Positions 1 through 64,000 of a stretch of 64,000 nucleotides of DNA are shown one piece after another. This DNA is from an uncultured delta proteobacterium (lineage in GTDB: Bacteria; Desulfobacterota; Binatia; UBA9968). The first letter of the stretch is position 1. Each line of letters starts with the position of its first letter. Under the pieces are notes generated by a model. That model ran no database searches. It was not told the origin of the DNA and saw nothing but the letters and a program-made list of their open reading frames with translations. The stretch covers positions 1 through 64,000 of the forward strand of contig CAVTUQ010000012.1 in assembly GCA_963737905.1 (NCBI GenBank). The letters are read 5' to 3'. Made by a program: the position numbers and the translations under genes.

Positions 1-99
1 ACAAGTGAAACCGCGGCAGAGGCGCAGAAAAAAAACGGATACCAAACAATCACCCCTACCTTTGTCCTTCCCCAAGGAGGGGAAGGAACTATTCCAACT

Positions 100-342
100 T
101 CTCTCTTCGTGCTCTTCGAGAACTCCTTCGAAAATACGCGGGGTGGAGGGCCTGGGTCAGTCTTAGTACGACTCCTCGATTCCGTCATTCCAGCATGGAG
201 TGCTGGGATCCAGGCCGACATGGATGTTTCCGGACGCATCCTGCGCACCTGGATGCCGGCCATCCATGCCGGCATGACGAAGCTCTCCATTTTCATGCTT
301 TGTGGGCGAGCGTAAGATCATGAATCACTTCGTGGTGAAAGT
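100..342. repeat. Composite intergenic repeat: REP-like double hairpin (GTCATTCCAGCATG...CATGCCGGCATGAC, ~183-278) nested in a CTTCGTG...CTTCGTGGTGAAA-type repeat
   Basis: GTCAT...ATGAC-bounded imperfect palindromes; related elements at 19514-19600, 22134-22210, 42535-42590. Confidence 0.6.
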
Positions 343-440
343 GGTTTGTTAAACGTATAAAAGCGCATCGACCGAACCGCTTGCTGTCGATGTCATTTTA
401 CTGTGCTACGATGGTTACAACTTTCTTGATCGGAGTTGAT

Positions 441-2150
441 ATGAGTGATCAAGCCAACTCGCAATCCTCTTTTTTGCAGAACCGCAGCCCGCGTCGCCGT
501 GTGCTCATTGTCGGCGGTGTGGCGGGGGGCGCGTCCTGCGCGGCCCGATTGAGACGGCTTGACGAGTCCGTTGAGATCATCATGTTCGATCGCGGGCCGT
601 ATGTTTCGTTCGCGAACTGCGGGCTGCCCTACTACGTCGGCAACGTCATATCTGACGAGCGCAAGCTGCTGGTGGCGTCGCGGGAAATGTTTCACGATCG
701 ATTCAATATTGAGGTGCACACCGACACCGAAGTCACCGGCGTCGACCGCAGCGCGCGCAAGATCACGGTGCGCGATGGGCGGACCGGCAACAGCCGCGCG
801 GAGCACTACGACGCGCTTGTGCTTTCCCCTGGGGCGGCGCCGATCCGGCCGCCGCTGCCTGGGGTGGAGTTGCCCGGCGTCTTCGCCGTGCGCAGCATTC
901 CCGACTCACGCCGCATCCGCTCCTGGATTGCGGATCGTCGCGCCAAAACCGCGGTCGTCGTCGGTGGCGGGTTCATCGGTTTGGAGATGGTCGAAAACTT
1001 GATCCATCGCGAGCTGTCCGTGGCGATTTTGGAGAAGTTGCCTCAGGTAATGCCCCCGCTGGATCCTGAGTTAGCGGTGCCGCTCAAGGAGCACCTTGCC
1101 GCCAAAGGCGTACAGCTCCATTTAGGCGACGGGCTTGCTCGCATTGAAGAGCAGGGCGGCGGCGGCTTGATCGTCGTCGCGGAGAGCGGCGCGCGCTTGC
1201 CCGCCGATCTCGTCATACTGGCCATCGGAGTGCGGCCCGAGACCGCGCTGGCCAAGGACGCCGGTCTGCAGATCGGTCCTCGCGGCGGCATTGTCGTCGA
1301 TGCCCAGATGCGAACTTCCGATCCAAGCATCTGGGCGGTGGGAGATGTCGTCGAAGTGCAAGACGTGCTCACGGGTCAAGAAACCGTACTGCCGCTGGCT
1401 GGACCGGCAAATCGTCAAGGACGAGTTGCCGCGGAGTCGATCGCCGGGCGTGCGACACAGTTCCGCGGCGTGCAGGCCACCGCTGTGGTGGGAGTGCTTG
1501 GGCTGACCGTCGCATCGACGGGTGCGAGTGAGAAAGGGCTGCGGCGCGTCGGTGTCACGAGCTTCCAGGGAGTGTACCTTCACCCGGGGCATCACGCCGG
1601 CTATTACCCCGGCGCACAAGCGATTCATCTGAAACTCCTTTTCGGGGTGCCCGACGGCCGCATCCTCGGCGCGCAAGCGGTGGGGCTCGAAGGCGTGGAA
1701 AAGCGCATCGATGTGATCGCGACGGCAATTCAGTTCAATGGCACAGTGCACGATCTCGCGGAAGTGGAGCTGTGCTATGCGCCGCAGTTCGGTGCCGCAA
1801 AAGATCCGGTTAATCTGGCCGGCATGCTCGCTGAGAACGTGCTCAACGGCGACATGCCGGTGGCCGATTGGCTCGAACTAGACCGGGCCGGCGCGTTGTT
1901 GGTCGACGTGCGCGAACCCGACGAGTTTGCCGGCGGGCACATTCCAAACGCGATCAACCTGCCGCTCTCGCAGCTGCGCTCCCGTTACCTCGAGCTGCCA
2001 AAGGATCGCGATCTCTGGCTCTGCTGCGCCGTGGGACAGCGGGCGTACTATGCCTCGCGTTTCCTGGCGCAGCATGGGTATCGGTCTTACAACCTGTCTG
2101 GAGGGTACACGACGTACAAGGCGCTCAAGGCCTCCGGCCTGGCGAGGTGA
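441..2150 (+). CDS. CoA-disulfide/persulfide reductase with C-terminal rhodanese domain (CoADR-RHD/Npsr-like)
   Basis: GGVAGG FAD motif, SFANCGLPY redox Cys, GGGFIGLE NADH motif, YAPQF, rhodanese DVRE...CAVGQR; GGAG RBS before ATG 441. Confidence 0.9.
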   Translation: MSDQANSQSSFLQNRSPRRRVLIVGGVAGGASCAARLRRLDESVEIIMFDRGPYVSFANCGLPYYVGNVISDERKLLVASREMFHDRFNIEVHTDTEVTGVDRSARKITVRDGRTGNSRAEHYDALVLSPGAAPIRPPLPGVELPGVFAVRSIPDSRRIRSWIADRRAKTAVVVGGGFIGLEMVENLIHRELSVAILEKLPQVMPPLDPELAVPLKEHLAAKGVQLHLGDGLARIEEQGGGGLIVVAESGARLPADLVILAIGVRPETALAKDAGLQIGPRGGIVVDAQMRTSDPSIWAVGDVVEVQDVLTGQETVLPLAGPANRQGRVAAESIAGRATQFRGVQATAVVGVLGLTVASTGASEKGLRRVGVTSFQGVYLHPGHHAGYYPGAQAIHLKLLFGVPDGRILGAQAVGLEGVEKRIDVIATAIQFNGTVHDLAEVELCYAPQFGAAKDPVNLAGMLAENVLNGDMPVADWLELDRAGALLVDVREPDEFAGGHIPNAINLPLSQLRSRYLELPKDRDLWLCCAVGQRAYYASRFLAQHGYRSYNLSGGYTTYKALKASGLAR

Positions 2151-2201
2151 GCCGGTCCATTTTGGCATCGATAAGCATTCTTAAACACTACGGAGAGATC
2201 T

Positions 2202-3089
2202 ATGGCTGATGAAAACTTCCACGGCGTCTTTCCCTATCTCGTGTCCCCCATCGATTCCACCGGCGAGGTCAAGGCGGATGTATTAGCACGACTGTGCGAC
2301 GATCTCATCAACGCAGGCGTTCACGGCTTGACCCCGCTGGGTTCGACGGGTGAGTTTGCCTACCTTTCATGGTCACAGCGAAAGCGCATCGTGGAGGTCG
2401 TCTTAGGAGCGGCGCGTGGCCGGGTGCCGGTGGTTGCCGGGGTCGCTTCGACGACCATCGCCGACGGAGTCGCGCAGGCGCGGGAGTTTGAGGTCCTTGG
2501 CTGCCAGGGCATTCTCGCGATCCTGGAGGCTTACTTTCCAATTTCAGATGAAGGTATCTTCGAGTATTTCAAAGCGATCGCCGGGGCGGTTTCGCTTCCA
2601 GTGGTGCTATATACCAACCCGACCTTTCAGCGTTCGGACTTGAATCTTTCCGTGATTGAGAGACTCAGTCATGTGCCGAACATTCGCTATATTAAGGACG
2701 CCTCTTCCAACACCGGACGCCTGCTTTCAATCATCAACCAGGTGGAAGGCCGGATGAAAGTCTTTTCCGCCTCGGCTCATATCCCGGCCTGCGTGATGCT
2801 CATCGGCGGAGTTGGCTGGATGGCCGGACCCGCTTGCGTTGCGCCGCGTCAAAGCATTCAGCTCTACGAGTTTTGTCGACGAGGCGACTGGAAGGCGGCT
2901 ATGGAACTTCAACGACCGCTCTGGAGCCTGAACCAGGCGTTCGCAAAATATAATCTCGCCGCGTGCATCAAGGGGGGGCTCGAGCTTCAGGGATATCCCG
3001 TAGGCGGTCCGCTACCGCCGCAGGCGCCGCTCCCGCCTGAGGGGGTCGAAGCCGTAAGGCGGACGCTAATCGCTACCGGAGCGCTGTAG
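2202..3089 (+). CDS. Dihydrodipicolinate synthase/NAL-family class I aldolase
   Basis: GSTGEF, LYTNP, YIKDAS (Schiff-base Lys); substrate unknown. Confidence 0.85.
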
Positions 3090-3342
3090 CGCAACCGAAG
3101 CCCACAAAAGAATTCAGAAGAGGCGTTCACGCGGAGGACACAAGAAGTACTCCGACCTCCTTGAGTCTGCGCCGAAGGGTGGGAATCACGGGATGTTCGG
3201 AGTGGCCTCTGCTAGAGACGGTGGTGGATGACCACTCAAAATCCCGGAGTGTTTCGATTGCAAGTTTGCGACTTCCGGGAGGAAATTTTTTCAAGAATGC
3301 GAATTTGTTGAATATGAATGAAGCAAAATCGCGGCATTCGGG

Positions 3343-3357
3343 TGGCATACTGCTTGC
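3343..3357 (+). promoter_or_regulatory. sigma54 -24/-12 promoter for hsp20-usp-usp
   Basis: TGGCATACTGCTTGC (GG-N10-GC) ~54 bp upstream of ATG 3411. Confidence 0.75.
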
Positions 3358-3410
3358 GGAACTAAGGACTGGGAGGGACCCGAAACCGCAAAAGTAAGGA
3401 GGGATCAACA

Positions 3411-3902
3411 ATGGCAGAAAAAGCAAAAGAAAAGGAAACAAAGGCTGTGGCGCCATGGAGACCTTTCATGGATCTGTCTCGATGGGACAGAGACATGGAG
3501 CGGATGATGGGAGATTTTTTTGGCCGAAGGCCATGGTGGCCGGAAAGGTGGTTCAGAACCGAAGAGATGGAGTTGACCGCTCCAGTAGTGGATCTGTACG
3601 AAGAAAAAGACGACATTGTCGTCAAAGCCGAGCTCCCCGGAATTGAGAAAGACAAGATCGAAGTCAACCTTGCCGACCACACGCTTACTATCAAGGGGGA
3701 AAAGAAAAAAGAGGAAGAGATTAAGGAGGAGAACTACTACAGGTCGGAGCGCTCCTATGGCTCCTTCATGAGGACCCTGGAGTTGCCGAAGGATGTTCAT
3801 GCGGATAAAGTGAAGGCGACCTTTAAGAACGGCATTTTGGAGGTGAGGCTACCCAAGACAGAGGAGGCCAAGACCAAAGAAGTGAAAGTGAAAGTAGACT
3901 GA
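3411..3902 (+). CDS. Hsp20/alpha-crystallin small heat-shock protein
   Basis: PVVDLYE, AELPG, ERSYGSFMR, ATFKNGILEVRLPK; AAGGAGG RBS. Confidence 0.95.
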   Translation: MAEKAKEKETKAVAPWRPFMDLSRWDRDMERMMGDFFGRRPWWPERWFRTEEMELTAPVVDLYEEKDDIVVKAELPGIEKDKIEVNLADHTLTIKGEKKKEEEIKEENYYRSERSYGSFMRTLELPKDVHADKVKATFKNGILEVRLPKTEEAKTKEVKVKVD

Positions 3903-4027
3903 GCGATTCATCGCTAGCGTAGGTATGTAGTTATAACGCGGCTTGCTTGACTGATCCTTGGTCCCTCCCTTCGATGAAGTCAGGAAAGCGTGTCGGGAGA
4001 TCACCAGAAAAGCCACTGGAGGTGCTT

Positions 4028-4927
4028 ATGTTTACCCGAATACTCATACCGCTGGACGGATCGAAGACGGCGGAAAAAGTGCTCCCCTATGCTCGCTTTC
4101 TGGCGGAGGCATTGAAGCTTCCCATAGAGCTGCTCGCAGTCGTCGACATTGCCGAAATGGCAGCCCATATCTCCGCCGAGAGAGCCCGCCACCTCGATAC
4201 GATGATCGAAGATAGCGCGCGAAGCAGTGAACAATACCTCAAAAGGGTTGCCGGTATGTTTCCAGGCGCCAATACCAAATGTACGGTGGAGAAGGGCAAG
4301 GCCGAACAGGCAATCATCGAAACCGCAGCGGTGGACAAAGGCGCGCTTGTCACCATGGCCACGCATGGCCGTTCGGGGATGAACCGCTGGCTATTGGGGA
4401 GTGTCGCAGAAAAGGTTTTGCGTGGTGGAACTAACCCCCTGCTCCTAGTTAGAGCCACGGAAGAGGCGAAAGCGGAGGCGACTTTAAAATCCATCGTGGT
4501 GCCTCTGGATGGCTCCGAGTTGGCGGAAAGCGTGCTGCCCACGGTAGCGGAACTGGCAAAGACATTGAAGCTCGCGGTTGTCTTGTTCCGGGCTTACAAC
4601 ATTCCCATCAGTGCTTACGCCAGTGGCGAAGGGTACTACGCGGTCAACTACGAGGAATTGCTCACGGCAATGCGAGAAGAAGCAGTCGACTATCTCGAGA
4701 AAAGGACGGAGGCGGTGAAAAAGTTGGGGATCGCCAACCTTTCCTATATCGCCCAAGAAGGCTTTGCTGCGGATGAGATCATCTCCCTGGCGCGTAAGTC
4801 CCAGGACAATCTGATCGCCATGTGCACCCATGGACGGTCGGGCGTGAAACGTTGGATGTTGGGCAGCATAACCGAAACCGTCGTGCGTCACTCCAGCGAT
4901 CCAGTTTTGGTCATTCGTGCCGCTTGA
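4028..4927 (+). CDS. Universal stress protein, tandem USP domains
   Basis: ILIPLDGS / IVVPLDGS and two THGRSG...GS(V/I) motifs; GGAGG RBS before ATG 4028. Confidence 0.93.
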   Translation: MFTRILIPLDGSKTAEKVLPYARFLAEALKLPIELLAVVDIAEMAAHISAERARHLDTMIEDSARSSEQYLKRVAGMFPGANTKCTVEKGKAEQAIIETAAVDKGALVTMATHGRSGMNRWLLGSVAEKVLRGGTNPLLLVRATEEAKAEATLKSIVVPLDGSELAESVLPTVAELAKTLKLAVVLFRAYNIPISAYASGEGYYAVNYEELLTAMREEAVDYLEKRTEAVKKLGIANLSYIAQEGFAADEIISLARKSQDNLIAMCTHGRSGVKRWMLGSITETVVRHSSDPVLVIRAA

Positions 4928-4957
4928 CGACGGGGTGACGAAGGAGAATCGCGGAAC

Positions 4958-5875
4958 ATGTATACGAAAATTCTGGTACCGCTAGATGGATCCGCAGTGG
5001 CCGAACAGGTTCTGCCCTACGTTCGCACCCTGGCGAGCGGACTTAAGATCCCGGTAGAACTCATGGGGGTCGTGGACATGGCACAGTTCGACTCCCATAT
5101 AGCTGCAGAAAAGGGGCGGTACCTCGATACCCTGATAGAAGACAGCGTCCGCTGCAGTAGAGAATACCTGACGGGAGTTGCTCAGACATTTTCCGGTGCT
5201 AAGGTCAGCTTTGCGGTCGAGAACGGCGGAGCCGCGGAGGTTATCATCGCGAAGGCAGGAGCGGACAAAGAAACGCTTATCGCCATGGCAACGCATGGTC
5301 GTTCGGGAATTAACCGGTGGTTATTGGGAAGCGTGGCAGAAAAGGTTTTGCGGGGTTCGGCTAATCCGCTGCTTCTGGTTAGAGCCAAAGCCGAGACCAA
5401 AGCGGCAGGAGCGGCGACCCTGAAATCCATCGTGGTGCCGCTGGACGGCTCCGAGCTGGCGGAGGGTGTGCTGCCGGCGGTTCTCGAAATCGCAAAGAAA
5501 CTGAATATGGAAATTGTTTTGTTCCGCGCTTTTAGTGTTCCCTATAGCGTCTTTGGCGGCGTAGGTGAGCACATTGCGATTGTTGATGAATTGCTTGGGG
5601 GGATAAAAGCAGAAGCTCGCGACTATCTCGAGAAGCAAACTGAAGAACTGAAGAAGCAGGGAGCTAACAAGGTTTCCTATGTTCTAGAGCAAGGTTACAG
5701 TGCAGATCAGATCATTTCGTTGGGCCGCAAAACCCCTGAGAACCTGATCGCCATGTGCACACATGGGTGGTCGGGCGTAAAGGGTTGGGTGTTGGGTAGT
5801 ATTACCGAAACGGTGGTGCGCCACTCCGGCGATCCGGTCTTGATCATTCGTGGCCAGTTGATGCCGGGATTATGA
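4958..5875 (+). CDS. Universal stress protein, tandem USP domains (paralog of upstream gene)
   Basis: Same motif architecture, clear similarity to 4028-4927. Confidence 0.93.
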   Translation: MYTKILVPLDGSAVAEQVLPYVRTLASGLKIPVELMGVVDMAQFDSHIAAEKGRYLDTLIEDSVRCSREYLTGVAQTFSGAKVSFAVENGGAAEVIIAKAGADKETLIAMATHGRSGINRWLLGSVAEKVLRGSANPLLLVRAKAETKAAGAATLKSIVVPLDGSELAEGVLPAVLEIAKKLNMEIVLFRAFSVPYSVFGGVGEHIAIVDELLGGIKAEARDYLEKQTEELKKQGANKVSYVLEQGYSADQIISLGRKTPENLIAMCTHGWSGVKGWVLGSITETVVRHSGDPVLIIRGQLMPGL

Positions 5876-6047
5876 TGGAGAAGGAGATTTTTGAAATCAG
5901 CTTGTCGTCTTTGATTTTTGCCAGAGATACGTTTCTGTTCCATGTAAGAGAGTACCTCTCTGACTCGGTCACGGGTTAACACATCTTTTTGCCCTAAAAA
6001 CTGCCTTGGCGCCTCTTCAGTGTAATTTTCTACTCATTTCGCTTGGG

Positions 6048-9000
6048 TTACCCCAGAAACTCCAATGTATATCCCCTTCGGCGGTAGTATTTTTTCACTT
6101 CTTCGAAGGCGATCAGCAGGATAGTGCCGTGAAAGGCAAAGAGATAAACATGCCACGGCACCGGAGCAAAGAAGTAGATCCTGGACAACGGCGTGTAGAA
6201 AAATAAATAGCAGAGCAGGAGTGCGAATAGGATACCCACATCAATGAGCGGGTTCGAAATGAAATTAAAAATCACGTAATGCCGCTCCAGAAATTTTGCG
6301 AGCCAGGCAGTGGACGGCATGATGAAGGGCCGCTCGAGTAGGACGAGCAACTGCGCCAGCGCCATCCAGATAAGTCGGAACGGGAGGAGCAGGAGACTTC
6401 CAGTAAGGGCAAAGAAGGCACGCACGACCTCGAATTCGGTGGCGCCTCTTACGTGATAGTCAATCCGCACGCGATGGGTGTAGCGCGGCGGATGCCAGCG
6501 GGCGATGGCTTCCAGGGCTTCGCGGCGGTGAAGCGGGTTCAAAAAGTTTCGGGAGAAAAGAGAGCTTTTCCAGGAGCGCTTACACAGGACATTGGCGATC
6601 TGCGTGGTGACGGTCGGGAAGAAATAGGCGGTCAGAGTCTGCAGGTAAGCGTGTGAGGCGTCCTGGAATCTGAAGCCCTCGGGAGATGGCGGCATGGAAG
6701 AAGCCCCTAACCCTGGCCGCCATGCGCCGAGAACCCAGCCCATGTAGTAGTAAGTAGCGTAGCAACTGAGTGCCAGGAGACTTCCGTGAACGAAGTAAGA
6801 GCGAAGAATAAAATTGAGCGAGAGCAGTTTTTCATTCTGCTGCCGCGGCGGCCGCTCCATAATTCCCTCTTCGGGACGCTCGATACCCAGGCCCATCGCC
6901 GGAATCAGATCCGTTCCGACATCGACCGCCAGCACGCCCATGACCGTCATGGCGAGGGGTATGTCCGGAAATAAGACCCAAAAGATGTAGGGGTACATTT
7001 CTTGTGGGTTGCTGTTCAGGACGTAGGCGGCAAAACGTTTGATGTTTTCGAATATGCCTCGACCTTCTTCAATGGCGGCGACAATGGAACTGAAGTTGTC
7101 GTCGGTCAAAATCATGTGGGCGGCTTCCTTCGCAACATCGTTGCCGCGTAGCCCCATCGCAATGCCGATATCGGCCTTCTTTAGCGCGGGAGCGTCATTT
7201 ACTCCGTCCCCGGTGACGGCGACGATTTCGCCCATCGCTTTCAACGACGAAACAATGCGCAGTTTATGCTCAGGTGCGACGCGGGCGAAGATCGTCTCGC
7301 CCTGGGCGAGAATACTTCGCAGTTTGTCATCGTCCATTTCCGAGACTTGAGCGCCCGTAAATGTTTGAAGCGGAGAGCTATGGCCCAGGCCGATCTGTTC
7401 GCCGATGCTCGCGGCGGTCAAAGCGTAATCCCCGGTGACCATAAGCACGCGGATGCCCGCGGTGTGACAGGCGCGGATGGCGGCGGGAACTTCCGGGCGT
7501 ACCGGATCGGACAAAGCCGCAAGGCCCAAAAAAATGAGATGGTTTTCGATCTGCTCGGAACTGTAAGGCGCGCCTTGCAACTCTTCACCATCCCGGTAGG
7601 CAAAGGCAAGGACGCGAAGCCCCCGGCTTGCCATGGAGTCGTTTTCCTGCCGGATCCGGTGGCGGTCCTGTTCGGTCAGCGGCTGTACCTCGTTTTCCGC
7701 CAAGATTCGATCGCATCGTTCAAGTGTCTCGAGGGGCGCCCCTTTTACATACACGATCGGTTCATCGTGCTGATCAACCTTTACGACCACGCTCATTCGT
7801 TTGCGAATCGATTCAAAAGGATTGAGATGGAGTCGGAGATGAGTCCCGCGTATCCCCGCCTTCTCGGCCAAGCAAACGAGCGCTCCCTCGGTGGGGTCGC
7901 CGATCACGCGGTAGTCGCTGCCGCTCTTTTCTAGTTTCGCGTTGTTACAAATGAAGGCGCATTCGAGCAGACGGCGCAACGTGGTCCAATGCGAAATGCT
8001 TTCCAGGGACAATACGGTTCCATCGACCGTGAAATCGCCGCGCGGTTGATAGCCGACCCCTGAAACGTCGATGACTCGTCCTTCCACGGCGACTTCAGTG
8101 ACCATCATCAAATTTTGTGTCAACGTACCGGTCTTGTCGCAGCAGATGACCGTGGTGCAGCCCAGAGTTTCAACGGCAGGCAGGTTTTTCACCAGAGCGT
8201 GACGTTTCGCCATGCGCTGGACACCCATAGCCAGCGATAAAGTAACGGTGGGCAGCAGTCCTTCGGGAACGTTGGCAACAAATAGGCCGATGCAAAAAAC
8301 GAAGGCTTCCAGAAAACTAAGTCCGGCAACAAGCCAACCCAAGAGCAGGAAGATCAAGCCCAAACTACCGGCAAGAGCCGCGATGGCATACACCGTCGTG
8401 CGCAGCTGGCTCTGCAAAGGACTTTCTTCGATTCGAATCTGCTGGGTCAGGTTGGCGATTTTGCCGATCTCGGAGTTCATTCCGGTGCCAAAGACCAGCG
8501 CGCGAGCGCGACCGCTAACCAGGGAAGTCCCGGCAAAGACAATATTGGGAAGTTCGATCCATAGAAATTTACCGGAGATCAAGACAGGTTGGTCGGATTT
8601 GTAGCGATGTGCCGGCGTGGACTCGCCAGTGAGAGACGAGTTGTCCACTTCGACTTCGAACGCCTCCAACAAACGAGCGTCCGCCGGCACGAAATCGCCT
8701 TCTTCCAGAACAATCACGTCGCCGGGCACGAGGTCCCGGGCTTCTATTTCGCTTAGCTTGCCGTCGCGAATGATCCGACATCTCTGCGCGATCAACTGCT
8801 GCAACATTTCCAGAGCGCGATCGGATTTGTATTCTTGGAGAAAAGCGAAAAGGCCGTTGACGAGGACGACCGTCAGAATCGCCAAGCCGAGCTGCGGGAG
8901 ATCTACTCCCGGAATGAAGCAAAGCAAGGCTGCGATCCAGAGCAGCACGGCAAAGAAGCTAAAGAGGTTCCTGATGAGTTTGAAATACCAGGGAATCCGG

Positions 9001-9566
9001 TAGGCTTGTCTTAACACATTGGGTCCGTACCGCACCAGACGCGCGGTTGCCTCTTCTCTTGTCAGACCATTGGCGAGATCGCTTTGCAGTTCAAAGGCGA
9101 TCTGCTCCTGGGTAAGATTAATGTAAGTCGGGAGGGCTGATTGTTGCTCCGCAACCGCCACTACTTTGCGCACCCGGGCGGGGTCTCGCTGGGCCAGGAG
9201 TTCGTTGCGGATCCCGGGTAAAAGTGAACAAACCCGTTGTAGGATTTGCAGATGTTGAGCCGGTTGTTCCGCCGGCGTAACCAGGAATAGAACGATCTTA
9301 ATCACATGGTTGTTGAACGTGATTCCTTCTCGGGAAAGGCCCAGGATCAGTTCCGGTGCCGGAAGATTGTCAACGCGTAAATGAGGGATTGCGATGCCGT
9401 CGCCGATGTAACTGAAACGCTCCTCGTCACCCTGGATTGTCTTGTTCCGCAATTGCAACGTCAAATCGGGTATGGTCGATTGCTTACTGAGCGTTTCGAG
9501 AGCCTGCGCGAAGTCGCCCTTGAGGCCGAAAACGATTTTGGCGGGATCGAGAAGCTCGGTGATCAC
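6048..9566 (-). CDS. P-type cation ATPase (P2C/Na+,K+-ATPase-like) with N-terminal PTS EIIA domain
   Basis: DKTGTLT, TGES, KGAPL, TGDGVND; M4 VANVPEGL, M5 NSNPQE, M6 DVGTD; N-terminal DGIAIPHLR EIIA(Fru/Ntr)-type motif. Confidence 0.9.
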   Translation of the reverse strand: MITELLDPAKIVFGLKGDFAQALETLSKQSTIPDLTLQLRNKTIQGDEERFSYIGDGIAIPHLRVDNLPAPELILGLSREGITFNNHVIKIVLFLVTPAEQPAQHLQILQRVCSLLPGIRNELLAQRDPARVRKVVAVAEQQSALPTYINLTQEQIAFELQSDLANGLTREEATARLVRYGPNVLRQAYRIPWYFKLIRNLFSFFAVLLWIAALLCFIPGVDLPQLGLAILTVVLVNGLFAFLQEYKSDRALEMLQQLIAQRCRIIRDGKLSEIEARDLVPGDVIVLEEGDFVPADARLLEAFEVEVDNSSLTGESTPAHRYKSDQPVLISGKFLWIELPNIVFAGTSLVSGRARALVFGTGMNSEIGKIANLTQQIRIEESPLQSQLRTTVYAIAALAGSLGLIFLLLGWLVAGLSFLEAFVFCIGLFVANVPEGLLPTVTLSLAMGVQRMAKRHALVKNLPAVETLGCTTVICCDKTGTLTQNLMMVTEVAVEGRVIDVSGVGYQPRGDFTVDGTVLSLESISHWTTLRRLLECAFICNNAKLEKSGSDYRVIGDPTEGALVCLAEKAGIRGTHLRLHLNPFESIRKRMSVVVKVDQHDEPIVYVKGAPLETLERCDRILAENEVQPLTEQDRHRIRQENDSMASRGLRVLAFAYRDGEELQGAPYSSEQIENHLIFLGLAALSDPVRPEVPAAIRACHTAGIRVLMVTGDYALTAASIGEQIGLGHSSPLQTFTGAQVSEMDDDKLRSILAQGETIFARVAPEHKLRIVSSLKAMGEIVAVTGDGVNDAPALKKADIGIAMGLRGNDVAKEAAHMILTDDNFSSIVAAIEEGRGIFENIKRFAAYVLNSNPQEMYPYIFWVLFPDIPLAMTVMGVLAVDVGTDLIPAMGLGIERPEEGIMERPPRQQNEKLLSLNFILRSYFVHGSLLALSCYATYYYMGWVLGAWRPGLGASSMPPSPEGFRFQDASHAYLQTLTAYFFPTVTTQIANVLCKRSWKSSLFSRNFLNPLHRREALEAIARWHPPRYTHRVRIDYHVRGATEFEVVRAFFALTGSLLLLPFRLIWMALAQLLVLLERPFIMPSTAWLAKFLERHYVIFNFISNPLIDVGILFALLLCYLFFYTPLSRIYFFAPVPWHVYLFAFHGTILLIAFEEVKKYYRRRGYTLEFLG

Positions 9567-9826
9567 GACAATCTCTTGGCTGGAGGAGTACGACCTGGGA
9601 AACGACTCTGTACCGCACAGCCGGCGGAGTGAATCAGTGCCGCCAAGACGACCATAATAAAAATCCCGACCTGGCCGAGCACCGGCCTACCCGTAGCGGC
9701 GCCGATAATCATCAAGCAGGCGAGCAAAGCGAGGTGCTTAGCGATCCTGGTCAGCGAGGTCGAACCGAAGCTTTTAAACGCCCGGGGATGAGAGCTGAAA
9801 TTGCGCACGGCAGATAAATGCAGCAT
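9563..9826 (-). CDS. Small hypothetical membrane protein (2 hydrophobic segments), coupled to the ATPase
   Basis: GAGGTGG RBS before ATG 9826; stop overlaps ATPase GTG (GTGA). Confidence 0.5.
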   Translation of the reverse strand: MLHLSAVRNFSSHPRAFKSFGSTSLTRIAKHLALLACLMIIGAATGRPVLGQVGIFIMVVLAALIHSAGCAVQSRFPGRTPPAKRLS

Positions 9827-10021
9827 CTGTTTCCACCTCACGATAGGAGTGTGCGATTTTCGTCTCTAACTCGCGTGGATGTCGTGGGAGGCGGGCTGGG
9901 ACTCGGAAAAACACATCAAGACCATTTTGAAATAGCATCACTGCCCGTTCGATCGAGCATACGTCGCAAACAGGATCTGTCTTTACAAGTTGCCGAAAAC
10001 CCTAAAAACCCTCCATCCGGC

Positions 10022-10288
10022 TCATTGAATATCGGCAATTTTCCGGATTCCGTCGCCCCAGTCCTCGACCCTAAAGTCTTTGAACGGAATGACGATGGGA
10101 TCTTTCTCTTCAATAGAGATCATGCGCGTGTGGTGCTCGATCAAGAAAGAAATCCTGAGAAGCAAGGAATCATCGCGTACTTCCAGTAGTGTTACTTTCT
10201 CTTCGATATGGGAATACTCTTTATTTCGCAGAATCTCTTTGACCCGTTCTCGGGTCAAAACTTCCTTCTTCCCCAAAAAACCAGCCAT
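10022..10288 (-). CDS. Hypothetical protein (88 aa)
   Basis: AAGGAG RBS, co-oriented with CBS genes. Confidence 0.7.
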   Translation of the reverse strand: MAGFLGKKEVLTRERVKEILRNKEYSHIEEKVTLLEVRDDSLLLRISFLIEHHTRMISIEEKDPIVIPFKDFRVEDWGDGIRKIADIQ

Positions 10289-10361
10289 CGTTGTCTCCTT
10301 ATCTTAAGAGTTGTAAAACCCGTTTCCGAAAACGGACTGTTCCTGGTTCCCTGGGCGAGAA

Positions 10362-10784
10362 TTACCCGACATTTTCAACATATCTGAGAATGTCGGTGGT
10401 GGTGACAAGACCCACCAAAGATCCCTCGTTGACCACCGGAACGCAACCGATTTTTTTCTCCTTCATCAAATGGGCAGCATCTTTAATCGGTGTATCCGGT
10501 GTCACCGTGACCACCTTCTTTTTCATCACGTCCTTGATTAAAAAAGTCTTCAGCAGTGCGGACTTGCTTTTGTGCTTCAGTCCGAAGATGGTCGTGGCCG
10601 CCGGGCCCAGCATATCTCTTTCGCTTAACACTCCTACTAGCCGTCCATCTTCCACTATCGGAATATGCCGAATTCGCCCCAAGGAGATCACATCATTGGC
10701 CAAATCCAACGTCTCGTCCGGCTTAAGCGTCACCGGGGAACCCATCATGATCTCTCGCACCACCCCTTTTTTATCATTCTTCAT
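10362..10784 (-). CDS. CBS-pair protein (AcuB-like)
   Basis: RIRHIPIV...GVLSERD, KKIGCVPVV...GLVTTTDIL. Confidence 0.9.
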   Translation of the reverse strand: MKNDKKGVVREIMMGSPVTLKPDETLDLANDVISLGRIRHIPIVEDGRLVGVLSERDMLGPAATTIFGLKHKSKSALLKTFLIKDVMKKKVVTVTPDTPIKDAAHLMKEKKIGCVPVVNEGSLVGLVTTTDILRYVENVG

Positions 10785-10808
10785 AAGTCATTTCTCCTTT
10801 TAAATCGA

Positions 10809-11261
10809 TTATTCTTCCTGCAATCGGTGCAAGAAGCAGCGCAAGATATCTACATAGGTCACGATACCCACCAACCCCTCGGACCCTGCTACCACGGGAA
10901 TTCCACCGATCTTTTCCTCGATCAGTAGTTGCACGGTCTCTTCGAGATCATCATCGGGAGAGAGGGTGATGGGCTCGGTAGTCATAATGTCGCTGATTTT
11001 GCTGTTCAACGCCTTTTCTCTGTCCTCTGGACTCTCCAGCAACGATCCACTCAGGAAAGAGCGGATGTCCCGATCGGTAACGATGCCGACCAGATCCTTT
11101 CCCTGTACCACAGGAAGCTGGCGAATCTTGTTCGTGGTCATGAGCTCATCGGCCTGGCCGATGGTCTCCACAGGTGTCACGGTTAATGGATCCTTGGTCA
11201 TAACGTCTACGACTCTTATCCAATTGTATCTGCCAACGGGCGCGGTGATTGCCATGTTCAT
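10809..11261 (-). CDS. CBS-pair protein (AcuB-like)
   Basis: KIRQLPVV...GIVTDRDI, KIGGIPVV...GIVTYVDIL. Confidence 0.9.
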   Translation of the reverse strand: MNMAITAPVGRYNWIRVVDVMTKDPLTVTPVETIGQADELMTTNKIRQLPVVQGKDLVGIVTDRDIRSFLSGSLLESPEDREKALNSKISDIMTTEPITLSPDDDLEETVQLLIEEKIGGIPVVAGSEGLVGIVTYVDILRCFLHRLQEE

Positions 11262-11289
11262 ACCCTCCAATCTTTGATAATTTTCTGGT

Positions 11290-11304
11290 GCAGCGTTCGT
11301 GCCA
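11290..11304 (-). promoter_or_regulatory. sigma54 promoter for CBS-CBS-hypothetical operon
   Basis: TGGCACGAACGCTGC on minus strand. Confidence 0.7.
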
Positions 11305-11486
11305 AGGAATAGGCAAGATTTTTCGTCGTAGATTCAGCGGCTTCACGCTCGATTCCTTTAATTCATTTTCACTAATGCGAAATAGCTTCAGGAATTCCTC
11401 ACAAGTGAGAAAGGAAAGAATAGAGGGCAGCAAGGTGGATCGACGAGGCTCAGAACGAACGGAGTTTAGGTTAAGAATTTTTGGAT

Positions 11487-12305
11487 TCAGTCTTTGACCG
11501 TCCGGCGGTAAACGAAATAATAAACCAGCGCCACCATAACGCTGCCTCCCACAATGTTACCTAAGGTCACGGGCACGAGATTGGACCAGAGTCCGACCCA
11601 GGAAAGATTTTCGGCGCCGCTCACGAGTACCCGATCTTTTAGCAATATCCCCAAGGGGATGAAGTACATGTTGGCCACGCTGTGCTCGAAGCCGGCGGCG
11701 ACAAACGCCGATATGGGAAAAATGACGGCGAAGATCTTGTCGGTTACACTTCGCCCGGCGAGAGCGAGCCACACGGCCAAACAGACTAAAATGTTGCAAA
11801 TAATACCTTTGAAGAAGGCCTCCCAGAAAGGAAGCGCCGCCTTAGCAACGGCGATCTTCACGGCGTTTATTCCCACCGCATCGCTATTCATCTGCCAGTG
11901 ATGCGATAGCACGACCAGAAAAACCAGGCCAAGCGCGCCCGCCAGATTTGCCAGGTAAACGATGGTCCAATTTGCCATCAGCTCTTTCGTCGTAATCCGG
12001 CGGCTTGCCCACGCCATGACCAACAGGTTGTTGCCAGTGAAGAGCTCGGCGCCGGCGACAACCACGAGAATCAACCCCAGCGAAAAAGTCAGGCCGCCGA
12101 GCAAGCGGCTAACAGCAAAACTAAGGCTTGAGTCGCTGGTGACGAGGGTGAAATAGAGCGCCCCCAGGCCGATGAAGCCGCCCGCCAGGACGCCGAGCGT
12201 TGCCACCGTCAATAGCGGCAGGCGGGCTTTAGTAACGCCGATATTTTCGACGCGCTCGGCAATTTCCTTGGGTGAGTAAGCATCGAAGCCGAAAAGTTCT
12301 GCCAT
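11487..12305 (-). CDS. Formate/nitrite transporter (FNT; FocA/FdhC-like)
   Basis: GAELFTGN, FEHSVANM, VTLGNIVGG; directly downstream of FDH. Confidence 0.95.
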   Translation of the reverse strand: MAELFGFDAYSPKEIAERVENIGVTKARLPLLTVATLGVLAGGFIGLGALYFTLVTSDSSLSFAVSRLLGGLTFSLGLILVVVAGAELFTGNNLLVMAWASRRITTKELMANWTIVYLANLAGALGLVFLVVLSHHWQMNSDAVGINAVKIAVAKAALPFWEAFFKGIICNILVCLAVWLALAGRSVTDKIFAVIFPISAFVAAGFEHSVANMYFIPLGILLKDRVLVSGAENLSWVGLWSNLVPVTLGNIVGGSVMVALVYYFVYRRTVKD

Positions 12306-12310
12306 TGGAT

Positions 12311-14980
12311 CTATGGGATTTTATCGATTCGGACTGCCGTCACTTTATATTCTGGTGCCAGCACATAGCGATCGCGGTACGGGCTAGTGACGTTGTTCAA
12401 AAAGACCTCTGCGGTATGAAATGTCGCGAAGAGTTCGCCTTTTTTCACGGCACTATTAATGCGTACCGACAGGTTGGCATTGCCATAGCGGCTGCGTAAT
12501 CGGATTTTTTCTCCATCGTGCAGCTCCAGACGTTCTGCATCCTCTGGTGCCATGTCCAGGAAGTCCGCCGGGTATAGTTCTTTGTTGTAAGTGCGCAGGG
12601 TCATGGTGCCCGCGTTGAACTGATACAATGTTCGTCCAGTGGTGAGGAGAAAGGGAAACTCTTCAGTCGCGACCTCTGAAGTTGCCTGGTAGGGAATCCG
12701 TCGCAATGCAGCTTTCTTGCCGATGGGAAAGCTCTCGCCGTGCAGGATTTGTGTTCCGGGGTGGTCATCCGAAGGACAGGGCCACTGGATTCCAGCTTGA
12801 TCGATCCGGTCATAGCTGATGCCGCTCCCCGCTTTCCAAACCCGGCGCACTTCGTTCCAAATGCCCTCGGCAGACTCGTAGTTGAACAGATCGGCTTTCC
12901 CCAGTGCGCCCGCCATGGCGCCGATGATTTCCCAGTCCGATTTGGCGCTCCCGGGGGGCGTAATGACTTTGCGCACGCGCTGGATGCGGCGCTCGCCATT
13001 CATGAACGTACCGTCCTTTTCGAAAGCGGAAGCCGCCGGCAAAAAGACCGTGGCATAGTCGCGCGCCGTTTCGTTTAGAAACATGTCTTGGACGATCACG
13101 AGCTCCATTTTGCTGAGTGCCCGTCGGGTGCTGGCGGTGTTGGCATTGGTGAGCAGAACATCGTAGCCGATCGCCCAGAGGGCCTTGAACCGGCCTCGGG
13201 CCGCGGCGTCCATCATCTGCATCAAGTTCAAACCTTTTTCTGTGGGCACCGTGGCTTGCCATACGCTCTCGAATAACGCCTTGTTTTCAGGGAGCGGGAC
13301 GTATCCCGTCAGATTGTCTGGCTCGCAGCCCATGTGAGCGGAACCCTGGACATTGTTCTGACCGCGCAGCGGGTTGATTCCACTGCCAGGCTTGCCAAGA
13401 TTCTCGGTGAGCAGAGCGAGATTTACCAAAGTCATGACCGCGTCGGTTCCCTGCGTGTGTTCGGTAACGCCCAGACCGTGGAAGCACATGGACGGTTTTG
13501 CGCCCGCGTAAAGGCGCGCAGCAGTACGGATCAGAGCGGGTTCGACGCCACAAATCGCTGCCGCCCTTTGCGGCGGCCATGCGGCGATGAACTGACGAAA
13601 TTCGTCGAACTCCGCCACCCGCTCCTGGACGAAGCGCTGATCGCAGAGTTGTTCTGCGATGATGACGTGAGCCAGCGCGTTCAAGAGCGCGATGTTGGTT
13701 CCCGGACGCAGCGCGAGGTGCACTTGAGCGTAACGGCACAATTCTATACGCCTGGGATCGATCACGACCAGATTGGCACCGCGCAACACCTGCTCTTTGA
13801 TTCTGGCGCCGACAATGGGATGGTTCTCGGTGGTGTTGGTGCCGCATAGGAGGATGGTTCGCGCGCGTTCGATATCGTCGAGGGAGTTGGTCGCGGCGCC
13901 GGTGCCGAGCACCATCTTCATGGCGGCGGCCGTGGGCGCATGGCAAACCCGTGCGCAACAGTCAATGTTGTTGGTCGCTAGAACAGCGCGGGCAAATTTC
14001 TGGGCTAAATAGTTTTCCTCGTTCGTGGCTCGGGCGGAGCCCAGAACACCGACGCTCTGCGGCCCATATTGGCTGAGGATTCGCTTTAGCTCAGCGGCGC
14101 TGAAATCGATCGCTTCTTGCCACGAAGCTTGGGTCCAGCTCCCTTTCTCTCGGATCAGCGGCTCCGTGATCCGGTCGGTTGCAGATATATAATTGTAGGC
14201 ATAGCGTCCCTTGACGCAAAGATGACCCTTGCTGACCGGAGCCTCCAGAGCCGGGCGGATCGAGACGATGGTGCCATCGCGTGTGCCGACGTTCATCTCG
14301 CAGCCGGTGCCGCAGTAGGCGCAAGTTGTCTTGGTCCAAGCGGTGGGTGTGCCGAGTGAGAGAATGGTTTTGTCTTCCAGGGCGCCCGTGGGACAGGTAT
14401 CGACGCAGGCGCCGCAACTGACACAGGAGCTTTCACGCAAATTGGTCCCGGAGTCTGGAACAATACGAGTCTCGGCGCCGCGATTCCAAACCTGCCAGAC
14501 AAACTGTCCCTGCAGCTCTTCGCAGATGCGCACGCAGCGGTAGCAGTAGATGCAGCGGTTCATGTCGACGTGAATGTAAGGGTGGGAATCGTCTATCAGT
14601 CTCGAATCCGTAGGCCCCGACACTTCGTCTAATAAGCCATAAAGATTTAGATAGCCGTGAAACGTTTTGTTGGGTGCTTGTTGGAGAGCTTCCCTGGGAT
14701 AACGGTGAGCGAGCAGGGACAAAACCCCTTTGCGCTCTGCGCGTAATGCGTCTGTCTCGGTTCGAATGACCATGCCGTCGGTGAGCGGCGTGTGGCAGGA
14801 AATCGCCGGGTGGGACCATCCTTCGACTTCAACCACGCACAGCCGGCAAGCGCCGGCGGGCTTCAGGCGTTCATCATGACAAATCGTCGGCACTTCGATG
14901 CCAAGTGAACGCGTGGCTTCTAGGATCGAGACGGTTTCTCTAAATTCGTAACTCTTGCCGTTGATGGTTGCATGAAGCAT
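12311..14980 (-). CDS. fdhF: Mo/W formate dehydrogenase alpha subunit (FdhF/FdsA-type) with N-terminal Fe-S domains
   Basis: GACRLC, CIYCYRCVRIC, CVSCGACVDTCP, CAYCGTGC, catalytic CARVCH (Cys), LRGQNNVQG. Confidence 0.92.
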   Translation of the reverse strand: MLHATINGKSYEFRETVSILEATRSLGIEVPTICHDERLKPAGACRLCVVEVEGWSHPAISCHTPLTDGMVIRTETDALRAERKGVLSLLAHRYPREALQQAPNKTFHGYLNLYGLLDEVSGPTDSRLIDDSHPYIHVDMNRCIYCYRCVRICEELQGQFVWQVWNRGAETRIVPDSGTNLRESSCVSCGACVDTCPTGALEDKTILSLGTPTAWTKTTCAYCGTGCEMNVGTRDGTIVSIRPALEAPVSKGHLCVKGRYAYNYISATDRITEPLIREKGSWTQASWQEAIDFSAAELKRILSQYGPQSVGVLGSARATNEENYLAQKFARAVLATNNIDCCARVCHAPTAAAMKMVLGTGAATNSLDDIERARTILLCGTNTTENHPIVGARIKEQVLRGANLVVIDPRRIELCRYAQVHLALRPGTNIALLNALAHVIIAEQLCDQRFVQERVAEFDEFRQFIAAWPPQRAAAICGVEPALIRTAARLYAGAKPSMCFHGLGVTEHTQGTDAVMTLVNLALLTENLGKPGSGINPLRGQNNVQGSAHMGCEPDNLTGYVPLPENKALFESVWQATVPTEKGLNLMQMMDAAARGRFKALWAIGYDVLLTNANTASTRRALSKMELVIVQDMFLNETARDYATVFLPAASAFEKDGTFMNGERRIQRVRKVITPPGSAKSDWEIIGAMAGALGKADLFNYESAEGIWNEVRRVWKAGSGISYDRIDQAGIQWPCPSDDHPGTQILHGESFPIGKKAALRRIPYQATSEVATEEFPFLLTTGRTLYQFNAGTMTLRTYNKELYPADFLDMAPEDAERLELHDGEKIRLRSRYGNANLSVRINSAVKKGELFATFHTAEVFLNNVTSPYRDRYVLAPEYKVTAVRIDKIP

Positions 14981-15012
14981 GCATTTCTCTAACTGACGTG
15001 AAAGGTCATAGG

Positions 15013-15411
15013 TTATCGCTGCAATGTCGCAACATACTCGGCGATAAGTTTGATCTTAAGGAGTGACGTAAGCTCGGTGTATTTTTCAGGATCTGCTTCC
15101 TTTCGGAAAATTTCCCCCCAAACCGGCATTTCGCGGTCGCCGTGAGCGCGAACAGCGCGGCTGCCGTCGATGGCCGACATGACTTTGGACATGGGATAGA
15201 CTCCCTTGTTTTTTTTCTTGAGCACAGTCAGGTCCGGGACTTTGATTTTAAGGTAAGGAGTAACCGGCCCGTTGCCGCGACCGTCCATGCCATGGCAGGA
15301 ACTGCAGTATTGCATGTAAAGTTGTTTGCCCGAATCGGTTTCCGCAGCCCCAGCCGAAGTTCCGACTGCCAAGAAGAAAAGTAGCAGAAACCCACGCGTG
15401 TTCGGTTTCAC
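15013..15411 (-). CDS. Periplasmic monoheme cytochrome c
   Basis: Signal peptide, CSSCH, AHGDREMPVWG; GGAG RBS before GTG 15411. Confidence 0.88.
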   Translation of the reverse strand: MKPNTRGFLLLFFLAVGTSAGAAETDSGKQLYMQYCSSCHGMDGRGNGPVTPYLKIKVPDLTVLKKKNKGVYPMSKVMSAIDGSRAVRAHGDREMPVWGEIFRKEADPEKYTELTSLLKIKLIAEYVATLQR

Positions 15412-15472
15412 AGACTCTCCTTTGTTGACAATGCTGTTTTGCATTCTCAAGCCGATTGAGACCCATTAACAC

Positions 15473-15487
15473 GCAAATCAGGTGCCC
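15473..15487 (-). promoter_or_regulatory. sigma54 promoter for cytc-fdh-FNT
   Basis: GGGCACCTGATTTGC on minus strand. Confidence 0.7.
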
Positions 15488-15638
15488 TACAACTGTCGTG
15501 ATGATACTAATTTATACTAGGGTGGGTTTATCAACTGTGGGAGACAGACGACGAATTTTTCTCAAGAACGCGAAAAAGCAGAGGACGATAGCTGTCAACC
15601 TATGAAGTGCTTCGAGGCATTCATGAGGGTTGTGCATA

Positions 15639-15653
15639 TGGCATTGAAAGTGC
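15639..15653 (+). promoter_or_regulatory. sigma54 promoter (divergent partner)
   Basis: TGGCATTGAAAGTGC 27 bp before ATG 15680. Confidence 0.65.
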
Positions 15654-15679
15654 TGACTTCAGTTATTGGGAGGTGAACC

Positions 15680-16003
15680 ATGGCGGACGACAAGGATCGA
15701 TTTGGCGATACCATGAAGCTAGTCGAGCGTGCCAAGGAGGATATCTACTTTGCAGAACACGACCGCGAATTGATCGAAAAACTTAAGGCGCAATTGCAGA
15801 AGGCCGACAAGCAGGAGTCGCAACTTCACTGCCCCAAATGTCCTGGACTGCTAGAGCCCCATACCTTCCAGGGATTTGCCTTGGACCGATGCCAGAACTG
15901 CGGCGGGATCTGGATGGATAAGGGCGAACTTGAAGCCGTCATCAGGAAAATGACCCGGGGGCCCTTAGGTGAGTGGATTGACAAACTGACATCCAAAGGC
16001 TAG
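15680..16003 (+). CDS. Zinc-ribbon (zf-TFIIB-like) protein
   Basis: EDIYFAEHDRE N-terminus, CPKC...CQNCGGIWMDKGEL; GGAGG RBS. Confidence 0.85.
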   Translation: MADDKDRFGDTMKLVERAKEDIYFAEHDRELIEKLKAQLQKADKQESQLHCPKCPGLLEPHTFQGFALDRCQNCGGIWMDKGELEAVIRKMTRGPLGEWIDKLTSKG

Positions 16004-16029
16004 CAGGCCGCTGAAAAAGGAGGCATGAA

Positions 16030-16536
16030 ATGAAATCAGGCGTCAAGAAATACAATACGGCATATAAGAAGAGAGTTCTGGAGAGGGACACTTATCTTCC
16101 TCTACTATCCCCCAAGGGAATCATCAAGTGCAGTGGTTGTGGAGCTTTCTACTATCGGCGTCACTGGTCACTGAACCCGCCTAGTGGATTTAGCTATCCA
16201 GTCCATACCCATCCGATCTACTGCGCGGCGTGCAGAAAGATCCGTGACCGGTTCCCAGGCGCTGAACTGCAGCTGCTAGGTGTTGAAGCCGGAGAGCGGG
16301 GGGAGATCGTCAGGATCCTGCGGAACGAGGAGCAGCGCGCACGGGAAAAAAATCCGCTCGAGAGGATCATGCGCTTGCAGGAAGCGGGGGGCAACTGGAA
16401 GGTGGAGACGACCACGGAAAAGCTTGCGCAAAGACTGGGCCGTTCGATCAAAAAGGCGAGAGGCGGCAACATCGCCTACAAGTGGGGTCATAACAACAAA
16501 TTCGTCAGAGTGGTTTGGGAAAAAAGAGCGGAGTAG
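16030..16536 (+). CDS. BCAM0308-family (zinc-ribbon) protein
   Basis: CSGCGA...CAACRKIRD, NPLERIM, TTTEKLAQRLG, VRVVW. Confidence 0.8.
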   Translation: MKSGVKKYNTAYKKRVLERDTYLPLLSPKGIIKCSGCGAFYYRRHWSLNPPSGFSYPVHTHPIYCAACRKIRDRFPGAELQLLGVEAGERGEIVRILRNEEQRAREKNPLERIMRLQEAGGNWKVETTTEKLAQRLGRSIKKARGGNIAYKWGHNNKFVRVVWEKRAE

Positions 16537-16645
16537 GCGACGTGGATCATCAGGGTACCAAGCACAATGACCAGCGATTCCCTGCTTGGCAATCCGAACT
16601 CCAATCAAAAGAAGACATGGGAACCCGCCGTGACAAGTCGGTTGC

Positions 16646-17797
16646 TCACCGGTTAGCCTTCCTATAGCCCAAGGCGTCTTGCGCGATGATGAGCTTTTGA
16701 ATGTTCACCGATCCTTCCACGATCTGATAGGACTTGGCATCGCGAAAATAGCGCTCCACGGGAAACTCAGTTGAATAACCGTAAGCGCCGAGGATTTTGA
16801 GCGCGGCGTCGGAACTAAAGGCCGCAGCCTCGGCGGCGGCGTATTTAGCGATGGAGACCTCAAGATTGTAGGGTCGTCCGCGATCGGCAAGGCACGCGGC
16901 GCGATAGACCAGAAGGCGCGCGGCCTCTTCCTGCACCACCATCTGCGCGATCAGGTCTTGATTCATTTGGAATTGGCCGATCTTTTGCCCGAACTGTTCG
17001 CGCTGATTGGCGTAGCTCACCGCGGCCTCGCGGGCCGCCTTGGCGAGTCCAACGGCTCCGGCGGCGCAGCCAAGGCGCGTGTGGTTTAAGTGGCGCATAC
17101 AGATCTTGAAGCCTTCGCCTTCTTGGCCGATGAGGTTTTCCTGCGGAATCTCAAAATTCTCGAAGGTGAGCTCACCGGTAGGCGAGGCATGCGCGCCCAT
17201 CTTGTCGAGATCGCGCCGGCTGACGCCCGGCTGTTTCAAATCGACATAAAACGCCGACATGCCGCGGTGTTTCTGCGAACGGTCGGTATAAGTAAAGATG
17301 ACTCCCGCGTCTGCCACTGTGGCGTTGGTAATCCAGATCTTCGTCCCATTGAGCAGGTAACCCTTGCCGTCGCGCTTCGCGGTGGTTTTTATTGCCGCCA
17401 CGTCCGAGCCGGCATCGGGCTCGGTGATGGCAAACAAACCTACGGATTCGCCGCTCAAGAGACCGGGGATGTATTTTTTCTTTTGCTCCTCGTCGCCAAA
17501 CTCAAAGAGCGTTACGGCCGGACCCGCCTGCATATTGAGATAAACCCTGATGGCGCTGTGAATCCGGGCGATCTCCTCCGAGATCAGCGCGTGCGCTAGA
17601 AATCCAAGACCGTTCCCGCCGTATTCCTCGGGGATAAGGCAGCCAAAGAATCCCAGCGACCCCATTTTTGCCACCAGGTCCCTGCGAAAAGTATGTTCCT
17701 TGTCGTCCTTTGCCGCGCTAGGGGCGATTTCCTTCTCGGAGAAATCGCGCGCGAGCTTTTGGACCTCGGCTAACTCTTCGGGCAATTCAAAGTCCAT
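16646..17797 (-). CDS. Acyl-CoA dehydrogenase, non-decarboxylating glutaryl-CoA dehydrogenase type
   Basis: RVYLNM, HASPTGEL, LNHTRL, FQMNQD, LGAYGYSTE, VEGS and C-terminal RKANR resemble the Desulfococcus-type GDH as I recall it. Confidence 0.8.
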   Translation of the reverse strand: MDFELPEELAEVQKLARDFSEKEIAPSAAKDDKEHTFRRDLVAKMGSLGFFGCLIPEEYGGNGLGFLAHALISEEIARIHSAIRVYLNMQAGPAVTLFEFGDEEQKKKYIPGLLSGESVGLFAITEPDAGSDVAAIKTTAKRDGKGYLLNGTKIWITNATVADAGVIFTYTDRSQKHRGMSAFYVDLKQPGVSRRDLDKMGAHASPTGELTFENFEIPQENLIGQEGEGFKICMRHLNHTRLGCAAGAVGLAKAAREAAVSYANQREQFGQKIGQFQMNQDLIAQMVVQEEAARLLVYRAACLADRGRPYNLEVSIAKYAAAEAAAFSSDAALKILGAYGYSTEFPVERYFRDAKSYQIVEGSVNIQKLIIAQDALGYRKANR

Positions 17798-18947
17798 CAC
17801 GCTGCTCCTGCTTCAAAAGATGCTTGGTGATAATGAGCCGTTGGATTTCGGATGTCCCTTCATAGATTCTAAGCGCCCGCACATCACGGTAAAGACGCTC
17901 CAGAATATTCCCAGCGACGACACCGTTGGCACCGTGAATTTGTAACGACTGGTCGATGATCCGCTGCGCTGCTTCCGTGGCAAAGAGCTTGGCGATCGAT
18001 GATTTCAGCGGAACTTCTTGATGATTCTCGTCTTTCATCGAGGCAGCTTGGTAGACTAACAGACGCGCAGCCTCAAGTTCCGTTGCCATATCGGCGAGCG
18101 CAAACTGTATCCCTTGGAACTCCGCAAGCGCATGTCCGAACTGGCGCCGATTTCGGCTATAGCCGACTGCTTCGTCCAAGGCTCTCTGCGCGAACCCGAC
18201 GGCAGCGGCGCCCACCGTGCAGCGTAGCGTGTCGAGCGTGCGTAGGGCGATTTTCAATCCCTCGCCCTCACCCCCGAGCAGCTGCTGTTGCGGGACAAAG
18301 CAATCCTCAAAGGCCACGACCCCAATGGGGTGAGGCGAGAGCAACGGAGTTTTTTCTTTGACGGTGAACCCGGCAGAGTTTGATTCTACGATGAAGGCGC
18401 TGAGACCCTTTGCCTTAGCCTCGGGTTGCGTCGATGCGAAGACCACATAGGTATGCGCAATCCCTGCGTTGGAAATGAAATGTTTAACGCCGTTAAGCCG
18501 ATAACCGTTGCTCTCTCTTTCGGCCTGTGTGCTGATGGCTGAAACGTCTGACCCTGCGTTAGGTTCGGTCAGTGCGAAAGCAGCGATCCTTTCTCCCTTT
18601 GCCAGCGGCGGTAAGTAACGCCGTTGTTGCTCTTCGCTTCCGGCCAGCGCAATCGGATAACTTCCCAATGCTTGAACGCCGAACATCACGTCCGCTAGAG
18701 CCGAACCCCACGCCAACTCTTCGCGGATGAGGCACAGGTCACGGGCCTGGACCGTCTCTCGGACGCCGCCGAATCGACTCGGAACCGAGTACGCCATGAA
18801 TCCGTCTTGGCCGAGTTGGTTCGCCAGCCGACAGGCGTTAATCTCTAAGTTCCCTTGCCCATAGTCACCGGGGCCGAGATTGTTCTTTACCCAAGCGCGG
18901 ATTTGCCGGCGCAGGTTTCGATGTTCATTGTCAAACCAACAGTCCAT
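17787..18947 (-). CDS. Acyl-CoA dehydrogenase (AbmD-like)
   Basis: FALTEPNAGSD, SPHPIG, RALRIYEGTSEIQ. Confidence 0.88.
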   Translation of the reverse strand: MDCWFDNEHRNLRRQIRAWVKNNLGPGDYGQGNLEINACRLANQLGQDGFMAYSVPSRFGGVRETVQARDLCLIREELAWGSALADVMFGVQALGSYPIALAGSEEQQRRYLPPLAKGERIAAFALTEPNAGSDVSAISTQAERESNGYRLNGVKHFISNAGIAHTYVVFASTQPEAKAKGLSAFIVESNSAGFTVKEKTPLLSPHPIGVVAFEDCFVPQQQLLGGEGEGLKIALRTLDTLRCTVGAAAVGFAQRALDEAVGYSRNRRQFGHALAEFQGIQFALADMATELEAARLLVYQAASMKDENHQEVPLKSSIAKLFATEAAQRIIDQSLQIHGANGVVAGNILERLYRDVRALRIYEGTSEIQRLIITKHLLKQEQRDGL

Positions 18948-18965
18948 AAACTCAGAGTCCTACAA

Positions 18966-19415
18966 TCATCCCGCTAGTTCCTTTTGATAGTGGAGCATTT
19001 TTCCATGGTCAAAACCGAGCCGGCTGAAAAAGTGTTGCATCTCGGTCTGGTTGCTATTGATCAATGTGAAGATGGTCTTGATTCCATGATCTTCAGCGGA
19101 CTCGGCGAATTGTTGGACGAGTTCCTGAGCAATTCCGCGGCGGCGATAGGCCGGGTCAACACCAATGATTTCAATCCATGCCACGGTACCAGGTAAACCA
19201 AATTCAAATTCACCGGCGCGGCCCAATACGAAACCAACGACGCGATTGTCTAGCTCGGCAACCAAAGAGGCCCAGTGCGGCCGTATGGCCTCGGAGATTT
19301 CGATTCTCTTCTCCCAGTAATCGGGTCGCGCCACCCCCGTTTGGCGCTCTTCCATGCTGACGATCGCCGCCAGATCCCGTTTCTCTAAATTTCTAACGTA
19401 AATTTCTTTTTTCAT
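18966..19415 (-). CDS. GNAT acetyltransferase (possible BadL analogue)
   Basis: IGVDPAYRRRGIA acetyl-CoA motif; lies inside BCR operon. Confidence 0.85.
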   Translation of the reverse strand: MKKEIYVRNLEKRDLAAIVSMEERQTGVARPDYWEKRIEISEAIRPHWASLVAELDNRVVGFVLGRAGEFEFGLPGTVAWIEIIGVDPAYRRRGIAQELVQQFAESAEDHGIKTIFTLINSNQTEMQHFFSRLGFDHGKMLHYQKELAG

Positions 19416-19513
19416 TTGTTTCTCCAGTACCTCTGTAGTTGAAAGCTTTCCCAGCTCGCGCAAAATTTCTGACCGTTATTCGTCATGAATGCAGCACCTG
19501 ACGAAAGCCATTC

Positions 19514-19600
19514 TCACCACGAAGATCGCGAAGGCCACGAAGGGTTTGGACATTTTTGATTATAAACTTCGTGCTCTTCGTGTCCTCGGTGGTCAAATCC
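19514..19600. repeat. Intergenic inverted repeat (CACCACGAAG...CTTCGTG...GGTGG family)
   Basis: CACGAAG/CTTCGTG repeated arms; related to 100-342. Confidence 0.6.
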
Positions 19601-19647
19601 GCTTTTCTCGTCTAGCTCTTTTTTTGATTGCGGTTTGCCGCACTGGG

Positions 19648-20442
19648 TCAGCCGCGATTGAAGCGTAGCGGTCGCTTCTCGATGAACGCATTGTAACCTT
19701 CCACAAAATCCGGTGTCTCCATGCAGCGCGCTTGAGCCATCGCTTCCATTTCCAAAGCGGCTTCCAAATCGACGTTGCCTTCGTATTCGATCAGCTCTTT
19801 GGTTACCCCCAGGGCGTATAACGGGCCGTCCTTCAGGCGGGTGGCCCACTTGTACGCTTCGTCCATGAGCGTTTCGCCGGGTACGACGCGATTGGCTAGC
19901 CCGATCCGATAAGCCTCTTGGGCGTCGATGGTATCGCCGAAGTAGACCAGTTCTGTGGCTTTGCCTAGGCCGACGATGCGCGGTAGCAAATAAAGAGCGC
20001 CCATATCCGCGCCGGATAGACCGACTTTTACGAAGAGAAAAGCCGCTCGAGCTTTGTCCGAGAATATGCGGAGATCAGAGGCCAACATCAGCATCGCACC
20101 GGCTCCTGCAGCGATACCATTGACGGCGGCGATAATCGGCTTCTTTAGGTTGCGCATGTTCTTCACCACGTTGCAGGTCATGCGCGTGAAGTTGTAAAGC
20201 TCGTCGCCTTTCATTTTGAGCAGCGGGCCGATGATGTCGTTGACGCTGCCGCCGGAACAAAAGCCTTTTCCGGTTCCGGTCAACACGACGACTTTGACGC
20301 TTGTGTCATCCGCTAGCTCCGCCATGATCTTTTCCAGATCGCCGTAGGTTTGGAAGGTTAGCGCGTTGAGTTTTTCGGGATCGTTTAACCGGACAGTAGC
20401 GATACCATCGTTGTTTTCGAACACAAAACTCGAATAGTTCAT
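19648..20442 (-). CDS. Enoyl-CoA hydratase/isomerase family (AbmC-like subgroup)
   Basis: FCSGG, AAGAG, FLFVKVGLSGADMGA. Confidence 0.88.
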   Translation of the reverse strand: MNYSSFVFENNDGIATVRLNDPEKLNALTFQTYGDLEKIMAELADDTSVKVVVLTGTGKGFCSGGSVNDIIGPLLKMKGDELYNFTRMTCNVVKNMRNLKKPIIAAVNGIAAGAGAMLMLASDLRIFSDKARAAFLFVKVGLSGADMGALYLLPRIVGLGKATELVYFGDTIDAQEAYRIGLANRVVPGETLMDEAYKWATRLKDGPLYALGVTKELIEYEGNVDLEAALEMEAMAQARCMETPDFVEGYNAFIEKRPLRFNRG

Positions 20443-20477
20443 CTTTATCGTCTCTTTCCTTGAAATTAATCTGTCGT

Positions 20478-21257
20478 CTAAACCATGACCGCGCCGCCGT
20501 CAACGTTGATGGCTTGTCCGGTAATGCCTTTGGCCGATTCGGCCGCAAGCATAAGAACCAGATGAGCCACCTCCTCAGGTTCGATCAACCGTTTTTGTGG
20601 TGATGTGCTCCGAAGAATTTCCAAACTGTCATCCGGCGGCTTGCCTCTTTTCTGCGCCATCAGCCGCGCATTTCGTCGCGTAAGATCGGTGTCGACGTAC
20701 CCCGGACATACAGCGTTCACTGTCACGCCAAATTTAGCGGTCTCCACGGCTAGAGCGCGGGTGAGGCCGAGTATCGCGTGTTTGGATGTGACATAGGCGG
20801 AGATATGCGAATAGGCAACCTTAGCGACGGTAGAAGCGATGTTGATGATCCGGCCCCAGTTCGACGCCAGCATCTCGGCGAGAAAGACCTTGCAACAATT
20901 GTAAGTGCCGGTCAGATTGACGCGCATCACCTCTTCCCAGAGACCATCTTGCATTTCCAGGAAGCCGGCGGCCGGAGCGATGCCGGCGTTATTGACCAGG
21001 ACTTGCACGGGCCCAAAGCGACTTGAGATCTCCTGTTTTAACGTTTCCACTTGTGTTTTTTGAGTAACGTCGCAAATTCGGGGAAACGCTTCGGCTCCTG
21101 CGTGGCGGATCTCTTCGGCGACAGCGTCAAGTGTCGCTTGGGTTCTGCCAGTGATGCACACACAGCTTCCTTGTGTTGCGAATGCCAAGGCTATGGCGCG
21201 GCCGATACCACTGCCGCCTCCCGTGACCAAAACGACTTTGCCCTCAAGATCCTGCAT
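20478..21257 (-). CDS. SDR 3-hydroxyacyl-CoA/3-hydroxybutyrate dehydrogenase-like (AbmB-like)
   Basis: TGGGSGIG, NNAG, YVTSK, CPGYVDT. Confidence 0.88.
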   Translation of the reverse strand: MQDLEGKVVLVTGGGSGIGRAIALAFATQGSCVCITGRTQATLDAVAEEIRHAGAEAFPRICDVTQKTQVETLKQEISSRFGPVQVLVNNAGIAPAAGFLEMQDGLWEEVMRVNLTGTYNCCKVFLAEMLASNWGRIINIASTVAKVAYSHISAYVTSKHAILGLTRALAVETAKFGVTVNAVCPGYVDTDLTRRNARLMAQKRGKPPDDSLEILRSTSPQKRLIEPEEVAHLVLMLAAESAKGITGQAINVDGGAVMV

Positions 21258-21260
21258 CTC

Positions 21261-22040
21261 TCAATTTCCGGTGAAGTTTGGTTTTCGTTTTTCCAGAAAG
21301 GCTTTGGTTCCCTCGGCCAAATCGTGAGTGTGCGCGATCCCACCGAAGGTCCGAGCTTCGAATTCAAGCCCGGTCGCCAAGTCTACTTCCTGGCTCCGGT
21401 TGATCAGCATCTTCGACGCCTGCAACGCGAGCCGGGGCAAGGCCGCAAGCTTCTCCGCAAGTTGCCGTGCTGACTCCATCAATTTCCCTTTCTCTACTAC
21501 CATCATGACCAAGCCGGATGCGAGGGCTTGCTGCGCTGTAATTGGATCACCGGTGAGAATCATTTCTTTTGCTTTGGCGACGCCGATCAAACGCGACAGT
21601 CTTTGCGTGCCGCCGCCGCCGGGAAAGGCGCCGATCTTGATTTCCGGTAGACCAAAGCGGGCGGTTTCGGAAGCGATGCGAAAATCGCATGCCAGCGCAA
21701 GTTCGCAGCCCCCACCTAACGCGTACCCTGAAACCGCAGCGATCACGGGCTGAGGTAACGCTTCCACTTGGTCGAAGAGAATCTGAAACTCGCGAGCATG
21801 TTTGTACGCGGCTTCCGCGCTAGTCGTGCCCTCTATCTCGCCGATATCAGCCCCAGCGCAAAAAATCTCGTTTCCACCGGTGATGAGGACGGCTCGGACG
21901 GCGGTTTTCCGTGCGAGATCATGGAGCACCGTCGCCATCTCCGTCCGCATCTCCGCATTGAATGAATTCTTCTTTTGCGGCCGGTTCAATTGAATCGTGG
22001 CGACCGCGCCGTCCTCTCGATACTGCAGGGTTTGATACAT
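21261..22040 (-). CDS. Enoyl-CoA hydratase (crotonase; BadK candidate)
   Basis: FCAGAD, GGGCE, PEIKIG both catalytic Glu present. Confidence 0.9.
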   Translation of the reverse strand: MYQTLQYREDGAVATIQLNRPQKKNSFNAEMRTEMATVLHDLARKTAVRAVLITGGNEIFCAGADIGEIEGTTSAEAAYKHAREFQILFDQVEALPQPVIAAVSGYALGGGCELALACDFRIASETARFGLPEIKIGAFPGGGGTQRLSRLIGVAKAKEMILTGDPITAQQALASGLVMMVVEKGKLMESARQLAEKLAALPRLALQASKMLINRSQEVDLATGLEFEARTFGGIAHTHDLAEGTKAFLEKRKPNFTGN

Positions 22041-22133
22041 CGTTTTGTCGCTCCTATTGCCGTGGCGTTCAAACTAAGTTGGTTAAATTCCCCGCAGCAG
22101 CTTACTGCGTCAAATTTCCGCCTTCTCGAATTC

Positions 22134-22267
22134 CGTCATTCCCGCATGCTCCTAGCGGGAATCCAGGGATGTTCGGACTGGACCCCCGATAAAAACGTTC
22201 GGGGGTGACGACCTTGGGATAAATTCAATTTTTTGATACCCCGCAGCTTGCTGCGGAGTAGTTCATT
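22134..22267. repeat. REP-like palindromes plus TACCCCGCAGCTTGCTGCGG hairpin
   Basis: CGTCATTCCCGC...GCGGGAAT; CCCCCGA...TCGGGGGTGACG; CCGCAGCTTGCTGCGG. Confidence 0.6.
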
Positions 22268-22289
22268 ACGGTCGTTCACTGCGACCCTT

Positions 22290-22535
22290 TCATTGGCTGT
22301 GGGCATAAGTCGCTGACTCCGGATAGATGGTTTGCCAATACTCGCCGGACTCAAGCAGTCCACGACAAACCTTACCGCAGGTGAGCTGGTCGACGTGAGG
22401 CTTCGCGTCACACTCGACCACATCCAACGTCTGTCCGCGCAGCTGCGGAAAGGCCTGAAGTCTGACGGTGTGGGTTTGCTTGTCGACCGGACATTTCAAA
22501 GAGTATTTGAAATCGAGGGATAAAAAGCGGCACAT
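22290..22535 (-). CDS. Small Cys-rich hypothetical protein (CP...C...CxxxC)
   Basis: AAAGGAG RBS; 5 Cys; inside BCR operon. Confidence 0.75.
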   Translation of the reverse strand: MCRFLSLDFKYSLKCPVDKQTHTVRLQAFPQLRGQTLDVVECDAKPHVDQLTCGKVCRGLLESGEYWQTIYPESATYAHSQ

Positions 22536-22556
22536 GGTGTTTCTCCTTTCACTGGG

Positions 22557-23411
22557 TTAACTCAGTCCGAATAGCGCCACGGCGTTATCGCGCAAAAGTT
22601 TTTTCTTTGTCTCTTCTCTGAGTTTCATCTCTTCCCACTGATCCAGACTTTCTTTCCACGGCAGGCCGTTGGTTCCCCACAGGCAACGGTCCTGACCCAT
22701 CCGGCTATTAATGTAATGGATGATCTCGGGCTTCATGTATTTGGGCATCCAGGCGTCGACGCCGAAGTAAACATTATCCCACTTGTAGCAAACCGAAATC
22801 AGCTCCTCGACCCAAGGCCACCCGGTGTGGGCGCCGATGATTTTGAGATCGGGGAAGTCGCTCGCGATGCGGTCGAGATAAATCGGCCGCGCATGCTCGC
22901 TCGGCATCGCTTCCAATACGTGACCGACTTGCAGCGAAACGGGGATCTGAAGCTCGTCGCACTTGGCATAGAGCGGATACATTTTCGAGTCGTGCAGCGG
23001 AATATCGAAGCCATAGATGTGGATGTAGACACCTTTGAAGCCATAGTCTTTGACCGCGCGGTCGATTTCCTGCAGCGACTCCTTGATGCGAAATGGGTTG
23101 TAACCGGCGAGGCCGACAAATCGGTCGGGGTAACGTTTTGTGTATTGCGCCACCTCTTCGAGCTTCGTGTCCATGTACATCCATTTATTGCGATACGACC
23201 ACATCTTGCACTGCGTGATGAAAACTTTTTCCACGCCGGCCTCGTCCATCTTCGCGAGCATCGTCTCGATGCTGTCGTATTGCGGCAGGCCGCCGATAGC
23301 TTTTTCCATGCGGCAAATGAGCTCACCTTTTTTCGCCTCGTTCCAGCGGTTGATAAACTCCGGCGTGGCGACGTAGTACATGAAGTCGATTGCTTTAATT
23401 TCGTGTCCCAT
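22557..23411 (-). CDS. Amidohydrolase-superfamily (Amidohydro_2-like) protein
   Basis: YPDRFVGLAGYNP, MYPLYAKC, GAHTGWPW, WGTNG; lacks canonical N-terminal HxH. Confidence 0.85.
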   Translation of the reverse strand: MGHEIKAIDFMYYVATPEFINRWNEAKKGELICRMEKAIGGLPQYDSIETMLAKMDEAGVEKVFITQCKMWSYRNKWMYMDTKLEEVAQYTKRYPDRFVGLAGYNPFRIKESLQEIDRAVKDYGFKGVYIHIYGFDIPLHDSKMYPLYAKCDELQIPVSLQVGHVLEAMPSEHARPIYLDRIASDFPDLKIIGAHTGWPWVEELISVCYKWDNVYFGVDAWMPKYMKPEIIHYINSRMGQDRCLWGTNGLPWKESLDQWEEMKLREETKKKLLRDNAVALFGLS

Positions 23412-23492
23412 CTCGTCCCTCCGACCCGCGCGTGCTCGTGGCTCGTGCTCTCACACGACACGAATCACGAGCACGAACACGGCCTTTTGTTT

Positions 23493-24257
23493 CTAAACCA
23501 TTGTTAACCCGCCGCTGACGCTTAGCGTCTGTCCGGTAATAAATTCCGCCGCCGGCGATGCCAAGAAAAGCACCGCCGCGGCAATCTCCTCGGGCTCGGC
23601 CGGGCGCCTGAACGGCGTGGCCTTGGTCACCGCATCTATGATTCTCGCCGTCTGCTCGGATTGACCTCGGACAGCCTGCAACAAGGGCGTTTCCGTCAGG
23701 CCGGGGCAGACCACGTTGACGTTGATCTTATAGCGCGCCACTTCGCGCGCGATGGTCTTTGAAAACGCGATCACCGCCCCTTTGGCGCCGGCGTAGACCG
23801 CTTCCCAGCTTGAGCCGACACGTCCCGCATCGGAGCTGATGTTGACGATCTTACCGCCACCATGGGAGATCATCTGGGGCAAAACGGCTTTGGCCGTGTA
23901 AAGCACGGACTTGAAATTAATCGCCAAAAGTTTTTCCCAGGTCTCTTCGTTGCTTTCGACGAAGGGCTCCAACCGGTCCCAGCCCTGGCAGTTCACCAAA
24001 ATGTCGATCTGACCGAAGCGAGCGAGAACTTCGCTTACTATGCGGTCGACCTCAGCCTTCTTGGTCAAATCCACTGGATACGCCACGGCCTCGACGCCGA
24101 GAGCTTGAACTTCATCTCTCACTTTCTCGGCGTTCGTCTTTGCGATATCAGCTACGGCCGTTTTTGCCCCGGCGCGACCCATTGCCAATGCGACTGCGCG
24201 CCCGATGCCGCCGCCACCCCCCGAAATCAGCGCTGTTTTTCCTTGGAGTTCCATCAC
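23493..24257 (-). CDS. badH: 2-hydroxycyclohexanecarboxyl-CoA dehydrogenase-like SDR
   Basis: GGGGGIG, GWD, SDAGRVGSS.EAVY, C-terminal GQTLSVSGGLTM typical of BadH; BCR context. Confidence 0.8.
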   Translation of the reverse strand: MMELQGKTALISGGGGGIGRAVALAMGRAGAKTAVADIAKTNAEKVRDEVQALGVEAVAYPVDLTKKAEVDRIVSEVLARFGQIDILVNCQGWDRLEPFVESNEETWEKLLAINFKSVLYTAKAVLPQMISHGGGKIVNISSDAGRVGSSWEAVYAGAKGAVIAFSKTIAREVARYKINVNVVCPGLTETPLLQAVRGQSEQTARIIDAVTKATPFRRPAEPEEIAAAVLFLASPAAEFITGQTLSVSGGLTMV

Positions 24258-25087
24258 GCTACTCTTGCCTCCTCTCCAATGATTGGCTTCTGTCGATCGT
24301 CGCGAATTTTTTCCAAGCGCCGGAGCGCCAAAAGTGCCGCCCCTAAAACACCGACCAATTCCGGCTCTTCGCTGACGTTGACCTTCCTTTTGAGTGTCTC
24401 CTCGAGCGCCTTCACCATCCCTTTTTGCCGCGCCACACCGCCCACGAAGGTGACCTCGTCTTCCATACCGGAGCGCTTGAGCAACGCTAAAGCTCGGGAA
24501 GCAAGTGAGTTGTGAACGCCGCGCAGAATGTTTTCGATAGTCTCGCCGTTTGAGACGTGATTGATAATCTCTGATTCGGCCAAGACCGCGCAGACGCTGC
24601 TGATGGTTTGCGGCTTATTAGCTTGAATGGAGAGATCGCCTACCTGATCGATATTGACCTCCAGATATTTGCAGGCTCGTTCGATGAAGCCACCGGCGCC
24701 AGCGGCGCACTTATCGTTGGTGCGGAATTCGCGCACCTTGCCGGTGTCGCTGACCCGCAGCGCTCGCGTGCTTTGCGCGCCGATGTCGAGCACGCAGCGG
24801 GTTTTGGGGAAGAGAAATACAGCGGCGCGCCCCACGCAGGTGATGTCGGTGATCTGAACGTCACGGAAAGGAACGTTGTAACGGCCAAAGCCGGTGGTGG
24901 CGATGTAGTTCAGGTCAGTCTCTTTGAGCCCCGCCCGCTGAAGGGCTAAGTCGAGCACCTCTTTGGCAACCGCATGGAAATCCGGACGGGTTTTCACGAT
25001 TCCCTTGCCACAAACGCGTTTTTCTCCGTCTAGGATCAGCGCTTTGGTCGATTTAGCGCCCATATCGATGCCAGCGACAAAATCCAT
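24254..25087 (-). CDS. bcrD: Benzoyl-CoA reductase ATPase (activase) subunit, BcrD/BzdP-Q type
   Basis: [33 protein letters not shown]. Confidence 0.8.
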
Positions 25088-25952
25088 GATGCCTCCCTAA
25101 TTCGAGCTTTCGGGCTTCGGGTTTCGGGTTTCGAGTTTGACCCGAAACTCGAGATTCGAGACTCGAAACTGCTTTGATTGCGCGTTCTACGGCGAAGATG
25201 CTGGCTCCTAGCGCGCCGACGAAATGAGAATCTGGACTGACATTGAGCTTCATGTTGAGTTTTTCTTCCAACGCGCGCATCATGCCGATGTTGAGTGAAA
25301 CCCCGCCCGTGAAGGTCACTTCCGGCTCGATGCCGACGCGCCGCACCAGTGAAATGGTTCGTGCGGCGATGGCGCTGTGCACGCCGCCGAGGATATCCTC
25401 GGTCTTTTTGCCTTGGGCGAGGTAAGACATGATGTCAGATTCGACGAATACCGTGCAGACGGTGGTGAGGCGCACTGGATTTCGCGCCTTGAGCGAAATG
25501 TCGCCGATATCGCCGAGGCCCATCCCAAGAGCCTCAGCGGCGCTGGCGAGGAATCTTCCTGTGCCGGCTGCGCACTTGTCGTTCATGACGAAGTCCTTGA
25601 CGTCGCCGTCTGCACCGATTTTAATGCCCTTGGCATCCTGGCCGCCCATGTCGATGACGGTGCGGGTGTTGGGAAAAAGGTAGCTCGCGCCGCGCGCATG
25701 GCAACTGATCTCGGTGATCTGGGCGTCGCCAAAGGTCACTTTGTATCTGCCGTAACCGGTGCCCACTACATAGGCGACATTTTCTCGCTTGAGCCCAGAT
25801 TTTTGCAGGGCCTCGACGAAGCACCTTTCCGCAGCCCGGGTGACGTAAGCGCCGGTATCGGTCAAGGCTCTGGCAATAATCTCAAACTTGTCGTTAAGGA
25901 TAATCCCTTTAGTCTGCGTGGAGCCGACATCTATGCCTGCGGCGTAAATCAT
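25053..25952 (-). CDS. bcrA: Benzoyl-CoA reductase ATPase (activase) subunit, short BcrA/BzdQ type; C-terminus extended by heptamer repeats
   Basis: [44 protein letters not shown]. Confidence 0.8.
25100..25170. repeat. Inverted heptamer tandem repeat (TTCGGGT)n/(CTCGAGA)n
   Basis: TTCGGGC TTCGGGT TTCGGGT TTCGAGT ... CTCGAGA TTCGAGA CTCGAAA. Confidence 0.65.
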
Positions 25953-27250
25953 GCTGAGCCTCCCGCGTTCGCTCTGGCATGAACAATCTTTTTGTGTTCC
26001 AACGATTCGAAAAATGCGTCGATGCGGTTTCTGAGCTGCGCTTCGGAAAAATATCTCGGATCTTCGATATCCGATTCGATCAACAGAGTGGGAACGTTCA
26101 GCTCTTTGGTGAAATATTCGCGCATGTCACCCTGTCCCGCAGAGAACAGTCGACAACTCTTAACGGAATGAATCACCAGAGCGTCGGCATGCCACTCTTC
26201 GACATAGCGGCGGATCTGCTGGTAGCGCTGCAGGAAGTTGCGGTTGGTGACGTTCCATTGGAGCATATGCTGGGCGATCGATTCCAACGGGTGATTGGGA
26301 TCATGCCTGAAGCCGAATTCCCACAAACCGCCGACCGTGGAATAAGTCGAGGCCACCGCCACCGCGCCCCATTTGGAGAAAAGATCTCTAAACGTGCGCA
26401 GGTAGGGCCAGGGCGGTGGTCCTTCGATAACGAAGCGGAAGCGCTCCTCAGGTAACGGCCCCGTTCCCATCCGCACTTTTTCTTCCATCTCTTTAAGGGC
26501 GGTTTCGAAGAATCTCACTCCATCTTCCGTGCCCCTGAGACAGTAGAGTGGCGCCATCATGGTCACCGAGTCGAAGTAGGCGTCAAAGGGAGAAGGAATA
26601 TTCTTGGTCAGCCCTTTGATGCGCGACCACATTTCGCCGGTTTCACTCGAGCGGCTGACGATTTCTTTCAGCCGAGCGTAGTCGAGTTTCTTTCCCGTGA
26701 GCTTTTCGCAGATCTCGATCACCTCTTCGAGCTGGCGCACGACGTAAGTAATGTCCTCCGGGCTCGGCTGTCCGGAAGGGTCGCGCAAGAAAGGGATGTC
26801 GAGGTTGTAGAGTTGCCCATCGCAGTACTCGGCCAAGTGCTCGAACCACTGGAGGTAGACGTTGCAGCCGACGTAGTTACAGAGAATCAGCGACGGCAGT
26901 GGGATGGTCGCGAAAGGAGTTTTGCGGTCGCCGAGAAAGAGGCCGACATCGGCCTTCACATAGGCGCAGTTGTCCATTGAGTAGCCCAACTCCTCGGCCT
27001 TTAGGATAAAGGGCAGGGCGCTCTTCTTAACCGCCAGTTGCAGGGCATCGATCTCCGGATAAACCGGGATCAGATCGAAAGCCTGAATCAGCTCCACCGG
27101 ATTGCCGCTGATCAGCATGTAGACGGCTTTGCCCTCGCCCTTTTCCGCGGCCCGGGTAACCCGCTCGAAGTAGCGCCCCATCATCTCTTTTTGCAGGAGA
27201 TGCATCTGACCCTGGTAGCTTGTCTTCACGGTTTCAGTTGCCTGTGCCAT
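25949..27250 (-). CDS. bcrB: Benzoyl-CoA reductase subunit B (BcrB/BadE, 2-hydroxyacyl-CoA dehydratase family)
   Basis: [44 protein letters not shown]. Confidence 0.85.
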
Positions 27251-27261
27251 CTTTACTCCTT

Positions 27262-27330
27262 GGTCTCTTCGAGTCTCGGGTTTCGATTTGAACACGGGAC
27301 CCGGGACACCAGACACGAGACTCTGGATTC
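27262..27330. repeat. Heptamer-like inverted repeat between bcrC and bcrB
   Basis: TCGAGTC TCGGGTT TCGATTT ... CACGGGA CCCGGGA CACCAGA CACGAGA. Confidence 0.55.
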
Positions 27331-27336
27331 ACGTGT

Positions 27337-28494
27337 TTAGTCAAACAGCATTGACTCCACGAAGGTCTCGACCTCAGTGCGCGCCTTGTCGAAGATCCAC
27401 ATCTTTTCCTCAAATTCGAGGCAGAGGTGAGGAATACCCTCTTTCTCCAACGCCCGTTTATAGAGCGCGTAGTCGAACAGCGCGGGCTCGCAGAATTTCG
27501 CTGCCAGGATCAATACCGCGTCGGCGCCGTTGTCCCTGAATTTGTCAATCAGATGTTTGGATTTAGGCTCGCGCGTGTCGTGTTTCACTCCAGAATAAAC
27601 GCTATGATTGAGGTAAGCGTTGGCGAGGTTACGCATAGGATCGCCTTCAGTCGAAATATCTTCAGAAAACCAGCGCCAACCGATAAGAAAATCGTCATCT
27701 AGAATATAGCAGCCGGCGGATTCGAGTCCGTCGAGCAATTCGATGGGTGGCTGTTCACAGAAAGAGCCTTCTAGAACGACTCTAATTCGGTCCTTGGGCT
27801 TTTCGTTGCGCTGACGCACAGCAGGGATAGCTTCTTCAAGGATGGCGATGTGCTCCTCCGGAGGTAGTAACGTGCCGATGCGCGTCATGACGTAACACTC
27901 GACGGTCGAAAAATTCTGCGGTGTCTCTCTACGGATGGAGTAAAGTTCCCGGAGCAACCGCCGCTGGGTATTGTAAAGCGCTATACTTTGTCTCAGCGCC
28001 TCGTCGGTGATTTTCTTTCCGGACAGTTGCTCATAGCTGGCGTTAAGTCTTTTGTACTCGGAGACCAGGTAATCGATGGTATGGGGTGAAGTCATGTTCT
28101 GCGGAAAGTGAATGTACTCCACCATAAGATCGGGAAAATTCCGCGTGAAGACGCTGGCGAGATTGCGGGCCGGATCACAGATCGAGTGGAAGACGATACC
28201 GTCGAGAAACTTAAGTCTGTCGGTCAGACCCAACTCCAGTGTGCTTTTGACGATAGAACAGACAAAAGATTGAAACCGCGAGTCAGCATGAGCGATCTCC
28301 AGGCGGTTACCGGCGCCAATGACGCCGACGGGCAGCATTCCGGCGGCGTGGATGAGTTCAAACGGAGTATAGACCGGATAGCAACCGACAATCTTGGATT
28401 TTGGATGGTTCTCCTTCCACTCCTTGACTAGATCGAGGGGAGAGTTTTCTAGCGTCTCACGATAACGGGAAATAAGATTTTCGATTGTCGTCAT
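27337..28494 (-). CDS. bcrC: Benzoyl-CoA reductase subunit C (BcrC/BadD)
   Basis: PVYTPFELIHAAGMLP, FQSFVCSI, ICDPARNL, GSFCEQPP, FCEPAL. Confidence 0.85.
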   Translation of the reverse strand: MTTIENLISRYRETLENSPLDLVKEWKENHPKSKIVGCYPVYTPFELIHAAGMLPVGVIGAGNRLEIAHADSRFQSFVCSIVKSTLELGLTDRLKFLDGIVFHSICDPARNLASVFTRNFPDLMVEYIHFPQNMTSPHTIDYLVSEYKRLNASYEQLSGKKITDEALRQSIALYNTQRRLLRELYSIRRETPQNFSTVECYVMTRIGTLLPPEEHIAILEEAIPAVRQRNEKPKDRIRVVLEGSFCEQPPIELLDGLESAGCYILDDDFLIGWRWFSEDISTEGDPMRNLANAYLNHSVYSGVKHDTREPKSKHLIDKFRDNGADAVLILAAKFCEPALFDYALYKRALEKEGIPHLCLEFEEKMWIFDKARTEVETFVESMLFD

Positions 28495-28523
28495 TGACCA
28501 CCGTGATTTCGATTCAGGATTGC

Positions 28524-28538
28524 GCAATATAAGTGCCA
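28524..28538 (-). promoter_or_regulatory. sigma54 promoter for BCR operon
   Basis: TGGCACTTATATTGC (full consensus) 30 bp before ATG 28494. Confidence 0.8.
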
Positions 28539-28721
28539 GTGTTTTCTCGGTTGTTTATTGACACTCACATTGGAATCTTCTCAACTCTCGGAAAAGTACG
28601 CCAAAGGAATTCCCAACTATGAGAAGTTATTTAGCAAGTTGCCCTCGATTGCGGAGAGTAGCGCCTGCCTTGCTCATTAAAATGGTCAGTCGCTTCTTCA
28701 AAGGCGGAGCAACCTGCTACC

Positions 28722-28736
28722 TGGCATGCATCCTGC
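28722..28736 (+). promoter_or_regulatory. sigma54 promoter for hemerythrin-like gene
   Basis: TGGCATGCATCCTGC. Confidence 0.65.
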
Positions 28737-28807
28737 TCATTTGGAGGTTGATAGGTTTCAAAGTACCTTCGCCATTACTGGTACTTTCATTATTAGGAGA
28801 AATAGCG

Positions 28808-29436
28808 ATGGAAAACATAATAGACACAAATACGTCAGGATGCGCTCATGCTGCGCATGGAACGCAGCCTACGGGTTGCGCACATCAGCCACTTCGAGAA
28901 AGCGACGGAGATGCTCAGCGATGAACACAGAGTTATCGAGCGTGTGCTCGCCGTATTAGAGAACCTCACGACAAACCCGTGGAGAACGCGATAGAATGTG
29001 GAGAAAGGCGCTCGATTTCTTTAGTCAGTTTGCGGACCAGTGCCACCATTTTAAGGAAGAGCAGGTCCTATTTCCTTCGATGGAGGAGCACGGAATACCG
29101 AGAGAAGGAGGGCCCATCGGCATGATGTTGATGGAGCACGAGGAGGGAAGAACTTACGTGAGGGCGATGCTTTCAGCGATCCCCCTCGTAGAGGCGAAAA
29201 ATGAAGTTGCAAAGGAAATCCTTATAGATAAGGCGAAGGCATACCTCCGACTGCTGGAGGAGCATATCCAGAAAGAGGATGAGGTCCTCTTTAGAATCGC
29301 CGATGACATCATTTCTCTCGACGAGCAAAAACAGCTGTTGCGATCATTCGAAGAGCATGAGGCCAAGGAGATAGGAGAAGGAGTTCACGAGAAGTACCTC
29401 AAGATCGCGGAGGAGCTGGAAGCAAAAATGGGATAG
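28808..29436 (+). CDS. Hemerythrin (HHE) domain protein, frameshifted in this sequence
   Basis: AGGAG RBS; ATEMLSDEHRVIERVL in one frame, HHFKEEQVLFP, EHEEGR, HIQKEDEVLF in another; His/Cys-rich N-terminus. Confidence 0.8.
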
Positions 29437-29711
29437 CTGCTGCCAATTCGCTCAGCCGTGTATTGAGTAAACTCGGCCCAGCGATGGAGCAGAGAGCGTT
29501 GGCCATTAAAGTCAAAAGGGTCTACTGGAGCGACTTGCTCGCTCCTTTTTGCAGTTCCCTGTACAGTACCACCTCGTTGCCGGATGATCAGGGGATGCCT
29601 TTGTATGGTACAAACCCCATCTTCTGGTGGTTTTGGGTGTCAAAGAGACCCGCCGCGATGCCAACTGTTTGTTAGTCTCGCTCACCGCTTCGTCACTTTC
29701 CCGTTCATGGA

Positions 29712-30611
29712 TCAAGTCGGGCGCACGACCAAAACCGGATCATCGGAATGGCGCACGACCGTCTCGGTCACACTACCGAGCATCCAGCGCTGCACGCCGG
29801 TGCGGCCATGCGTGCACATAGCGATCAACGTATCGAGGGTTTCTCGCGCCGTTGCGATAATTTCGTCTGCTTCGAGACCTTGTTTAGCTGCGAATGAGAC
29901 TTTGTTGAGTCCTCTCTGTTTCATCTCTTCGGTCTTAGCTGCGAGATATATCTCGGTTTCGTTACGGAGGCTGACGATGAATGCATCCATACTATGAAAA
30001 CCGTCGGCCGCTCCGGTAGACAATCGACCGCCGTATACGCCCAGCAGCGTCACTTCCAAATCAAGATGTTTCGCCAACGCTTCAACGTGGGGCAAGATGC
30101 GTTCCGACAACTCGGATCCATCGAGTGGAACGATGACTCGCTTCAATGTGGCCATTTCCCAGGCGAGGTTCTTCTCCTTCTTCGCTCGCACCACCAGCGT
30201 TGGATTGGACGCGCCTCGCAAAACCTTTTCCGCCACGCTGCCGAGCAACCAGCGGTCGAGACCGGAACGACCGTGGGTCGCCAGGGCAATCAAGGTTTGT
30301 TTCTCCGCCCCAGCCACTTCGATAATTGCCTCGGCCGCATTTCCCTTCCGCACCGTGCATTGCACTTCACCGACGGGAAAATTTTTCGCGACTCGTTCCA
30401 AATAATCGTCAAATCTTTGGGTCGCGTCGTCGACTATGTTGCGGATCATCGAAGCTTGACTCGGAGGACCATGGCGCGCCATCTCGGCTACGTCAACCAC
30501 TCCCAGCAACTCAACGGGAATTTGCAGGCCGCGGGCGAAACTACGAGCCAAGGGCACCACGTTTTCTGCCGTCTTGGAGCCGTCCAATGGAACGAGAATT
30601 TTCGCGTACAT
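29712..30611 (-). CDS. Universal stress protein, tandem USP domains
   Basis: ILVPLDGS, THGRSG...GSVAEKV, THGRTG...GSVTETV. Confidence 0.93.
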   Translation of the reverse strand: MYAKILVPLDGSKTAENVVPLARSFARGLQIPVELLGVVDVAEMARHGPPSQASMIRNIVDDATQRFDDYLERVAKNFPVGEVQCTVRKGNAAEAIIEVAGAEKQTLIALATHGRSGLDRWLLGSVAEKVLRGASNPTLVVRAKKEKNLAWEMATLKRVIVPLDGSELSERILPHVEALAKHLDLEVTLLGVYGGRLSTGAADGFHSMDAFIVSLRNETEIYLAAKTEEMKQRGLNKVSFAAKQGLEADEIIATARETLDTLIAMCTHGRTGVQRWMLGSVTETVVRHSDDPVLVVRPT

Positions 30612-30666
30612 CGTTTTCTCCTTTAAGTTGCGCCGCTCAGCGGCCGGCTAATCAGCACGGGATCGC

Positions 30667-30897
30667 TCAGGGAGTCAGATCATCAGCGGATTCCGCGTCG
30701 ATCCACGTCTTGGCCATTTCCACTGCGTAGATTTCGGCCTCATCGATGATCTTGAAATAGCCAATGGGGCCGGTGAGCGGTTGATGGCGTTTGGTGCGAC
30801 CCTCCCAAACCACATCAGCGTTAGGAATCCAGGAATCCGTTTCTAGGTGCAACTCAGGTACGCTGTGAATGTTGCGGGATTTATATATTACCTCCAT
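30667..30897 (-). CDS. Small hypothetical protein
   Basis: ORF between sigma54 motif and usp; AVEMAKTWID C-terminal helix. Confidence 0.6.
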   Translation of the reverse strand: MEVIYKSRNIHSVPELHLETDSWIPNADVVWEGRTKRHQPLTGPIGYFKIIDEAEIYAVEMAKTWIDAESADDLTP

Positions 30898-30950
30898 CGC
30901 CTGGTCCCCCGCATAATCCAATATCTTTGCTTCTTTGGCTATATATTACC

Positions 30951-30965
30951 GCAATACCCATGCCA
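30951..30965 (-). promoter_or_regulatory. sigma54 promoter
   Basis: TGGCATGGGTATTGC on minus strand. Confidence 0.7.
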
Positions 30966-31330
30966 TCTCCCTAAAAGTTTTTTCTTGCACAAACCAACTT
31001 GTTCTCGCCGATTGGTTCTTATTTATGCAAAAAACAAATGTGATTGTTCGCGTGCCTGCGAACAAAGAGTCGGGTCGGAAAGCCAGGGAAAGTCGCGTTT
31101 CAGCCGGGACTCTATTTTTATACGGGCAACGCCATGTCCGGATTGCGCGATCGTTTACTGCGTCATCCCAGCGATCAAAAGAAACGTCGATGCACATCGT
31201 TTTCCAGAATTGCGAACCCTTTACTCAGTGTGAGAAAGCAACAAGGTGAGAGTTCTTGAAAGTTTTTCTTTTTCGTTTCGGATTCATCCTCTTCTGTGGC
31301 TTCTATCAGAACACTACTTTGTTTATCCTC

Positions 31331-31345
31331 TGGCACAAGAATTGC
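31331..31345 (+). promoter_or_regulatory. sigma54 promoter
   Basis: TGGCACAAGAATTGC (full consensus). Confidence 0.8.
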
Positions 31346-31373
31346 GCTTTATGACAATCGGGAGGTTAGATCG

Positions 31374-31934
31374 ATGACGCTAGTAATTTACCTGATCGCC
31401 GCAATTGTTGTGCTCGGCGTGTTTTTCCTCCTGCTTTCGTCTGCCGCAACCGTATATCTGAAATTCCGCGGCACGAGGGTGGTTACTTGTCCTGAGACAA
31501 AAGAACCTGCGGCCGTTGAGGTGGATGCAAAGTATGCCGCCTTCACTGTTCCTATTGGTGAGCGAGGTCTTAGGTTGAAGGACTGCAGTCGCTGGCCGGA
31601 GCGCCAAGACTGTGGGCAGCAGTGCCTGGGTCAGATTGTGTCCGCCCCTGAGGATTGCCTCGTTCGGAGGATATTGACGAAGTGGTACGACGGAAGAACC
31701 TGCGTGTTTTGCGGCAAGACGCTTGGTGAGATTGATTGGCTGAACCATAAACCCGCACTTATGAATCCCGAGCGTGTTACCCTGGAGTGGAACGAAATCC
31801 CCGCGGAAAAAGTCCCTGTGGTTCTACAGACTCACATGCCGGTTTGCTGGGACTGTCACATTGCTGAGACGTTTCGTCGCCGTTATCCAGAACTGGTTGT
31901 TGACCGTTCATGGAAACCCGGGAATCACATCTGA
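31374..31934 (+). CDS. Membrane-anchored Cys-rich hypothetical protein
   Basis: GGAGG RBS; N-terminal TM; VTCPET, CSRWPE, CGQQC, CVFC, CWDCH. Confidence 0.8.
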   Translation: MTLVIYLIAAIVVLGVFFLLLSSAATVYLKFRGTRVVTCPETKEPAAVEVDAKYAAFTVPIGERGLRLKDCSRWPERQDCGQQCLGQIVSAPEDCLVRRILTKWYDGRTCVFCGKTLGEIDWLNHKPALMNPERVTLEWNEIPAEKVPVVLQTHMPVCWDCHIAETFRRRYPELVVDRSWKPGNHI

Positions 31935-31985
31935 GCAGCTAAATTAGTCCAGGCCTCAAAAGGGTTTTCTCCGAGGAGGTCGTTC

Positions 31986-33281
31986 ATGAGTAAGGATACT
32001 TTAACTATAAGGGATAATCGGACCGGCAGAAACTACGAGATTCCCATTCAAAACGGGACGATTCGGTCTACAGATCTGCGCCAGATCAAAACCTCTGAAG
32101 AAGATTTTGGCTTGATGGGTTATGACCCGGCGTTTATGAATACGGCGTCCTGTCAAAGTAAGATTACCTTTGTTGATGGAGAAAAAGGAATCTTGCGGTA
32201 TCGAGGTTATCCTATCGAAGAGTTGGCGGATAAGAGTACTTATCTCGAGACTGCCTACCTGATTCTTTACGGGGAGCTTCCCACCGAGGCGGCGCTGAAA
32301 CAGTGGGCGCATAATATTACTTTTCACACCATCCTCCATGAGAACATCAAAAAGTTCATTGACGGCTTCCATTACGATGCTCATCCCATGGGAATGTTGG
32401 TGAGCACCGTTGCTGCCCTGTCAACCTTCTATCCCGAAGCCAGGAGCATCTTTGATCCCGAATCACAGCGGAAGCAGACCTATCGGCTCATTGGCAAGAT
32501 GCCCACTCTGGCAGCCTTTGCTTACCGGCACAGCCGTGGGATGCCCTACGCCTATCCGGACAATGACTTGAGCTACACCGGGAACTTTCTGAATATGCTC
32601 TTTAAGATGACGGAAGTGAAATATAAGCCCGACCCGATCCTCGAGCATGCCCTGGACGTCCTTTTCATTCTCCATGCTGACCATGAGCAGAACTGCGGTA
32701 CCAATGCCATGCGGAGTGTGGGGAGCTCTCACGTGGATTGCTATTCCGCGGTTGCGGCAGCGGCTGCAGCTCTTTACGGCCCTCTGCACGGCGGGGCGAA
32801 CGAGGAGGTGCTCAGAATGCTCAGGGAGATTGGTTCGAAAAATAAGGTTCCCGAATTCATTAAGAAAGTTAAGGCCGGTGAGGGGCTGCTCATGGGTTTT
32901 GGTCACAGGGTGTATAAAAACTATGATCCTAGGGCGAAGATCATCAAACAGGTGGCTGACCGGGTCTTTGAAGTTACGGGAAGGAATCCGTTACTTGATA
33001 TTGCCCTGGAACTTGAGAGGATTGCCCTGGAGGATGACTATTTTATCAAGCGGAAGCTTTACCCGAATGTCGATTTTTATTCCGGCATTATCTACGAGGC
33101 GATGGGATTTCCGGTGGAGATGTTTCCCGTGCTTTTTGCCATCCCGCGTACCTCCGGGTGGATCGCTCAGTGGCAGGAGATGCTTTCCGATCCCGAGCAA
33201 AAGATAGCACGGCCACGGCAGATCTATTTGGGGCCCGAGAAACGAGTCTATGAAGCGATGGAACAGAGGCGTAGCGATTAG
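31986..33281 (+). CDS. gltA: Citrate synthase
   Basis: LHADHEQN, GPLHGGANE, MGFGHRVYKNYDPRA, YPNVDFYSG. Confidence 0.97.
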   Translation: MSKDTLTIRDNRTGRNYEIPIQNGTIRSTDLRQIKTSEEDFGLMGYDPAFMNTASCQSKITFVDGEKGILRYRGYPIEELADKSTYLETAYLILYGELPTEAALKQWAHNITFHTILHENIKKFIDGFHYDAHPMGMLVSTVAALSTFYPEARSIFDPESQRKQTYRLIGKMPTLAAFAYRHSRGMPYAYPDNDLSYTGNFLNMLFKMTEVKYKPDPILEHALDVLFILHADHEQNCGTNAMRSVGSSHVDCYSAVAAAAAALYGPLHGGANEEVLRMLREIGSKNKVPEFIKKVKAGEGLLMGFGHRVYKNYDPRAKIIKQVADRVFEVTGRNPLLDIALELERIALEDDYFIKRKLYPNVDFYSGIIYEAMGFPVEMFPVLFAIPRTSGWIAQWQEMLSDPEQKIARPRQIYLGPEKRVYEAMEQRRSD

Positions 33282-33529
33282 AAAATTTTCGTCAAAAAGG
33301 CGGCAATAATCCCAGCCAGCAGAGGGAAAAGGATGCTAGCAACCATTCGGATGGTGAAGAGTCTAAACCCCAAAATCGAGAACTCGTAAAAGATGATCCC
33401 GCCACCCCAAAGGGCCCATGACGTTATGTATGTTGTGACGGTTTGAACGCTCCCGCCCGCTTGGTAAAGCGATGCTGCGATGGGAAAACTGATGAAGGGG
33501 CCCCCAAAAGTAAGAGTCCCTGCTAAATA

Positions 33530-35003
33530 GTTTTCACTGAAAAAGTCAGAAAGTTGTTGGGTGTAAATATTGGATTGATGTAAAAGAAGTCATGCGCAAA
33601 GCAATATCTGAGCAGATGAGTTTTGGCGATGGCTTCATCGATCCCAGTTTGTACCGGTTGGATGAGGAGCTCAAGAAAGTGGATGAGCTTCTGAGCCAGG
33701 GCGAGGTGCTCAAGCCCTTCGAAGCACTCTTCGATGATAGCCTGGGCCGGCCCGGCACCCCAGCGGGGATTTACCTGCGGATGATGTATCTCAAGTTTCG
33801 CTGGGGACTGAGCTACGAAGAAGTGGAGACGGAGGTTAAAGAGAGATTGCCTTGGCGCTATTTCTGCCATCTGTCTTTGATGGATACGGTTCCCGACGCC
33901 ACCACGTTGATCAAGCTCAACCAGAGATTTGGCGAGGAGCGGATTGTCAATCTGAACAAGCAGTTGGTCGGCCATTTGGTCAAGCACCGAGCGATCAAAC
34001 CGCGCCGGATTCGCATCGACTCGACGACTCTGGAAGCCCATATCGCTTACCCCACCGACATCAGCATCCTCCATCAAGCAGTGCGCACCCTTACCCGCAC
34101 GGCGAGTTCGTTGGGTCAGAAGATTGTCAGTCATGTGAGAGCCACCAAGAAAGCCTTGGCCCGCTGGGGAGCCAGTTCCAAGGCCAAGCCTAAACAGCGC
34201 AAAGCCCAAGGCAAAAAGATTCTCAAGAAAGTAGCCCAACTGGCCACCGACACGCTGGCCCAGAGCCGTCAAGCTTTCGAGCATCTGTCGACAACGGCGC
34301 CAACCCAGCTCAAGCAGAAGTTTAGCGAAACGATCGAGCTGACCGAAAAGCTGGTTGGGCAAACCCAGGACAAACTGGCGGGAAAGCGTACGATCCCCGA
34401 GCGCATCGTTTCGTTCTTTGATCCTGAGGCCCGGGCCATCGTCAAGGGCAAACTCGACAAGCCGGTGGAGTTTGGTCGCACCCTGCAGTTGCTCCAGGAC
34501 GACTCGGGAGTGATCGTTCACTACGAGATTGAGAGGGGCAATCCTAGCGACAAGACCAAGCTTATTTCTTTGGTCCGCCAGGCCAAAAAAATTCTCAAAC
34601 AAGCGCCCCGAGAATTGGCCACCGACCGCGGTTATTACAGCGCCGACAATGTGAAAAAGCTTAGTCGGCTGGGAGTCCGTAGGGTTGGCATTCCGAAGAT
34701 TGGTCGGTTGAGTAGAGCTGAGAAAAGACATCAACACGCCAAATGGTTCAAAAAGCTGCAACGGTTTCGCTGCGGCATCGAAGCGGGCATTAGTCTGCTC
34801 AAGCGCCGGTTCTCTCTGGGCCGAGTGCTGGCCAAGGGCTCGCCGGCTACCGCCGTATGGACCGGCTTTGCGATCTTTGCTTTCAATCTGTGGCAACAAA
34901 CCTAACATGTGATGAAAACCCAACTCAATGCCGATGACAACTTTCGAGACTCGTAAACACGGCTAATATCCAAATCTTTTAACCGTACTTTTTCAGCGAG
35001 AAC
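33530..35003 (+). mobile_element. Insertion sequence (IS5/ISNCY-like), 1474 bp
   Basis: TIRs GTTTTCACTGAAAAAGT / GTTCTCGCTGAAAAAGT (15 of 17 match); direct repeats TAAATA at 33524-33529 and 35004-35009. Confidence 0.92.
33592..34905 (+). CDS. DDE transposase (IS5/ISNCY-like)
   Basis: VPDATTL, IDSTT...YPTD, KGK..KPVEFG, ATDRGY, RCGIEAGISLLKR. Confidence 0.93.
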   Translation: MRKAISEQMSFGDGFIDPSLYRLDEELKKVDELLSQGEVLKPFEALFDDSLGRPGTPAGIYLRMMYLKFRWGLSYEEVETEVKERLPWRYFCHLSLMDTVPDATTLIKLNQRFGEERIVNLNKQLVGHLVKHRAIKPRRIRIDSTTLEAHIAYPTDISILHQAVRTLTRTASSLGQKIVSHVRATKKALARWGASSKAKPKQRKAQGKKILKKVAQLATDTLAQSRQAFEHLSTTAPTQLKQKFSETIELTEKLVGQTQDKLAGKRTIPERIVSFFDPEARAIVKGKLDKPVEFGRTLQLLQDDSGVIVHYEIERGNPSDKTKLISLVRQAKKILKQAPRELATDRGYYSADNVKKLSRLGVRRVGIPKIGRLSRAEKRHQHAKWFKKLQRFRCGIEAGISLLKRRFSLGRVLAKGSPATAVWTGFAIFAFNLWQQT

Positions 35004-35907
35004 TAAATAGCCAACTACTACCCCTTTGAGCCCTGACTCTTCTCCGAGCCACTTTCGTACCACATCCTCAGGCATGAGGACGCGAACATAACCTGCTATC
35101 AAGAAGGCACCTACCAGCGTCGGCAGAACAAGCAAGAGCGTCTTACTCGCTTCAGTGATCCCCAATATGTGGCGTTGTTCGCCCTTGAGATAAGCGGCTA
35201 CAGCAAGAGCCAGCGCAATAGCATACACTATGATGTTAAGTGTCCTCATCTTAAAATGGAAGCCTCCTTTAACATTGTTCTTATCACGAACCGCTCCCCC
35301 ATATCGCCCTCATTCGACCTGGTCGCATCCGACTGAAGGATAGAATTGGAGACACTAAAACTATTCTTTCATGGGAGAGGGATTACGTGTCACGCACTTA
35401 ATTATCTAATTCGGGCCAGGCAGATTCCGAAGACGATCTGGTTCTGAACTCATCTATTCACACAAGATCAGGTGTCACGTATCTAATTTATCTATTGCCG
35501 ACGGGCTCAGCGAAGAGCCTAAGAAATTTTAAAGCGCCAGAAGAAATGAAACGACCATCAGAAACGATACGGTCGTCCCTTTTAGCTTCACCATTATCTG
35601 GCAGTCAATTGAACGGACGCGTCAGTGCAATGAGCCGAAACGTGTAGAGCAGGTTAAGACTGTAAAGGGGCGGATACCAGAGTAATTCCATAACTGCGAA
35701 CACGTTTCTAAAATTTACAAACGTTTAACCACTGGTCTGCCTATGTTAGCAAGTCGGCGCCTAGAGCTAGTCAAACTTATTATTTAGAACGCGCTGCCAC
35801 GAAAGGGTGGGGTCGTTAAAATTCCTAACCTTGCGAGAAATTCATGCGTCTGTTTGCAGAAATAAGAAAAAAACCGGCCTTTGGGTCAAAAAGCGTGGTG
35901 TATTTCG

Positions 35908-35922
35908 TGGCATAACCATTGC
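35908..35922 (+). promoter_or_regulatory. sigma54 promoter for cupredoxin-like genes
   Basis: TGGCATAACCATTGC; implies a very short leader to ATG 35940. Confidence 0.6.
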
Positions 35923-35939
35923 TCGCTTGTAAGGATGCC

Positions 35940-36674
35940 ATGAACACAAAAACAATACATCAACTCTGTGTGGGAATCTCTTTCATCGTTTTGTTCTCGT
36001 CTGCCTCAGCGGCTTACGAGGAGATCGCAGTAAACAACGGCGCCACGATTCAGGGCACCGTCAAGTTTGAAGGCAAGCTTCCCAAGCTGCCGCCTTTGCA
36101 GATTACCAAGTCCAAGGAAGTTTGCAGGAATGTGCCCAATGAAACTCTGATCGTCGGAGCGGGACAGGGTATTCGCTATGCCGTTGTGACCTTAGAAGGG
36201 ATCACGAAAGGGGTGGCCGTAGAAAAAGAGGCGGTCCATGAGCTGGATAATTTGGGATGTCGCTTCGTTCCCCACGTATTGGCCTCAAGTGTCGGGCAGT
36301 TCGTGGTGTTCAAAAACTCAGATCCAATCCTACATACGGCGCATGCTCTGTTCACCAGCGGGCAGCCGCAATTCAATGTCGGGCTTTATCCAGGCAAGGT
36401 CAGCCGCAAACCGTTGGTTACTCCCGGTGTGGTCAAGATCATTTGTGAAGTCCACCCCTGGATGAGCGCTTATATTGTCGTCACCGATCATCCCTACTAT
36501 TCGGTGACGGATGTCTATGGAGAATATCTCATCAGTGACATTCCCGCCGGGAGCTATCGGTTGAAAGTGTGGCACGAGACTTTGGGCACCGAAGAAAAAC
36601 AGGTCGAGGTGAAGGCCGGCGGTTCTCAGAATGTGGATTTTGTCTTGAGTCCAAAACCAGGAGTAAAAAAATGA
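35940..36674 (+). CDS. Exported cupredoxin-like/carboxypeptidase-regulatory-like domain protein
   Basis: Signal peptide; NSDPILH...CEVHPWM putative type-1 Cu ligands. Confidence 0.8.
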   Translation: MNTKTIHQLCVGISFIVLFSSASAAYEEIAVNNGATIQGTVKFEGKLPKLPPLQITKSKEVCRNVPNETLIVGAGQGIRYAVVTLEGITKGVAVEKEAVHELDNLGCRFVPHVLASSVGQFVVFKNSDPILHTAHALFTSGQPQFNVGLYPGKVSRKPLVTPGVVKIICEVHPWMSAYIVVTDHPYYSVTDVYGEYLISDIPAGSYRLKVWHETLGTEEKQVEVKAGGSQNVDFVLSPKPGVKK

Positions 36675-37300
36675 CCCTACGACACGTCCGGCTATTTGCG
36701 CTTGTGCCGCTCTTGCTCGCCGCCCAAGTACAGGGCGCCGAGGTAGCGATAAAGAGCGGAATCATCAAAGGAACGATTACCGTGGCGGGAAAGCCGACGT
36801 CGGATGTGGTGGTTTCGTTGGAGGGTATCCCGGCAGAAACCGCCAAAGCCCAAATCTCGGCGGCCAAACCGAAAAAGGCGGTAATAGACCAGAGGGAAAT
36901 GAAATTTATTCCTCACGTTTTGCCCGTGCTGGTCGGTACCACCGTTGAATTTCCAAATCACGATACCGCCTGGCACAACGTCTACTCGAAAGGCGGAGCC
37001 AAAGATTTTGATCTCGGTCTTTACCCACCGGGAAAAACCGGGAGCACTACGTTTGACAAACCCGGAGTGGCCAGAATCCTGTGCAATGCCCATCCTAATA
37101 TGGAGGCTTTCATCGTCGTGAAAGAGCATCCCTTTTTCTCCAGCGCCGACAAAGGAGGCAACTATCGACTGGATGGAGTGCCGCTGGGCAAGTATCGCAT
37201 TCAAGTCTGGCATCCGGAGCTCGGGACCACTGAGACGGGAGTCGAACTGGTTCGTGCGGGAGAGGTGTTCGACGTTAATTTCGATCTGAAAAAGAAATAG
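36671..37300 (+). CDS. Exported cupredoxin-like protein
   Basis: Signal peptide; FPNHDTAWHNVYS...CNAHPNM; ATGA overlap with upstream gene. Confidence 0.8.
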   Translation: MTLRHVRLFALVPLLLAAQVQGAEVAIKSGIIKGTITVAGKPTSDVVVSLEGIPAETAKAQISAAKPKKAVIDQREMKFIPHVLPVLVGTTVEFPNHDTAWHNVYSKGGAKDFDLGLYPPGKTGSTTFDKPGVARILCNAHPNMEAFIVVKEHPFFSSADKGGNYRLDGVPLGKYRIQVWHPELGTTETGVELVRAGEVFDVNFDLKKK

Positions 37301-37343
37301 CAAAGCAAGGTTCGACTGCAGCGAACCAAGAAAGCGCACAAAG

Positions 37344-37712
37344 ATGCGACGAAAAGAAGAGGTGCTTAAGAGTCAAAGCGAATGCGTTACCGCTCGCGTA
37401 ATGGAAACGGAAGATAACGTAATAGCCCTGAAAAACCTCACAGGTAAGCTTACCGGAGCGGAAAAGCGAGTATTGGCTCTGGTTTCTGCAGCCAAAACTA
37501 ATAAAGAGATAGCACTCGCTCTATACATCAGCCCCGCCACCGTCAAGCGCCATCTGGAAAACGTTCTTAGAAAGCTTGCGCTGAAAAACCGCGTCGAAGC
37601 GGCGATCTACGGCCTCATCGCCAATGGATGTCCTAATGGATCAAGTTCCGGTTGTCCTTTGGAGCTGTGGCGAAAAGCCAAACACGATGCCGACGCAAAA
37701 TGGGCCGTTTGA
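37344..37712 (+). CDS. LuxR-family HTH-only regulator
   Basis: LT..EKRVL...TNKEIA..LYISPATVKRHLENVLRKL; C-terminal CP....CP. Confidence 0.85.
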   Translation: MRRKEEVLKSQSECVTARVMETEDNVIALKNLTGKLTGAEKRVLALVSAAKTNKEIALALYISPATVKRHLENVLRKLALKNRVEAAIYGLIANGCPNGSSSGCPLELWRKAKHDADAKWAV

Positions 37713-37745
37713 CCCATAGACGGCTTAACTGCGCAGTGCTATAAA
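37700..37745 (+). promoter_or_regulatory. Possible operator palindrome and sigma70-like promoter for mtrA
   Basis: ATGGG-N8-CCCAT palindrome abutting TAGACG-N17-TATAAA. Confidence 0.35.
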
Positions 37746-37808
37746 CCAGAACAAAACCGGTACTCCCACGTAGAAGCACGTTTCACAGCAGGAGGGCGTG
37801 GAGGAAAC

Positions 37809-38760
37809 ATGAAGCGCTGTGTGGCCCTGTGTTCGTTCTGCGTTTTATCGTTGTTGGTTTCCTTCGAGTCGTCTGGTCCGCGGAATCCGAAGCCACCCAA
37901 GCAAGCTCCCGCAACCTACGTCGGCAATGAAGTTTGCCAAGCTTGCCACGCGCCTGCCTTTGAAAAATTTACCCAGACGATGATGGGGAAAATTTTCTTG
38001 TTCAACCCGCGCAATGAGGCCGAGAAGCGGGCCTGTGAGTCATGCCATGGACCGGGTAGTAACCACGTCGCAGCTGGTGGCGGCAAAGGCGTCGGTGGAC
38101 TTATAACTTTTCGCAAAGACTCTGGAGAGTCCGCCGCAGGTCCAGAACGGCGCTTGTCTTGGATGCCATCAGCGCGGCATTCAGACCTATTGGGAGGCAG
38201 GTCCCCACGCCAGCCGCGGGCTGACTTGCGTTACCTGCCATCAGGTGATGGAGAGGACGACCGACAAGTATCAGCTCGCGAAGGTTGGTGAGAAGACGCC
38301 TTTCTTTAACAAGCGGGCGGAAATCGAAGTTTGCGGTCAATGTCATCTGCAAAGAAAAGCCCAGCTCATGCGCTCCTCGCATATGCCCTTGCGCGAAGGC
38401 AAGCTAACTTGTACCGACTGCCACAATCCGCATGGCACCCCCAATCCTTCCCAGCTCAAACAAACCAGCGTCAATGAAAACTGTTACACCTGCCATACCG
38501 AGCGCCGCGGGCCGTTTTTGTGGGAGCATCCGCCGGCGTTTGAGAACTGTAGCAACTGTCACGAGCCTCACGGAACCATCAATGACCGGCTTCTCAAAGT
38601 CACCGACCCGAGGCTCTGCACCTCGTGCCATAACGCAACGCGTCACCCCGTGACGCCGCGGCCGCCGACCTCGGTCTTTTTCTTTAACCGAAGCTGTACC
38701 AACTGTCACAGTCAAGTCCATGGATCGAATCATCCTTCGGGGAAATTCTTTCAGAGATGA
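37809..38760 (+). CDS. mtrA: Decaheme cytochrome c, MtrA/DmsE/PioA/MtoA family (frameshift near 38135)
   Basis: 10 CxxCH across two frames (CQACH, CESCH, CLGCH, CVTCH, CGQCH, CTDCH, CYTCH, CSNCH, CTSCH, CTNCH); RGPFLWEH, HGSNHPSG. Confidence 0.9.
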
Positions 38761-38771
38761 GGAGGCCGGAC

Positions 38772-41075
38772 ATGAAACAGACCCAGATCTGTTTTGTTAG
38801 TGGTACGACCCTGGTCCTCTTTTTGTTTCTGATCTCGCCGGCGTGGGGACAGATCAACGTCGGGGACTATACCATTAGTGGCGGCGGAGAGATCGGCGGT
38901 CTGCCGCGGGGTTTTAAGGGGGACTTGTCCTCGTTTGAACAATATCGGGATATTCCCGAGAGCGTTATTGTGCCGCAACTGCAACTGATGATCGGAGGAA
39001 AAAAGGAAGATTATTATCTCTATGCCGATTCCTACAAGACCGGACTGAGCGACCAGAGCTATACGCTTCGCGTCGGCAGATATGGGCTCTTGGATATGGA
39101 ATTCCAGTGGGATCAAATTCCGCACTGGTTCGACGGCAAGTTCGCCCGGACCCCTTATAGCGAGAGGGACGGAGTTTTCACTCTTTCCTCCAAGCCGACA
39201 GCAACCACGGCAACGACTGTTTGCGCCACTTCCCCTACATGCCAGTGGTTAAACACCACTGCGCAACCGATAAATCTCAGCCTCTATAACGGCATTGCGC
39301 GGGTCAAGGTCCGCTACACGCCTCAGCCGGGATGGAACTTTACCGCGGGTTATTGGCAAAATCATAACGTTGGAGACCGAGCGTTTGGAACTCTCTTCGG
39401 CAGCAGTCCTGGCTCGTACAATATTACCGAACTCGCCGAACCGATCAATTACCAGACTTATAATATCGAACTGGGCGGAGAGTATGCAGCGAACGGATGG
39501 TCCGTCGGTTTGAAATACAACGGATCGATTTTCAACAATCTCACTAGTAACATCGTCTGGGACAACCCGATGAACCTAACGGGTGTAGGGGCGGCATGCC
39601 AGGACTCCGCAACCTCTGAATTATAACACCGGCACTGGGAGCCTGCCGCGGTCGGATGGATCTCTATCCAAATAATCACGCCCACACGGTGACCTTATCA
39701 GGGGCAGCGGCGCTTCCGCTTAAGACCAACTTTATGGGGACGGCCTCTTATGGTTGGAGACTCCAGGATGCTTCCTTCCTGCCGTTTACCATTAACAGTT
39801 GCTACGGCTCGGGCCCGAAACCGGCCTCCTGCAGAGACGCCGCTCTGACACCCTTGCCGACGATCTCCAAAAACAGCCTCTCTGGCGACATTCGCCCGCT
39901 CATGGTTAATGCCACCCTGGTGAACAACTTCTTCGAAGGCGTTACCCTGAAGTCCTTTTATCGCTACTATGGCCTGAGCAACCACAGCAGCCAGGTCGAT
40001 TTACCGCAAGGGTATATCGTTCTCGATACCGGAGCACCGCACAGGGGCGGCGCTAGAAAACCCGCTTTATTCGTATGCGAAGAATAGCGTCGGCTTCGAG
40101 GGGAGCTACAATTTCTTCCGTTGGCTGTCGGCCAAGTGGAGCTATGGTTACGACAGAATGCATCGACATGATCGCGAGACCTTCAACGCGGACGAATATG
40201 GCGTGGGACCGACCTTCGATATCAAGCCGATTCCCGAGCTTTTATTCAGGGCTTCTTACAGACATTTGTGGCGCAACATTTCTGCATATAACGCGCTCCC
40301 GGAAGCCGATGCCGCCAATATTTCGCGAAAATACGACGAGGCGGCGCGTCGCCGGAACAAAACCAGTCTTTTCGCTCAGTATACGCCGCTGGATAACTTA
40401 GAATTGCATTGGGGTTTTGACTTGACCACCGATCGTTATCTCTATGCCACCGTGGGAGCTCAAAACGATAATAACTACTCGCCCTCTGTCGGTTTTGTTT
40501 ACACGCCGCTCCAATGGCTCAGAGTCTTTGCGGATTACAATTGGGATCGCACTGATTGGAAGATGGATGTGCAGGACCGGACGTCTCTCACTCAGACACC
40601 CGCGACCAATTGTTTTCCTGCGGTCCCCATTAACCAAAATCAGTGTTGGACCAGCCGGGGAAAGGACTTTGCCAACACCATCAGCTTTGGCAGCGATGTG
40701 GATATTATCCCGAATCTTTTTGGATTTCGCCTGCAGTACACGTTTTCTAACGGTCACAGTATAGTTTCGGCCAGCGGTGACCAGCAAAGTACCACCCCAG
40801 CCGGTAATTATCCGATTATCAAAAATCAGTGGTATGAGTTGCTGGCGCGCTTTGAATACAAATTGCAGGAAAATTTAGCCCTGCGATTCGGCTATTATTA
40901 TAACCACGCGACCGAGCAGGATTTTGGCGTCGATATCATGAAGCAATGGATGGGTGATGTGGACGTCGTCCCCACGCCCAATGCTAATGTCGCAAGGTCG
41001 GCGTTTTTGGGTGATCGCATCAAGGGACCGTTTACCGCCAACGTTGGATTCGTAACTCTGGGGTTTAAGTTTTAA
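38772..41075 (+). CDS. mtrB: Outer-membrane beta-barrel, MtrB/PioB family (frameshifts near 39620 and 40045)
   Basis: Signal peptide, FEQYRD, ELAEPINY, WDNP, YPNN, RKYDEAARRR, terminal Phe; follows decaheme gene. Confidence 0.87.
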
Positions 41076-41237
41076 GAACCTTCCAGCAGTAAAAATGGTT
41101 CAGGACAATCGATGCGGGCAGTTTCTTAGCTTGGCCCTTGGTCGAAACCGCGGAGCGAGGCTTTCTTGGCCACAATTGAAATCTGACGAAGTAGCTCTTC
41201 TCATGGCTTTTTTTGAGCGATCAACGCGGAGCGAACG

Positions 41238-42494
41238 GTGAAGGTCGACAGAGTGATTGTTTTTGCGGCCCTGGTTTTTCTGACTCTAGCCATAGCCGGC
41301 GTTCTGCAGGCTCAACCGCAAGGAGAAACTTGCGCGGTTTGCCATACGGCACTTGGCGTGGACAATTTGACGAAGCCGGTTGAATTGTACAAGGCGGACA
41401 TCCATGCGCCGAAAGGATTTGGCTGTGTCGCCTGTCACGGTGGGGATGGTACCAAGATGGGATTGGAAGCAATGGATCGGGCGAAGGGATACATCGGTAA
41501 GCCCACACCAACTCAAGTCATCGAGGTATGCGGCCGTTGCCACTCCGACGCGCGCTTCATGAGACAATACAATCCCTCTCTTCGGGTCGATCAGGTTACG
41601 GAATATTACACTTCGGTTCACGGCAGGCGGCTCAAAGAGCTCAAAGACCCGAAGGTTGCGACCTGCGCTAGTTGTCACATACCTCACTCGATAAGGCCGC
41701 CTAGCGATGCGCGATCGTCGGTTTATCCGCTGCGCGTTGCGGATACTTGTGGGTCATGTCATGCCAATGCCGAATACATGGCGCCCTACAAGATTCCCAC
41801 TGACCAACTCGCGAAGTACAAAAAGAGCATTCATTGGAAGCTGATGACGAGTAAAGGAGACCTGTCGGCGCCCACCTGCAATGACTGTCACGGTAATCAC
41901 GGCGCCGCGCCTCCCGGCATCTCATGGGTCGGGAATGTCTGCGGCCAGTGTCACCCCGTCAACGCAGAGCTCTTTAGCAAGAGTCGGCACGGGCAGCTCT
42001 TTGTTCAGATGGGAATTCCGGGGTGCGCCACCTGCCACAGTAATCATGAGATACTCGAAACCAGTGATGCGATGCTCGGCGTCGACGATAAAGCCATCTG
42101 TGGAAATTGCCATACGCCGCAGGATACGGGTGGTAAAACAGCGGTCGCTATGCGGCAATCCATCGAAAGGCTCAGGACAGATTATGAGGCTGCGCATGCC
42201 ACCCTGGCGAAGGCGGAAAATGCCGGCATGGAAGTCAGCCAACCTCTCTTTGAGCTAAACGGAGCCAAGACGGCTCTTGTGAAGGCCCGCGCATCGATTC
42301 ACGGTTTTAATTTGGATAGCGTGAATGCTGAGGTTAAGCAGGGTTTGGAAATCAGTGACAAAGCGCGCGCACGGGGGGTAAGGGCGCTCGACGAGCTTCA
42401 GTTTCGCCGCAAAGGATTGGCAGTTTCAGTTCTGATCATTCTGGCTTTGATCATTGGACTAGTCCTGAAAATACGCCAGATGGAAAGAAAATGA
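41238..42494 (+). CDS. Nine-heme cytochrome c with C-terminal membrane anchor
   Basis: 9 CxxCH; signal peptide; C-terminal LAVSVLIILALIIGLVL helix. Confidence 0.92.
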   Translation: MKVDRVIVFAALVFLTLAIAGVLQAQPQGETCAVCHTALGVDNLTKPVELYKADIHAPKGFGCVACHGGDGTKMGLEAMDRAKGYIGKPTPTQVIEVCGRCHSDARFMRQYNPSLRVDQVTEYYTSVHGRRLKELKDPKVATCASCHIPHSIRPPSDARSSVYPLRVADTCGSCHANAEYMAPYKIPTDQLAKYKKSIHWKLMTSKGDLSAPTCNDCHGNHGAAPPGISWVGNVCGQCHPVNAELFSKSRHGQLFVQMGIPGCATCHSNHEILETSDAMLGVDDKAICGNCHTPQDTGGKTAVAMRQSIERLRTDYEAAHATLAKAENAGMEVSQPLFELNGAKTALVKARASIHGFNLDSVNAEVKQGLEISDKARARGVRALDELQFRRKGLAVSVLIILALIIGLVLKIRQMERK

Positions 42495-42534
42495 TAGGAG
42501 AATGAAACAAAACGTAGGCGGCATCCCGAGTGTT

Positions 42535-42590
42535 GTCATTTCGACCGAAGGGAGAAATCTAGATCCCTCACATCCGTTCGGGATGACACC
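42535..42590. repeat. REP-like element
   Basis: TGTCATTTCGACCGAAGGGAGAAATC...CGTTCGGGATGACA. Confidence 0.55.
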
Positions 42591-42644
42591 GAATGTGAGG
42601 AAAACAGCGGTTCTCACCTACGGTAGACGCGAACCAAAATAATT

Positions 42645-43107
42645 ATGGCTAAAGAACAAACATTTCTCACACACGATCCGAGCCGAAGGAATTTTCTCAA
42701 TTGGTTCCTCGGCACCACTGCCGGCGCGTTTGCCATCTCGGTTCTTTACCCGATAAGCCGTTACCTTATTCCGCCACAAGGCCGAAGAGTCTTCCGCCCA
42801 ACGTGATGCTTGCCATCAAGCCGCCAAGATATCAAACCCAACAGCGGGCAAATTGTTCGCTTCGGCAGCCAGCCTGCGATTTTGATCGATACACCAGCCG
42901 GCGAGTTAAAGGCTTTTTCTGCGACCATGCACTCATCTTGGCTGTATCGTTCAATACCGGCCGGATCTCAGCGAAATATGGTGCGCCTGTCATAACGGCC
43001 ATTTCAATTTGAACGGTAAAAATGTCGCAGGACCGCCGCCGAAGCCATTGGAAGAGTACACCGTGAATGTCAGAAGCGATCAAATCGTCGTGAGCAAAAG
43101 GGGCTAA
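42645..43107 (+). CDS. Rieske 2Fe-2S protein (frameshifted)
   Basis: Tat signal SRRNFL; CTHLGC and CACHNGHF boxes; GPPPKPL. Confidence 0.88.
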
Positions 43108-43109
43108 GC

Positions 43110-44208
43110 ATGGAAGACCAAAGCCCAAAGTACGGTAAATTGTGGCACTGGCTCGATGAAAGAATCGGGCTGGAGGATATCGAATATCTCGCCAAGAAGA
43201 AAGAAGTGCCGGTGCACGGTCACACGTTTTGGTATTATTTCGGCGGGATGACGTTGTTTCTCTTTATGATTCAGGTTACCACCGGCATCCTTCTTTTGCT
43301 CTATTATCGACCCAGTGCCGGCGAGGCCTACGAGTCCATCCAGTTTCTGATGACGGAGGTACAGTTCGGCTGGCTGGTCAGATCGATTCACGCTTGGTCG
43401 GCTAATCTGATGGTCTTTGCCATGTTCATCCATCTCTTCAGTGCCCTGCTGGGCAAGGCCTATCGCGCACCGCGCGAATTGACCTGGCTCTCGGGTGGCG
43501 TACTGCTAGGCTTAACTCTCGCCTTCGGGTTTACCGGATATCTCTTGCCGTGGAATGAACTCTCTTTCTTTGCCACAAGAGTGGGTACTGAAATACCCGG
43601 TGTCATTCCGGTCATCGGATCCTTCCTTCGCCGGTTGCTGCGCGGTGGGGACGATGTGACCGGAGCAACGTTGACGCGTTTTTATGGCATTCATGTGGCG
43701 GTGCTGCCGGCGATTGTCACGGTCGTGCTGGGTCTGCATCTGTTCCTCGTGCAGAAACATGGTATGAGTACTCCGCCAGGCGAGGAACAGGAGGGCAAGG
43801 GCAGGCGCACGATGCCTTTCTTTCCAAACTTTTTCCTCCGCGATCTGGTCGGTTGGCTTTGTGCGCTCGGCGTACTTGCTGCTCTGGCCGCCTATTTCCC
43901 GGCAGAACTAGGTAAAAAAGCGGATCCATTTCACCCCGCGCCGATCGGGATCAAGCCGGAGTGGTATTTCATGGCCATGTTTCAAACCCTAAAACTCTTG
44001 CCCAGTTATATTCTAGGTATCGAGGGGGAGCTTCTCGGTGTTCTTGCATTCGGTGTGGTCGGCTTGGTGCTGATTCTCATACCCTTTCCTCGACCGACGT
44101 ACAGCCTCAGGGCAGCCGAGCCGCCTTCCTGCGGCTTTCGGCATCACGCTTATCTTGTACATGGTCTTGTTGACTTACCTCGGATATACCATGAGTCCGA
44201 CAAAATAA
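43110..44208 (+). CDS. Cytochrome b (b6 + subunit IV fused); frameshift near 44085
   Basis: [37 protein letters not shown] Qo motif. Confidence 0.92.
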
Positions 44209-44260
44209 TCCGCATGGTTTTTGAAGTCGAAACGTTTCGCATATTGAAGAGAACCTCCAT

Positions 44261-45070
44261 ATGGCGCGATTTCGCATCATAGCGCTTAGCGATCGTTGTT
44301 CTAGTGGTCGTGGGAATCGGCTTTGCTGGCTATCGCAGTTACCAATACGTCGAGCATGATCCCCAATTTTGCGCCTCATGTCATTTGATGGCCACGGCAT
44401 GGACTACCTGGAAGCAAGGTCCTCACAACAAGCTCGATTGTCATGTTTGCCATCAACAGAATATTCAAGATCGCGTTCGTATTGTCTGGAGCTGGGCGAT
44501 TTCAGATATCAAAAAATGTTCCGCCGCATACCAGGCTCAACAGAAGGGTTTGCGAAGACTGTCATCTGAACGACAAGACGAATTGGCCGCAGATCAGTAA
44601 AACCGCCGGCCATGAGCTTCATGTCAAGAGAGCTAATTTAGAATGCCTGTCATGCCATTTGCCGTCTTTACATGCTGTGAAACCAACCACCAAAGAATGT
44701 GTTACATGTCACTCCAAGGCCACTGCCAATATCGGCGGGATGAAGGCATTCCATTGCACAACTTGCCATCAGTTTACGGCTAAGATCGGCACGGCCTAAA
44801 GCCCGAAGAGCGAGACATGTTGGGTTGTCACAGCGGAATGTCGTTAAAGGGAGAGACATTTCCGGCTCAAGCGCCAATGCGGTTCGGTTGTGCGACTGCC
44901 ATAAACCCCACAGCCGGCCCTTATTGACTTTCTCCGATTGTCTGGCGTGTCACCCGCAGATTACAGAAGATCGCCGCCATTTCGACCAAAAAGCGTTGAC
45001 GAGGTGTGTTAGTTGTCATAAACCCCATAGTTGGAAAGCTGTCACAGAATCCACAGTGAAAAAAAGTTAA
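44261..45070 (+). CDS. Membrane-anchored multiheme cytochrome c (NapC/NirT-like N-terminus, about 10 hemes), frameshifted
   Basis: N-terminal TM, FCASCH, CHVCH, CEDCH, CLSCH, CVTCH, CTTCH, CLACH, CVSCH plus two motifs broken by indels. Confidence 0.8.
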
Positions 45071-45089
45071 GTCGAAGGGAGAAATAACG

Positions 45090-45423
45090 ATGGATAGAAA
45101 AATAGTCAGGTGCCATTTTGGGACTCTGGATCGCATGGTCCTGGACGGGTGCAGCCTTGGCGGCGGATGCGAGCGCGGGAAAGGCCATCTTTGAAAAATC
45201 CTGTGTTAGCTGTCACGGCAAGGATGGCAAAGGCAATCCGGCCATGGCCAAGGTCTTAGGGGAAAAGGGATTAGATCTCACAGGCAAGGAAGCGACCCAA
45301 AAATCTGATGAGCAGCTCCTCAAAGTAATTGCCGAGGGAGCGGGAAAAATGCCGGCCCAAAAAACGCTCAGTAAGGACGATCAAAAGCAGGTTTTGAGCT
45401 ACGTGCGGTCCTTAGCGAAGTAA
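45090..45423 (+). CDS. Monoheme class I cytochrome c (frameshift in signal peptide)
   Basis: GKAIFEKSCVSCHG...GKMPA. Confidence 0.85.
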
Positions 45424-45488
45424 ATGAGTCATGTCTTCCGGTGGCAAGTGCTGCAGCGAGCAATATCGCAGCGACCGTGCGGGAACGA

Positions 45489-45740
45489 TTAGAACTTAAG
45501 CTGGTGGGGCTGGGCATGGGTTAGAAGAAAAATGGCGATTACGTCGCTGAGATCGGGACGGCTGATTTCTTCCAGGTCGTAACCTACCCGACAGTGTGGC
45601 CTTCGGTCCCCGGGGATCTGAGCTGCGATGAACGCTACAACTTCGTATTCGGGATTGTCACGGAAGCAGACATTGAATGTGTGAAAGTCCCTACCGGCCG
45701 CGCCCATAATGAGCACTCGCTCCCGGTTGGATACGTGTCT
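45489..45740 (-). pseudogene. Internally deleted GTPase/cyclic 2,3-diphosphoglycerate synthetase-like gene
   Basis: Family N-terminus RVLIMGAAGRDFH..RDNPEYEVVAF..QIP joined to C-terminal-like RVGYDLEEISRPDL. Confidence 0.7.
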
Positions 45741-45917
45741 GCTATCCCGTTAAAATTCGTTAGACACGTCTGCCATCATCGGTCTCCCCCCGGTGCCTAT
45801 GTTTCAAGATTTAACCGCATAGAACACATAGATCACAGAAATATTGATGGGCGACGGCGGCTCAATGCAATCGATCCTAAGGCCTTGCGTTCTTTACGGT
45901 TTCCTCTCTCTAAATCA

Positions 45918-45932
45918 GCAAGATATGTGCCC
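45918..45932 (-). promoter_or_regulatory. sigma54 promoter (to GTPase remnant)
   Basis: GGGCACATATCTTGC on minus strand. Confidence 0.6.
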
Positions 45933-46090
45933 CTGATCTAGTGCGACTAAATTCTCAATAACGTGATCTTGAAAACTGGCCATATTCTTCGCAGCTTTGC
46001 GATTCGAACCGCTTTATATTCTCACGAATGGGAATTATCCTTGATCAAAATTACTACGGTACCAAAAAGATCCTTTTGGCTCAACTGTCG

Positions 46091-46105
46091 TGGCACAGAG
46101 TGTGC
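46091..46105 (+). promoter_or_regulatory. sigma54 promoter for glucan phosphorylase
   Basis: TGGCACAGAGTGTGC followed by AGGAG RBS and ATG 46132. Confidence 0.6.
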
Positions 46106-46131
46106 GTTGCGTTCGTGTCAGGAGTTGTTCG

Positions 46132-47862
46132 ATGACAGAAGACACTATTCATTCTCAGCTCCCCCGCCCGGTGGACTATAGATCCACCGCTTATTTCTCG
46201 ATGGAAATAGGAATAGAGGACGGGATGCCCACCTACAGCGGCGGTTTAGGTATTCTCGCCGGGGACACCATTCGCGCTGCTGCTGATCTTAACGTGCCAA
46301 TGGTCGGGATGACGCTCCTTCATCGCAAGGGTTACTTTTACCAGCGGCTGGATTCAAACGGCAGGCAGACGGAAGAACCGGTTGAATGGGTGGTGGAAGA
46401 TTTCTTAACTGAAATGGCACAGCGAGCCGCCGTCGCCATCGAGGGGCGTGTCGTTCAGTTGCGCTCGTGGAAGTATGAAGTGTCGGGCAATGGAGATTTC
46501 AAGGTGCCGGTCTATTTTTTGGATACCGACCTGCCGGAAAATTCTGAGCGGGACCGAACTTTGACCCACTATCTTTACGGGGGCGATCAGCACTACCGGC
46601 TTTGCCAAGAAATGATTCTCGGTATCGGCGGGGTGAAGATGCTCCGCTCCTTGGGCTACGACCAAATCCGGCGGTTCCATATGAACGAAGGGCACTCCAG
46701 TCTCCTTGCGATCGAGTTGTTGGATGAGGAGGCTCAACAGAATGGTAGGGAATCCATCGTCCAGGCCGACATAGAGGCAGTGCGAAAGAAGTGCGTCTTT
46801 ACAACCCATACGCCGGTGCCTGCGGGTCAAGATAAGTTTCCCTTGGATCTTGTGAATCGTGTTCTCAGTCGCCGTGAGGTTGGCGAGATGCGCGACGTCT
46901 TTTGCTGCGGTGATCTGTTGAATATGACGTATCTGGCTCTGAATCTCAGCCATTATGTCAACGGCGTAGCTAAGAAGCACGGTGAGATATCGAGGCTCAT
47001 GTTTGCCGGTTACACTGTGGATGCGATCACGAATGGTGTTCATGCTGAGACATGGGCCACAGATTCATTTTCGCAACTTTATGATCATTACATACCGGGC
47101 TGGAGAAAGGACAATTTCAGCCTTCGTTACGCATTCGGTATTCCTAAAGAGGAGATTTGGCAGTCGCACGCGAAGGCAAAGAAAAAGTTGGTTCAATTTG
47201 TTAACCAGGAGACCAATGCCGGCTTGGACGTCGATCTATTGACCCTGGGCTTTGCACGCCGCGCTGCGGCCTACAAAAGGCCGGATCTGCTCTTCACAGA
47301 CATCGAGCGGCTGAAACAGATCGCAGCCAAAGTCGGCCCTGTGCAGGTCGTATATGCCGGGAAGGCGCATCCGCAAGATTCGGCGGGCAAGGAACAGATC
47401 CAACGAATATTTCGCGCCAAGGAGTCGCTTCGGAACGATATCAAAATTGCGTATCTTCAGAACTACAGCATGGAGCTTGGAAAGACGATGACCTCAGGAG
47501 TCGATATTTGGCTAAACACGCCACAACCTCCTCTCGAAGCGTCCGGAACGAGTGGAATGAAAGCAGCCGTGAACGGTGTGCCGAGTCTGAGCGTCTTGGA
47601 CGGCTGGTGGATCGAGGGTTGTGTTGAAGGCGTAACAGGTTGGTCGATCGGGCCAACGGACGGACCGGCCGCTGCTGCAGTCGAGGAGCACTCTAGGGAC
47701 GCGGCTTCGCTTTACGACAAACTCGAACAAGTTATTTTGCCGCTGTTTTATAAGAATCGTGATGGATTCGTCGATGTGATGCGGTACGCCATCGCGCTGA
47801 ACGGTTCGTTTTTTAATACCCACCGGATGCTGCAGCAATATGTTTTGAAAGCGTATCTATGA
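46132..47862 (+). CDS. glgP: Alpha-glucan (glycogen/maltodextrin) phosphorylase
   Basis: [43 protein letters not shown] motif. Confidence 0.93.
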
Positions 47863-47940
47863 GTTACGCACGATGAAAGAATGATCGAAGGCTTTGACCG
47901 GGTCTATCAGATGGCGGACGGCCGGATCACCAATCATTGA
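47863..47940 (+). pseudogene. C-terminal remnant of ABC ATPase (LolD/MacB-like)
   Basis: VTHDERMIEGFDRVYQMADGRIT: H-loop plus terminal DGRI; no start codon. Confidence 0.6.
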
Positions 47941-47956
47941 TTGGAGATGAGGAAAA

Positions 47957-48133
47957 ATGTTTATGCCCGACTGGTTGTGGTTCATTGCGTTCTTCGCAGT
48001 ATACATCGTGTTGATGCGTTGGGTACTCCCGCGCCTGGGCGTGCCTACCTGAATGGCGAATTCGTGTGATGTCGAGTCTCGACGCAAAGGTGCCGGTAAC
48101 GGCCACGATCTTAAACGAAAGATAGAGAAATGA
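47957..48133 (+). CDS. Candidate small membrane selenoprotein (58 aa, UGA at 48050-48052)
   Basis: MFMPDWLWFIAFFAVYIVLMRWVLPRLGVPT-U-MANSC...IEK; SECIS-like hairpin TGTCGA-GTC-TCGACG; final stop overlaps tsaA ATG. Confidence 0.65.
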
Positions 48134-48612
48134 ACGACGTAAAATTCAAACCCATCGGGCTTGTGCATACGAAGGGCAGCGACGCCGAAGTCAGGGAAAA
48201 AGGGAACCTGGAGGGAGAACTGGAGATCTATCCTGAATTCGAGGAAGGTCTTCAAGGGATTGACGGCTATTCACATCTCTTTGTATTGGTCTACTTCGAC
48301 CGCCTCCGGCCGGAACAGATCGGCCCTTTACAGGTAAAGCCGCGCGGGCTCTTGAGAAGAGGTTTCAAATTGGAAGAGCTGCCGCTGCTTGGCGTTTTCG
48401 CTTTGGATTCTCCCACGCGGCCCAATCCCATCGGACTTTCGCTCGTGCGTCTCATCAAACGAGAAGGAAACCGGCTTTTCGTGCAGGGTTTGGACTTCTT
48501 CGACGGTACGCCGATTCTCGATATCAAAGGTTACCGGCCGCAATATCGTACCGACAGTTACGTCATGCCGGATTGGTTTCGCACTTTGGCCGACGACAAA
48601 GGTTACGTCTAA
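48130..48612 (+). CDS. tsaA: TrmO/TsaA (YaeB)-family SAM-binding methyltransferase
   Basis: PIG, GIDGYSHL, GVFALDSPTRPNPIGLS, GLDFFDGTPILDIK. Confidence 0.88.
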   Translation: MNDVKFKPIGLVHTKGSDAEVREKGNLEGELEIYPEFEEGLQGIDGYSHLFVLVYFDRLRPEQIGPLQVKPRGLLRRGFKLEELPLLGVFALDSPTRPNPIGLSLVRLIKREGNRLFVQGLDFFDGTPILDIKGYRPQYRTDSYVMPDWFRTLADDKGYV

Positions 48613-48718
48613 GACATCTCCGCCAGAAGATTTCGCAGGATTGCAAAATTTCAATTTCATTTTCCTCAATAGTGGGAAGATCCATCCTTTAATGGTCGGA
48701 AAGGTTGTGACGTGAAAC

Positions 48719-48733
48719 TGGTATGTCTCTTGC
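48719..48733 (+). promoter_or_regulatory. sigma54 promoter
   Basis: TGGTATGTCTCTTGC. Confidence 0.6.
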
Positions 48734-48786
48734 TGCTCTAACTTCTGAGAGAAGCATTCTGCCAGTGAGTCGGAGAGGAGCGATCC

Positions 48787-49754
48787 ATGTCTACAGAAGT
48801 TAGAACCGAAATATCACCGATCCAACGGAGACAAGAGCTGATAGAAAAATACTGGGCGGGGGATATGGCCCGCAAAGTCTATCTAGTGCGACATCAACGC
48901 AAGGCGATTTTGGCACACTGCCGGCGCATCGCCGTAATCGGCGCAAGCGGTGATCCCGATAGCGAGAGCTATGTCAGTATGGAAAAACTGTTAGGACTGG
49001 GCCTTGAGATCATCCCAATTTTTTCAGGCCGTGAAAGTTTTCTGGGGCTGCGCTGCTACTCTCGTTTGCGCGATGTGCCCGGCAAGATCGATATCGTGCA
49101 AGTTTATCCCGGCGGGCGGATAAATTTAGCTAGAGCTGGCTCAGGAGGCAGTCGACAAGGGTGTGTCCACCTTCTGGATTGAAAAGGGAATGGCGGCTTC
49201 CACGAGAGGTCGAGGACATCCTTTCCAACGGTAAAGTTCAGTTGGTGGAGTACGAGAGCTTGGAATCGGAGTATTTGAAACATACTCCCATGATCCCGAG
49301 CGCGGTGCCGGTCCGCAAGGAAAAGAAGACGGTGAAGGTCAAGGAGCGGATGACCAGAAATCCTACCGCGGTCACACCCGAGGAGGCTCTCAAGGATGCC
49401 GTATGCAAGATGGAGCGCGGCCATTTCCGCCATCTGCCGGTGGTCGATAACGATGGGAAATTGATCGGCATGCTTTCTGACCGCGATATCCGCCTGATTC
49501 GCCCCTCTCTGGCATTCGTCGGCAAGGAAGACGCCGGGGTTCAGCTCTGGTCCCTCGCCGTGCAGCAAGCTGCGGTCTTCGATCCGATTTCGGTGAAGCC
49601 GGAAACAACCCTCAAGGAAGCGGCTGAGCTGATGCTGCGCTGGCACGTGGGTGGTCTCCCGGTCGTTGATAATGAAGATAAACTCATTGGCATTATTACC
49701 TATACCGATTTGTTACGAGATTCTGTTGGATCTCAGCAAAGTGATCGTCCGTGA
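48787..49754 (+). CDS. CoA-binding (YccU-like) + CBS-pair fusion, frameshifted near 49130-49190
   Basis: RRIAVIGAS, CYSRLRDVPGKIDIV; then FRHLPVV...SDRDI, VGGLPVV...TYTDLL. Confidence 0.72.
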
Positions 49755-49859
49755 CTACTGATACGAATCTTCCCAATCGTGAGAATGGAGATCGCGGCAT
49801 CCTCTGACAGATGACAAAAAAACTCCAGTACGTCGAGGCGGGAACATGCAGCTGAACGG

Positions 49860-49874
49860 TGGCACTTCTATTGC
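49860..49874 (+). promoter_or_regulatory. sigma54 promoter
   Basis: TGGCACTTCTATTGC (full consensus). Confidence 0.8.
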
Positions 49875-49921
49875 TCTTTGTCTTTCGAGAATCAAGCTAA
49901 AGCCAGCACGAGGAGGCGATA

Positions 49922-50638
49922 ATGTTTACTGACAAAATTGAGCTCAAGGATGTTGATAAGATGGATCCCGAATACAAAGACCTTCTAGGTCGCGTCCTGA
50001 CCATTCAGGCGGACTGCGAGATCGGCGGCCCGCATCTTTACGTGCAGAAAATGCTGCCGGCGGCACCGACAAAACTCGATCAGCTTATCGTCGCTCGGAC
50101 GGCGGCGGAAGAAATCGACCATTTTCGCAAGGTAGCGCGGGTGGCCGGCGACATCGGCATCGACGTCTCGTTTGTGCTGAGCCAACCCAACGAAAAGCGT
50201 TTCGTGGACGCGTTTCGCGGTCTCATAACGACCTGGGAGGACAACGCCGTCTTTGGTTTTTTGATCGACCGGGTCGGACGATATCAGTTGGAAGAATTCT
50301 ACGATTGCAGCTATCTGCCGCTGCAGCGCATTCTCCCGGACATCGTCACCGAGGAGCTGGGGCATATCGAGTACGGTTATAACAAGACAATGGAATTGCT
50401 CTCGAAGGGTGACGAGCAAAAGGAGCGGGTACAGAAAGCCATCGATTATTGGTACGTTCGCGCGCTCGACATGTTCGGGCGCAGCGGCTCAAGCCGTGCC
50501 GAGCGTTACCGCTACTGGGGACTCAAACGACGCGCCAATGAACAGGCTCGGGAGGATTACATGAAAGAGGTCAACCCGATCCTCGAGAAAATGGGACTCA
50601 AAATCCCCGATCCATTCAAAGGCCGTCACTATATCTGA
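49922..50638 (+). CDS. PaaA/BoxB-like ferritin-fold di-iron protein (stand-alone)
   Basis: QADCE, EEIDH, DRVG, EELGH, ALDMFG, WGLK. Confidence 0.8.
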   Translation: MFTDKIELKDVDKMDPEYKDLLGRVLTIQADCEIGGPHLYVQKMLPAAPTKLDQLIVARTAAEEIDHFRKVARVAGDIGIDVSFVLSQPNEKRFVDAFRGLITTWEDNAVFGFLIDRVGRYQLEEFYDCSYLPLQRILPDIVTEELGHIEYGYNKTMELLSKGDEQKERVQKAIDYWYVRALDMFGRSGSSRAERYRYWGLKRRANEQAREDYMKEVNPILEKMGLKIPDPFKGRHYI

Positions 50639-50654
50639 CCGGCACGGAGGTTAT

Positions 50655-50846
50655 ATGCCACAAGCAGCACCTAACATTGAAAAGCTCGATGAGCATCTAA
50701 TGGAGGTTGTACGCGCCCTGCATAGCGCGGTTAAACAGGGAGTGTCCCACTCGAACGACTCAACAGTCGTGGACAATACGATTCGGGATTGTAAAGAGAT
50801 CCTGGATGTTATCATGGCTGGAAACGTTTCGGAGTGGATGAGTTGA
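50655..50846 (+). CDS. Small hypothetical protein
   Basis: GGAGG RBS, operonic position. Confidence 0.65.
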   Translation: MPQAAPNIEKLDEHLMEVVRALHSAVKQGVSHSNDSTVVDNTIRDCKEILDVIMAGNVSEWMS

Positions 50847-50884
50847 GGCCCACGAGATAACGACGGGCCGAAGGAATCGTCAAA

Positions 50885-51400
50885 ATGAGCGATCCACAAG
50901 TCTTCTATTACGAAACAGAAATCGAGTGGACGAAAGAAAAAGAGGGGCAAATCTGCGGACCAAGCCTGCCAGCGGTTACCGTCGGAGCGCCGCCAGAATT
51001 CAAGGGACGTGAAGGGAACTGGTCCCCCGAACATCTCTTTGTAGCTTCATTGAACACCTGCTTTATGCTTACATTCCTTGCCATCGCGGAAAATTCCAAG
51101 GTGGCCCTGTTCAGTTTCTCTTCGACAGCCAAGGGTAAGCTGGAGAGAGTGCCGGGAAGCAATTATCAAATAACCGAGATCGTGGTTAAACCGAGAGTAG
51201 TGATCGCTTCTGTCAGTGATTTGGGCCGGATGCCACGAATTTTGGAGAAGGCTAAAGAAAATTGTTTCGTTTCCAACTCGATCAAGAGCGCCATTAAGAT
51301 AGAGCCGGAAGTCTTTCACCATCAGACACAGACGTCTCCTTGTCCTCTTGGAGAAGTTCCGGGCTCCGGCGGTTCGGCTTCAAAGATGAAGCCTGAATAG
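50885..51400 (+). CDS. OsmC/Ohr-family protein
   Basis: PPEFKG...WSPEHLF..SLNTC, CFVSNS. Confidence 0.88.
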   Translation: MSDPQVFYYETEIEWTKEKEGQICGPSLPAVTVGAPPEFKGREGNWSPEHLFVASLNTCFMLTFLAIAENSKVALFSFSSTAKGKLERVPGSNYQITEIVVKPRVVIASVSDLGRMPRILEKAKENCFVSNSIKSAIKIEPEVFHHQTQTSPCPLGEVPGSGGSASKMKPE

Positions 51401-51453
51401 ATGAGTTTATGGACCAGATCGTGCTCAAACCCACAAAAAGGAGGGGAGACGAA

Positions 51454-51918
51454 ATGAAAGGCATGAAAGTTTTGCTGTCTATTGGGGCGATAGCATTGTT
51501 GTTTGCGACGACCGATTCTTTTGCCCAGAGAGGACCAGGGATGATGTGGCGCGGCAGTGGTGGTTGGGGACCGGGATCTCCTTACAACAGGATGTATGAT
51601 CCCAAAACCGTCGAAACTGTGACTGGGGAAGTCGTCAGTATTTCCCAAATCACTCCTAACAAGGGAATGGGTGCCGGGGTTTACATGACTTTGAACACCG
51701 GCAAAGAAACTATCTCGGTCCATCTCGGTCCCAGCTGGTACCTGGAGAACCAGGACGTGAAAATCGAGGCCAAAGACAAGATTGAAGTGAAAGGCTCCAA
51801 GATCACTTTCAATGGCAAGCCGGCCATCATCGCCATGGAAGTGAAAAAAGGCGATGAGGTGTTCAAGCTGCGCGACGACGCGGGATTCCCGGTTTGGGCC
51901 GGTTGGCGCCGAGGCTAA
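51454..51918 (+). CDS. Exported OB-fold protein (MamS/MamX-like domain)
   Basis: Signal peptide; YDPKTVETVTG, VHLGPSWYL, LRDDAGFPVW. Confidence 0.75.
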   Translation: MKGMKVLLSIGAIALLFATTDSFAQRGPGMMWRGSGGWGPGSPYNRMYDPKTVETVTGEVVSISQITPNKGMGAGVYMTLNTGKETISVHLGPSWYLENQDVKIEAKDKIEVKGSKITFNGKPAIIAMEVKKGDEVFKLRDDAGFPVWAGWRRG

Positions 51919-51923
51919 CTCAC

Positions 51924-52030
51924 ATGATGCGTCGCGCTCTATTCGGGAGTGTTTCAGAACAGGTCTTTGGGAGTGTGGCGGAGAGGACACTCCAGATATG
52001 GCGACTGTCCCGTACCAGTCGTGAAAAAAC
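51924..52030 (+). pseudogene. USP C-terminal remnant
   Basis: RRALFGSVSEQV / GSVAERTL fragments. Confidence 0.4.
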
Positions 52031-52091
52031 AATCGTCATTGCCGAGCCGAACGAGGCGAATGGATTTCTCCTTTCGCTTCCTCGGTCTGTT

Positions 52092-54838
52092 TCATTTTTT
52101 TGGTTTTTCTAAAGGCTCAACCCGAATTCGCGCATCGACAACGGAACAACCCTGTCCCGGTGACAGGGCAAATACGGGATTAAGATCTAACTCAGAGATT
52201 TCGGGGACTTCTTCAACCAGGCGAGCGATTCGGAGCAATAGTTCTTCGATGGCCCCGATGTCCGCAGGCGGGTGACCGCGATACCCCTCCAAGAGAGGAT
52301 AGCCGCGGATGCTGCAGACCATTTCCTTGGCGTCCTGATCCGTGATAGGGGTGACGCGAAAGCATACATCGCGCAGAATCTCTACATGAATACCGCCCAG
52401 CCCGAAACCTATCAGCGGCCCGAACGAGGGATCCTGGGTAATCCCGATCATAAGCTCCACACCATCTGAGATCATGGGTTGCACCAAGACACCATCCATG
52501 ACGCCCACGCCCTTCACTTTTGCAAGCCGCTCTTGAATGGTTGCAAAGGCCAGGCGTACCGCCGCTTCATTCTCTAGATTCAGTTGAACGCCGCCAATCT
52601 CCGTTTTATGAAGGACACGGCTGGAAGCCAATTTTACCGCTACAGGGAAACCTATCTCCTTCGCTGCTTTCGCAGCTTCATCGGCCGTACGACAAACAGC
52701 AGTCTGAGGTAACGATACGGCGAATGCTGCAAGAACAGTACGAATCTCTTCAGCGGATAGCCAGCATGCTCCGCCTCGATGAAGAGCGCTCTGGCAAAGA
52801 AAACGCGCAGAGTTCGGCTGAATGTCGTCGAATTCGGGGATCACGCCCTCGGATTTGTTGCGCCACTCAGCGTAGGTCGCCATCTTGCTCAACACCCGTG
52901 CTGGAGTTTCGGGAAACGCGAAATTCGGTATTCGTTCGCCGTCGATGGCCAGTGGTTTTGTTGGCACCGCAGATGCCATGATGCAGGTGTAGACGGGTTT
53001 CATCATCTTTGCTCTCTTGCGGGCCATGGCGACTCCGGTCGTGATACCTCGGACAATCGCCTTCGGATCCGTAAGAGCTACATCGATGTACAATACAATA
53101 AGGGCGTCGATCTCATCGCAAGAGAGTAGAACCTCAATTGCTTTATGAAAGTGATCCGGGCCGGCAGATGCAATCATATCTACCGGATTCATCACACTCG
53201 CGGCCGCGGGCAGGAATTGGCGCAGAACGGTTTTTGTTCTATCCCCGAGTTCGGGCACGCTGAGACCACCCGCTTCACAGCTATCGGCGCACAGAATGCC
53301 AAGCCCGCCCGCATTCGTGAGAATCGCAACACGCCGCCCTCGCGGCAGAAGTTGCTGGTCGAGTGCAGTGGCAAGATCAAACATCTCATCCAGTGTTTCG
53401 GCCCGAATAACGCCGGTTTGGTGAAATAGCGCATCCACAGCCACATCGCTAGCGGCCAACGCCGCAGTATGGGAACCGGCGGCCCGCCGCCCTGCGCCGG
53501 TGCGCCCGGCTTTAACGGCCACGATCGGCTTACGATGAGCGACGCGCTTGGCGATTCGGGCAAATCGCCTCGGGTTACCAAAAGATTCGAGATAGAGGAG
53601 AATGACACCCGTCTGCGGATCTTCTTCCCAATACTGCAACAAGTCGTTGCCCGAAACGTCTGATTTGTTGCCCACGCTGATGAAGTGGGACACGCCCAGT
53701 TCGTGCTCGCCGGATAAAGAAAGAATAGCGAGCCCGAGGGCACCGCTCTGGGATGAAAACGCGATGCGACCCGAACGTGGAAAAAAAGCAGAAAAAGAAG
53801 CATTCAAGTTGACAGCAGGGTCAGTATTGATCAGGCCTAGGCAGTTCGGTCCCACGATGCGCATACCGTAGCCGCGAACTTTCTCAACAAGCTTGCGCTG
53901 CAGTTTACTGCCTTCAACTCCGGTCTCTGCAAAGCCTGCTGTGACGACGACAACAGCTTTGACCCCTCGTGTCGCGCAATCGTCGATGACCGGAAGCACG
54001 GCGTCTCGTGGCACTGTAATAACCGCAAGATCGGGTGCTTCAGGGAGAACGGCCACCGACCGATACGCGGTGAGCGAAGCGATTGAACTGGCGTGGGGGT
54101 TGATCGGGTAAATTGCACCGCGAAAACCAGCGGCAATCAGCGCCTGCAGGACTCGACTGCCGACGCTGTCGGGATTGCGCGAGGCTCCCACGACAGCAAC
54201 GGCCCGGGGATGAAAAAAAGGGTGTAGAGAGGCGACGGTTGAGATGCGATCGCGGATCTCGGCGCGTGCGACGCTGGCCTCAGTCGGAAGAACGGAAAAA
54301 TCAATTTCGACGTAATTGTTGTCGGCGTGGCTATGACATTCAAATCCTGAGTTTCGGAACACATCCAACATGAGCTGGTTCTCCGCCATCGTGACCGCCC
54401 AGAAACGACGCAGTCCGTTAGATGCAGCTAAAAGGGACAATCGTTCGAGTAGAAGTGTGCCGATACCTTTCCCTTGAAATTCGTCATCGACTGCCATGGC
54501 GATTTCGGCTGTTGTTTCGTTCACTGCCGCATAGTTTCCCGTAGCGATGATTCGAGGGCTGTTTCCGGATGCGCGGGTGACCACAAGGCTGAGTCGTTTG
54601 TGCGGGTCAGAATCATCACAAAAGCCATCGATCATTTTAGCGTTTGGTCTCGCCAGCCCGAAGAAGCGATAGTGCTTGGAGCTTTAGAGAGAGAGACGAA
54701 AAATTTTGTCATCGCGCTTCTGTCTGACGGATGAGCGATGTGGATCGCCGCGGTCGTTCCATCGCGCAATATGAGTCGCCCTGCGTCAGGCGAGTCCTGA
54801 TATGGCAGCGGTAGATACCGTGAACGAACGGAAGCCAC
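52092..54838 (-). CDS. Protein lysine acetyltransferase Pat-type (GNAT + CoA-binding + ATP-grasp), frameshifted near 54640-54690
   Basis: LILRDGT, FQGKGIGTLLL, GPNCLG, SQSGALG, YLESFG, HKTEIGGV, LDLNP. Confidence 0.87.
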
Positions 54839-55040
54839 GATTTTTCCTAGGCCTTTCCTCTACCATTTGCAACCAGGTCCCTTCGGAATTCTCATCGCAA
54901 TGCAGACCTGAAATTTCCACAACACTTGTTACGATCAGCGCATTCTTAAACGTAGGAAACTTTCGCGGCGGCTTTTGCAGCGGTGCGAAGGAAACCGCTC
55001 CAGGATTTAGAAAAGGCAGCGAAATCCGCACACCGAGCCG

Positions 55041-55055
55041 CGGCACGGCGGTTGC
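55041..55055 (+). promoter_or_regulatory. sigma54 promoter for DASS transporter
   Basis: CGGCACGGCGGTTGC. Confidence 0.7.
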
Positions 55056-55091
55056 GTTATAGGCAAAGCAGAACCGCTTGGGGAGGTATTT

Positions 55092-56584
55092 ATGAGCAAG
55101 ACGATGACAACAAAGGTGGAACATCTCGGAGCCGGAGTTCTGACGCTACCGAAGAAAGAAGCGCACCCGCTGGGCAATTACTGGAAGGCGTTAGTGCCGA
55201 TTGTGGTGGGAGTGGTGCTGCTACTGCTGCCGATACCCGAAGGTCTGAAACCGAATGCCTGGTACTACTTCGCGCTATTCGTGGCGGTCATCATCGCGTT
55301 GATTCTTGAACCGATTCCGGCGGCGGCAGTGGGACTGATCGGTGTTACCGCTGCCACGGTTTCGCTACTAGTGGTTCCCAAACCTGCCGATGCCATCAAG
55401 TGGGCGCTCTCGGGATTCCAGGACGGCACCGTCTGGTTGATCTTCGTCGCTTTCATGTTTGCCTTGGGCTATGAGAAGACCGGGTTAGGTCGCCGCGTTG
55501 CGCTGAGCCTGGTGAAAAGGTTGGGCAAGAAAACTCTTGGCCTTGGTTACGCAGTCGCCTTGGCGGATCTCGTCCTGGCTCCCTTTACTCCGTCCAATAC
55601 GGCTCGCAGCGGCGGGACGATTTTTCCAGTGATCAAAAATATTCCGCCGCTCTACGGCTCCGAGCCGGGACCGACGGCGCGTAAGATCGGTTCTTACATC
55701 ATGTGGACCGCCTTTGCGACCACGTGCTTAACCAGTGCTATGTTCTTGACTGCTTTGGCCCCCAACCTTTTGGCGTTGTCGCTGGTCAGAACGATAGCGA
55801 AGGTCGATATTAGCTGGACCGACTGGTTCATGGGTATCATGCCGGTGGGCGTGCTGTTGTTCGTCTTATTGCCGCTGATCGTTTACAAGATCTATCCGCC
55901 GGAGCTCAAGAGCAGTCCCGATGTGCCAATCTGGGCGGCAGAAGAACTCAAAAAAATGGGCCGGCTCAGCGTAAGAGAGATTTCGATGGCGCTGCTGGCG
56001 TTGCTCGCCCTCGGCCTCTGGATCTTCGGCGGCGACTTAATCAACGCAACCACCGTCGCGCTGTTGGTGTTGTCGTTGATGGTCATGACAAGGATCGTCG
56101 AATGGGACGACGTGCTCGCGCATAAACAGGCCTGGAACGTGCTCGTTTGGTTCGCCACCCTGGTCACCATGGCGGACGGTCTGAACAAGGTCGGCTTTCT
56201 CAAATGGTTCGCCGGCGGCGCGGCGGGCGCGCTGAGCGGTTACTCCGTGATGACGATCGTCGTGGCGCTCACCGTCGTCTACTTCGTCGTGCACTATATG
56301 TTCGCGAGCCTCACTGCTCACACCACGGCGTTGCTGCCGGTTCTCTTGACGGCTGCGATTGCCGTGCCGGAAATGCCGGTCAAGCTGATCGCGCTGCTGT
56401 TCTGCTATACGCTCGGTTTGATGGGCATCATCTCGCCCTATGCTACCGGTCCCGGCCCGATCTATTACGGAAGCGGTATATTAGCCGGAAAGATTTCTGG
56501 ACTCTTAGTTTGATTTTCGGAGCGATTTACCTGGCGGTGCTGCTGCTGGTCGGCGTGCCCTATCTCCGCTTCTTCCTGGGCTAA
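55092..56584 (+). CDS. DASS di/tricarboxylate antiporter (CitT/TtdT-like); frameshift near 56480
   Basis: PSNTARSGG, FASLTAH, PYATGP.PIYYGSG. Confidence 0.9.
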
Positions 56585-56691
56585 GAGTGGGACGATTTTT
56601 GGAGGCGGAGCTCGCGAATATTAGCCGCGAGTTCCGCCCCAACCTGTGCAATCTCCTTGAACCGGAACTCGATCACCTTTACATTGCGCGC

Positions 56692-57939
56692 ATGGAACTC
56701 CTTCAGCGACTCGGGTTGGCGCTTGTCATCGGCTTATTGATTGGCGCGGAACGAGGATGGCAGGAGCGCTCTGCCATCGAGGGAGAGCGAGTTGCGGGGA
56801 TCCGCACCTTCGGGCTTCTCGATTTGTTGGGCGGCCTGTGGGCGCTTCTAGCCAAGAACTGGGAACTATTCTTCTCGGGTTTTCTTTTCTCGCCGTGACA
56901 CTGCTGATGATCGTTGCCCATTTTCTGGATGTCCGTGCGGATCGAGATGTTGAAAACACAGACAGTCAAAGCGGGATTGCTGACCTTTGTCTGGAAGATA
57001 CGCCGTGAAAGGTCACGAAGCCCTGGCGGCTGCCGGAGCCATAATTACAGCGGTCATTTTGAGTCTAAAGTCTTTTCTTCACGGATGGCTCAAGAAGCTG
57101 GAAGAAAGCGAGCTATTTGCAGCCCTCAAGCTCCTCCTGATTTCAGTCGTGATCTTGCCTTGGTTGCCGGATCGCGGTTACGGCCCCTGGAACGCTGTCA
57201 ACCCTTACGAAATTTGGTGGTTTGTCGACTTGGTCGCCGGAATCTCGTTTGCAGGATACGTCGCTATAAAGTTGCCGGCGCGAGGAGAGGAATTCTATTG
57301 ACGGGTGTGCTTGGTGGCATGGTTTCCTCGACGGCGGTTACGCTGAACTTCGCGCGGCTAGCTGAGAAAGAGAACATCCGACCCCTGTTATGTGCCGGCA
57401 TGCTGTTGGCCGCGGCTGTGATGTTTCCTCGCATCGTGTTCGAGGTAGCTGTCGTAAACCCTCAGCTTCTTGGATCCCTCGCGCCGATCTTAAGTCTCAT
57501 GACGCTGACGATGCTTGGGGGTGCCGTGTGGTTTTGGCGTCAGTATCATGGTGACTCGGCAAGCACAGAACTATCAATCCGCAACCCCGTGGAACTTCTG
57601 CCGGCTCTCCAATTCGGCTTATTTTTGGCGTTTATTCTCTTGCTGGGTAAGGGTCTGGTTTCCTGGGTGGGAGAAGCCGGAATATACGCATTAGCGGCCC
57701 TCTCCGGCCTCGCCGACGTGGATGCGATCACCCTATCCGTGTCGCGCATGGCGAAAGATAGCCTGTCGAGTCAGACCGCGGTCAATGCAATTGTCCTGGC
57801 ATCTATGGTGAACAGTTTAACCAAGGGTGTCCTGGCTATGGTTGTTGCCGGTAGTAAGACCGGGCTGAAGATTCTGATTCCTATGCTCGGAGCAGCGATC
57901 CTCGGAGCATTAGGTATTGCCTGGAGAGTGCATGAATAG
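56692..57939 (+). CDS. MgtC/SapB + DUF4010 membrane protein, frameshifted
   Basis: LIGAERGW...AGIRTF; GGMVSSTAVT; SGLADVDAITLS. Confidence 0.82.
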
Positions 57940-58068
57940 GGAAGAGCTCAAAGGGGTACTGAGGAAAGTGACTTGACATCACTTTGGGTGATTGGGTCGA
58001 TAACCTAATGGCCAAAGACTAGTCGGTTTCTTGACAAGGATTTGCATCCTTAAGGCTGTCTGTCAAGT

Positions 58069-59271
58069 CTAAATATTGATCCGGAAGCCATCTTTGCGCA
58101 GCCCTTCACGTAACCGTGCTATATGATCCGGGCCGGTTGTTTCGAGGATTAATTCGACTTCGGTCTCGTTGATCGCAACTTCCCCGAAACCCCGGGTCTG
58201 GCCGATTTGCAGAATATTGACACCCAGCTCTGCGATCCGGTGGGTGAGTCGTGCAAGCGCGCCCGGTCGGTCGGAAATTACAACGGAAAGTCTGCTCAGT
58301 CGCCCGTCTTGGATGAGGCCTTTTTCAATAATACGAGAAATCAAATTCATATCGATGTTGCCGCCGGAAATGACGACCCCGACGTTGCGGTTGGCCAGAG
58401 CGGTCTTCTTGCTAATGACCGCTGCGAGGGAGGCGGCCGCAGCTCCCTCCGCAACCGTCTTTTCGGTTTCCAAAAGCAACAGAACAGCGTTGGCTATTTC
58501 GCCTTCGCTCACCGTGACGATCTCGTCGATGTAATTTTTTGCCAATGCGAAGGGCGTTTCTCCGACTTCACGGACGGCGATGCCGTCTGCTATAGTCATC
58601 GCGGGTGGAAGACGAATTGGATGCCCTTTTTCCAAAGCCGCTTTCATGGATGGGACGGCTTCTGCTTGAACGCCGATGATTTGAATCTTCGGATTGAGCG
58701 TTTTGAGGACGAGACCGATGCCCGCAATCAATCCACCCCCGCCCACGGGCACCACAACCGCATCCAAGTCTGGATTTTGTTCGTAGAGTTCCAGCCCGAT
58801 GGTTCCCTGGCCCGCAACGACCCAGGGATCGTTGAAGGCGTGAATGAAGGTGAGTCCTTTTTCTTGGGCGAGGCGATGCGCTTCTGTGAAAGCAGCGTCA
58901 TAGTCGGTGCCGTGGAGCACGGTTTGGGCGCCATCATGCCGAACACGACTGACCTTGATGAGAGGAGCGTGAAGCGGCATGACAATCGTGGCCGAGATAT
59001 TTAGCCGCTGGCTGTGGAAAGCCAAGGCCATGCCGTGATTGCCGGCACTGGCGGCGATGACGCCACGCTTCGCTTCGTCTGGTGTCAACGTGAGTAGCCG
59101 ATTGAGCGCTCCGCGTTCCTTAAAGGAACCCGTCATCTGGAGATTCTCCAGCTTAAAAAAAACCCGATTTCCGGTCAATCGGCTGATGGTTTCTGAACAG
59201 GGAAAGGGCGAGAAATAGATTCGGTTTTGTATGCGTTCGCGCGCTTCTTCGACATCGACAAAGGTGATCAT
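58069..59271 (-). CDS. ilvA: Threonine ammonia-lyase with ACT domain
   Basis: ENLQMTGSFKERGA, SAGNH, GGGGL, SGGNID, DRPGAL. Confidence 0.93.
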   Translation of the reverse strand: MITFVDVEEARERIQNRIYFSPFPCSETISRLTGNRVFFKLENLQMTGSFKERGALNRLLTLTPDEAKRGVIAASAGNHGMALAFHSQRLNISATIVMPLHAPLIKVSRVRHDGAQTVLHGTDYDAAFTEAHRLAQEKGLTFIHAFNDPWVVAGQGTIGLELYEQNPDLDAVVVPVGGGGLIAGIGLVLKTLNPKIQIIGVQAEAVPSMKAALEKGHPIRLPPAMTIADGIAVREVGETPFALAKNYIDEIVTVSEGEIANAVLLLLETEKTVAEGAAAASLAAVISKKTALANRNVGVVISGGNIDMNLISRIIEKGLIQDGRLSRLSVVISDRPGALARLTHRIAELGVNILQIGQTRGFGEVAINETEVELILETTGPDHIARLREGLRKDGFRINI

Positions 59272-59352
59272 GGTAAGGCAAGGTTAGAATGAATAACCGG
59301 GCACATGCAAACGGGTTCACCGGAATTTGATTTGACTTGGAGAGAATGTCTG

Positions 59353-59367
59353 TGGCAAGGAGAATGC
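59353..59367 (+). promoter_or_regulatory. sigma54-like promoter
   Basis: TGGCAAGGAGAATGC. Confidence 0.5.
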
Positions 59368-59419
59368 TCGAAGACGAAGCGCAGATTTTGTTACCGCTGC
59401 TTATTAGACCGTATTGCTA

Positions 59420-60547
59420 ATGAAAGCTCAACAAAACACCGCTCAATCGGATGTTGCTCGCTATCAACAGAACTATCTCGTGGAGATGGATGGCATTGCG
59501 CTCTACCGTTCGATGGCCTCCGCCGAGAAGGATCAAAAGCGGGCGGCGATCTTTAAAAAACTTGCCGAAAACGAGGAACGCCACGCCCAACGCTGGGCGC
59601 GGCTGATTCAGTCGGCGGGCGGCATCGTGCCGAATTACCGTCCGAGCCTGCGGGTGCGCGCGCTGGGATGGCTGGCCCGCAGCTTCGGTACGCACCGGGT
59701 GGTTCCGATCATCAGCAGTTTGGAAGCGCGTGACGAGGCTGGCTATATGCATCAGCCGGAGGCAGAGGGTTTGCCCGCCGAAGAGCGGGCGCATAGCCGT
59801 ACGTTGTGGGCCATGTCGGGAGGCTCGTCCGGGCCTGCCTCTATCATCGGCACAGAACGTTGGCACTTCACATCGCGCGGCGGCAGCCTGCGCGCAGCCG
59901 TGTTCGGCATCAACGATGGTTTGGTGTCCAATTTCAGTCTGGTCATGGGCTTCGCCGGCGCGGAGGCAAAACCTGAATATGTGCTGCTCGCAGGCGTGGC
60001 GGGACTTCTTGCGGGTTCCTTCTCGATGGCCGCTGGGGAGTATGTCTCGATGCGGGCGCAACGGGAGTTGTTCGAGCAGCAGATCGCCATGGAGCAACAG
60101 GAGCTGGAGATGTCTCCCAAGGAAGAGGAAGAGGAGCTCTCGTTGATTTATCAGGCCAAAGGGATACCGGAAAAGGATGCAGCGTTGTTGGCTCGCCGCA
60201 TCGTCGAAAACCCGAAGACGGCCATCGATACCCTGGCGCGCGAGGAGTTGGGTTTAGATCCTTCCCAACTCGGCTCCCCATGGAGCGCGTCCGCAAGTTC
60301 TTTTGTGGCTTTCGTTGCCGGTGCCCTTGTCCCGGTGCTCCCTTATCTGTTCGTTGCCGGGCAAGCGGCATGGATCGCCAGCGCCGTGTTCAGTTGCCTT
60401 GCGCTGTTTGGAATCGGAGCCCTCCTTTCGATCTTTACCGCTCGCGGTCCGTTGCTGAGCGGTCTCAGGATGTTGCTGATCGGATTGCTGGCCTCCGGGA
60501 TTACTTACACGGTCGGCTGGTTGTTAGGGGTGTCCGTTGCTGGTTGA
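59420..60547 (+). CDS. VIT1/CCC1 iron transporter with N-terminal ferritin/rubrerythrin-like domain
   Basis: EERH, EERAH; LRAAVFGINDGLVSN; SMAAGEY. Confidence 0.9.
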   Translation: MKAQQNTAQSDVARYQQNYLVEMDGIALYRSMASAEKDQKRAAIFKKLAENEERHAQRWARLIQSAGGIVPNYRPSLRVRALGWLARSFGTHRVVPIISSLEARDEAGYMHQPEAEGLPAEERAHSRTLWAMSGGSSGPASIIGTERWHFTSRGGSLRAAVFGINDGLVSNFSLVMGFAGAEAKPEYVLLAGVAGLLAGSFSMAAGEYVSMRAQRELFEQQIAMEQQELEMSPKEEEEELSLIYQAKGIPEKDAALLARRIVENPKTAIDTLAREELGLDPSQLGSPWSASASSFVAFVAGALVPVLPYLFVAGQAAWIASAVFSCLALFGIGALLSIFTARGPLLSGLRMLLIGLLASGITYTVGWLLGVSVAG

Positions 60548-60573
60548 GAGCTAAGCACTGGGCACGGTAGCGG

Positions 60574-62016
60574 TCATTGTGATTTTTTCTTTTGTAATAG
60601 AGCCCTCAGTTTCTTTCCGAAGTCGGCGTTGTCCTGATAGCCTTTGAACTTTTCCGCTCCGGCGCCGAGGGCGGCGACAAATACCGGTTGGTTAGTGTGG
60701 GCCGTGGTCAGCCAGTAGGCCTGGGTATTATTGGCAATCATCATTCCCAGAGCGCTGGTCGTCGGGTCGCTGAAACTGAAAATGGACCGTGAGATGGGTT
60801 GCCGTTTGATGATCGCCTCTTTGTAGTCGGGCGCGAGGGTAAAGCCTTTGAAATACTCTTTCATGAGGGCGTCGATGGCTTCACTGGTGGGATTCGGTCC
60901 AAGAATTCCAGAAGCCTTCTTCAGTGAGATAGGGATCGAATCGAGCTTCTTTAGGTCATCGACCGTTGCCGCCACCTGATTTGACAAGTTGGTGCTGCTG
61001 AGATCCTTTAAGGCCAGGGTGAAGCCGAGACCGCCGGTTTCATGATCCGAAGTTACGAGAATCAAGGTCTCACGCGGATGCTTCTGGTAGAACTCATAAG
61101 CGAGTCCCACCGCTCGATCGAACTCACGGTAGTCACGAATCATTGAGGCGATGTCGGTTTGGTGGGAGGCGGTGTCGACGTTCTCGTTCTCGATAAAAAC
61201 AAAGAAGCCATGGGGGTTGCCGTTGTTAAGCAGGCGAATTGCCGCCTGGGTCATGTCGTAGACGGATGGCTCCGACTCCTTGTTGCGGTCAATCTCGAAG
61301 CTCATATCGCCGAGACTGAAGAGTCCCAAAACTTTGCCGCGCTGCGCTCGCTCAAGCTCTTGCTTGTTTGAGACATAGAGATAGCCCTTGTTCACGAACT
61401 CCACGATCAGGTCTATCTCGTCCTTCCTGCGGCTCCCCGGTTGGCTGCTGGGTAGAAACTGTTCTTTGCCCCCTCCAAGAAGGAGTTCAGGTGCCAGTTC
61501 CAAATAGCGATTCAAAATTACCGGATAGTCTCGACGATTTGGGACGTGACTGACGAATGCGGCGGGACTGGCATCATAGATGGGTGCATTGGTCACGAGC
61601 CCCACACGCATACCATTTTCTTTGGCGATCTCCATGGCTGTTTTCGGAACCGATCCGTCCGCGCACATACCGAGAACCCCCAGTTTGGCCTTACAGCCGC
61701 TCGCCAATGCGGTTGCGGCTGCGGCCGAGTCCGTGGAAAGAGAATCGCTGGCGTCAGTGGTCACGAGTCCTAAGGTGCCTTCTTTCATGATCCTGTCGAC
61801 AATGACCAATCCTTCGTTGTGTAGGAGTCGATTGTATTGACGCGTGATTTCCATGTGCGTGGTGCCGGCGCCGTCGGCGAGAAAGAGAAAAATATATTTC
61901 GGCGCTACTGTGGAATTTGCTTCTCGCTGCGCTGCCCGGGGCGAGCCATCGATCCACAGCGGCGCCAGGATCAAGAGCGTTAAAACCAAGAGTCTGAACC
62001 GGTGATGTGTTTTCAT
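60574..62016 (-). CDS. Alkaline phosphatase
   Basis: Signal peptide; LADG, TDSAAAAT, DASPA, DTASH, TSDHETGG. Confidence 0.9.
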   Translation of the reverse strand: MKTHHRFRLLVLTLLILAPLWIDGSPRAAQREANSTVAPKYIFLFLADGAGTTHMEITRQYNRLLHNEGLVIVDRIMKEGTLGLVTTDASDSLSTDSAAAATALASGCKAKLGVLGMCADGSVPKTAMEIAKENGMRVGLVTNAPIYDASPAAFVSHVPNRRDYPVILNRYLELAPELLLGGGKEQFLPSSQPGSRRKDEIDLIVEFVNKGYLYVSNKQELERAQRGKVLGLFSLGDMSFEIDRNKESEPSVYDMTQAAIRLLNNGNPHGFFVFIENENVDTASHQTDIASMIRDYREFDRAVGLAYEFYQKHPRETLILVTSDHETGGLGFTLALKDLSSTNLSNQVAATVDDLKKLDSIPISLKKASGILGPNPTSEAIDALMKEYFKGFTLAPDYKEAIIKRQPISRSIFSFSDPTTSALGMMIANNTQAYWLTTAHTNQPVFVAALGAGAEKFKGYQDNADFGKKLRALLQKKKSQ

Positions 62017-62038
62017 GGGTTCCCTTCTGCAAAAAGAA

Positions 62039-62734
62039 TTACGACGAGCCACGGCGAAATGCGAGCCATAAAGAAAGCGCCGTATAATAGGCCGGAAAAA
62101 CCAAAGATACAAATACGAGGGCGCGCGGCGGCTCAGGAAGAAGATAGATAATTCCGAGTACCGCCAAGCCCCAGAGGCTTCCCAGGCTGTTCGTTAAGAC
62201 GCGAAAGTGAGGGCTTCGACTGGGGTAGATGTATTTGATCGGAACGAAAACAAGGAGTGAGAAAAGGAGAATTGCAAAGGCATTGATCCAAGGAGGCGAT
62301 TGCAGGATATAAAAATAAAACACAATGATATTCCAGTAAGAGGGGAAACCGAGAAAAAAATTGTCGCTTGTTTTTGCTTGCTTTTGGCAGAAGCCATAGG
62401 CGCTGGCGAGCAGCGGGAGGCTTGAAAGCCATAGCGCGTCTTCTGCTGGGAGTAGATTGGCGTGAATAAAGAACCAGCAGGGAACAATGACGTAGTTCGC
62501 ATAATCGATGATGTCTTCCAGGCGGTCGCCGTCAAACCAGGGAAGGATTTGTTTAACTCGCGCGGCTCGCGCGAGGGTGCCGTCGGTGGCATCGATGACG
62601 ACGGCCAGAGACATGAGCCAAAAGGCTTCCTGAAACTTGAACTGTTCAATGAAAATGATTGTGACGAATGCGACAACGGCACCGAGCGCCGTATAGAAAT
62701 GTACCAGCCAGGCGAGCGCCAGCTTACCTGTCAT
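62039..62734 (-). CDS. pcs: Phosphatidylcholine synthase (CDP-alcohol phosphatidyltransferase)
   Basis: VHFYTALG, IDATDGTLAR...DG..LEDIIDY, FLGFPSYWN. Confidence 0.85.
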   Translation of the reverse strand: MTGKLALAWLVHFYTALGAVVAFVTIIFIEQFKFQEAFWLMSLAVVIDATDGTLARAARVKQILPWFDGDRLEDIIDYANYVIVPCWFFIHANLLPAEDALWLSSLPLLASAYGFCQKQAKTSDNFFLGFPSYWNIIVFYFYILQSPPWINAFAILLFSLLVFVPIKYIYPSRSPHFRVLTNSLGSLWGLAVLGIIYLLPEPPRALVFVSLVFPAYYTALSLWLAFRRGSS

Positions 62735-62743
62735 CCACCTGAC

Positions 62744-63349
62744 TTAAGTCGCCGATGCGGCAAAGCTTGGCCGAGCTTTCAGGCGGGCAATCCAGGCGTG
62801 TATATTTTTATATTTCGGGTCGACCTGGACCTGTATTCGATCGAGGGTATCGATATTAGGAATGAAAGCGATATCGGCAAGGCTGAAGGGGCCAGCCAAA
62901 TATTCGCGGCCTTCGAGCTCCTTTTCAATGCGATCAAAGCATTCGGCAATTTTAGCCCTGGCCTGCTCTATGACCTTCGGGTCTCTTTCCGGTTCGGGTT
63001 TGCGAAGCTCGCGGTTGAGCTGTCCACTAGCAGGGTTGAAGTGGCTGTCCCGCAGATCTTCCATGAGGCGTGCTCGCGCGCGCCCCTCTGAATCTTTAGG
63101 CATCAAGGGCGGGTAAGGGTATTCGTCCTCGAGATATTCGTTGATAATGGTGGAATCGTAGACGACAAAGCCCTCGTCATCCAAGGCCGGCACCGTACCG
63201 AAGGGATGAATCTTGAGGTATTCTGGATTTTTTTGCTCTCTCTTGGAGAGGTCGATTGTGACGCGCTCGAACTCCAAACCTTTTTCCAGAAGAACGACTC
63301 TCACTTTTCGAGAATTGCTCGAAGCAGGGTAGGTGTATAATTTGATCAT
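62744..63349 (-). CDS. Glutathione S-transferase family protein
   Basis: HPFGTVPAL.D, DSTIINEYL, FSLADIA. Confidence 0.92.
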   Translation of the reverse strand: MIKLYTYPASSNSRKVRVVLLEKGLEFERVTIDLSKREQKNPEYLKIHPFGTVPALDDEGFVVYDSTIINEYLEDEYPYPPLMPKDSEGRARARLMEDLRDSHFNPASGQLNRELRKPEPERDPKVIEQARAKIAECFDRIEKELEGREYLAGPFSLADIAFIPNIDTLDRIQVQVDPKYKNIHAWIARLKARPSFAASAT

Positions 63350-63565
63350 CAGCAGCCATCCTCCTTAACGTGAAATCATTCTAGCACAAGGATAACGTCA
63401 CTGTGAACTATGAAATTTTCATTTTTTTTTCCATTAAAGGGAGGCTTGATCCTGTCCAGGCGCAAAGATGTGATCCGGCCCGCCGTCCCCGCCGTGGTGC
63501 TTTGATTTCGGAGATTAAGGACGGAAAAATGATTATTAAAAATATGGAACTGGGGGCGGGCGGGG

Positions 63566-64000
63566 CTAACTCCGCGGGCGCAGGGTTGCTTTCAAGGTCA
63601 GCGGCTGACTATTTCTGAGAACGGTGATCTCCACCGAATCGCCGGGCTTTTTACTGCGTAGCGCTGCCAGTAGATCCTCCAAATTTTGAATCTTCATCTC
63701 GGCCAGTTTGATGATCACGTCGCCCTCCCGAAGTCCGGCGAAGGCAGCGGGGCTTCCTTCGGAAACTCCGGCCAGCCGAACGCCGTCGTCGTTTGCTCCG
63801 AAATCCGGAATGCTCCCCAGGTAACTGCCATAACCTTGCCCTTCCGTGTTCCCGTCGCCAGGGGGGCGTGACGGGAGGCTGACGAAATTCATCGGCTCTT
63901 TGAGGTTGGCTATTCTCTGAGCTACGCCCAAAACCAGTTCGGTTACCGTGGCCATCCCTTGGATATTCAATTTCTCCCACGTATCGCTGGGCCGGTGATA
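63566..64000 (-). CDS. M28-type peptidase with C-terminal PDZ domain (partial; runs off window)
   Basis: YHRPSDTWEKLN then YLGSIPDF...GSPAAFAGLREGDVI. Confidence 0.8.
   Translation of the reverse strand, partial: YHRPSDTWEKLNIQGMATVTELVLGVAQRIANLKEPMNFVSLPSRPPGDGNTEGQGYGSYLGSIPDFGANDDGVRLAGVSEGSPAAFAGLREGDVIIKLAEMKIQNLEDLLAALRSKKPGDSVEITVLRNSQPLTLKATLRPRS

Follow-up and report, generated by a model that had tools for sequence, protein, structure and literature searches.

Ring opening is the committed step that follows dearomatisation. The hydrolases described for this step, 6-oxocyclohex-1-ene-1-carbonyl-CoA hydrolase (Oah, also called BamA; TIGR03200) and 2-ketocyclohexanecarboxyl-CoA hydrolase (BadI; TIGR03210), have the crotonase fold. 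Oah catalyses hydration as well as ring cleavage, and bamA, the gene of the crotonase-fold hydrolase, serves as a marker for anaerobic aromatic degraders. Within the amidohydrolase superfamily, CouO of Rhodococcus jostii RHA1 and the Zn-dependent LigY of Sphingobium SYK-6 set a precedent for C-C hydrolysis adjacent to a carbonyl. CouO is reported to close a beta-oxidative deacetylation and to act on a beta-oxoacyl-CoA-type intermediate (PMC4737184), and its likeness to the protein studied here is one of description only.

The closest described system is the thn operon of anaerobic naphthalene degradation, which encodes the 'metallo-dependent hydrolase' ThnN (N47_E41360 / NPH_5899). In a 2025 review, ThnN is the leading candidate for the enzyme that acts on the first ring to open it (PMC12016498), but the protein is reported to be insoluble when made in E. 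coli (PMC13689101), and the enzyme that opens this ring is still an open question in the naphthalene field. In Geobacter metallireducens, the annotated amidohydrolase BamU (Gmet_2147) shows a 10.4-fold induction by benzoate, and its gene lies close to bamR (Dch) and bamQ (Had) (PMC1924859). The review gives 43% similarity between BamU and ThnN (PMC12016498). BamU co-occurs with Oah in this organism, and it too is likened to our protein by description only. A limited literature search returned the ThnN proposal as the only result for an assayed amidohydrolase in a benzoyl-CoA pathway, and likewise for a reductase-like module of the kind described below in Binatota, Rokubacteria or Acidobacteriota. 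The first-pass annotation of the present locus had put forward a new ring-cleaving hydrolase; this novelty was overstated, as the same role is already in print for ThnN in the review (PMC12016498).

The window analysed here is the whole stretch of 64,000 nucleotides from contig CAVTUQ010000012.1 of an uncultured delta proteobacterium. It contains an operon of 13 co-directional genes that runs from four benzoyl-CoA-reductase-like genes through to a glutaryl-CoA dehydrogenase gene (Table 1). The range 22557-24257 on the minus strand, initially described as one amidohydrolase gene, comprises two ORFs of 254 aa (23493-24257) and 284 aa (22557-23411) that are separated by 81 bp. The amidohydrolase, here termed AH, does lie in this range, but the range also includes the short-chain dehydrogenase SDR1. 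The gene that AH directly follows is BadH-like: the best NCBIfam match of the SDR1 protein is BadH, with a score below the equivalog cut-off.

Table 1. Genes of the operon and the divergent neighbouring gene, in window coordinates.
Feature	Position	Strand	Basis
BcrC/BadD-like subunit, class-I benzoyl-CoA-reductase-like	27337..28527	-	Pfam HGD-D; TIGR02263, 357.6 bits, below cut-off 421.15
BcrB/BadE-like subunit	25949..27316	-	Pfam HGD-D; TIGR02260, 310.7 bits, below cut-off 486.55
BcrA/BadF-like ATPase subunit	25053..25952	-	BcrAD_BadFG; TIGR00241, 276.9; TIGR02259, 205.5 bits, below 578
BcrD/BadG-like ATPase subunit	24254..25087	-	Pfam BcrAD_BadFG; TIGR02261, 182.1 bits, below 312.85
SDR1, BadH-like short-chain dehydrogenase	23493..24257	-	Best NCBIfam match BadH TIGR03206, 287.9 bits, below 431.2
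AH, Amidohydro_2 protein of the ThnN-related clade; proposed ring-opening hydrolase	22557..23411	-	Profile, alignment, tree, fold model
s82, 81 aa, four invariant Cys	22290..22535	-	Begins 21 bp past the AH stop
ECH1, crotonase with both catalytic Glu (GGGCE, LPE)	21261..22040	-	Profiles and residue comparison
SDR2, 3-hydroxybutyrate-dehydrogenase-like SDR	20478..21257	-	Profiles
ECH2, crotonase fold	19648..20442	-	NF006107/PRK08258, 353.2 bits, above cut-off 330
GNAT acetyltransferase	18966..19463	-	Pfam
ACAD1, acyl-CoA dehydrogenase	17787..18947	-	Reaches no NCBIfam equivalog
ACAD2, Acd-type glutaryl-CoA dehydrogenase	16646..17800	-	NF045552, 496 bits, above cut-off 470
Hemerythrin-domain protein, divergent from the operon	28996..29436	+	Pfam PF01814

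For the four reductase subunits, the equivalog models are the best matches but all scores lie under the cut-offs, and the enzyme is therefore called reductase-like only. The BcrC/BadD-like gene is the sole such gene detected in the window's own genome. This genome, which is 87.5% complete, also contains a benzoate-CoA-ligase family match above the cut-off. Neither Oah nor BadI was found by Pfam and NCBIfam profiles in the 13-gene operon, between the reductase-like genes and the glutaryl-CoA dehydrogenase. SDR1 presumably acts on the ring hydroxyacyl-CoA and converts it by oxidation into the beta-oxoacyl-CoA, ECH1 is presumed to be a hydratase and SDR2, whose role we infer, is presumed to be a 3-hydroxyacyl-CoA dehydrogenase acting on the opened chain. 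With ACAD2, the operon reaches the lower part of a pathway of the benzoyl-CoA type. The small protein s82 matched no known family and is present in 13 of the 80 AH loci described below, exclusively in close relatives.

AH matches the Pfam family Amidohydro_2 (PF04909) with 125.9 bits, compared with a cut-off of 26.4. Only positions 68-289 of the 289 profile positions are covered, so that the N-terminal part of the profile with the HxH motif is unmatched. No NCBIfam model matched AH, and it thus falls under neither Oah (TIGR03200) nor BadI (TIGR03210); in contrast to these crotonase-fold enzymes, AH is a TIM-barrel protein of unrelated sequence, although we propose it for the same place in the pathway. 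The canonical metal ligands of Amidohydro_2 proteins, known from ACMSD-type enzymes, are the HxH pair of strand 1, a histidine of strand 5 and an aspartate of strand 8. Strand 1 of AH reads AIDFMYY in alignments and in the family count, with D9 followed by M11 and Y13 at the HxH place, a register that we set by an assumed ID-x-H-x-H motif. Strand 8 carries G246-T247-N248-G249, whereas more distant relatives have G-T/S-D. M11, Y13 and N248 are each present in 118 of 118 close homologues, and are thus family traits and not sequence errors. This confirms the earlier observation that the usual HxH and terminal Asp are missing and that GTNG is found instead. AH therefore lacks the canonical single-metal site but retains H164 on strand 5 and H195 on strand 6.

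The signature of the family consists of D9, M11/Y13, Y104-N105, H131, H164, H195 and N248. Among the 118 close homologues, H131 and H164 are each conserved in 116 and H195 in all; in the ThnN/P0128 clade (n=71) the counts are 71 for H131, 69 for H164, 71 for H195 and 66 for N248. Since the three histidines, N248, D9 and Y104-N105 are near-invariant across two clades that share 37-51% identity, they point to a functional active site. In the fold model (pLDDT 91.2), H131, H164 and H195 at the ends of strands 4, 5 and 6 would, together with N248 and D9, likely form the catalytic centre, the closeness of the histidines and N248 being deduced from the strand ends in the DSSP string of the model. 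Fold matches of AH are 3irs, LigW2, LigJ, ACMSD and LigY (5vn5, 6e6i). The sequence match to LigY is weak (E 0.027), and AH, unlike CouO and LigY, has no HxH/Asp site. The best match among solved structures is BB4693 of Bordetella bronchiseptica (PDB 3irs, 3k4w), with E 6.2e-26 by sequence and, by fold, E 3.4e-16, a TM of 0.76 and 25% Foldseek identity across aligned columns. BB4693 is also devoid of the strand-8 Asp and has G-T-A instead; the limited literature search gave no relevant paper for 3irs/BB4693.

The relationship of AH to ThnN is close but not one of orthology in the strict sense. Both belong to the same Pfam family, have the motifs D-x-M-x-Y, G-H on strand 5, H-T-G-x-P-W and G-T-N-G in common, and share their operons with genes for crotonases, acyl-CoA dehydrogenases and a class-I reductase-like enzyme. 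Cluster members of ten relatives with 40-52% identity bear generic names only, and ThnN orthologues were therefore assigned in two metagenome loci (L137 and L202) by synteny with the thn operon and not by a named sequence. In the tree, the ThnN-like clade (98/94) is sister to the window clade (100/98), with a joint support of 99/96. ThnN-type proteins share 41-42% identity with the window's AH and, unlike AH, carry an insertion of approximately 25 residues past strand 1. The thn operon further contains a MaoC pair, a thiolase, a 3HCDH-type dehydrogenase, a CoA-transferase and AtuA lyases, which are present in L137 and absent from the window operon, whereas the window operon, unlike thn, carries a BadH-like SDR, a GNAT gene and a glutaryl-CoA dehydrogenase. 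By tree and signature, AH is a member of the ThnN-related ('GTNG') clade; by operon content, it stands outside the ThnN orthologues proper.

AH was found with 73-92% identity in 80 loci of MAGs whose labels span about ten phyla. Linkage was counted by tblastn, and 40 of the 80 loci have at least 6 kb on either side of AH; clustering of the ORFs of the loci by a GC3-based choice recovered AH in 78 of 80. Reductase-like genes lie within 8 kb of AH in 37 of the 40 well-flanked loci, and approximately 9-10 kb away in the remaining three (L061, L064, L068). An SDR gene is located within 1.5 kb in 61 of the 80 loci (34/40 of the well-flanked ones). At one locus (L072, genome G042), a 75%-identical AH is found amid the housekeeping genes dapB, dpaA, lgt and pnp with no pathway partner. 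Four plasmid-borne AH relatives that we inspected (36-40% identity) have CoA ligases, acyl-CoA dehydrogenases, a thiolase or a crotonase as neighbours. In 20 of 24 distant loci, no other gene of the module is as conserved as AH. Across 59 loci with an AH of 72-85% identity, AH has a median identity of 77%, compared with 58% for the SDR and medians of 53-66% among the reductase subunits.

The first-pass annotation had suggested looking for an anti-correlation with badI and oah. Among 46 AH-bearing genomes, BadI was found in none and canonical Oah above the cut-off in two (G008, G042), a distribution complementary to that of AH apart from the two genomes that carry both AH and Oah. The window's own genome, at the completeness given above, has no Oah (best 80.7 bits compared with 464) and no BadI (best 137 bits compared with 467.6). 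For comparison, Oah is present in 105 of 401 genomes sampled from its own phylum. More distant relatives of AH occur in 26 genomes of this sample, three of which (G072, G180, G241) have Oah too. A Dch-like crotonase (140-188 bits) was detected in 32 of 47 genomes and in none of 14 control genomes; of ten Dch-like loci that were fetched, six adjoin AH. As Dch-like crotonases are widespread and Oah and BadI rare in AH genomes, the hydratase step appears to be covered and the hydrolase step uncovered.

All surveyed genomes are MAGs or representatives, and kin genomes do not count as independent observations. Mutual exclusivity within a genus is for this reason weak on its own, and the replacement was checked at the level of the locus in the genus g44. 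Five g44 genomes have Had adjoining Oah. In two others (G332 and G430), a bona fide Had (469-474 bits, cut-off 338.65) directly precedes a 51%-identical AH, which thus occupies the chromosomal slot of Oah behind Had. The flanks are collinear: one reads mutL-truA-rpsI-rplM-rnc-era, and the opposite one contains mnmG and a DPBB/SPOR gene. The five AH-type genomes of the genus have no Oah (best 120 bits), and a close AH is likewise missing from the five genomes of the Oah type, where the best match has 36% identity, so the distribution of AH is complementary to that of Oah; the Had-AH pair is visible in just two of the five AH-type genomes. In the swap, an SDR was lost along with Oah. The AH of g44 and that of the window fall into one clade with a support of 100/98, and both, like the ThnN orthologues, have H131, H164, H195 and N248.

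Taken together, the phyletic pattern, the operon logic and the in-situ swap are three independent lines of support for the non-orthologous replacement suggested in the first-pass annotation, although ECH2 as a possible C-C hydrolase and the co-occurrence with Oah in 2 of 46 genomes speak against it. We consider that AH probably is an enzyme of benzoyl-CoA-type dearomatisation and opens the alicyclic ring in place of Oah (BamA) or BadI. Comparative genomics supports this ring-cleavage reading well, and the idea itself is not new. The comparisons establish which genes are present and linked, their phyletic pattern, the swap in g44 and the signature residues, whereas the substrate and chemistry of AH and any role of a metal are proposals. 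In our scheme, the ATP-dependent reductase-like enzyme would reduce an aryl-CoA, a crotonase (ECH1 in the window, a Dch-like protein in other phyla) would add water, and the BadH-like SDR would convert the alcohol to the ketone. AH would then cleave the ring by hydrolysing a C-C bond in the cyclic beta-oxoacyl-CoA; it might do so unaided, or ECH2 might first carry out a second hydration. The resulting C7 dicarboxyl-CoA would be converted to glutaryl-CoA and oxidised by the Acd-type dehydrogenase encoded at the end of the operon. In this scheme, AH would work without the usual Amidohydro_2 metal site by using H131, H164 and H195 with N248 and D9.

It is unlikely, on the other hand, that AH acts as a hydratase only, in a LigJ-like manner on a dienoyl-CoA or 6-oxo-enoyl-CoA, with a crotonase-fold protein (here ECH2) opening the ring. 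In favour of such a role, ECH2 lacks both crotonase glutamates, and its nearest comparator is a ThnL-like protein with 34.8% identity. ThnL is reported to cleave 2-oxocyclohexane-1-carbonyl-CoA in vitro (PMC13689101). ECH2 could therefore be a rival C-C hydrolase, or a second hydratase. However, ECH2 homologues with 83-91% identity are restricted to close relatives, with weaker ones (46-50%) in four further loci (L040, L066, L069, L071). The hydratase LigJ belongs to the same Pfam family and is among the structural matches of AH, and the adjacency of AH and SDR would suit a hydratase feeding a dehydrogenase equally. According to unpublished results quoted in the review, six thn hydratases all failed to hydrate hexahydro-2-naphthoyl-CoA, and ThnN is left as a candidate for hydration too (PMC12016498). 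Against this, the Dch-like crotonase, often located beside AH, already provides a candidate for the first hydration, and in g44 AH stands in the slot of Oah, an enzyme of both hydration and cleavage, with no Oah-like crotonase remaining there.

An equally small probability is given to a non-catalytic AH, or to one with other CoA-ester chemistry (decarboxylase, isomerase or thioesterase) or a role as structural partner of the dehydrogenase or reductase. The missing HxH pair, the missing strand-8 Asp and the uncharacterised state of the nearest solved structure, 3irs, are in line with it, and a structural partner would account for the unusually slow evolution of AH, the top of module conservation. 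The near-invariant residues shared by the two clades, however, argue for a working site. AH also retains 73-80% identity while the reductase subunits drop to 24-60%, which is a poor fit to a co-evolving subunit, and it occurs with an MDR-type Had where no class-I reductase-like gene is nearby. Decarboxylation, the commonest function in Amidohydro_2, was set aside because the metal ligands are absent and the linkage is to reductase and SDR genes and not to a route for carboxylated aromatics. Highly improbable is a small-molecule amidase that is paired with the GNAT and, for example, deacetylates an acetamido-aromatic signal or intermediate. The deaminase or deacetylase that had been offered as an alternative for the locus draws some weak support from 28 of the 80 loci, in which a GNAT gene lies no more than 6 kb from AH. 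G. metallireducens induces both BamU and the N-acetyltransferase BamK, which is similar in type to the window's GNAT, on benzoate (PMC1924859). The linkage of AH to SDR and reductase genes is far stronger than that to GNAT, and loci of the g44 and thn types carry AH without GNAT. The canonical metal ligands are gone from AH, and no amidase is among the characterised Amidohydro_2 members matched by sequence or fold, which comprise decarboxylases, one hydratase and one C-C hydrolase. The window's GNAT may also be compared with BadL of R. palustris, a GNAT that acetylates aminobenzoates.

Returning to AH as the ring-opening hydrolase, we suggest more tentatively, as a proposal with somewhat less than an even chance, that the whole clade consists of ring-opening C-C hydrolases of a new type. 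In them, a centre of three histidines, located on strands 4-6, may have taken over from the usual metal site, and the enzyme may replace BamA/Oah both in reductase-like modules of MAGs whose labels span about ten phyla (e.g. Acidobacteriota, Methylomirabilota, Binatia and Desulfobacterota) and in the naphthalene (ThnN) pathway. If true, ring opening would have a second, unrelated fold, and the amidohydrolase superfamily an unusual active-site layout. A large set of degraders in soil and groundwater would then escape surveys based on bamA, and metagenome screening for anaerobic aromatic degradation would change. For naphthalene degradation, the window family offers a close and extremely conserved relative of ThnN in simpler operons. 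The g44 genomes represent a natural Oah-to-AH replacement, and together with the window family they make the question directly testable.

Some observations on the surroundings of AH may be added. The GNAT gene is often located immediately upstream of AH in loci labelled Acidobacteria, Fraserbacteria and Acetothermia. In three RNA libraries (X5, X16, X17), 29-30 of 30 bins of window positions 19600-28600 were covered at a likeness of at least 90%; as such libraries may contain DNA and a contig does not prove a transcript, this coverage is no more than a hint of expression. Some pieces in the X5 metatranscriptome differ from the window by only 1-4 letters. A hemerythrin cluster, like the divergent gene of the window, is found at 13 of the 80 AH loci.

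The segment 22557-24257 (-) comprises two genes, SDR1 (an SDR) and, after a gap of 81 bp, the gene of the amidohydrolase AH. They are part of a series of 13 genes on one strand, closely spaced or overlapping, in the order BcrC-, BcrB-, BcrA- and BcrD-like, SDR1, AH, s82 (a four-Cys small protein), the crotonase ECH1, SDR2, the crotonase ECH2, GNAT and the acyl-CoA dehydrogenases ACAD1 and ACAD2. The four Bcr-like genes each have the respective NCBIfam model as top match, yet stay below its equivalog cut-off. ACAD2 exceeds the cut-off for glutaryl-CoA dehydrogenase, and the operon thus spans a benzoyl-CoA-type pathway from dearomatisation to the C5 stage; its neighbour ACAD1 reached no equivalog. 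AH is matched by no NCBIfam model, and its Amidohydro_2 match covers profile positions 68-289 only. The s82 protein has no Pfam match, carries four invariant cysteines (C15, C42, C53, C57) and is kept in 13 of 80 related loci, exclusively close relatives. This small protein may bind metal and act together with AH or with the pathway.

Operon genes and other features of the window with their positions
Feature	Position	Strand	Description
SDR1	23493-24257	-	254 aa; top NCBIfam match BadH TIGR03206, 287.9 bits, below cut-off 431.2
AH	22557-23411	-	284 aa; Pfam Amidohydro_2, 125.9 bits vs 26.4
s82	22290-22535	-	81 aa; ORF start 21 bp past AH
ECH2	19648-20442	-	NF006107/PRK08258
ACAD2	16646-17800	-	Acd-type glutaryl-CoA dehydrogenase equivalog, 496 vs cut-off 470
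Transporter and molybdopterin enzyme	11487-14980	-	formate/nitrite transporter gene and 889-aa enzyme, just downstream of operon
Hemerythrin-domain gene	28996-29436	+	divergent from reductase-like operon
Electron-transfer gene set	38757-44282	+	MtrB/PioB-like outer-membrane porin fragment, multihaem cytochrome c, cytochrome b gene
847-aa protein	52092-54635	-	GNAT, CoA-binding, Succ_CoA_lig and ATP-grasp domains

The window's own genome (87.5% complete, 6.7% contamination) was searched for the known ring-opening hydrolases. Neither Oah (best 80.7 bits vs 464) nor BadI (best 137 bits vs 467.6) was found there, while a benzoate-CoA-ligase family match lies over its cut-off and the only BcrC-like gene is that of the operon. 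The first-pass annotation had named anti-correlation with badI/oah as a check: Oah exceeds its cut-off in 2 of 46 AH-bearing genomes and BadI in none, genome completeness not being reported for this set. Canonical Dch, the hydratase of the benzoyl-CoA pathway, was over cut-off in 0 of 47 genomes. A Dch-like crotonase scoring 140-188 bits was detected in 32 of the 47, and in 0 of 14 controls at that threshold; in 6 of 10 fetched loci it adjoins AH. The hydratase and dehydrogenase steps thus have candidates and ring opening has none.

Of 2275 candidate proteins in a search with AH, 1828 reached E ≤ 0.001; identity to AH is 78-96% in the top 120. Relatives are encoded on 310 stretches of species-representative genomes. 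In the best 80 of these loci AH is 73-92% identical, and their labels include Syntrophobacter/Deltaproteobacteria, Binatia, several Acidobacteriota classes, Rokubacteria/Methylomirabilota, Verrucomicrobiia, Fraserbacteria, Acetothermia, TA06, Chloroflexota, Clostridia and others. Linkage was counted by tblastn with the window operon proteins in the 40 of these 80 loci whose two flanks are each 6 kb or longer. Reductase-like genes lie within 8 kb of AH in 37 of the 40 and at about 9-10 kb in the remaining 3. An SDR occurs within 1.5 kb in 34 (61/80 overall), a crotonase within 10 kb in 28, GNAT within 6 kb in 18 and an acyl-CoA dehydrogenase within 10 kb in 12. Module order is not fixed: close relatives show reductase-SDR-AH, many Acidobacteria GNAT-AH-SDR-reductase. 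No gene of the module evolves as slowly as AH, which is the most conserved in 20 of 24 distant loci. In the 59 loci with AH at 72-85% identity its median identity is 77% vs 53-66% for the reductase subunits.

Within a sample of 401 genomes of the same phylum, Oah was over cut-off in 105 and an AH relative was present at E ≤ 1e-45 in 27, including the window's genome, the only one with the close AH family. Three of the 26 others also carry Oah (G072, G180, G241). In genus g44, five genomes have Oah and five have an AH of 49-51% identity, with zero overlap: the AH-type genomes reach at most 120 bits for Oah, and the best AH relative in the Oah-type genomes is 36% identical. The g44 AH shares a clade with the window AH (support 100/98) and retains H131, H164, H195 and N248, with the motifs GVYIHIYG-DIPL and GHVLEAMPSEH. 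Had, the pathway dehydrogenase, is over cut-off in 9 of the 10 genomes. It directly adjoins Oah in all five Oah-type genomes and AH in G332 and G430; in G151, G077 and G116 AH is located elsewhere. By tblastx the Oah and AH loci are collinear, with the order (neighbours by Pfam) mutL, truA, rpsI, rplM, rnc, era, AH or Oah, Had, a DPBB/SPOR gene and mnmG. The Dch-like crotonase does not differ between the two genome types. In G184, G245 and G275 an SDR goes with the Had-Oah pair; the AH-type loci lack it. Because this SDR is missing along with Oah (L244-L246 compared with L238-L239), the AH product may enter beta-oxidation by a route unlike that of 3-hydroxypimelyl-CoA.

AH has AIDFMYY at strand 1 and G-T-N-G at strand 8. 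The first-pass annotation had correctly noted that HxH and the terminal Asp are lacking; this is a family-wide trait, HxH being missing from the alignment of the entire wider subfamily. M11, Y13, H195 and N248 are each found in 118 of 118 close homologues, and H131 and H164 in 116. A second clade (37-49% identical, n=71) keeps H131 in 71, H164 in 69, H195 in 71 and N248 in 66. A set of 98 representatives further away has Asp at position 248 in 42 cases and Asn in 29, with H131 retained in only 26. In the AlphaFold model (pLDDT 91.2), H131, H164 and H195 directly follow strands 4, 5 and 6, sites that would presumably correspond to the second-metal place of other amidohydrolase-superfamily enzymes, judging from the strand ends. 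Among solved structures BB4693 (3irs), itself uncharacterised, is the closest relative, followed by LigW-type decarboxylases, the hydratase LigJ, ACMSD and the C-C hydrolase LigY, a precedent for C-C hydrolysis in this superfamily. CouO provides another (PMC4737184).

A metagenome scan with more distant AH relatives yielded two loci, L137 and L202, whose gene order agrees with the thn operon table (anaerobic naphthalene degradation) in PMC12016498: reductase-like genes, a large oxidoreductase, two MaoC, thiolase, 3HCDH, two crotonases, AH, acyl-CoA dehydrogenase and, later, CoA-transferase and AtuA. Their ThnN-type AH shares 41-42% identity with the window AH, has the same motif set and forms the sister clade in the tree. 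Ring opening is already in print as a candidate role for ThnN, so the first-pass annotation's idea is not original and its label 'new' is overstated. ThnN was insoluble according to a 2026 paper (PMC13689101).

Taken as comparative genomics, these data make it rather likely that AH is a functional analogue of Oah or BadI with a candidate ring-opening role, which is the most economical reading. The non-orthologous replacement proposed in the first-pass annotation is thereby largely supported, but it is unproven and, as noted, had a precedent. Alternatively, ECH2 may share or take over ring cleavage in the window: neither of the catalytic glutamates known from crotonase hydratases is present in it (the sites read GAGAM and FLFVK), and of the comparators the ThnL-like protein is closest to it. 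Caution on the role of AH is also warranted because two genomes carry both AH and Oah, because of the housekeeping context in L072 and because of BamU. In L072, a locus with usable flanks from a MAG labelled Desulfotomaculum, AH (3422-4294, 75% identical) lies between dapB/dpaA and lgt with housekeeping genes as its only neighbours; pathway genes are absent nearby, and Oah is encoded elsewhere in the genome adjoining a Dch-like gene. BamU is an amidohydrolase in an organism that has Oah (PMC1924859). For a ring-opening AH, tractable orthologues make a long-open enzymatic step testable, and surveys built on bamA may be blind to the AH-bearing group.

Type-II DMSO-reductase/ethylbenzene-dehydrogenase-like genes (Fer4_11 beta subunit, NarJ-type chaperone, EB_dh with cytochrome c, FmdE-MobB) adjoin the module in L001, L009-L011, L014, L022, L045, L048, L054, L056 and L067; they are absent from the window. 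Pyruvate/2-oxoacid:ferredoxin-oxidoreductase-like genes adjoin it in L015, L017, L023, L034, L038 and L044, an arrangement that could provide the reductase with reduced ferredoxin. The hemerythrin cluster is seen again in 13 of 80 related loci, and its protein could serve oxygen sensing or iron-centre repair for an oxygen-sensitive reductase. The remainder of the window is functionally unrelated to the operon (P-type ATPase, formate-dehydrogenase-like gene, citrate synthase, multihaem cytochromes, others). The 889-aa molybdopterin enzyme is formate-dehydrogenase-like, with 2Fe-2S and 4Fe-4S domains. The porin-cytochrome set suggests extracellular or respiratory electron transfer, and the architecture of the 847-aa protein resembles that of Pat-type protein acetyltransferases.

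Follow-up and report, generated by a model that had tools for sequence, protein, structure and literature searches.

The window analysed here, a 64-kb stretch of DNA (64,000 nucleotides) from a Binatia-like, soil-type bacterium, carries ten co-oriented genes on the plus strand at 35940–45423, which may form a respiratory cluster wiring the outer surface of the cell to the membrane quinone pool. We give this reading as a whole an even chance of being right. By ORF calls and Pfam and NCBIfam matches, the gene order is cupredoxin 1, cupredoxin 2, luxR, mtrA, mtrB, the nonahaem cytochrome gene c9, Rieske, cytochrome b (cytb), the decahaem cytochrome gene c10 and monohaem cytochrome c (Table 1), and all ten genes listed for these coordinates in an earlier note on this DNA were found.

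Gene content of the locus

Table 1. Genes of the cluster, with positions counted from the first nucleotide of the window.
Gene product	Coordinates	Strand	Basis of assignment
Cupredoxin 1	35940..36674	+	Pfam, AF2 model, Foldseek, invariant residues
Cupredoxin 2	36671..37300	+	Pfam Copper-bind PF00127
LuxR/GerE-type HTH protein	37344..37712	+	PF00196
MtrA-like decahaem cytochrome (DmsE family)	37809..38760	+	10 CXXCH in two frames, TIGR03508
MtrB/PioB-type outer-membrane porin	38757..41075	+	PF11854, three frames
c9, nonahaem cytochrome c	41238..42494	+	9 CXXCH, intact
Rieske iron-sulfur protein	42645..43107	+	CTHLGC and CACHNGHF
Cytochrome b	43110..44208	+	PF00033, KPEWYF
c10, decahaem cytochrome with N-terminal membrane helix	44261..45070	+	CXXCH count, NrfH/NapC-like start
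Monohaem class-I cytochrome c with signal peptide	45090..45423	+	PF13442, PF00034

No MtrC/OmcA-like gene was found in the window, and a scan of its ORFs located none beyond the locus with more than one CXXCH, in agreement with the earlier note. PF22113 and TIGR03507 gave only weak, sub-threshold matches, inside MtrA and c9. Within these 64 kb the locus therefore does not make up a Shewanella-type MtrCAB system, which has an extracellular decahaem partner of the MtrC/OmcA family. Catabolic genes elsewhere in the window include benzoyl-CoA-reductase-like, beta-oxidation and formate dehydrogenase genes. Within the locus, the intergenic gaps between mtrB and c9 (162 nt) and between c9 and the Rieske gene (150 nt) leave room for separate promoters; a promoter and terminator scan gave a result no better than shuffled sequence.

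Cupredoxin 1, which has an alternative TTG start at 35919, consists of a signal peptide, a type-1 copper cupredoxin domain and a C-terminal Ig-like CarboxypepD_reg domain, the last being matched by both cupredoxins in Pfam. Its AF2 model (pLDDT 93.2) matches amicyanin, pseudoazurin and plastocyanin with a Foldseek probability of 1.00, with CuA and AcoP among the further matches. Residues H132, C169, H172 and M175 do not vary across an alignment of 43 sequences, and this His, Cys, His, Met pattern is taken here to be the type-1 copper site. By fold and ligand pattern, cupredoxin 1 is thus a predicted type-1 (blue) copper protein. Cupredoxin 2 is its paralogue (37% identity), with 4 nt shared between its start and the stop of cupredoxin 1; it scores 28 bits against Copper-bind (cut-off 21.2) and has a weak amicyanin match in NCBIfam. 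The LuxR/GerE HTH regulator (PF00196, E=1e-15) is small and has no receiver domain, and its gene keeps the same position in five related loci (L005, L006, L007, L009 and L019).

Integrity of the reading frames

The frameshifts suspected in the earlier note are present in the sequence. Six genes (mtrA, mtrB, Rieske, cytb, c10 and the monohaem gene) are interrupted by small indels, 13 in all, which fall between 38134 and 45105. These comprise one 1-bp insertion near 38134 in mtrA; indels near 39617 and 40042–40072 in mtrB; four in the Rieske gene (+1 at 42776, -2 at 42799, +1 at 42824 and +1 at 42927); a 1-bp insertion near 44089 in cytb, which shifts the last ~40 codons; four in c10, at ~44285, 44511, ~44786 and, within a CXXCH, 44891; and one near 45105 in the monohaem gene. 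In contrast, there is no break in c9, luxR or either cupredoxin gene, nor in ~40 kb of flanking genes, which have full-length Pfam coverage, and the gene directly upstream of the locus is complete, its best homologue being 469 aa long at 97% coverage.

Judged from the sequence, the 13 indels are most likely assembly consensus errors rather than decay, and a working locus is probable, because the events are small (1–2 bp or similar), are mostly +1 insertions outside long homopolymers, and come without excess substitutions. The window has no private change at 117 otherwise invariant cytb columns (n=65) or at 83 c9 columns (n=79); of four private changes in the Rieske protein, three lie within an out-of-frame stretch. 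Intact counterparts are also the rule, with unbroken genes in 78 of 80 related loci, and the indels of the one heavily broken relative, L009, are likewise of insertion type but at other positions.

The clustering of 13 indels in 7 kb nevertheless strains the error reading, being unlike uniform sequencing error. Decay of a single operon would give such clustering, and a decaying pseudogene cluster, in which the frameshifts are real and MtrAB, the Rieske protein, cytochrome b, c10 and the monohaem cytochrome are no longer made, is a possibility that we consider real if unlikely. It would explain why the indels are confined to 38134–45105 while the upstream gene and ~40 kb of other genes are intact, and their position mostly outside long homopolymers differs from classic long-read homopolymer error. 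The operon-restricted pattern is also repeated in L009, where the indels are clustered between long, unbroken flanking ORFs. However, the locus has no nonsense substitutions and no large deletions, and the invariant cytb residues are unchanged (0 of 117). Bacterial gene decay is biased towards deletions, whereas the events here are biased towards 1-bp insertions. The indel block also covers only part of the operon, from a point within mtrA to one within the last gene, and the indels spare c9, the cupredoxins and luxR.

The outer-membrane pair

The ten CXXCH motifs of mtrA are split 2 + 8 over two frames, and the two pieces are 82–84% identical to the L005 orthologue, an intact protein of 331 aa with 10 CXXCH. 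The latter scores 248.9 bits against TIGR03508, above the NCBIfam cut-off of 192.2, against which the C-terminal piece from the window alone reaches 180.1 bits; it also matches the solved chain 6r2q_A (E=1.2e-60). Haem count, size and the L005 profile score together place the predicted MtrA among the DmsE/MtrA family decahaem cytochromes.

The start of mtrB overlaps the mtrA stop. Against PF11854 (cut-off 23), the three mtrB pieces reach 101.2, 53.1 and 98.6 bits and span profile positions 5–610 of 635; they are co-linear with the 786-aa MtrB of L005, which stays below the cut-off of the stricter model TIGR03509 (220.1 against 240.05 bits). This match over the whole barrel, next to a decahaem gene, argues that MtrB is a porin of the MtrB/PioB type.

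The c9–Rieske–cytochrome b triad

Cytochrome b scores 179.6 bits against PF00033, and its 366-aa orthologues combine b6 and subunit-IV-like parts in a single chain; cytochrome b6 provides the nearest solved chains. Residues H94, H108, H195 and H210 are identical throughout 30 sequences and from their spacing are presumably the haem ligands. The PEWY quinol-site motif occurs as K/RPEWYF in 65 of 65 sequences, with KPEWYF in the window. The b6f and Firmicute b6c types carry a haem ci-binding Cys near the N-terminus, in CxGG (PMC5600118). The cytochrome b here is not of that type, having WYYFGG in place of the haem ci Cys, with W41, Y42, Y43, G45 and G46 invariant in the window and its relatives.

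The Rieske protein has a twin-arginine N-terminus; its orthologues are 153 aa long, and that of L005 matches both b6f and bc1 Rieske models in NCBIfam. In the window, the two cluster-binding boxes (CxHxxC and CxCH) read CTHLGC and CACHNGHF, the second being shared with 64 of 76 relatives. The Ser and Tyr that raise the potential of the Rieske cluster are missing from this protein, which would fit a low-potential, easily reversible complex.

Cytochrome c1 families gave no match among the locus genes in Pfam or NCBIfam, and a canonical bc1 complex can be rejected since nonahaem c9 stands in the place of monohaem cytochrome c1. The c9 protein has an N-terminal signal, 9 CXXCH and a C-terminal membrane helix (the hydrophobic segment at 417–444 in the L005 orthologue). 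Its homologues are numerous (7956 proteins at E<=0.001 among 8000 candidates scored), with identities of 70–93% among the 120 matches listed. Cytochrome c1 has a C-terminal membrane helix, and as c9 shares this feature and adjoins the Rieske and cytb genes, it is a candidate c subunit of the Rieske/cytb complex in place of cytochrome c1. Modelling of cytb with c9 adds weak support, with a score of 0.56 (best control 0.00) on a scale where 116 of 157 solved complexes but 2 of 215 mismatches attain the mark set, and where only 18 of the 157 solved complexes score 0.60 or less; at least 95% of contacts agree between runs and the partner pLDDT is at least 84. The replacement of cytochrome c1 by a multihaem protein, as put forward in the earlier note, is therefore backed by the C-terminal helix and by conserved adjacency, the triad being present in 58 of the 59 related loci with at least 3 kb of downstream DNA, and more weakly by the predicted complex.

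Association of mtrAB with the triad

The triad ranges across Binatia, Methylomirabilota, Acidobacteriota and Gemmatimonadota. An intact counterpart of the operon, with the eight genes from cupredoxin 1 to cytb, is found in L005. More widely, 14 of 80 related loci have mtrA or mtrB no more than 10 kb from the triad, in several arrangements. The earlier note had allowed that the bc genes might never be syntenic with mtrAB; these 14 loci show that they are. An mtrB gene stands upstream at any distance in 9 of 43 loci and no more than 6.5 kb away in 6 of 51, and mtrA or mtrB lies downstream in 3 of 41 (5 in all). Where 9.9 kb is available to either side, at least one of the two genes is present in 11 of 31 loci; mtrAB is within 10 kb of the triad in 0 of 34 Gemmatimonadota entries. 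When the presence of mtrAB is mapped on the c9 tree, the upstream and downstream forms each require 4 changes, with at least 3 forced by well-supported branches. The link between mtrAB and the triad is recurrent, not universal, and the view of the triad as the 'own' complex of mtrAB gives way to that of a widespread module, mostly without mtrAB nearby.

The triad could also be an ordinary complex III beside mtrAB, with the quinone link of MtrAB supplied by c10 as an analogue of CymA/ImoA, or with no such link and electrons passing straight to an oxidase via the copper proteins and cytochrome c. We consider this doubtful. Its occurrence without mtrAB in most loci, including all 34 Gemmatimonadota entries, points that way, as do L002 and L016, where an ACIII-like module and other cytochromes lie between mtrB and c9 in a mix that resembles an island of respiratory modules. 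Against a mere neighbour, mtrAB stands beside the triad in three arrangements under Binatia, Acidobacteriota and Methylomirabilota labels, which goes beyond one inherited accident.

The role of c10 bears on the same question. In the window, 9 CXXCH can be followed through the frames, and a 1-bp deletion disrupts one more. The L033 locus holds both c10 and the monohaem gene: its c10 is 272 aa long with 10 CXXCH, has a hydrophobic segment at 1–30 followed directly by CASCH, and scores 52.8 bits against TIGR03153 (NrfH) over residues 10–69, below the cut-off of 134.2, while its monohaem protein is 72% identical to that of the window. A c10 piece from the window gives 19 bits against PF03264, below 24.1. 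The earlier note had recognised an anchored cytochrome of about ten haems and overlooked this NrfH/NapC-like N-terminus, on account of which the locus also has a CymA-like candidate quinone link. The N-terminal helix and the sub-threshold NrfH-like match would favour c10 as the link; however, c10 is hardly a general partner of mtrAB, as it occurs in only 4 of 80 loci (L001, L013, L014 and L033) and mtrAB was seen in none of these four.

Proposed electron route and its direction

In the preferred reading, in which the triad and mtrAB work together, MtrB would form an outer-membrane sheath around decahaem MtrA, and the two blue-copper proteins and the monohaem cytochrome c would serve as periplasmic carriers. 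At the inner membrane, the Rieske/cytb complex, with c9 for cytochrome c1, would exchange electrons with (mena)quinone, as might the NapC/NrfH-like c10. The direction favoured is inward, with Fe(II), reduced minerals or humics as examples of extracellular donors. From MtrA, electrons would reach an oxidase by way of the copper proteins and cytochrome c, and part of them could be driven uphill into the quinone pool by the bc module or c10. Uptake or oxidation is favoured because copper proteins are part of the operon, MtrC/OmcA is missing, and the same argument has been printed for the RBG-1 cluster; the haem and copper potentials in this argument are assumed from other families.

Flow in the opposite direction, with Rieske/cytb–c9 oxidising quinol with proton-motive gain and passing electrons through MtrAB to Mn(IV) or chelated Fe(III), seems less probable to us, with some points in its favour. 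A Q-cycle complex normally oxidises quinol, and the anaerobic-type catabolism encoded in the window (benzoyl-CoA-reductase-like, beta-oxidation and formate dehydrogenase genes) would need an electron sink. Blue-copper proteins, however, have high potentials in known families and would be poor donors to MtrA-type haems, and a surface cytochrome of the MtrC/OmcA type is missing. Of the published clusters, ext of Geobacter, a metal reducer, shares the multihaem–Rieske–cytb order (PMC5877670), and the reading given for the RBG-1 cluster favours oxidation (PMC3903129).

Comparison with known systems

The architecture of the cluster is not new: it was published in 2013 for Methylomirabilis oxyfera and Zixibacteria RBG-1 (Castelle et al.; PMC3903129), and the Geobacter ext cluster has also been described (PMC5877670).

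One comparison is with the rus and petI operons of Acidithiobacillus ferrooxidans, where the bc complex of the pet operon is believed to work in the reverse direction (PMC10654088). This system is similar in concept: electrons enter at the outer membrane, and a blue-copper carrier is combined with c-type cytochromes and the bc complex. Cupredoxin 1 also has the AcoP cupredoxin among its fold matches. The A. ferrooxidans system differs in being that of an acidophile, with Cyc2 rather than MtrAB and a bc1 complex with a normal cytochrome c1; the comparison is an analogy, with homology shown only for the cupredoxin and bc folds that both have.

MtoAB–MtoD–CymA(ImoA) of Sideroxydans/Gallionella and PioABC of Rhodopseudomonas palustris are Fe(II)-oxidation conduits without MtrC (PMC10654088). 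As is predicted for the present locus, they combine an MtrAB-type conduit with a periplasmic carrier and a quinone-reactive membrane cytochrome. No homologue of HiPIP (PioC) or MtoD was found among the Pfam and NCBIfam matches of the locus genes; the carriers here would instead be the cupredoxins and class-I cytochrome c, and a Rieske/cytb complex is part of the cluster.

In G. sulfurreducens, extHIJKLMNOPQS (GSU2930–2940) encodes a porin and 12-haem and 10-haem cytochromes, then the Rieske protein ExtO and cytochrome b ExtP (PMC5877670), a grouping of an outer-membrane porin with multihaem cytochromes, Rieske and cytochrome b that is matched here. By that description, ExtI is not an MtrB/PioB porin, unlike the porin here; ExtP is short (23 kDa) with a separate ExtQ, in contrast to a single 366-aa cytb chain; and the rhodanese and selenoprotein genes of ext are missing from the present locus. 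The cytochrome b here resembles Geobacter ExtP, with 211.5 bits against NF040969 (L005, 207.3), but stays below the curated cut-off of 290 and so outside that family.

Zixibacteria RBG-1 has an MtrA-like decahaem cytochrome and an MtrB-like porin clustered with mono- and multihaem cytochromes and PetAB, without extracellular MtrC/OmcA, and likely Fe(II) oxidation was the authors' reading (PMC3903129). A supplementary legend places the closest homologues in the M. oxyfera cluster (PMC3903129). By this description, RBG1_768/769 (MtrA/B) lie about ten genes from RBG1_780/781 (PetB/A), whereas only c9 intervenes here, and the two cupredoxins, the LuxR gene and the NapC-like decahaem cytochrome of the present locus are unmentioned in it (PMC3903129). 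Both clusters, as described, nonetheless share MtrA/B-like proteins with Rieske/cytochrome b and without MtrC/OmcA, and a Zixibacteria-labelled homologue of c9, at 73% identity, is among the matches listed.

Gene content of the locus

All of the substantial coding signal between 35940 and 45423 lies on the + strand in ORF calling, and the genes there, identified with Pfam and NCBIfam profiles, are collected in the table. The gene list of an earlier note on this DNA was borne out in every item by the ORFs, both profile sets and the CXXCH counts. The open frames of c10, the decahaem cytochrome after cytochrome b, hold 2 + 4 + 2 CXXCH motifs; when the frames are followed there are nine, and one broken by a 1-bp deletion. 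No ORF with more than one CXXCH was found in the 64-kb window outside the genes of the locus, and it therefore holds no MtrC/OmcA-like gene. Scanning 35300-46100 gave 10 promoter-like and 12 terminator-like signals, no excess over the shuffle means (8.0 and 11.4) and uninformative on co-transcription.

Genes of the locus, with the indels mapped in each
Gene	Position	Strand	Features	Indels
Cupredoxin 1	35940-36674	+	CarboxypepD_reg domain, C-terminal	none
Cupredoxin 2	36671-37300	+	Copper-bind (PF00127) above cut-off; CarboxypepD_reg domain	none
LuxR/GerE HTH, 122 aa	37344-37712	+	PF00196	none
MtrA-like decahaem	37809-38760	+	10 CXXCH in two frames (2 + 8)	1 (~38134)
MtrB/PioB porin	38757-41075	+	three pieces, each above the PF11854 cut-off	2 (~39617, ~40042-40072)
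Nonahaem cytochrome c9	41238-42494	+	9 CXXCH, intact	none
Rieske protein	42645-43107	+	CTHLGC, CACHNGHF	4 (42776, 42799, 42824, 42927)
Cytochrome b	43110-44208	+	PF00033, 179.6 bits; KPEWYF	1 (~44089)
Decahaem c10	44261-45070	+	10 CXXCH in the L033 orthologue	4 (~44285, 44511, ~44786, 44891)
Monohaem cytochrome c	45090-45423	+	PF13442, PF00034	1 (~45105)

Elsewhere in the window, the - strand carries an anaerobic aromatic-type catabolic block (19648-28527) with two BcrAD/BadFG ATPases, two HGD-D subunits of the benzoyl-CoA-reductase or 2-hydroxyacyl-CoA-dehydratase type, enoyl-CoA hydratases, short-chain dehydrogenases and an amidohydrolase, with acyl-CoA dehydrogenases nearby. A formate-dehydrogenase-like molybdopterin enzyme of 889 aa (11487-15450, -), with 2Fe-2S and Nqo3-like 4Fe-4S domains at its N-terminus, has a formate/nitrite transporter and a monohaem cytochrome c as neighbours. 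At 6048-9566 (-), a P-type cation ATPase of 1172 aa carries a PTS_EIIA_2-like domain at its N-terminus, an unusual fusion of which a homologue is present at L009, one of the related loci (L-numbers) surveyed below.

Properties of the individual proteins

The MtrA orthologue of L005, a related locus with intact genes, scores 248.9 bits against a DmsE-family cut-off of 192.2 and matches the solved chain 6r2q_A (E=1.2e-60). We take 6r2q to be the Shewanella MtrCAB structure, although the molecule name tabulated for 6r2q_A is odd. The c10 orthologue starts with a membrane helix directly followed by a haem site, and its NrfH-like match is below threshold. Relatives of cupredoxin 1 are numerous (354 representatives at E<=1e-30). 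Its model (pLDDT 93.2) has a cupredoxin fold, the structural matches being to amicyanin, pseudoazurin, plastocyanin, CuA domains and AcoP, and His132, Cys169, His172 and Met175 are unchanged across 43 sequences.

The c9-Rieske-cytochrome b triad could, less probably, be the cell's ordinary complex III. Cytochrome c1 is anchored by a C-terminal helix, and c9 likewise has a hydrophobic helix at its C-terminus, besides an N-terminal signal-like segment. In a profile search of solved structures c9 gave a single marginal match (6i5b_A, E=4.6e-05) and no solved relative. The cytochrome b is a single 366-aa chain whose nearest solved chains are cytochrome b6, and it has no Cys at the haem-ci motif. 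The second Rieske box reads CACHNGHF in 64 of 76 relatives. In bc1 Rieske proteins a Ser and a Tyr raise the cluster potential; here both are presumably absent, which suggests a low-potential Rieske centre. A complex prediction of cytochrome b with c9 weakly supports an association of the two, scoring 0.56 where the best control reached 0.00. Contacts agreed by at least 95% between runs and partner pLDDT was at least 84. Of 157 solved complexes 116 attained the score mark, against 2 of 215 mismatches, but only 18 of the 157 scored 0.60 or less; this calibration is rough here since custom alignments went into the prediction.

Frameshifts in the window copy

Breaks were mapped by tblastn and nucleotide alignment against intact orthologues (L005 for mtrA, mtrB, c9, Rieske and cytochrome b; L033 for c10 and the monohaem gene), and two shifts at gene starts were added by direct reading. 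The total is 13 indels within 7 kb. Outside the locus, genes spanning ~40 kb have full-length Pfam domain coverage, and there are only two plausible breaks, near 49150 and 56900, with a weaker candidate near 50600; flanking genes have too few homologues in related loci to serve as a frameshift reference. At 48769-49751 (+) a CoA_binding_2 match stops at profile position 62/116 and is followed by a CBS-pair ORF in another frame, at 56509-57936 (+) an MgtC domain stops at 42/121 ahead of a DUF4010 ORF, and near 50600 the PaaA_PaaC match spans profile positions 5-227 of 263. The frameshifts do not reach the upstream gene (33281-35309, -), where a frame of 479 aa aligns with a 469-aa protein at 97% coverage.

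Consensus or assembly error probably produced these indels. They are small, and zero nonsense substitutions and zero large deletions were found. Cytochrome b has 0 private changes at 117 columns otherwise invariant among 65 sequences, and c9 has 0 at 83 such columns (79 sequences); of four private changes in the Rieske protein, three fall where compensating indels leave the sequence out of frame. Split genes occur in just 2 of the 80 related loci, L009 with several shifts and L053 with one, and the events in L009 are likewise of insertion type, at other positions. A homopolymer cause was suggested by the first contexts, which were homopolymer-adjacent, and was dropped on the orthologue nucleotide alignments, in which most indels are single-base insertions outside long homopolymers and one alone, at 44511, lies in a run of six A. 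Conserved recoding or programmed frameshifting is likewise out, as the indels of L009 are at other positions and 78 of 80 loci are unbroken.

Decay of the locus is the more doubtful reading. It is favoured by the extreme clustering, which uniform error would not yield, and by L009 (6583-12846), an independent MAG in which insertion-type indels are again restricted to mtrA, mtrB, Rieske and cytochrome b while c9 is intact and the flanking ORFs are long and unbroken. The clustering common to the window and L009 is so far accounted for by no explanation; conceivably, and as a conjecture, long-read metagenome assembly poorly resolves a conserved operon shared by co-occurring populations and leaves indels behind. 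Whether badly assembled or decaying, the broken window copy is of limited direct use, and intact relatives such as L005 and L033 offer a better basis for further work.

Related loci and synteny

Among 8000 candidates scored, 7956 proteins are homologous to c9 at E<=0.001. Identity is 70-93% across the 120 matches listed, and the named ones are chiefly Candidatus Binatia. A survey of one genome per species in a species-representative collection gave at least 599 pattern matches and at least 584 confirmed stretches, the best 80 of which were examined; these are labelled as Binatia, 'delta proteobacterium' MAGs, Rokubacteria/Methylomirabilota/NC10, Acidobacteriota and Gemmatimonadota. Of the 59 loci that extend 3 kb or more past c9, 58 have the Rieske and cytochrome b genes after it at a fixed distance, and the remaining one (L030) is without a cytochrome b match. 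Two of the triad loci, L052 and L060, are on contigs of one MAG (M3-38_Bin_144), so some genomes may carry two copies.

The synteny of mtrAB with the bc genes claimed in the earlier note recurs, mtrA/B being found within ~10 kb of the triad in related loci. Of 51 loci with enough flank, 6 have an mtrB gene no more than 6.5 kb upstream (L005, L006, L007, L009, L018, L019), and most of these also have both cupredoxins and luxR. In L002, L015 and L016 the mtrB gene is found near -10 kb, and mtrA/B are 4-10 kb downstream in L020, L024, L036, L037 and L045. In the c9 tree, mtrAB is nearby in 0 of 34 Gemmatimonadota rows and 15 of 45 rows of the other clade, and the window falls within a 12-row Binatia-type clade (SH-aLRT 99). 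Among the 80 loci, c10 and the monohaem gene follow cytochrome b in L001, L013, L014 and L033 only.

The closest Binatia-type relatives carry an ACIII-like module between mtrB and c9 (L002 2101-7200; L016 2207-7214), composed of a pentahaem c, a molybdopterin-type subunit, a 4Fe-4S subunit and NrfD, along with two tetrahaem class-I cytochromes. After cytochrome b, L002 encodes a 12-haem NapC-like cytochrome and another with 11 haems that is fused to a b561-type domain. Beside mtrA or mtrB, some other relatives encode a pentahaem cytochrome that weakly matches MtrC/MtrF domain II/IV (31.7 bits in L009, cut-off 30), and they also have a protein whose domain is of the ethylbenzene-dehydrogenase type, EB_dh (L006 5097-6200; L009 5019-6128, 3582-4946; L019 7317-8663). 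The window lacks both the pentahaem cytochrome and the EB_dh protein.

Proposed electron path and direction

In the proposed path electrons would cross the outer membrane through MtrAB and be shuttled in the periplasm by the cupredoxins and the monohaem cytochrome c, and c9-Rieske-cytochrome b, c10 or both would form the link to the quinone pool. We favour inward flow, with oxidation of Fe(II), reduced minerals or humics, because there is no surface MtrC, because in known copper protein families the potentials are too high for electrons to pass on to MtrA-type haems, and because the same argument has been published for the RBG-1 cluster of Zixibacteria. Outward flow to high-potential acceptors is less likely.

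A bolder proposal, which we think rather improbable as a whole, is that the triad represents a class of bc complex not described before, very widespread in soil and sediment phyla and with a low-potential Rieske centre. Binatia, Methylomirabilota and part of the Acidobacteriota would have recruited it repeatedly to join MtrAB to the quinone pool, reversibly and with energy coupling, and a dedicated blue-copper pair would act as periplasmic carriers. If true, this would be a Q-cycle-coupled extracellular electron exchange that is absent from the Shewanella and Geobacter models. The electron step from conduit to quinone, and its energy conservation, are poorly known beyond these two genera, and with a Rieske/cytochrome b complex dedicated to MtrAB, the oxidation or reduction of minerals would become proton-motive or pmf-driven. 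The Binatia, Methylomirabilota and Acidobacteriota lineages involved are abundant and uncultured.

Comparison with known systems

In the accessible part of the literature on Binatia with MtoA, MtrA or MtrB, which takes in few subscription journals, the cluster is not described for Binatia. Within similar coverage, papers on related topics, not targeted by name, describe neither the cupredoxin pair nor a c9 family. PioAB homologues are recorded in Rokubacteria and Acidobacteria in the portion available of PMC10654088. Dibrova et al. (2017; PMC5600118), in the text available, place a cytochrome b clade in 'large conserved operons' of unknown function, a clade that may or may not include the cytochrome b of the window. 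As far as the excerpts of PMC5877670 go, Geobacter extHIJKLMNOPQS brings together a porin, 12-haem and 10-haem cytochromes, a Rieske protein and a cytochrome b.

The Zixibacteria RBG-1 cluster, in the sections available of its description, comprises MtrA, MtrB, two monohaem and several multihaem cytochromes and PetAB, is without an extracellular cytochrome and is proposed to oxidise Fe(II); the closest homologues are in a similar cluster of Methylomirabilis oxyfera (Castelle et al., 2013; PMC3903129). The earlier note's interpretation, an MtrAB conduit with its own Rieske/cytochrome b complex, is partly supported in that the triad is fixed and its mtrAB neighbourhood recurrent, but this kind of cluster is already known and the basic idea has been in print since 2013. 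The lineage is one for which we found no description of such a cluster. To the published clusters the window adds a compact version and the cupredoxin pair, and the survey adds evidence that the nonahaem-Rieske-cytochrome b triad is a fixed, widespread module.

Follow-up and report, generated by a model that had tools for sequence, protein, structure and literature searches.

A putative membrane-anchored selenocysteine micropeptide of an undescribed family encoded upstream of trmO in an uncultured Binatia bacterium

SELENOK and SELENOS are short selenoproteins of the eukaryotic ER membrane, which possess one N-terminal helix and a disordered, charged cytosolic tail with a single selenocysteine (Sec); their Sec is located near the C-terminus and their SECIS element in the 3' UTR. 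The gene described here recalls them in the predicted architecture of its product, but no sequence relationship was found (no Pfam match), and its Sec would be placed at the membrane interface; the two are alike in working at most and do not belong to the same family. The YgaP-like DUF2892 proteins (PF11127) are also small membrane proteins with a conserved Cys beside a basic stretch of the L-R-K-L-G-V type, and in some acidobacterial loci of the present family their genes are close to those for rhodanese and DUF302; these proteins, however, have two helices. A homology to DUF2892, suspected from a likeness of motif, was rejected (no Pfam match at E <= 10; hhalign probability of 0.6%).

The bacterial SECIS (bSECIS), whose prototype is the element of Escherichia coli formate dehydrogenase, is modelled in a 2026 review with a loop of 3-9 nt, an upper stem of 4-16 bp, a G in the first two loop positions, a UGA-to-loop distance of 16-37 nt, and a minimum free energy <= -7.5 kcal/mol (PMC13188914). 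The element found here is likewise an in-CDS stem-loop just past the UGA, in which a 3-nt loop beginning with G-U tops an upper stem of 4 bp or more and lies 23 nt from the UGA; unlike the prototype, it is very small (6 bp, -4.4 kcal/mol), and extra lower pairs are needed to reach -7.5 kcal/mol. The initial annotation had compared it with the apical loop of E. coli fdhF, and this likeness would be limited to the G-U start of a small apical loop.

Several short or membrane proteins with Sec in a Cys-rich motif have been listed for prokaryotes, including OS_HP3 (dual-CXXC), CYCXC, KCU-star/DUF466, TsoA (LULAxC), the MerT-like protein, and the SO_0444 transporter; according to the same source, they are mostly known only from computation, and none has a single helix followed by U-x4-C (PMC13188914). 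The Pfam and NCBIfam models available for them gave no match to the peptide encoded here. No single-helix U-x4-C family appears in the 2026 table of 119 prokaryotic selenoprotein families and subfamilies (PMC13188914), and nothing similar is mentioned in the accessible parts of deep-Sep (PMC12013277) and BSepDB (PMC13326102). The full-text literature searched contained no description of such a family, which may be listed as an unnamed hypothetical in the supplementary tables of the surveys. Searches of the PDB sequences, ESM Atlas, Pfam, and NCBIfam returned no informative relative, in line with the earlier statement that the peptide fits no characterised family: Pfam gave no match at E <= 10 to the peptide or to its Cys forms; none of the NCBIfam selenoprotein models (TsoA NF045695, OS_HP3/DW NF041197, DG, DF, GOS_B, GOS_C, and others) matched the read-through peptide; seven of eight Cys forms had no NCBIfam match and one matched at chance level (E 0.085-0.17); and the truncated 31-aa form gave chance-level NCBIfam matches only (E 0.7-1.0). 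Very probably, the gene represents a genuine selenoprotein family not yet described, with recoding by the ordinary bacterial mechanism.

The window, i.e., the whole stretch of 64,000 nucleotides that was analysed, comes from an uncultured bacterium of the class Binatia (contig CAVTUQ010000012.1). We consider it very probable that positions 47963-48133 constitute a genuine Sec-encoding gene of this undescribed family, which is widespread in soil bacteria, and the gene product is most likely, as predicted from the sequence, a 56-residue single-pass, membrane-anchored selenocysteine protein (Table 1). The initial annotation had proposed that a hydrophobic helix is encoded from ATG 47957, that an in-frame TGA at 48050 is followed by an open frame up to the TGA at 48131-48133, and that this last stop overlaps the start of tsaA (trmO) as ATGA; each of these observations was reproduced, and the proposed length of 58 residues had to be corrected. 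The alternative start ATG 47957, which would add Met-Phe to the product, is ACG in a genome of the same genus, while the M-P-D-W start is conserved among homologues and the 29-aa ORFs called in public databases begin at MPDW, i.e., at the second ATG (47963). Since the conserved start is 47963, the product has 56 residues rather than 58. A further ATG (48053) stands directly after the TGA, in the frame that remains open to the terminal stop.

Table 1. Features of the putative selenoprotein gene and its surroundings in the window
Feature	Coordinates	Strand	Remarks
Putative selenoprotein gene	47963..48133	+	56 codons including the Sec codon, plus stop TGA 48131-48133
Shine-Dalgarno-like purine run	47943..47952	+	GGAG 47943-47946 and GAGG 47949-47952; 5' of both candidate starts
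Predicted transmembrane helix, residues 3-24 (numbering from ATG 47963)	47969..48034	+	AlphaFold2 model
In-frame UGA, predicted Sec, residue 30	48050..48052	+	TGA in 75/80 loci, Cys codon in 4/80
Conserved M-A-N-S-C after Sec	48053..48067	+	Cys35 codon TGT 48065-48067
SECIS-like hairpin	48070..48084	+	Stem 48070-48075/48079-48084, loop GUC 48076-48078; UGA to loop 23 nt
Charged C-terminal tail, poorly conserved	48085..48130	+	pLDDT 51-53; pN/pS 0.71
trmO (tsaA)	48130..48612	+	TIGR00104 107.3 bits (cut-off 93.25), PF01980; ATG overlaps the selenoprotein stop (ATGA)

A glucan-phosphorylase-like gene ends upstream at 47862, and no sigma-70-like promoter or terminator was found between the phosphorylase gene, the selenoprotein gene, and trmO. 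A six-frame motif scan of the assembly (G000) recovered only the copy in the window, and a weak match on contig C28 was rejected as spurious. Two reverse-strand ORFs, 47857-48255 (132 aa) and 47927-48106 (59 aa), overlie the gene and could mistakenly be chosen over it by a gene caller; they were rejected as genes, as they recur elsewhere only as shadows of the conserved plus-strand gene. Downstream of trmO, the plus strand of the window (48787-49754) carries an ORF with a CoA-binding domain and a tandem-CBS-domain protein; by clustering, CBS proteins are encoded near the selenoprotein gene in nine loci.

The read-through peptide was searched in 41 related genomes, G000 included, with translation continued through stops. 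Eight of the 41 matched at E <= 3.5e-5, each with exactly one TGA within the match and with the alignment continuing beyond it; one of the eight (G014) carries a degraded copy without the helix. Their translations read ...Y-I-V-L-M-R-W-V-L-P-R-L-G-V-P-T, TGA, M-A-[NG]-[SP]-C-x-V-[EG]-S-R-R and then diverge; many synonymous changes were observed 5' of the TGA, and the nucleotides just 3' of it are nearly fixed. Across the family, conservation spans the TGA (…MRWVLPRLGVPT-U-M-[AS]-x-x-C). Named public MAGs (one-genome-per-species contigs) contained 112 stretches encoding a relative, 80 of which were kept; some of these encode the same peptides as the related-genome matches, so that the two sets overlap. 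The codon at the site is TGA in 75 of the 80 loci and a Cys codon (TGC/TGT) in four (L095, L111, L117, and L122), while one locus (L118) carries a frameshift; TAA or TAG was never found, and the homologues thereby answer the earlier question of whether they end in another stop codon here. The carriers are labelled Candidatus Binatia, Deltaproteobacteria, Thermodesulfobacteriota, Pyrinomonadaceae, Blastocatellia, Bryobacteraceae, Terriglobia, and a few further groups.

In a profile search covering 5.8 billion protein clusters, 1078 of 1265 candidates matched at E <= 0.01, and among the 120 matches listed most are 29-aa ORFs ending in ...GVPT. Of 34 database proteins that were retrieved, 12 stop exactly at ...G-V-P-T, nine of them called as ORFs of 29 to 44 residues; the other 22 are longer and carry Cys (13), Trp (7), Ser (1) or Arg (1) at the TGA site, Cys within ...P-T-C-M-S-G-x-C. 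One of the Trp proteins also reads its own terminal TGA as Trp, so the Trp at the site comes from the gene caller's code and these are TGA genes. Both Cys residues are invariant in all 17 Cys-form proteins. This comparison shows UGA 48050 to be a coding position that is conserved and is exchanged for Cys in some homologues.

The hairpin of the initial annotation is present where it was claimed to begin, 17 nt past the UGA. It has 6 bp with U.G as the outermost pair, and with its GUC loop, its stem length, and its 23-nt spacing it agrees with the first three of the four bSECIS criteria. The energy criterion (-7.5 kcal/mol) is reached in the window only through a 45-nt fold with isolated extra pairs (-9.2 kcal/mol), the perfect stem alone having -4.4 kcal/mol; among the 77 TGA genes that were aligned, the perfect stem alone passes in 37. 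As a single sequence, the window hairpin is weak: its 71-nt fold has z = -0.41, with 63 of 200 shuffles folding equally well, the four criteria together are passed by chance by 76 of 2036 TGA triplets in the window (3.7%), and an Rfam scan of 47000-49000 at E <= 10 returned no match to a SECIS model and three chance snoRNA matches only. Its significance comes from conservation and covariation across homologues. In the alignment of the 77 TGA genes (TGA to +47; eight stacked pairs, columns 19-26 with 30-37), 84% of the stem cells are paired, and pairing falls to 16-45% when the partner is slid by 1-3 columns; both sides have changed in seven of the eight pairs (60 cells), and none of 500 column shuffles reaches any of five hairpin measures. 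Stem variants include GUCGA/UCGAC, GCCGA/UCGGC, GCCGC/GCGGC, UUCGA/UCGAA, and GUUGA/UCAAC, whereas the loop starts with G in 77/77 genes, followed by U in 64 of them and by G in 12. Synonymous divergence is depressed over the hairpin, where pS in a 17-gene acidobacterial subgroup is 0.17 compared with 0.32-0.41 elsewhere. The comparison shows a small hairpin at a fixed distance from the UGA that co-varies and agrees with the model of the bacterial SECIS. Of the Cys forms, L111, L117, and L122 lack the hairpin and L095 keeps it.

The first alternative to be weighed is that the UGA is an ordinary stop, that the product is a helix-only micropeptide of 29-31 residues, and that the downstream part is an RNA element (a restart or stability hairpin) or the relic of a longer gene. 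Gene callers annotate the locus in this way, as the 29-aa ORFs above illustrate, and the strongest downstream conservation lies at the nucleotide level over the hairpin. Furthermore, codon +1 after the TGA is ATG in 71 of the 72 ungapped TGA genes, which resembles a restart, and the tail is barely constrained and evolves almost neutrally, which is a weakness of the case for read-through: in the acidobacterial subgroup of 17 genes, the tail has a pN/pS of 0.71, compared with 0.33 for the part 5' of the Sec codon and 0.29 for codons +1 to +12. However, the Cys-form homologues are continuous ORFs in which C-M-S-G-x-C aligns across the site, and since Met and both Cys residues are kept in the Cys forms, Met +1 is a residue and not merely a restart codon. 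The third base also varies at codons +2, +4, and +5 with the residue kept: in the 72 ungapped genes, codon +2 is Ala or Ser (GCT 16, GCG 15, GCC 13, GCA 5, TCC 13, and TCG 8), codon +4 is mostly Ser from four different codons, and codon +5 is Cys in 66 (TGC 50 and TGT 16). The invariable use of TGA in 75 loci, the loss of the hairpin from three Cys forms, and the lack of a U-tract behind the hairpin, because of which it is not a terminator, also argue against an ordinary stop. We consider this explanation improbable. Conservation past the UGA, which the initial annotation had required of a real selenoprotein, does continue; at least 15 sense codons follow the TGA in all 77 TGA genes (median 25), the deletion in three shortened genes is exactly 6 nt, and the reading frame of the tail survives single-codon indels.

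The Sec machinery, whose lack would have refuted the idea according to the initial annotation, was also identified. Contig C29 of G000 (71024-75669) carries selD (381.4 bits), selB (409.8 bits), and selA (606.9 bits) adjacent to each other and all above the curated cut-offs, and selD itself contains an in-frame TGA. For selC, the best Rfam match in G000 reaches 46.6 bits against a cut-off of 47 and is called tRNA-Leu by ARAGORN, which finds 44 tRNAs in the whole assembly and none for Sec at default or relaxed settings; the candidates from the relaxed setting were not confirmed by Rfam and were discarded, and blastn with the selC genes of relatives gave nothing in G000. Because the assembly is 87.5% complete, this non-detection does not amount to absence; as the 69.5-77.2 kb stretch of C29 contains no tRNA gene, selC is not located next to selD, selB, and selA. 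A tRNA-Sec above the Rfam cut-off is present in four of five gene-carrying relatives, one of the same genus, and ARAGORN also calls SeC(tca). After exclusion of duplicates of the related-genome matches and second loci of the same MAG, selB scores above the cut-off in 43 of 50 TGA-form genomes, and the genome of L074, an additional TGA form, is also positive; among four Cys-form genomes, which may be incomplete, it does so in one. Within the window's own order the co-occurrence has no power, because 36 of 41 genomes have selB whether or not they carry the gene.

The second alternative is that the ORF serves mainly as a selenium-sensing leader, in which Sec insertion brings ribosomes to the ATGA and couples the start of trmO, while the peptide has little function. 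The ATGA overlap occurs here and in the genome of the same genus, and the region between the selenoprotein gene and trmO lacks a promoter or terminator, as described above. The overlap, which the initial annotation took as a sign of the real gene, is nevertheless local and not a feature of the family: TrmO is the downstream same-strand gene in only four of 68 loci scanned, and others are followed by DUF302 (21), acetate kinase (7), P-type ATPase (3), rhodanese (2), and further genes. Moreover, purifying selection acts on the helix (pN/pS 0.33) and on the juxtamembrane motif (0.29), which would be needless for a mere spacer, and W20, L22, P23, G26, and T29 are invariant in 75 sequences, with Sec or Cys at position 30. 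A role as leader is accordingly regarded as very improbable. That the UGA is read by a non-Sec route, i.e., by a near-cognate Trp or Cys tRNA or under a variant genetic code, is the least probable of all and can be given almost no weight, for its support from the seven database proteins with Trp at the site is explained by the caller's code, the next in-frame stop of the 77 TGA genes is TGA in 39 (TAA in 22 and TAG in 16), so that TGA is an ordinary stop in these organisms, and a SECIS-like hairpin and the Sec machinery are present.

With Sec at residue 30 as the preferred reading, the AlphaFold2 model (75-row alignment) predicts the helix of residues 3-24 at a block pLDDT of 84-85, while the remainder has 51-62 and no structure; T29, U/C30, and M31 are conserved. 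A short, acidic N-terminus (M-P-D-W) precedes the helix, and many Arg and Lys residues follow it. According to the positive-inside rule, the basic flank of a helix lies on the cytoplasmic side, and therefore the N-terminus would be outside and Sec30 and Cys35 in the cytoplasm, probably on a flexible loop at the cytoplasmic membrane surface. Of the U-x4-C motif in the initial annotation, the Sec is supported, and the resolving Cys is not invariant: it is replaced by Arg or Gly in six of the 72 ungapped Sec forms and deleted in three more. Since the second Cys is missing in nine of 77 Sec forms, a Sec/Cys redox pair can be neither universal nor essential everywhere.

Transcripts were sought in RNA data, where six libraries contained small shares of the stretch and four were mapped; parts without coverage carry no information. 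A 167-nt contig from a soil metatranscriptome matches 47969-48131 with a single mismatch, running across the UGA and the hairpin, and in a sediment RNA library this part is covered by contigs of relatives; this support is weak because DNA carry-over is possible.

The gene contexts vary widely, and no neighbour occurs in more than about a third of the scanned loci. When neighbours are clustered by blast, 27 of 81 loci contain DUF302, three of them with a Cys form; upstream genes (77 scanned) encode OsmC (8), ABC ATPase (7), phosphorylase (6), ArsR-type regulators (3), and a few redoxin, AhpC or thioredoxin proteins, and some acidobacterial loci also contain genes for YgaP-type rhodanese and MBL-rhodanese besides the DUF2892 genes mentioned above. 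The function of DUF302 is not known, and one report notes it in sox clusters of sulfur oxidisers (PMC5037610). The neighbouring DUF302 proteins lack a signal peptide, and two of their Cys residues, in the motifs G-A-C-N-P and L-P-C-N, are invariant, whereas the only DUF302 gene of G000 is on contig C4, encodes a signal peptide, and is unlinked to the selenoprotein gene. A complex prediction for an acidobacterial Cys-form peptide with its neighbouring DUF302 protein scored 0.00; it was run without controls and speaks neither for nor against binding. The theme of the neighbourhood appears to be thiol, peroxide, and sulfur chemistry, which is not proof of a role.

By analogy with known bacterial recoding, SelB carrying Sec-tRNA(Sec) would bind the hairpin while the ribosome is at the UGA, and Sec would be inserted; failed insertion would release a 29-residue helix-only peptide. 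Sec30 and Cys35 might then form a selenol/thiol pair cycling through a selenenylsulfide, and this pair could serve at the membrane, together with soluble thiol proteins, to reduce peroxides or to relay sulfane sulfur. The candidate partners are neighbours in other lineages, namely the cytoplasmic two-Cys DUF302 proteins, OsmC, and rhodanese. We propose such a membrane-surface redox or sulfur-relay pair tentatively, at somewhat less than even chance; a metal-binding role is conceivable as an alternative. The more far-reaching idea, which we hold to be rather unlikely in its entirety, is that the genes make up the first family of membrane-anchored micro-selenoproteins to be recognised in bacteria (about 45-70 residues; over a thousand sequence clusters, most of them from soil bacteria of the Acidobacteriota and Binatia-like lineages), similar to SELENOK/S in architecture and of independent origin, in which a selenol at the cytoplasmic membrane face would be catalytic and relay peroxide or sulfane sulfur to two-Cys DUF302 proteins, OsmC or rhodanese. 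If this were true, DUF302 would gain its first functional partner.

Annotation misses selenoproteins systematically, and here public gene calls cut a whole family at 29 residues in hundreds of sequence clusters. Were the family recognised, the bacterial selenoproteome would gain a new architecture, in which a single helix is combined with Sec at the membrane interface, and selenium use would be broadened among the Acidobacteriota and Binatia-like bacteria that abound in soil. The family would also provide a concrete, testable peptide for metaproteomics and a lead on the function of DUF302, and it offers gene finders an example of a weak single SECIS that becomes convincing only through comparative covariation.

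Several variants of the gene were also found. The Cys form (TGC) of L095 (3001-3195, plus strand) retains the full SECIS-like hairpin GGCGUCGC-GGC-GCGACGUC, and selB was not found in its genome, which may be incomplete; it seems that Cys has recently taken the place of Sec here, once the Sec machinery had been lost. At L030:1282-1500 (plus strand, genome G014), the helix is replaced by polar sequence and the Cys by Gly, while the TGA, M-A-N-S, and the hairpin-coding part remain, and this copy is probably a degraded pseudogene. The frameshift of L118 (about 3001-3177) lies just 5' of the Sec codon (...L-P-R-L-G-S-H-L-N-G-E-F-L-stop), and an intact copy (L063) is present in the same MAG; it is either a sequencing error or a pseudogene. 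A search for longer or fused relatives gave two matches among 8000 scored candidates, one of which is an N-terminally over-extended call and the other a rhodanese fusion. In the latter (P0127; 205 aa, on one 1870-nt contig), a Cys-form module (helix and ...G-V-P-T-C-L-G-G-G-C) is called as one ORF with another hydrophobic segment and, at the C-terminus, a rhodanese domain (PF00581); either the fusion is natural or two genes share a frame. Finally, several MAGs carry multiple copies of the gene, some of them close together, such as L053 and L070, which are 3.5 kb apart on one contig; L102 contains two copies (3001-3204 and 4969-5166), each followed by a DUF302 gene, the second of which is truncated.
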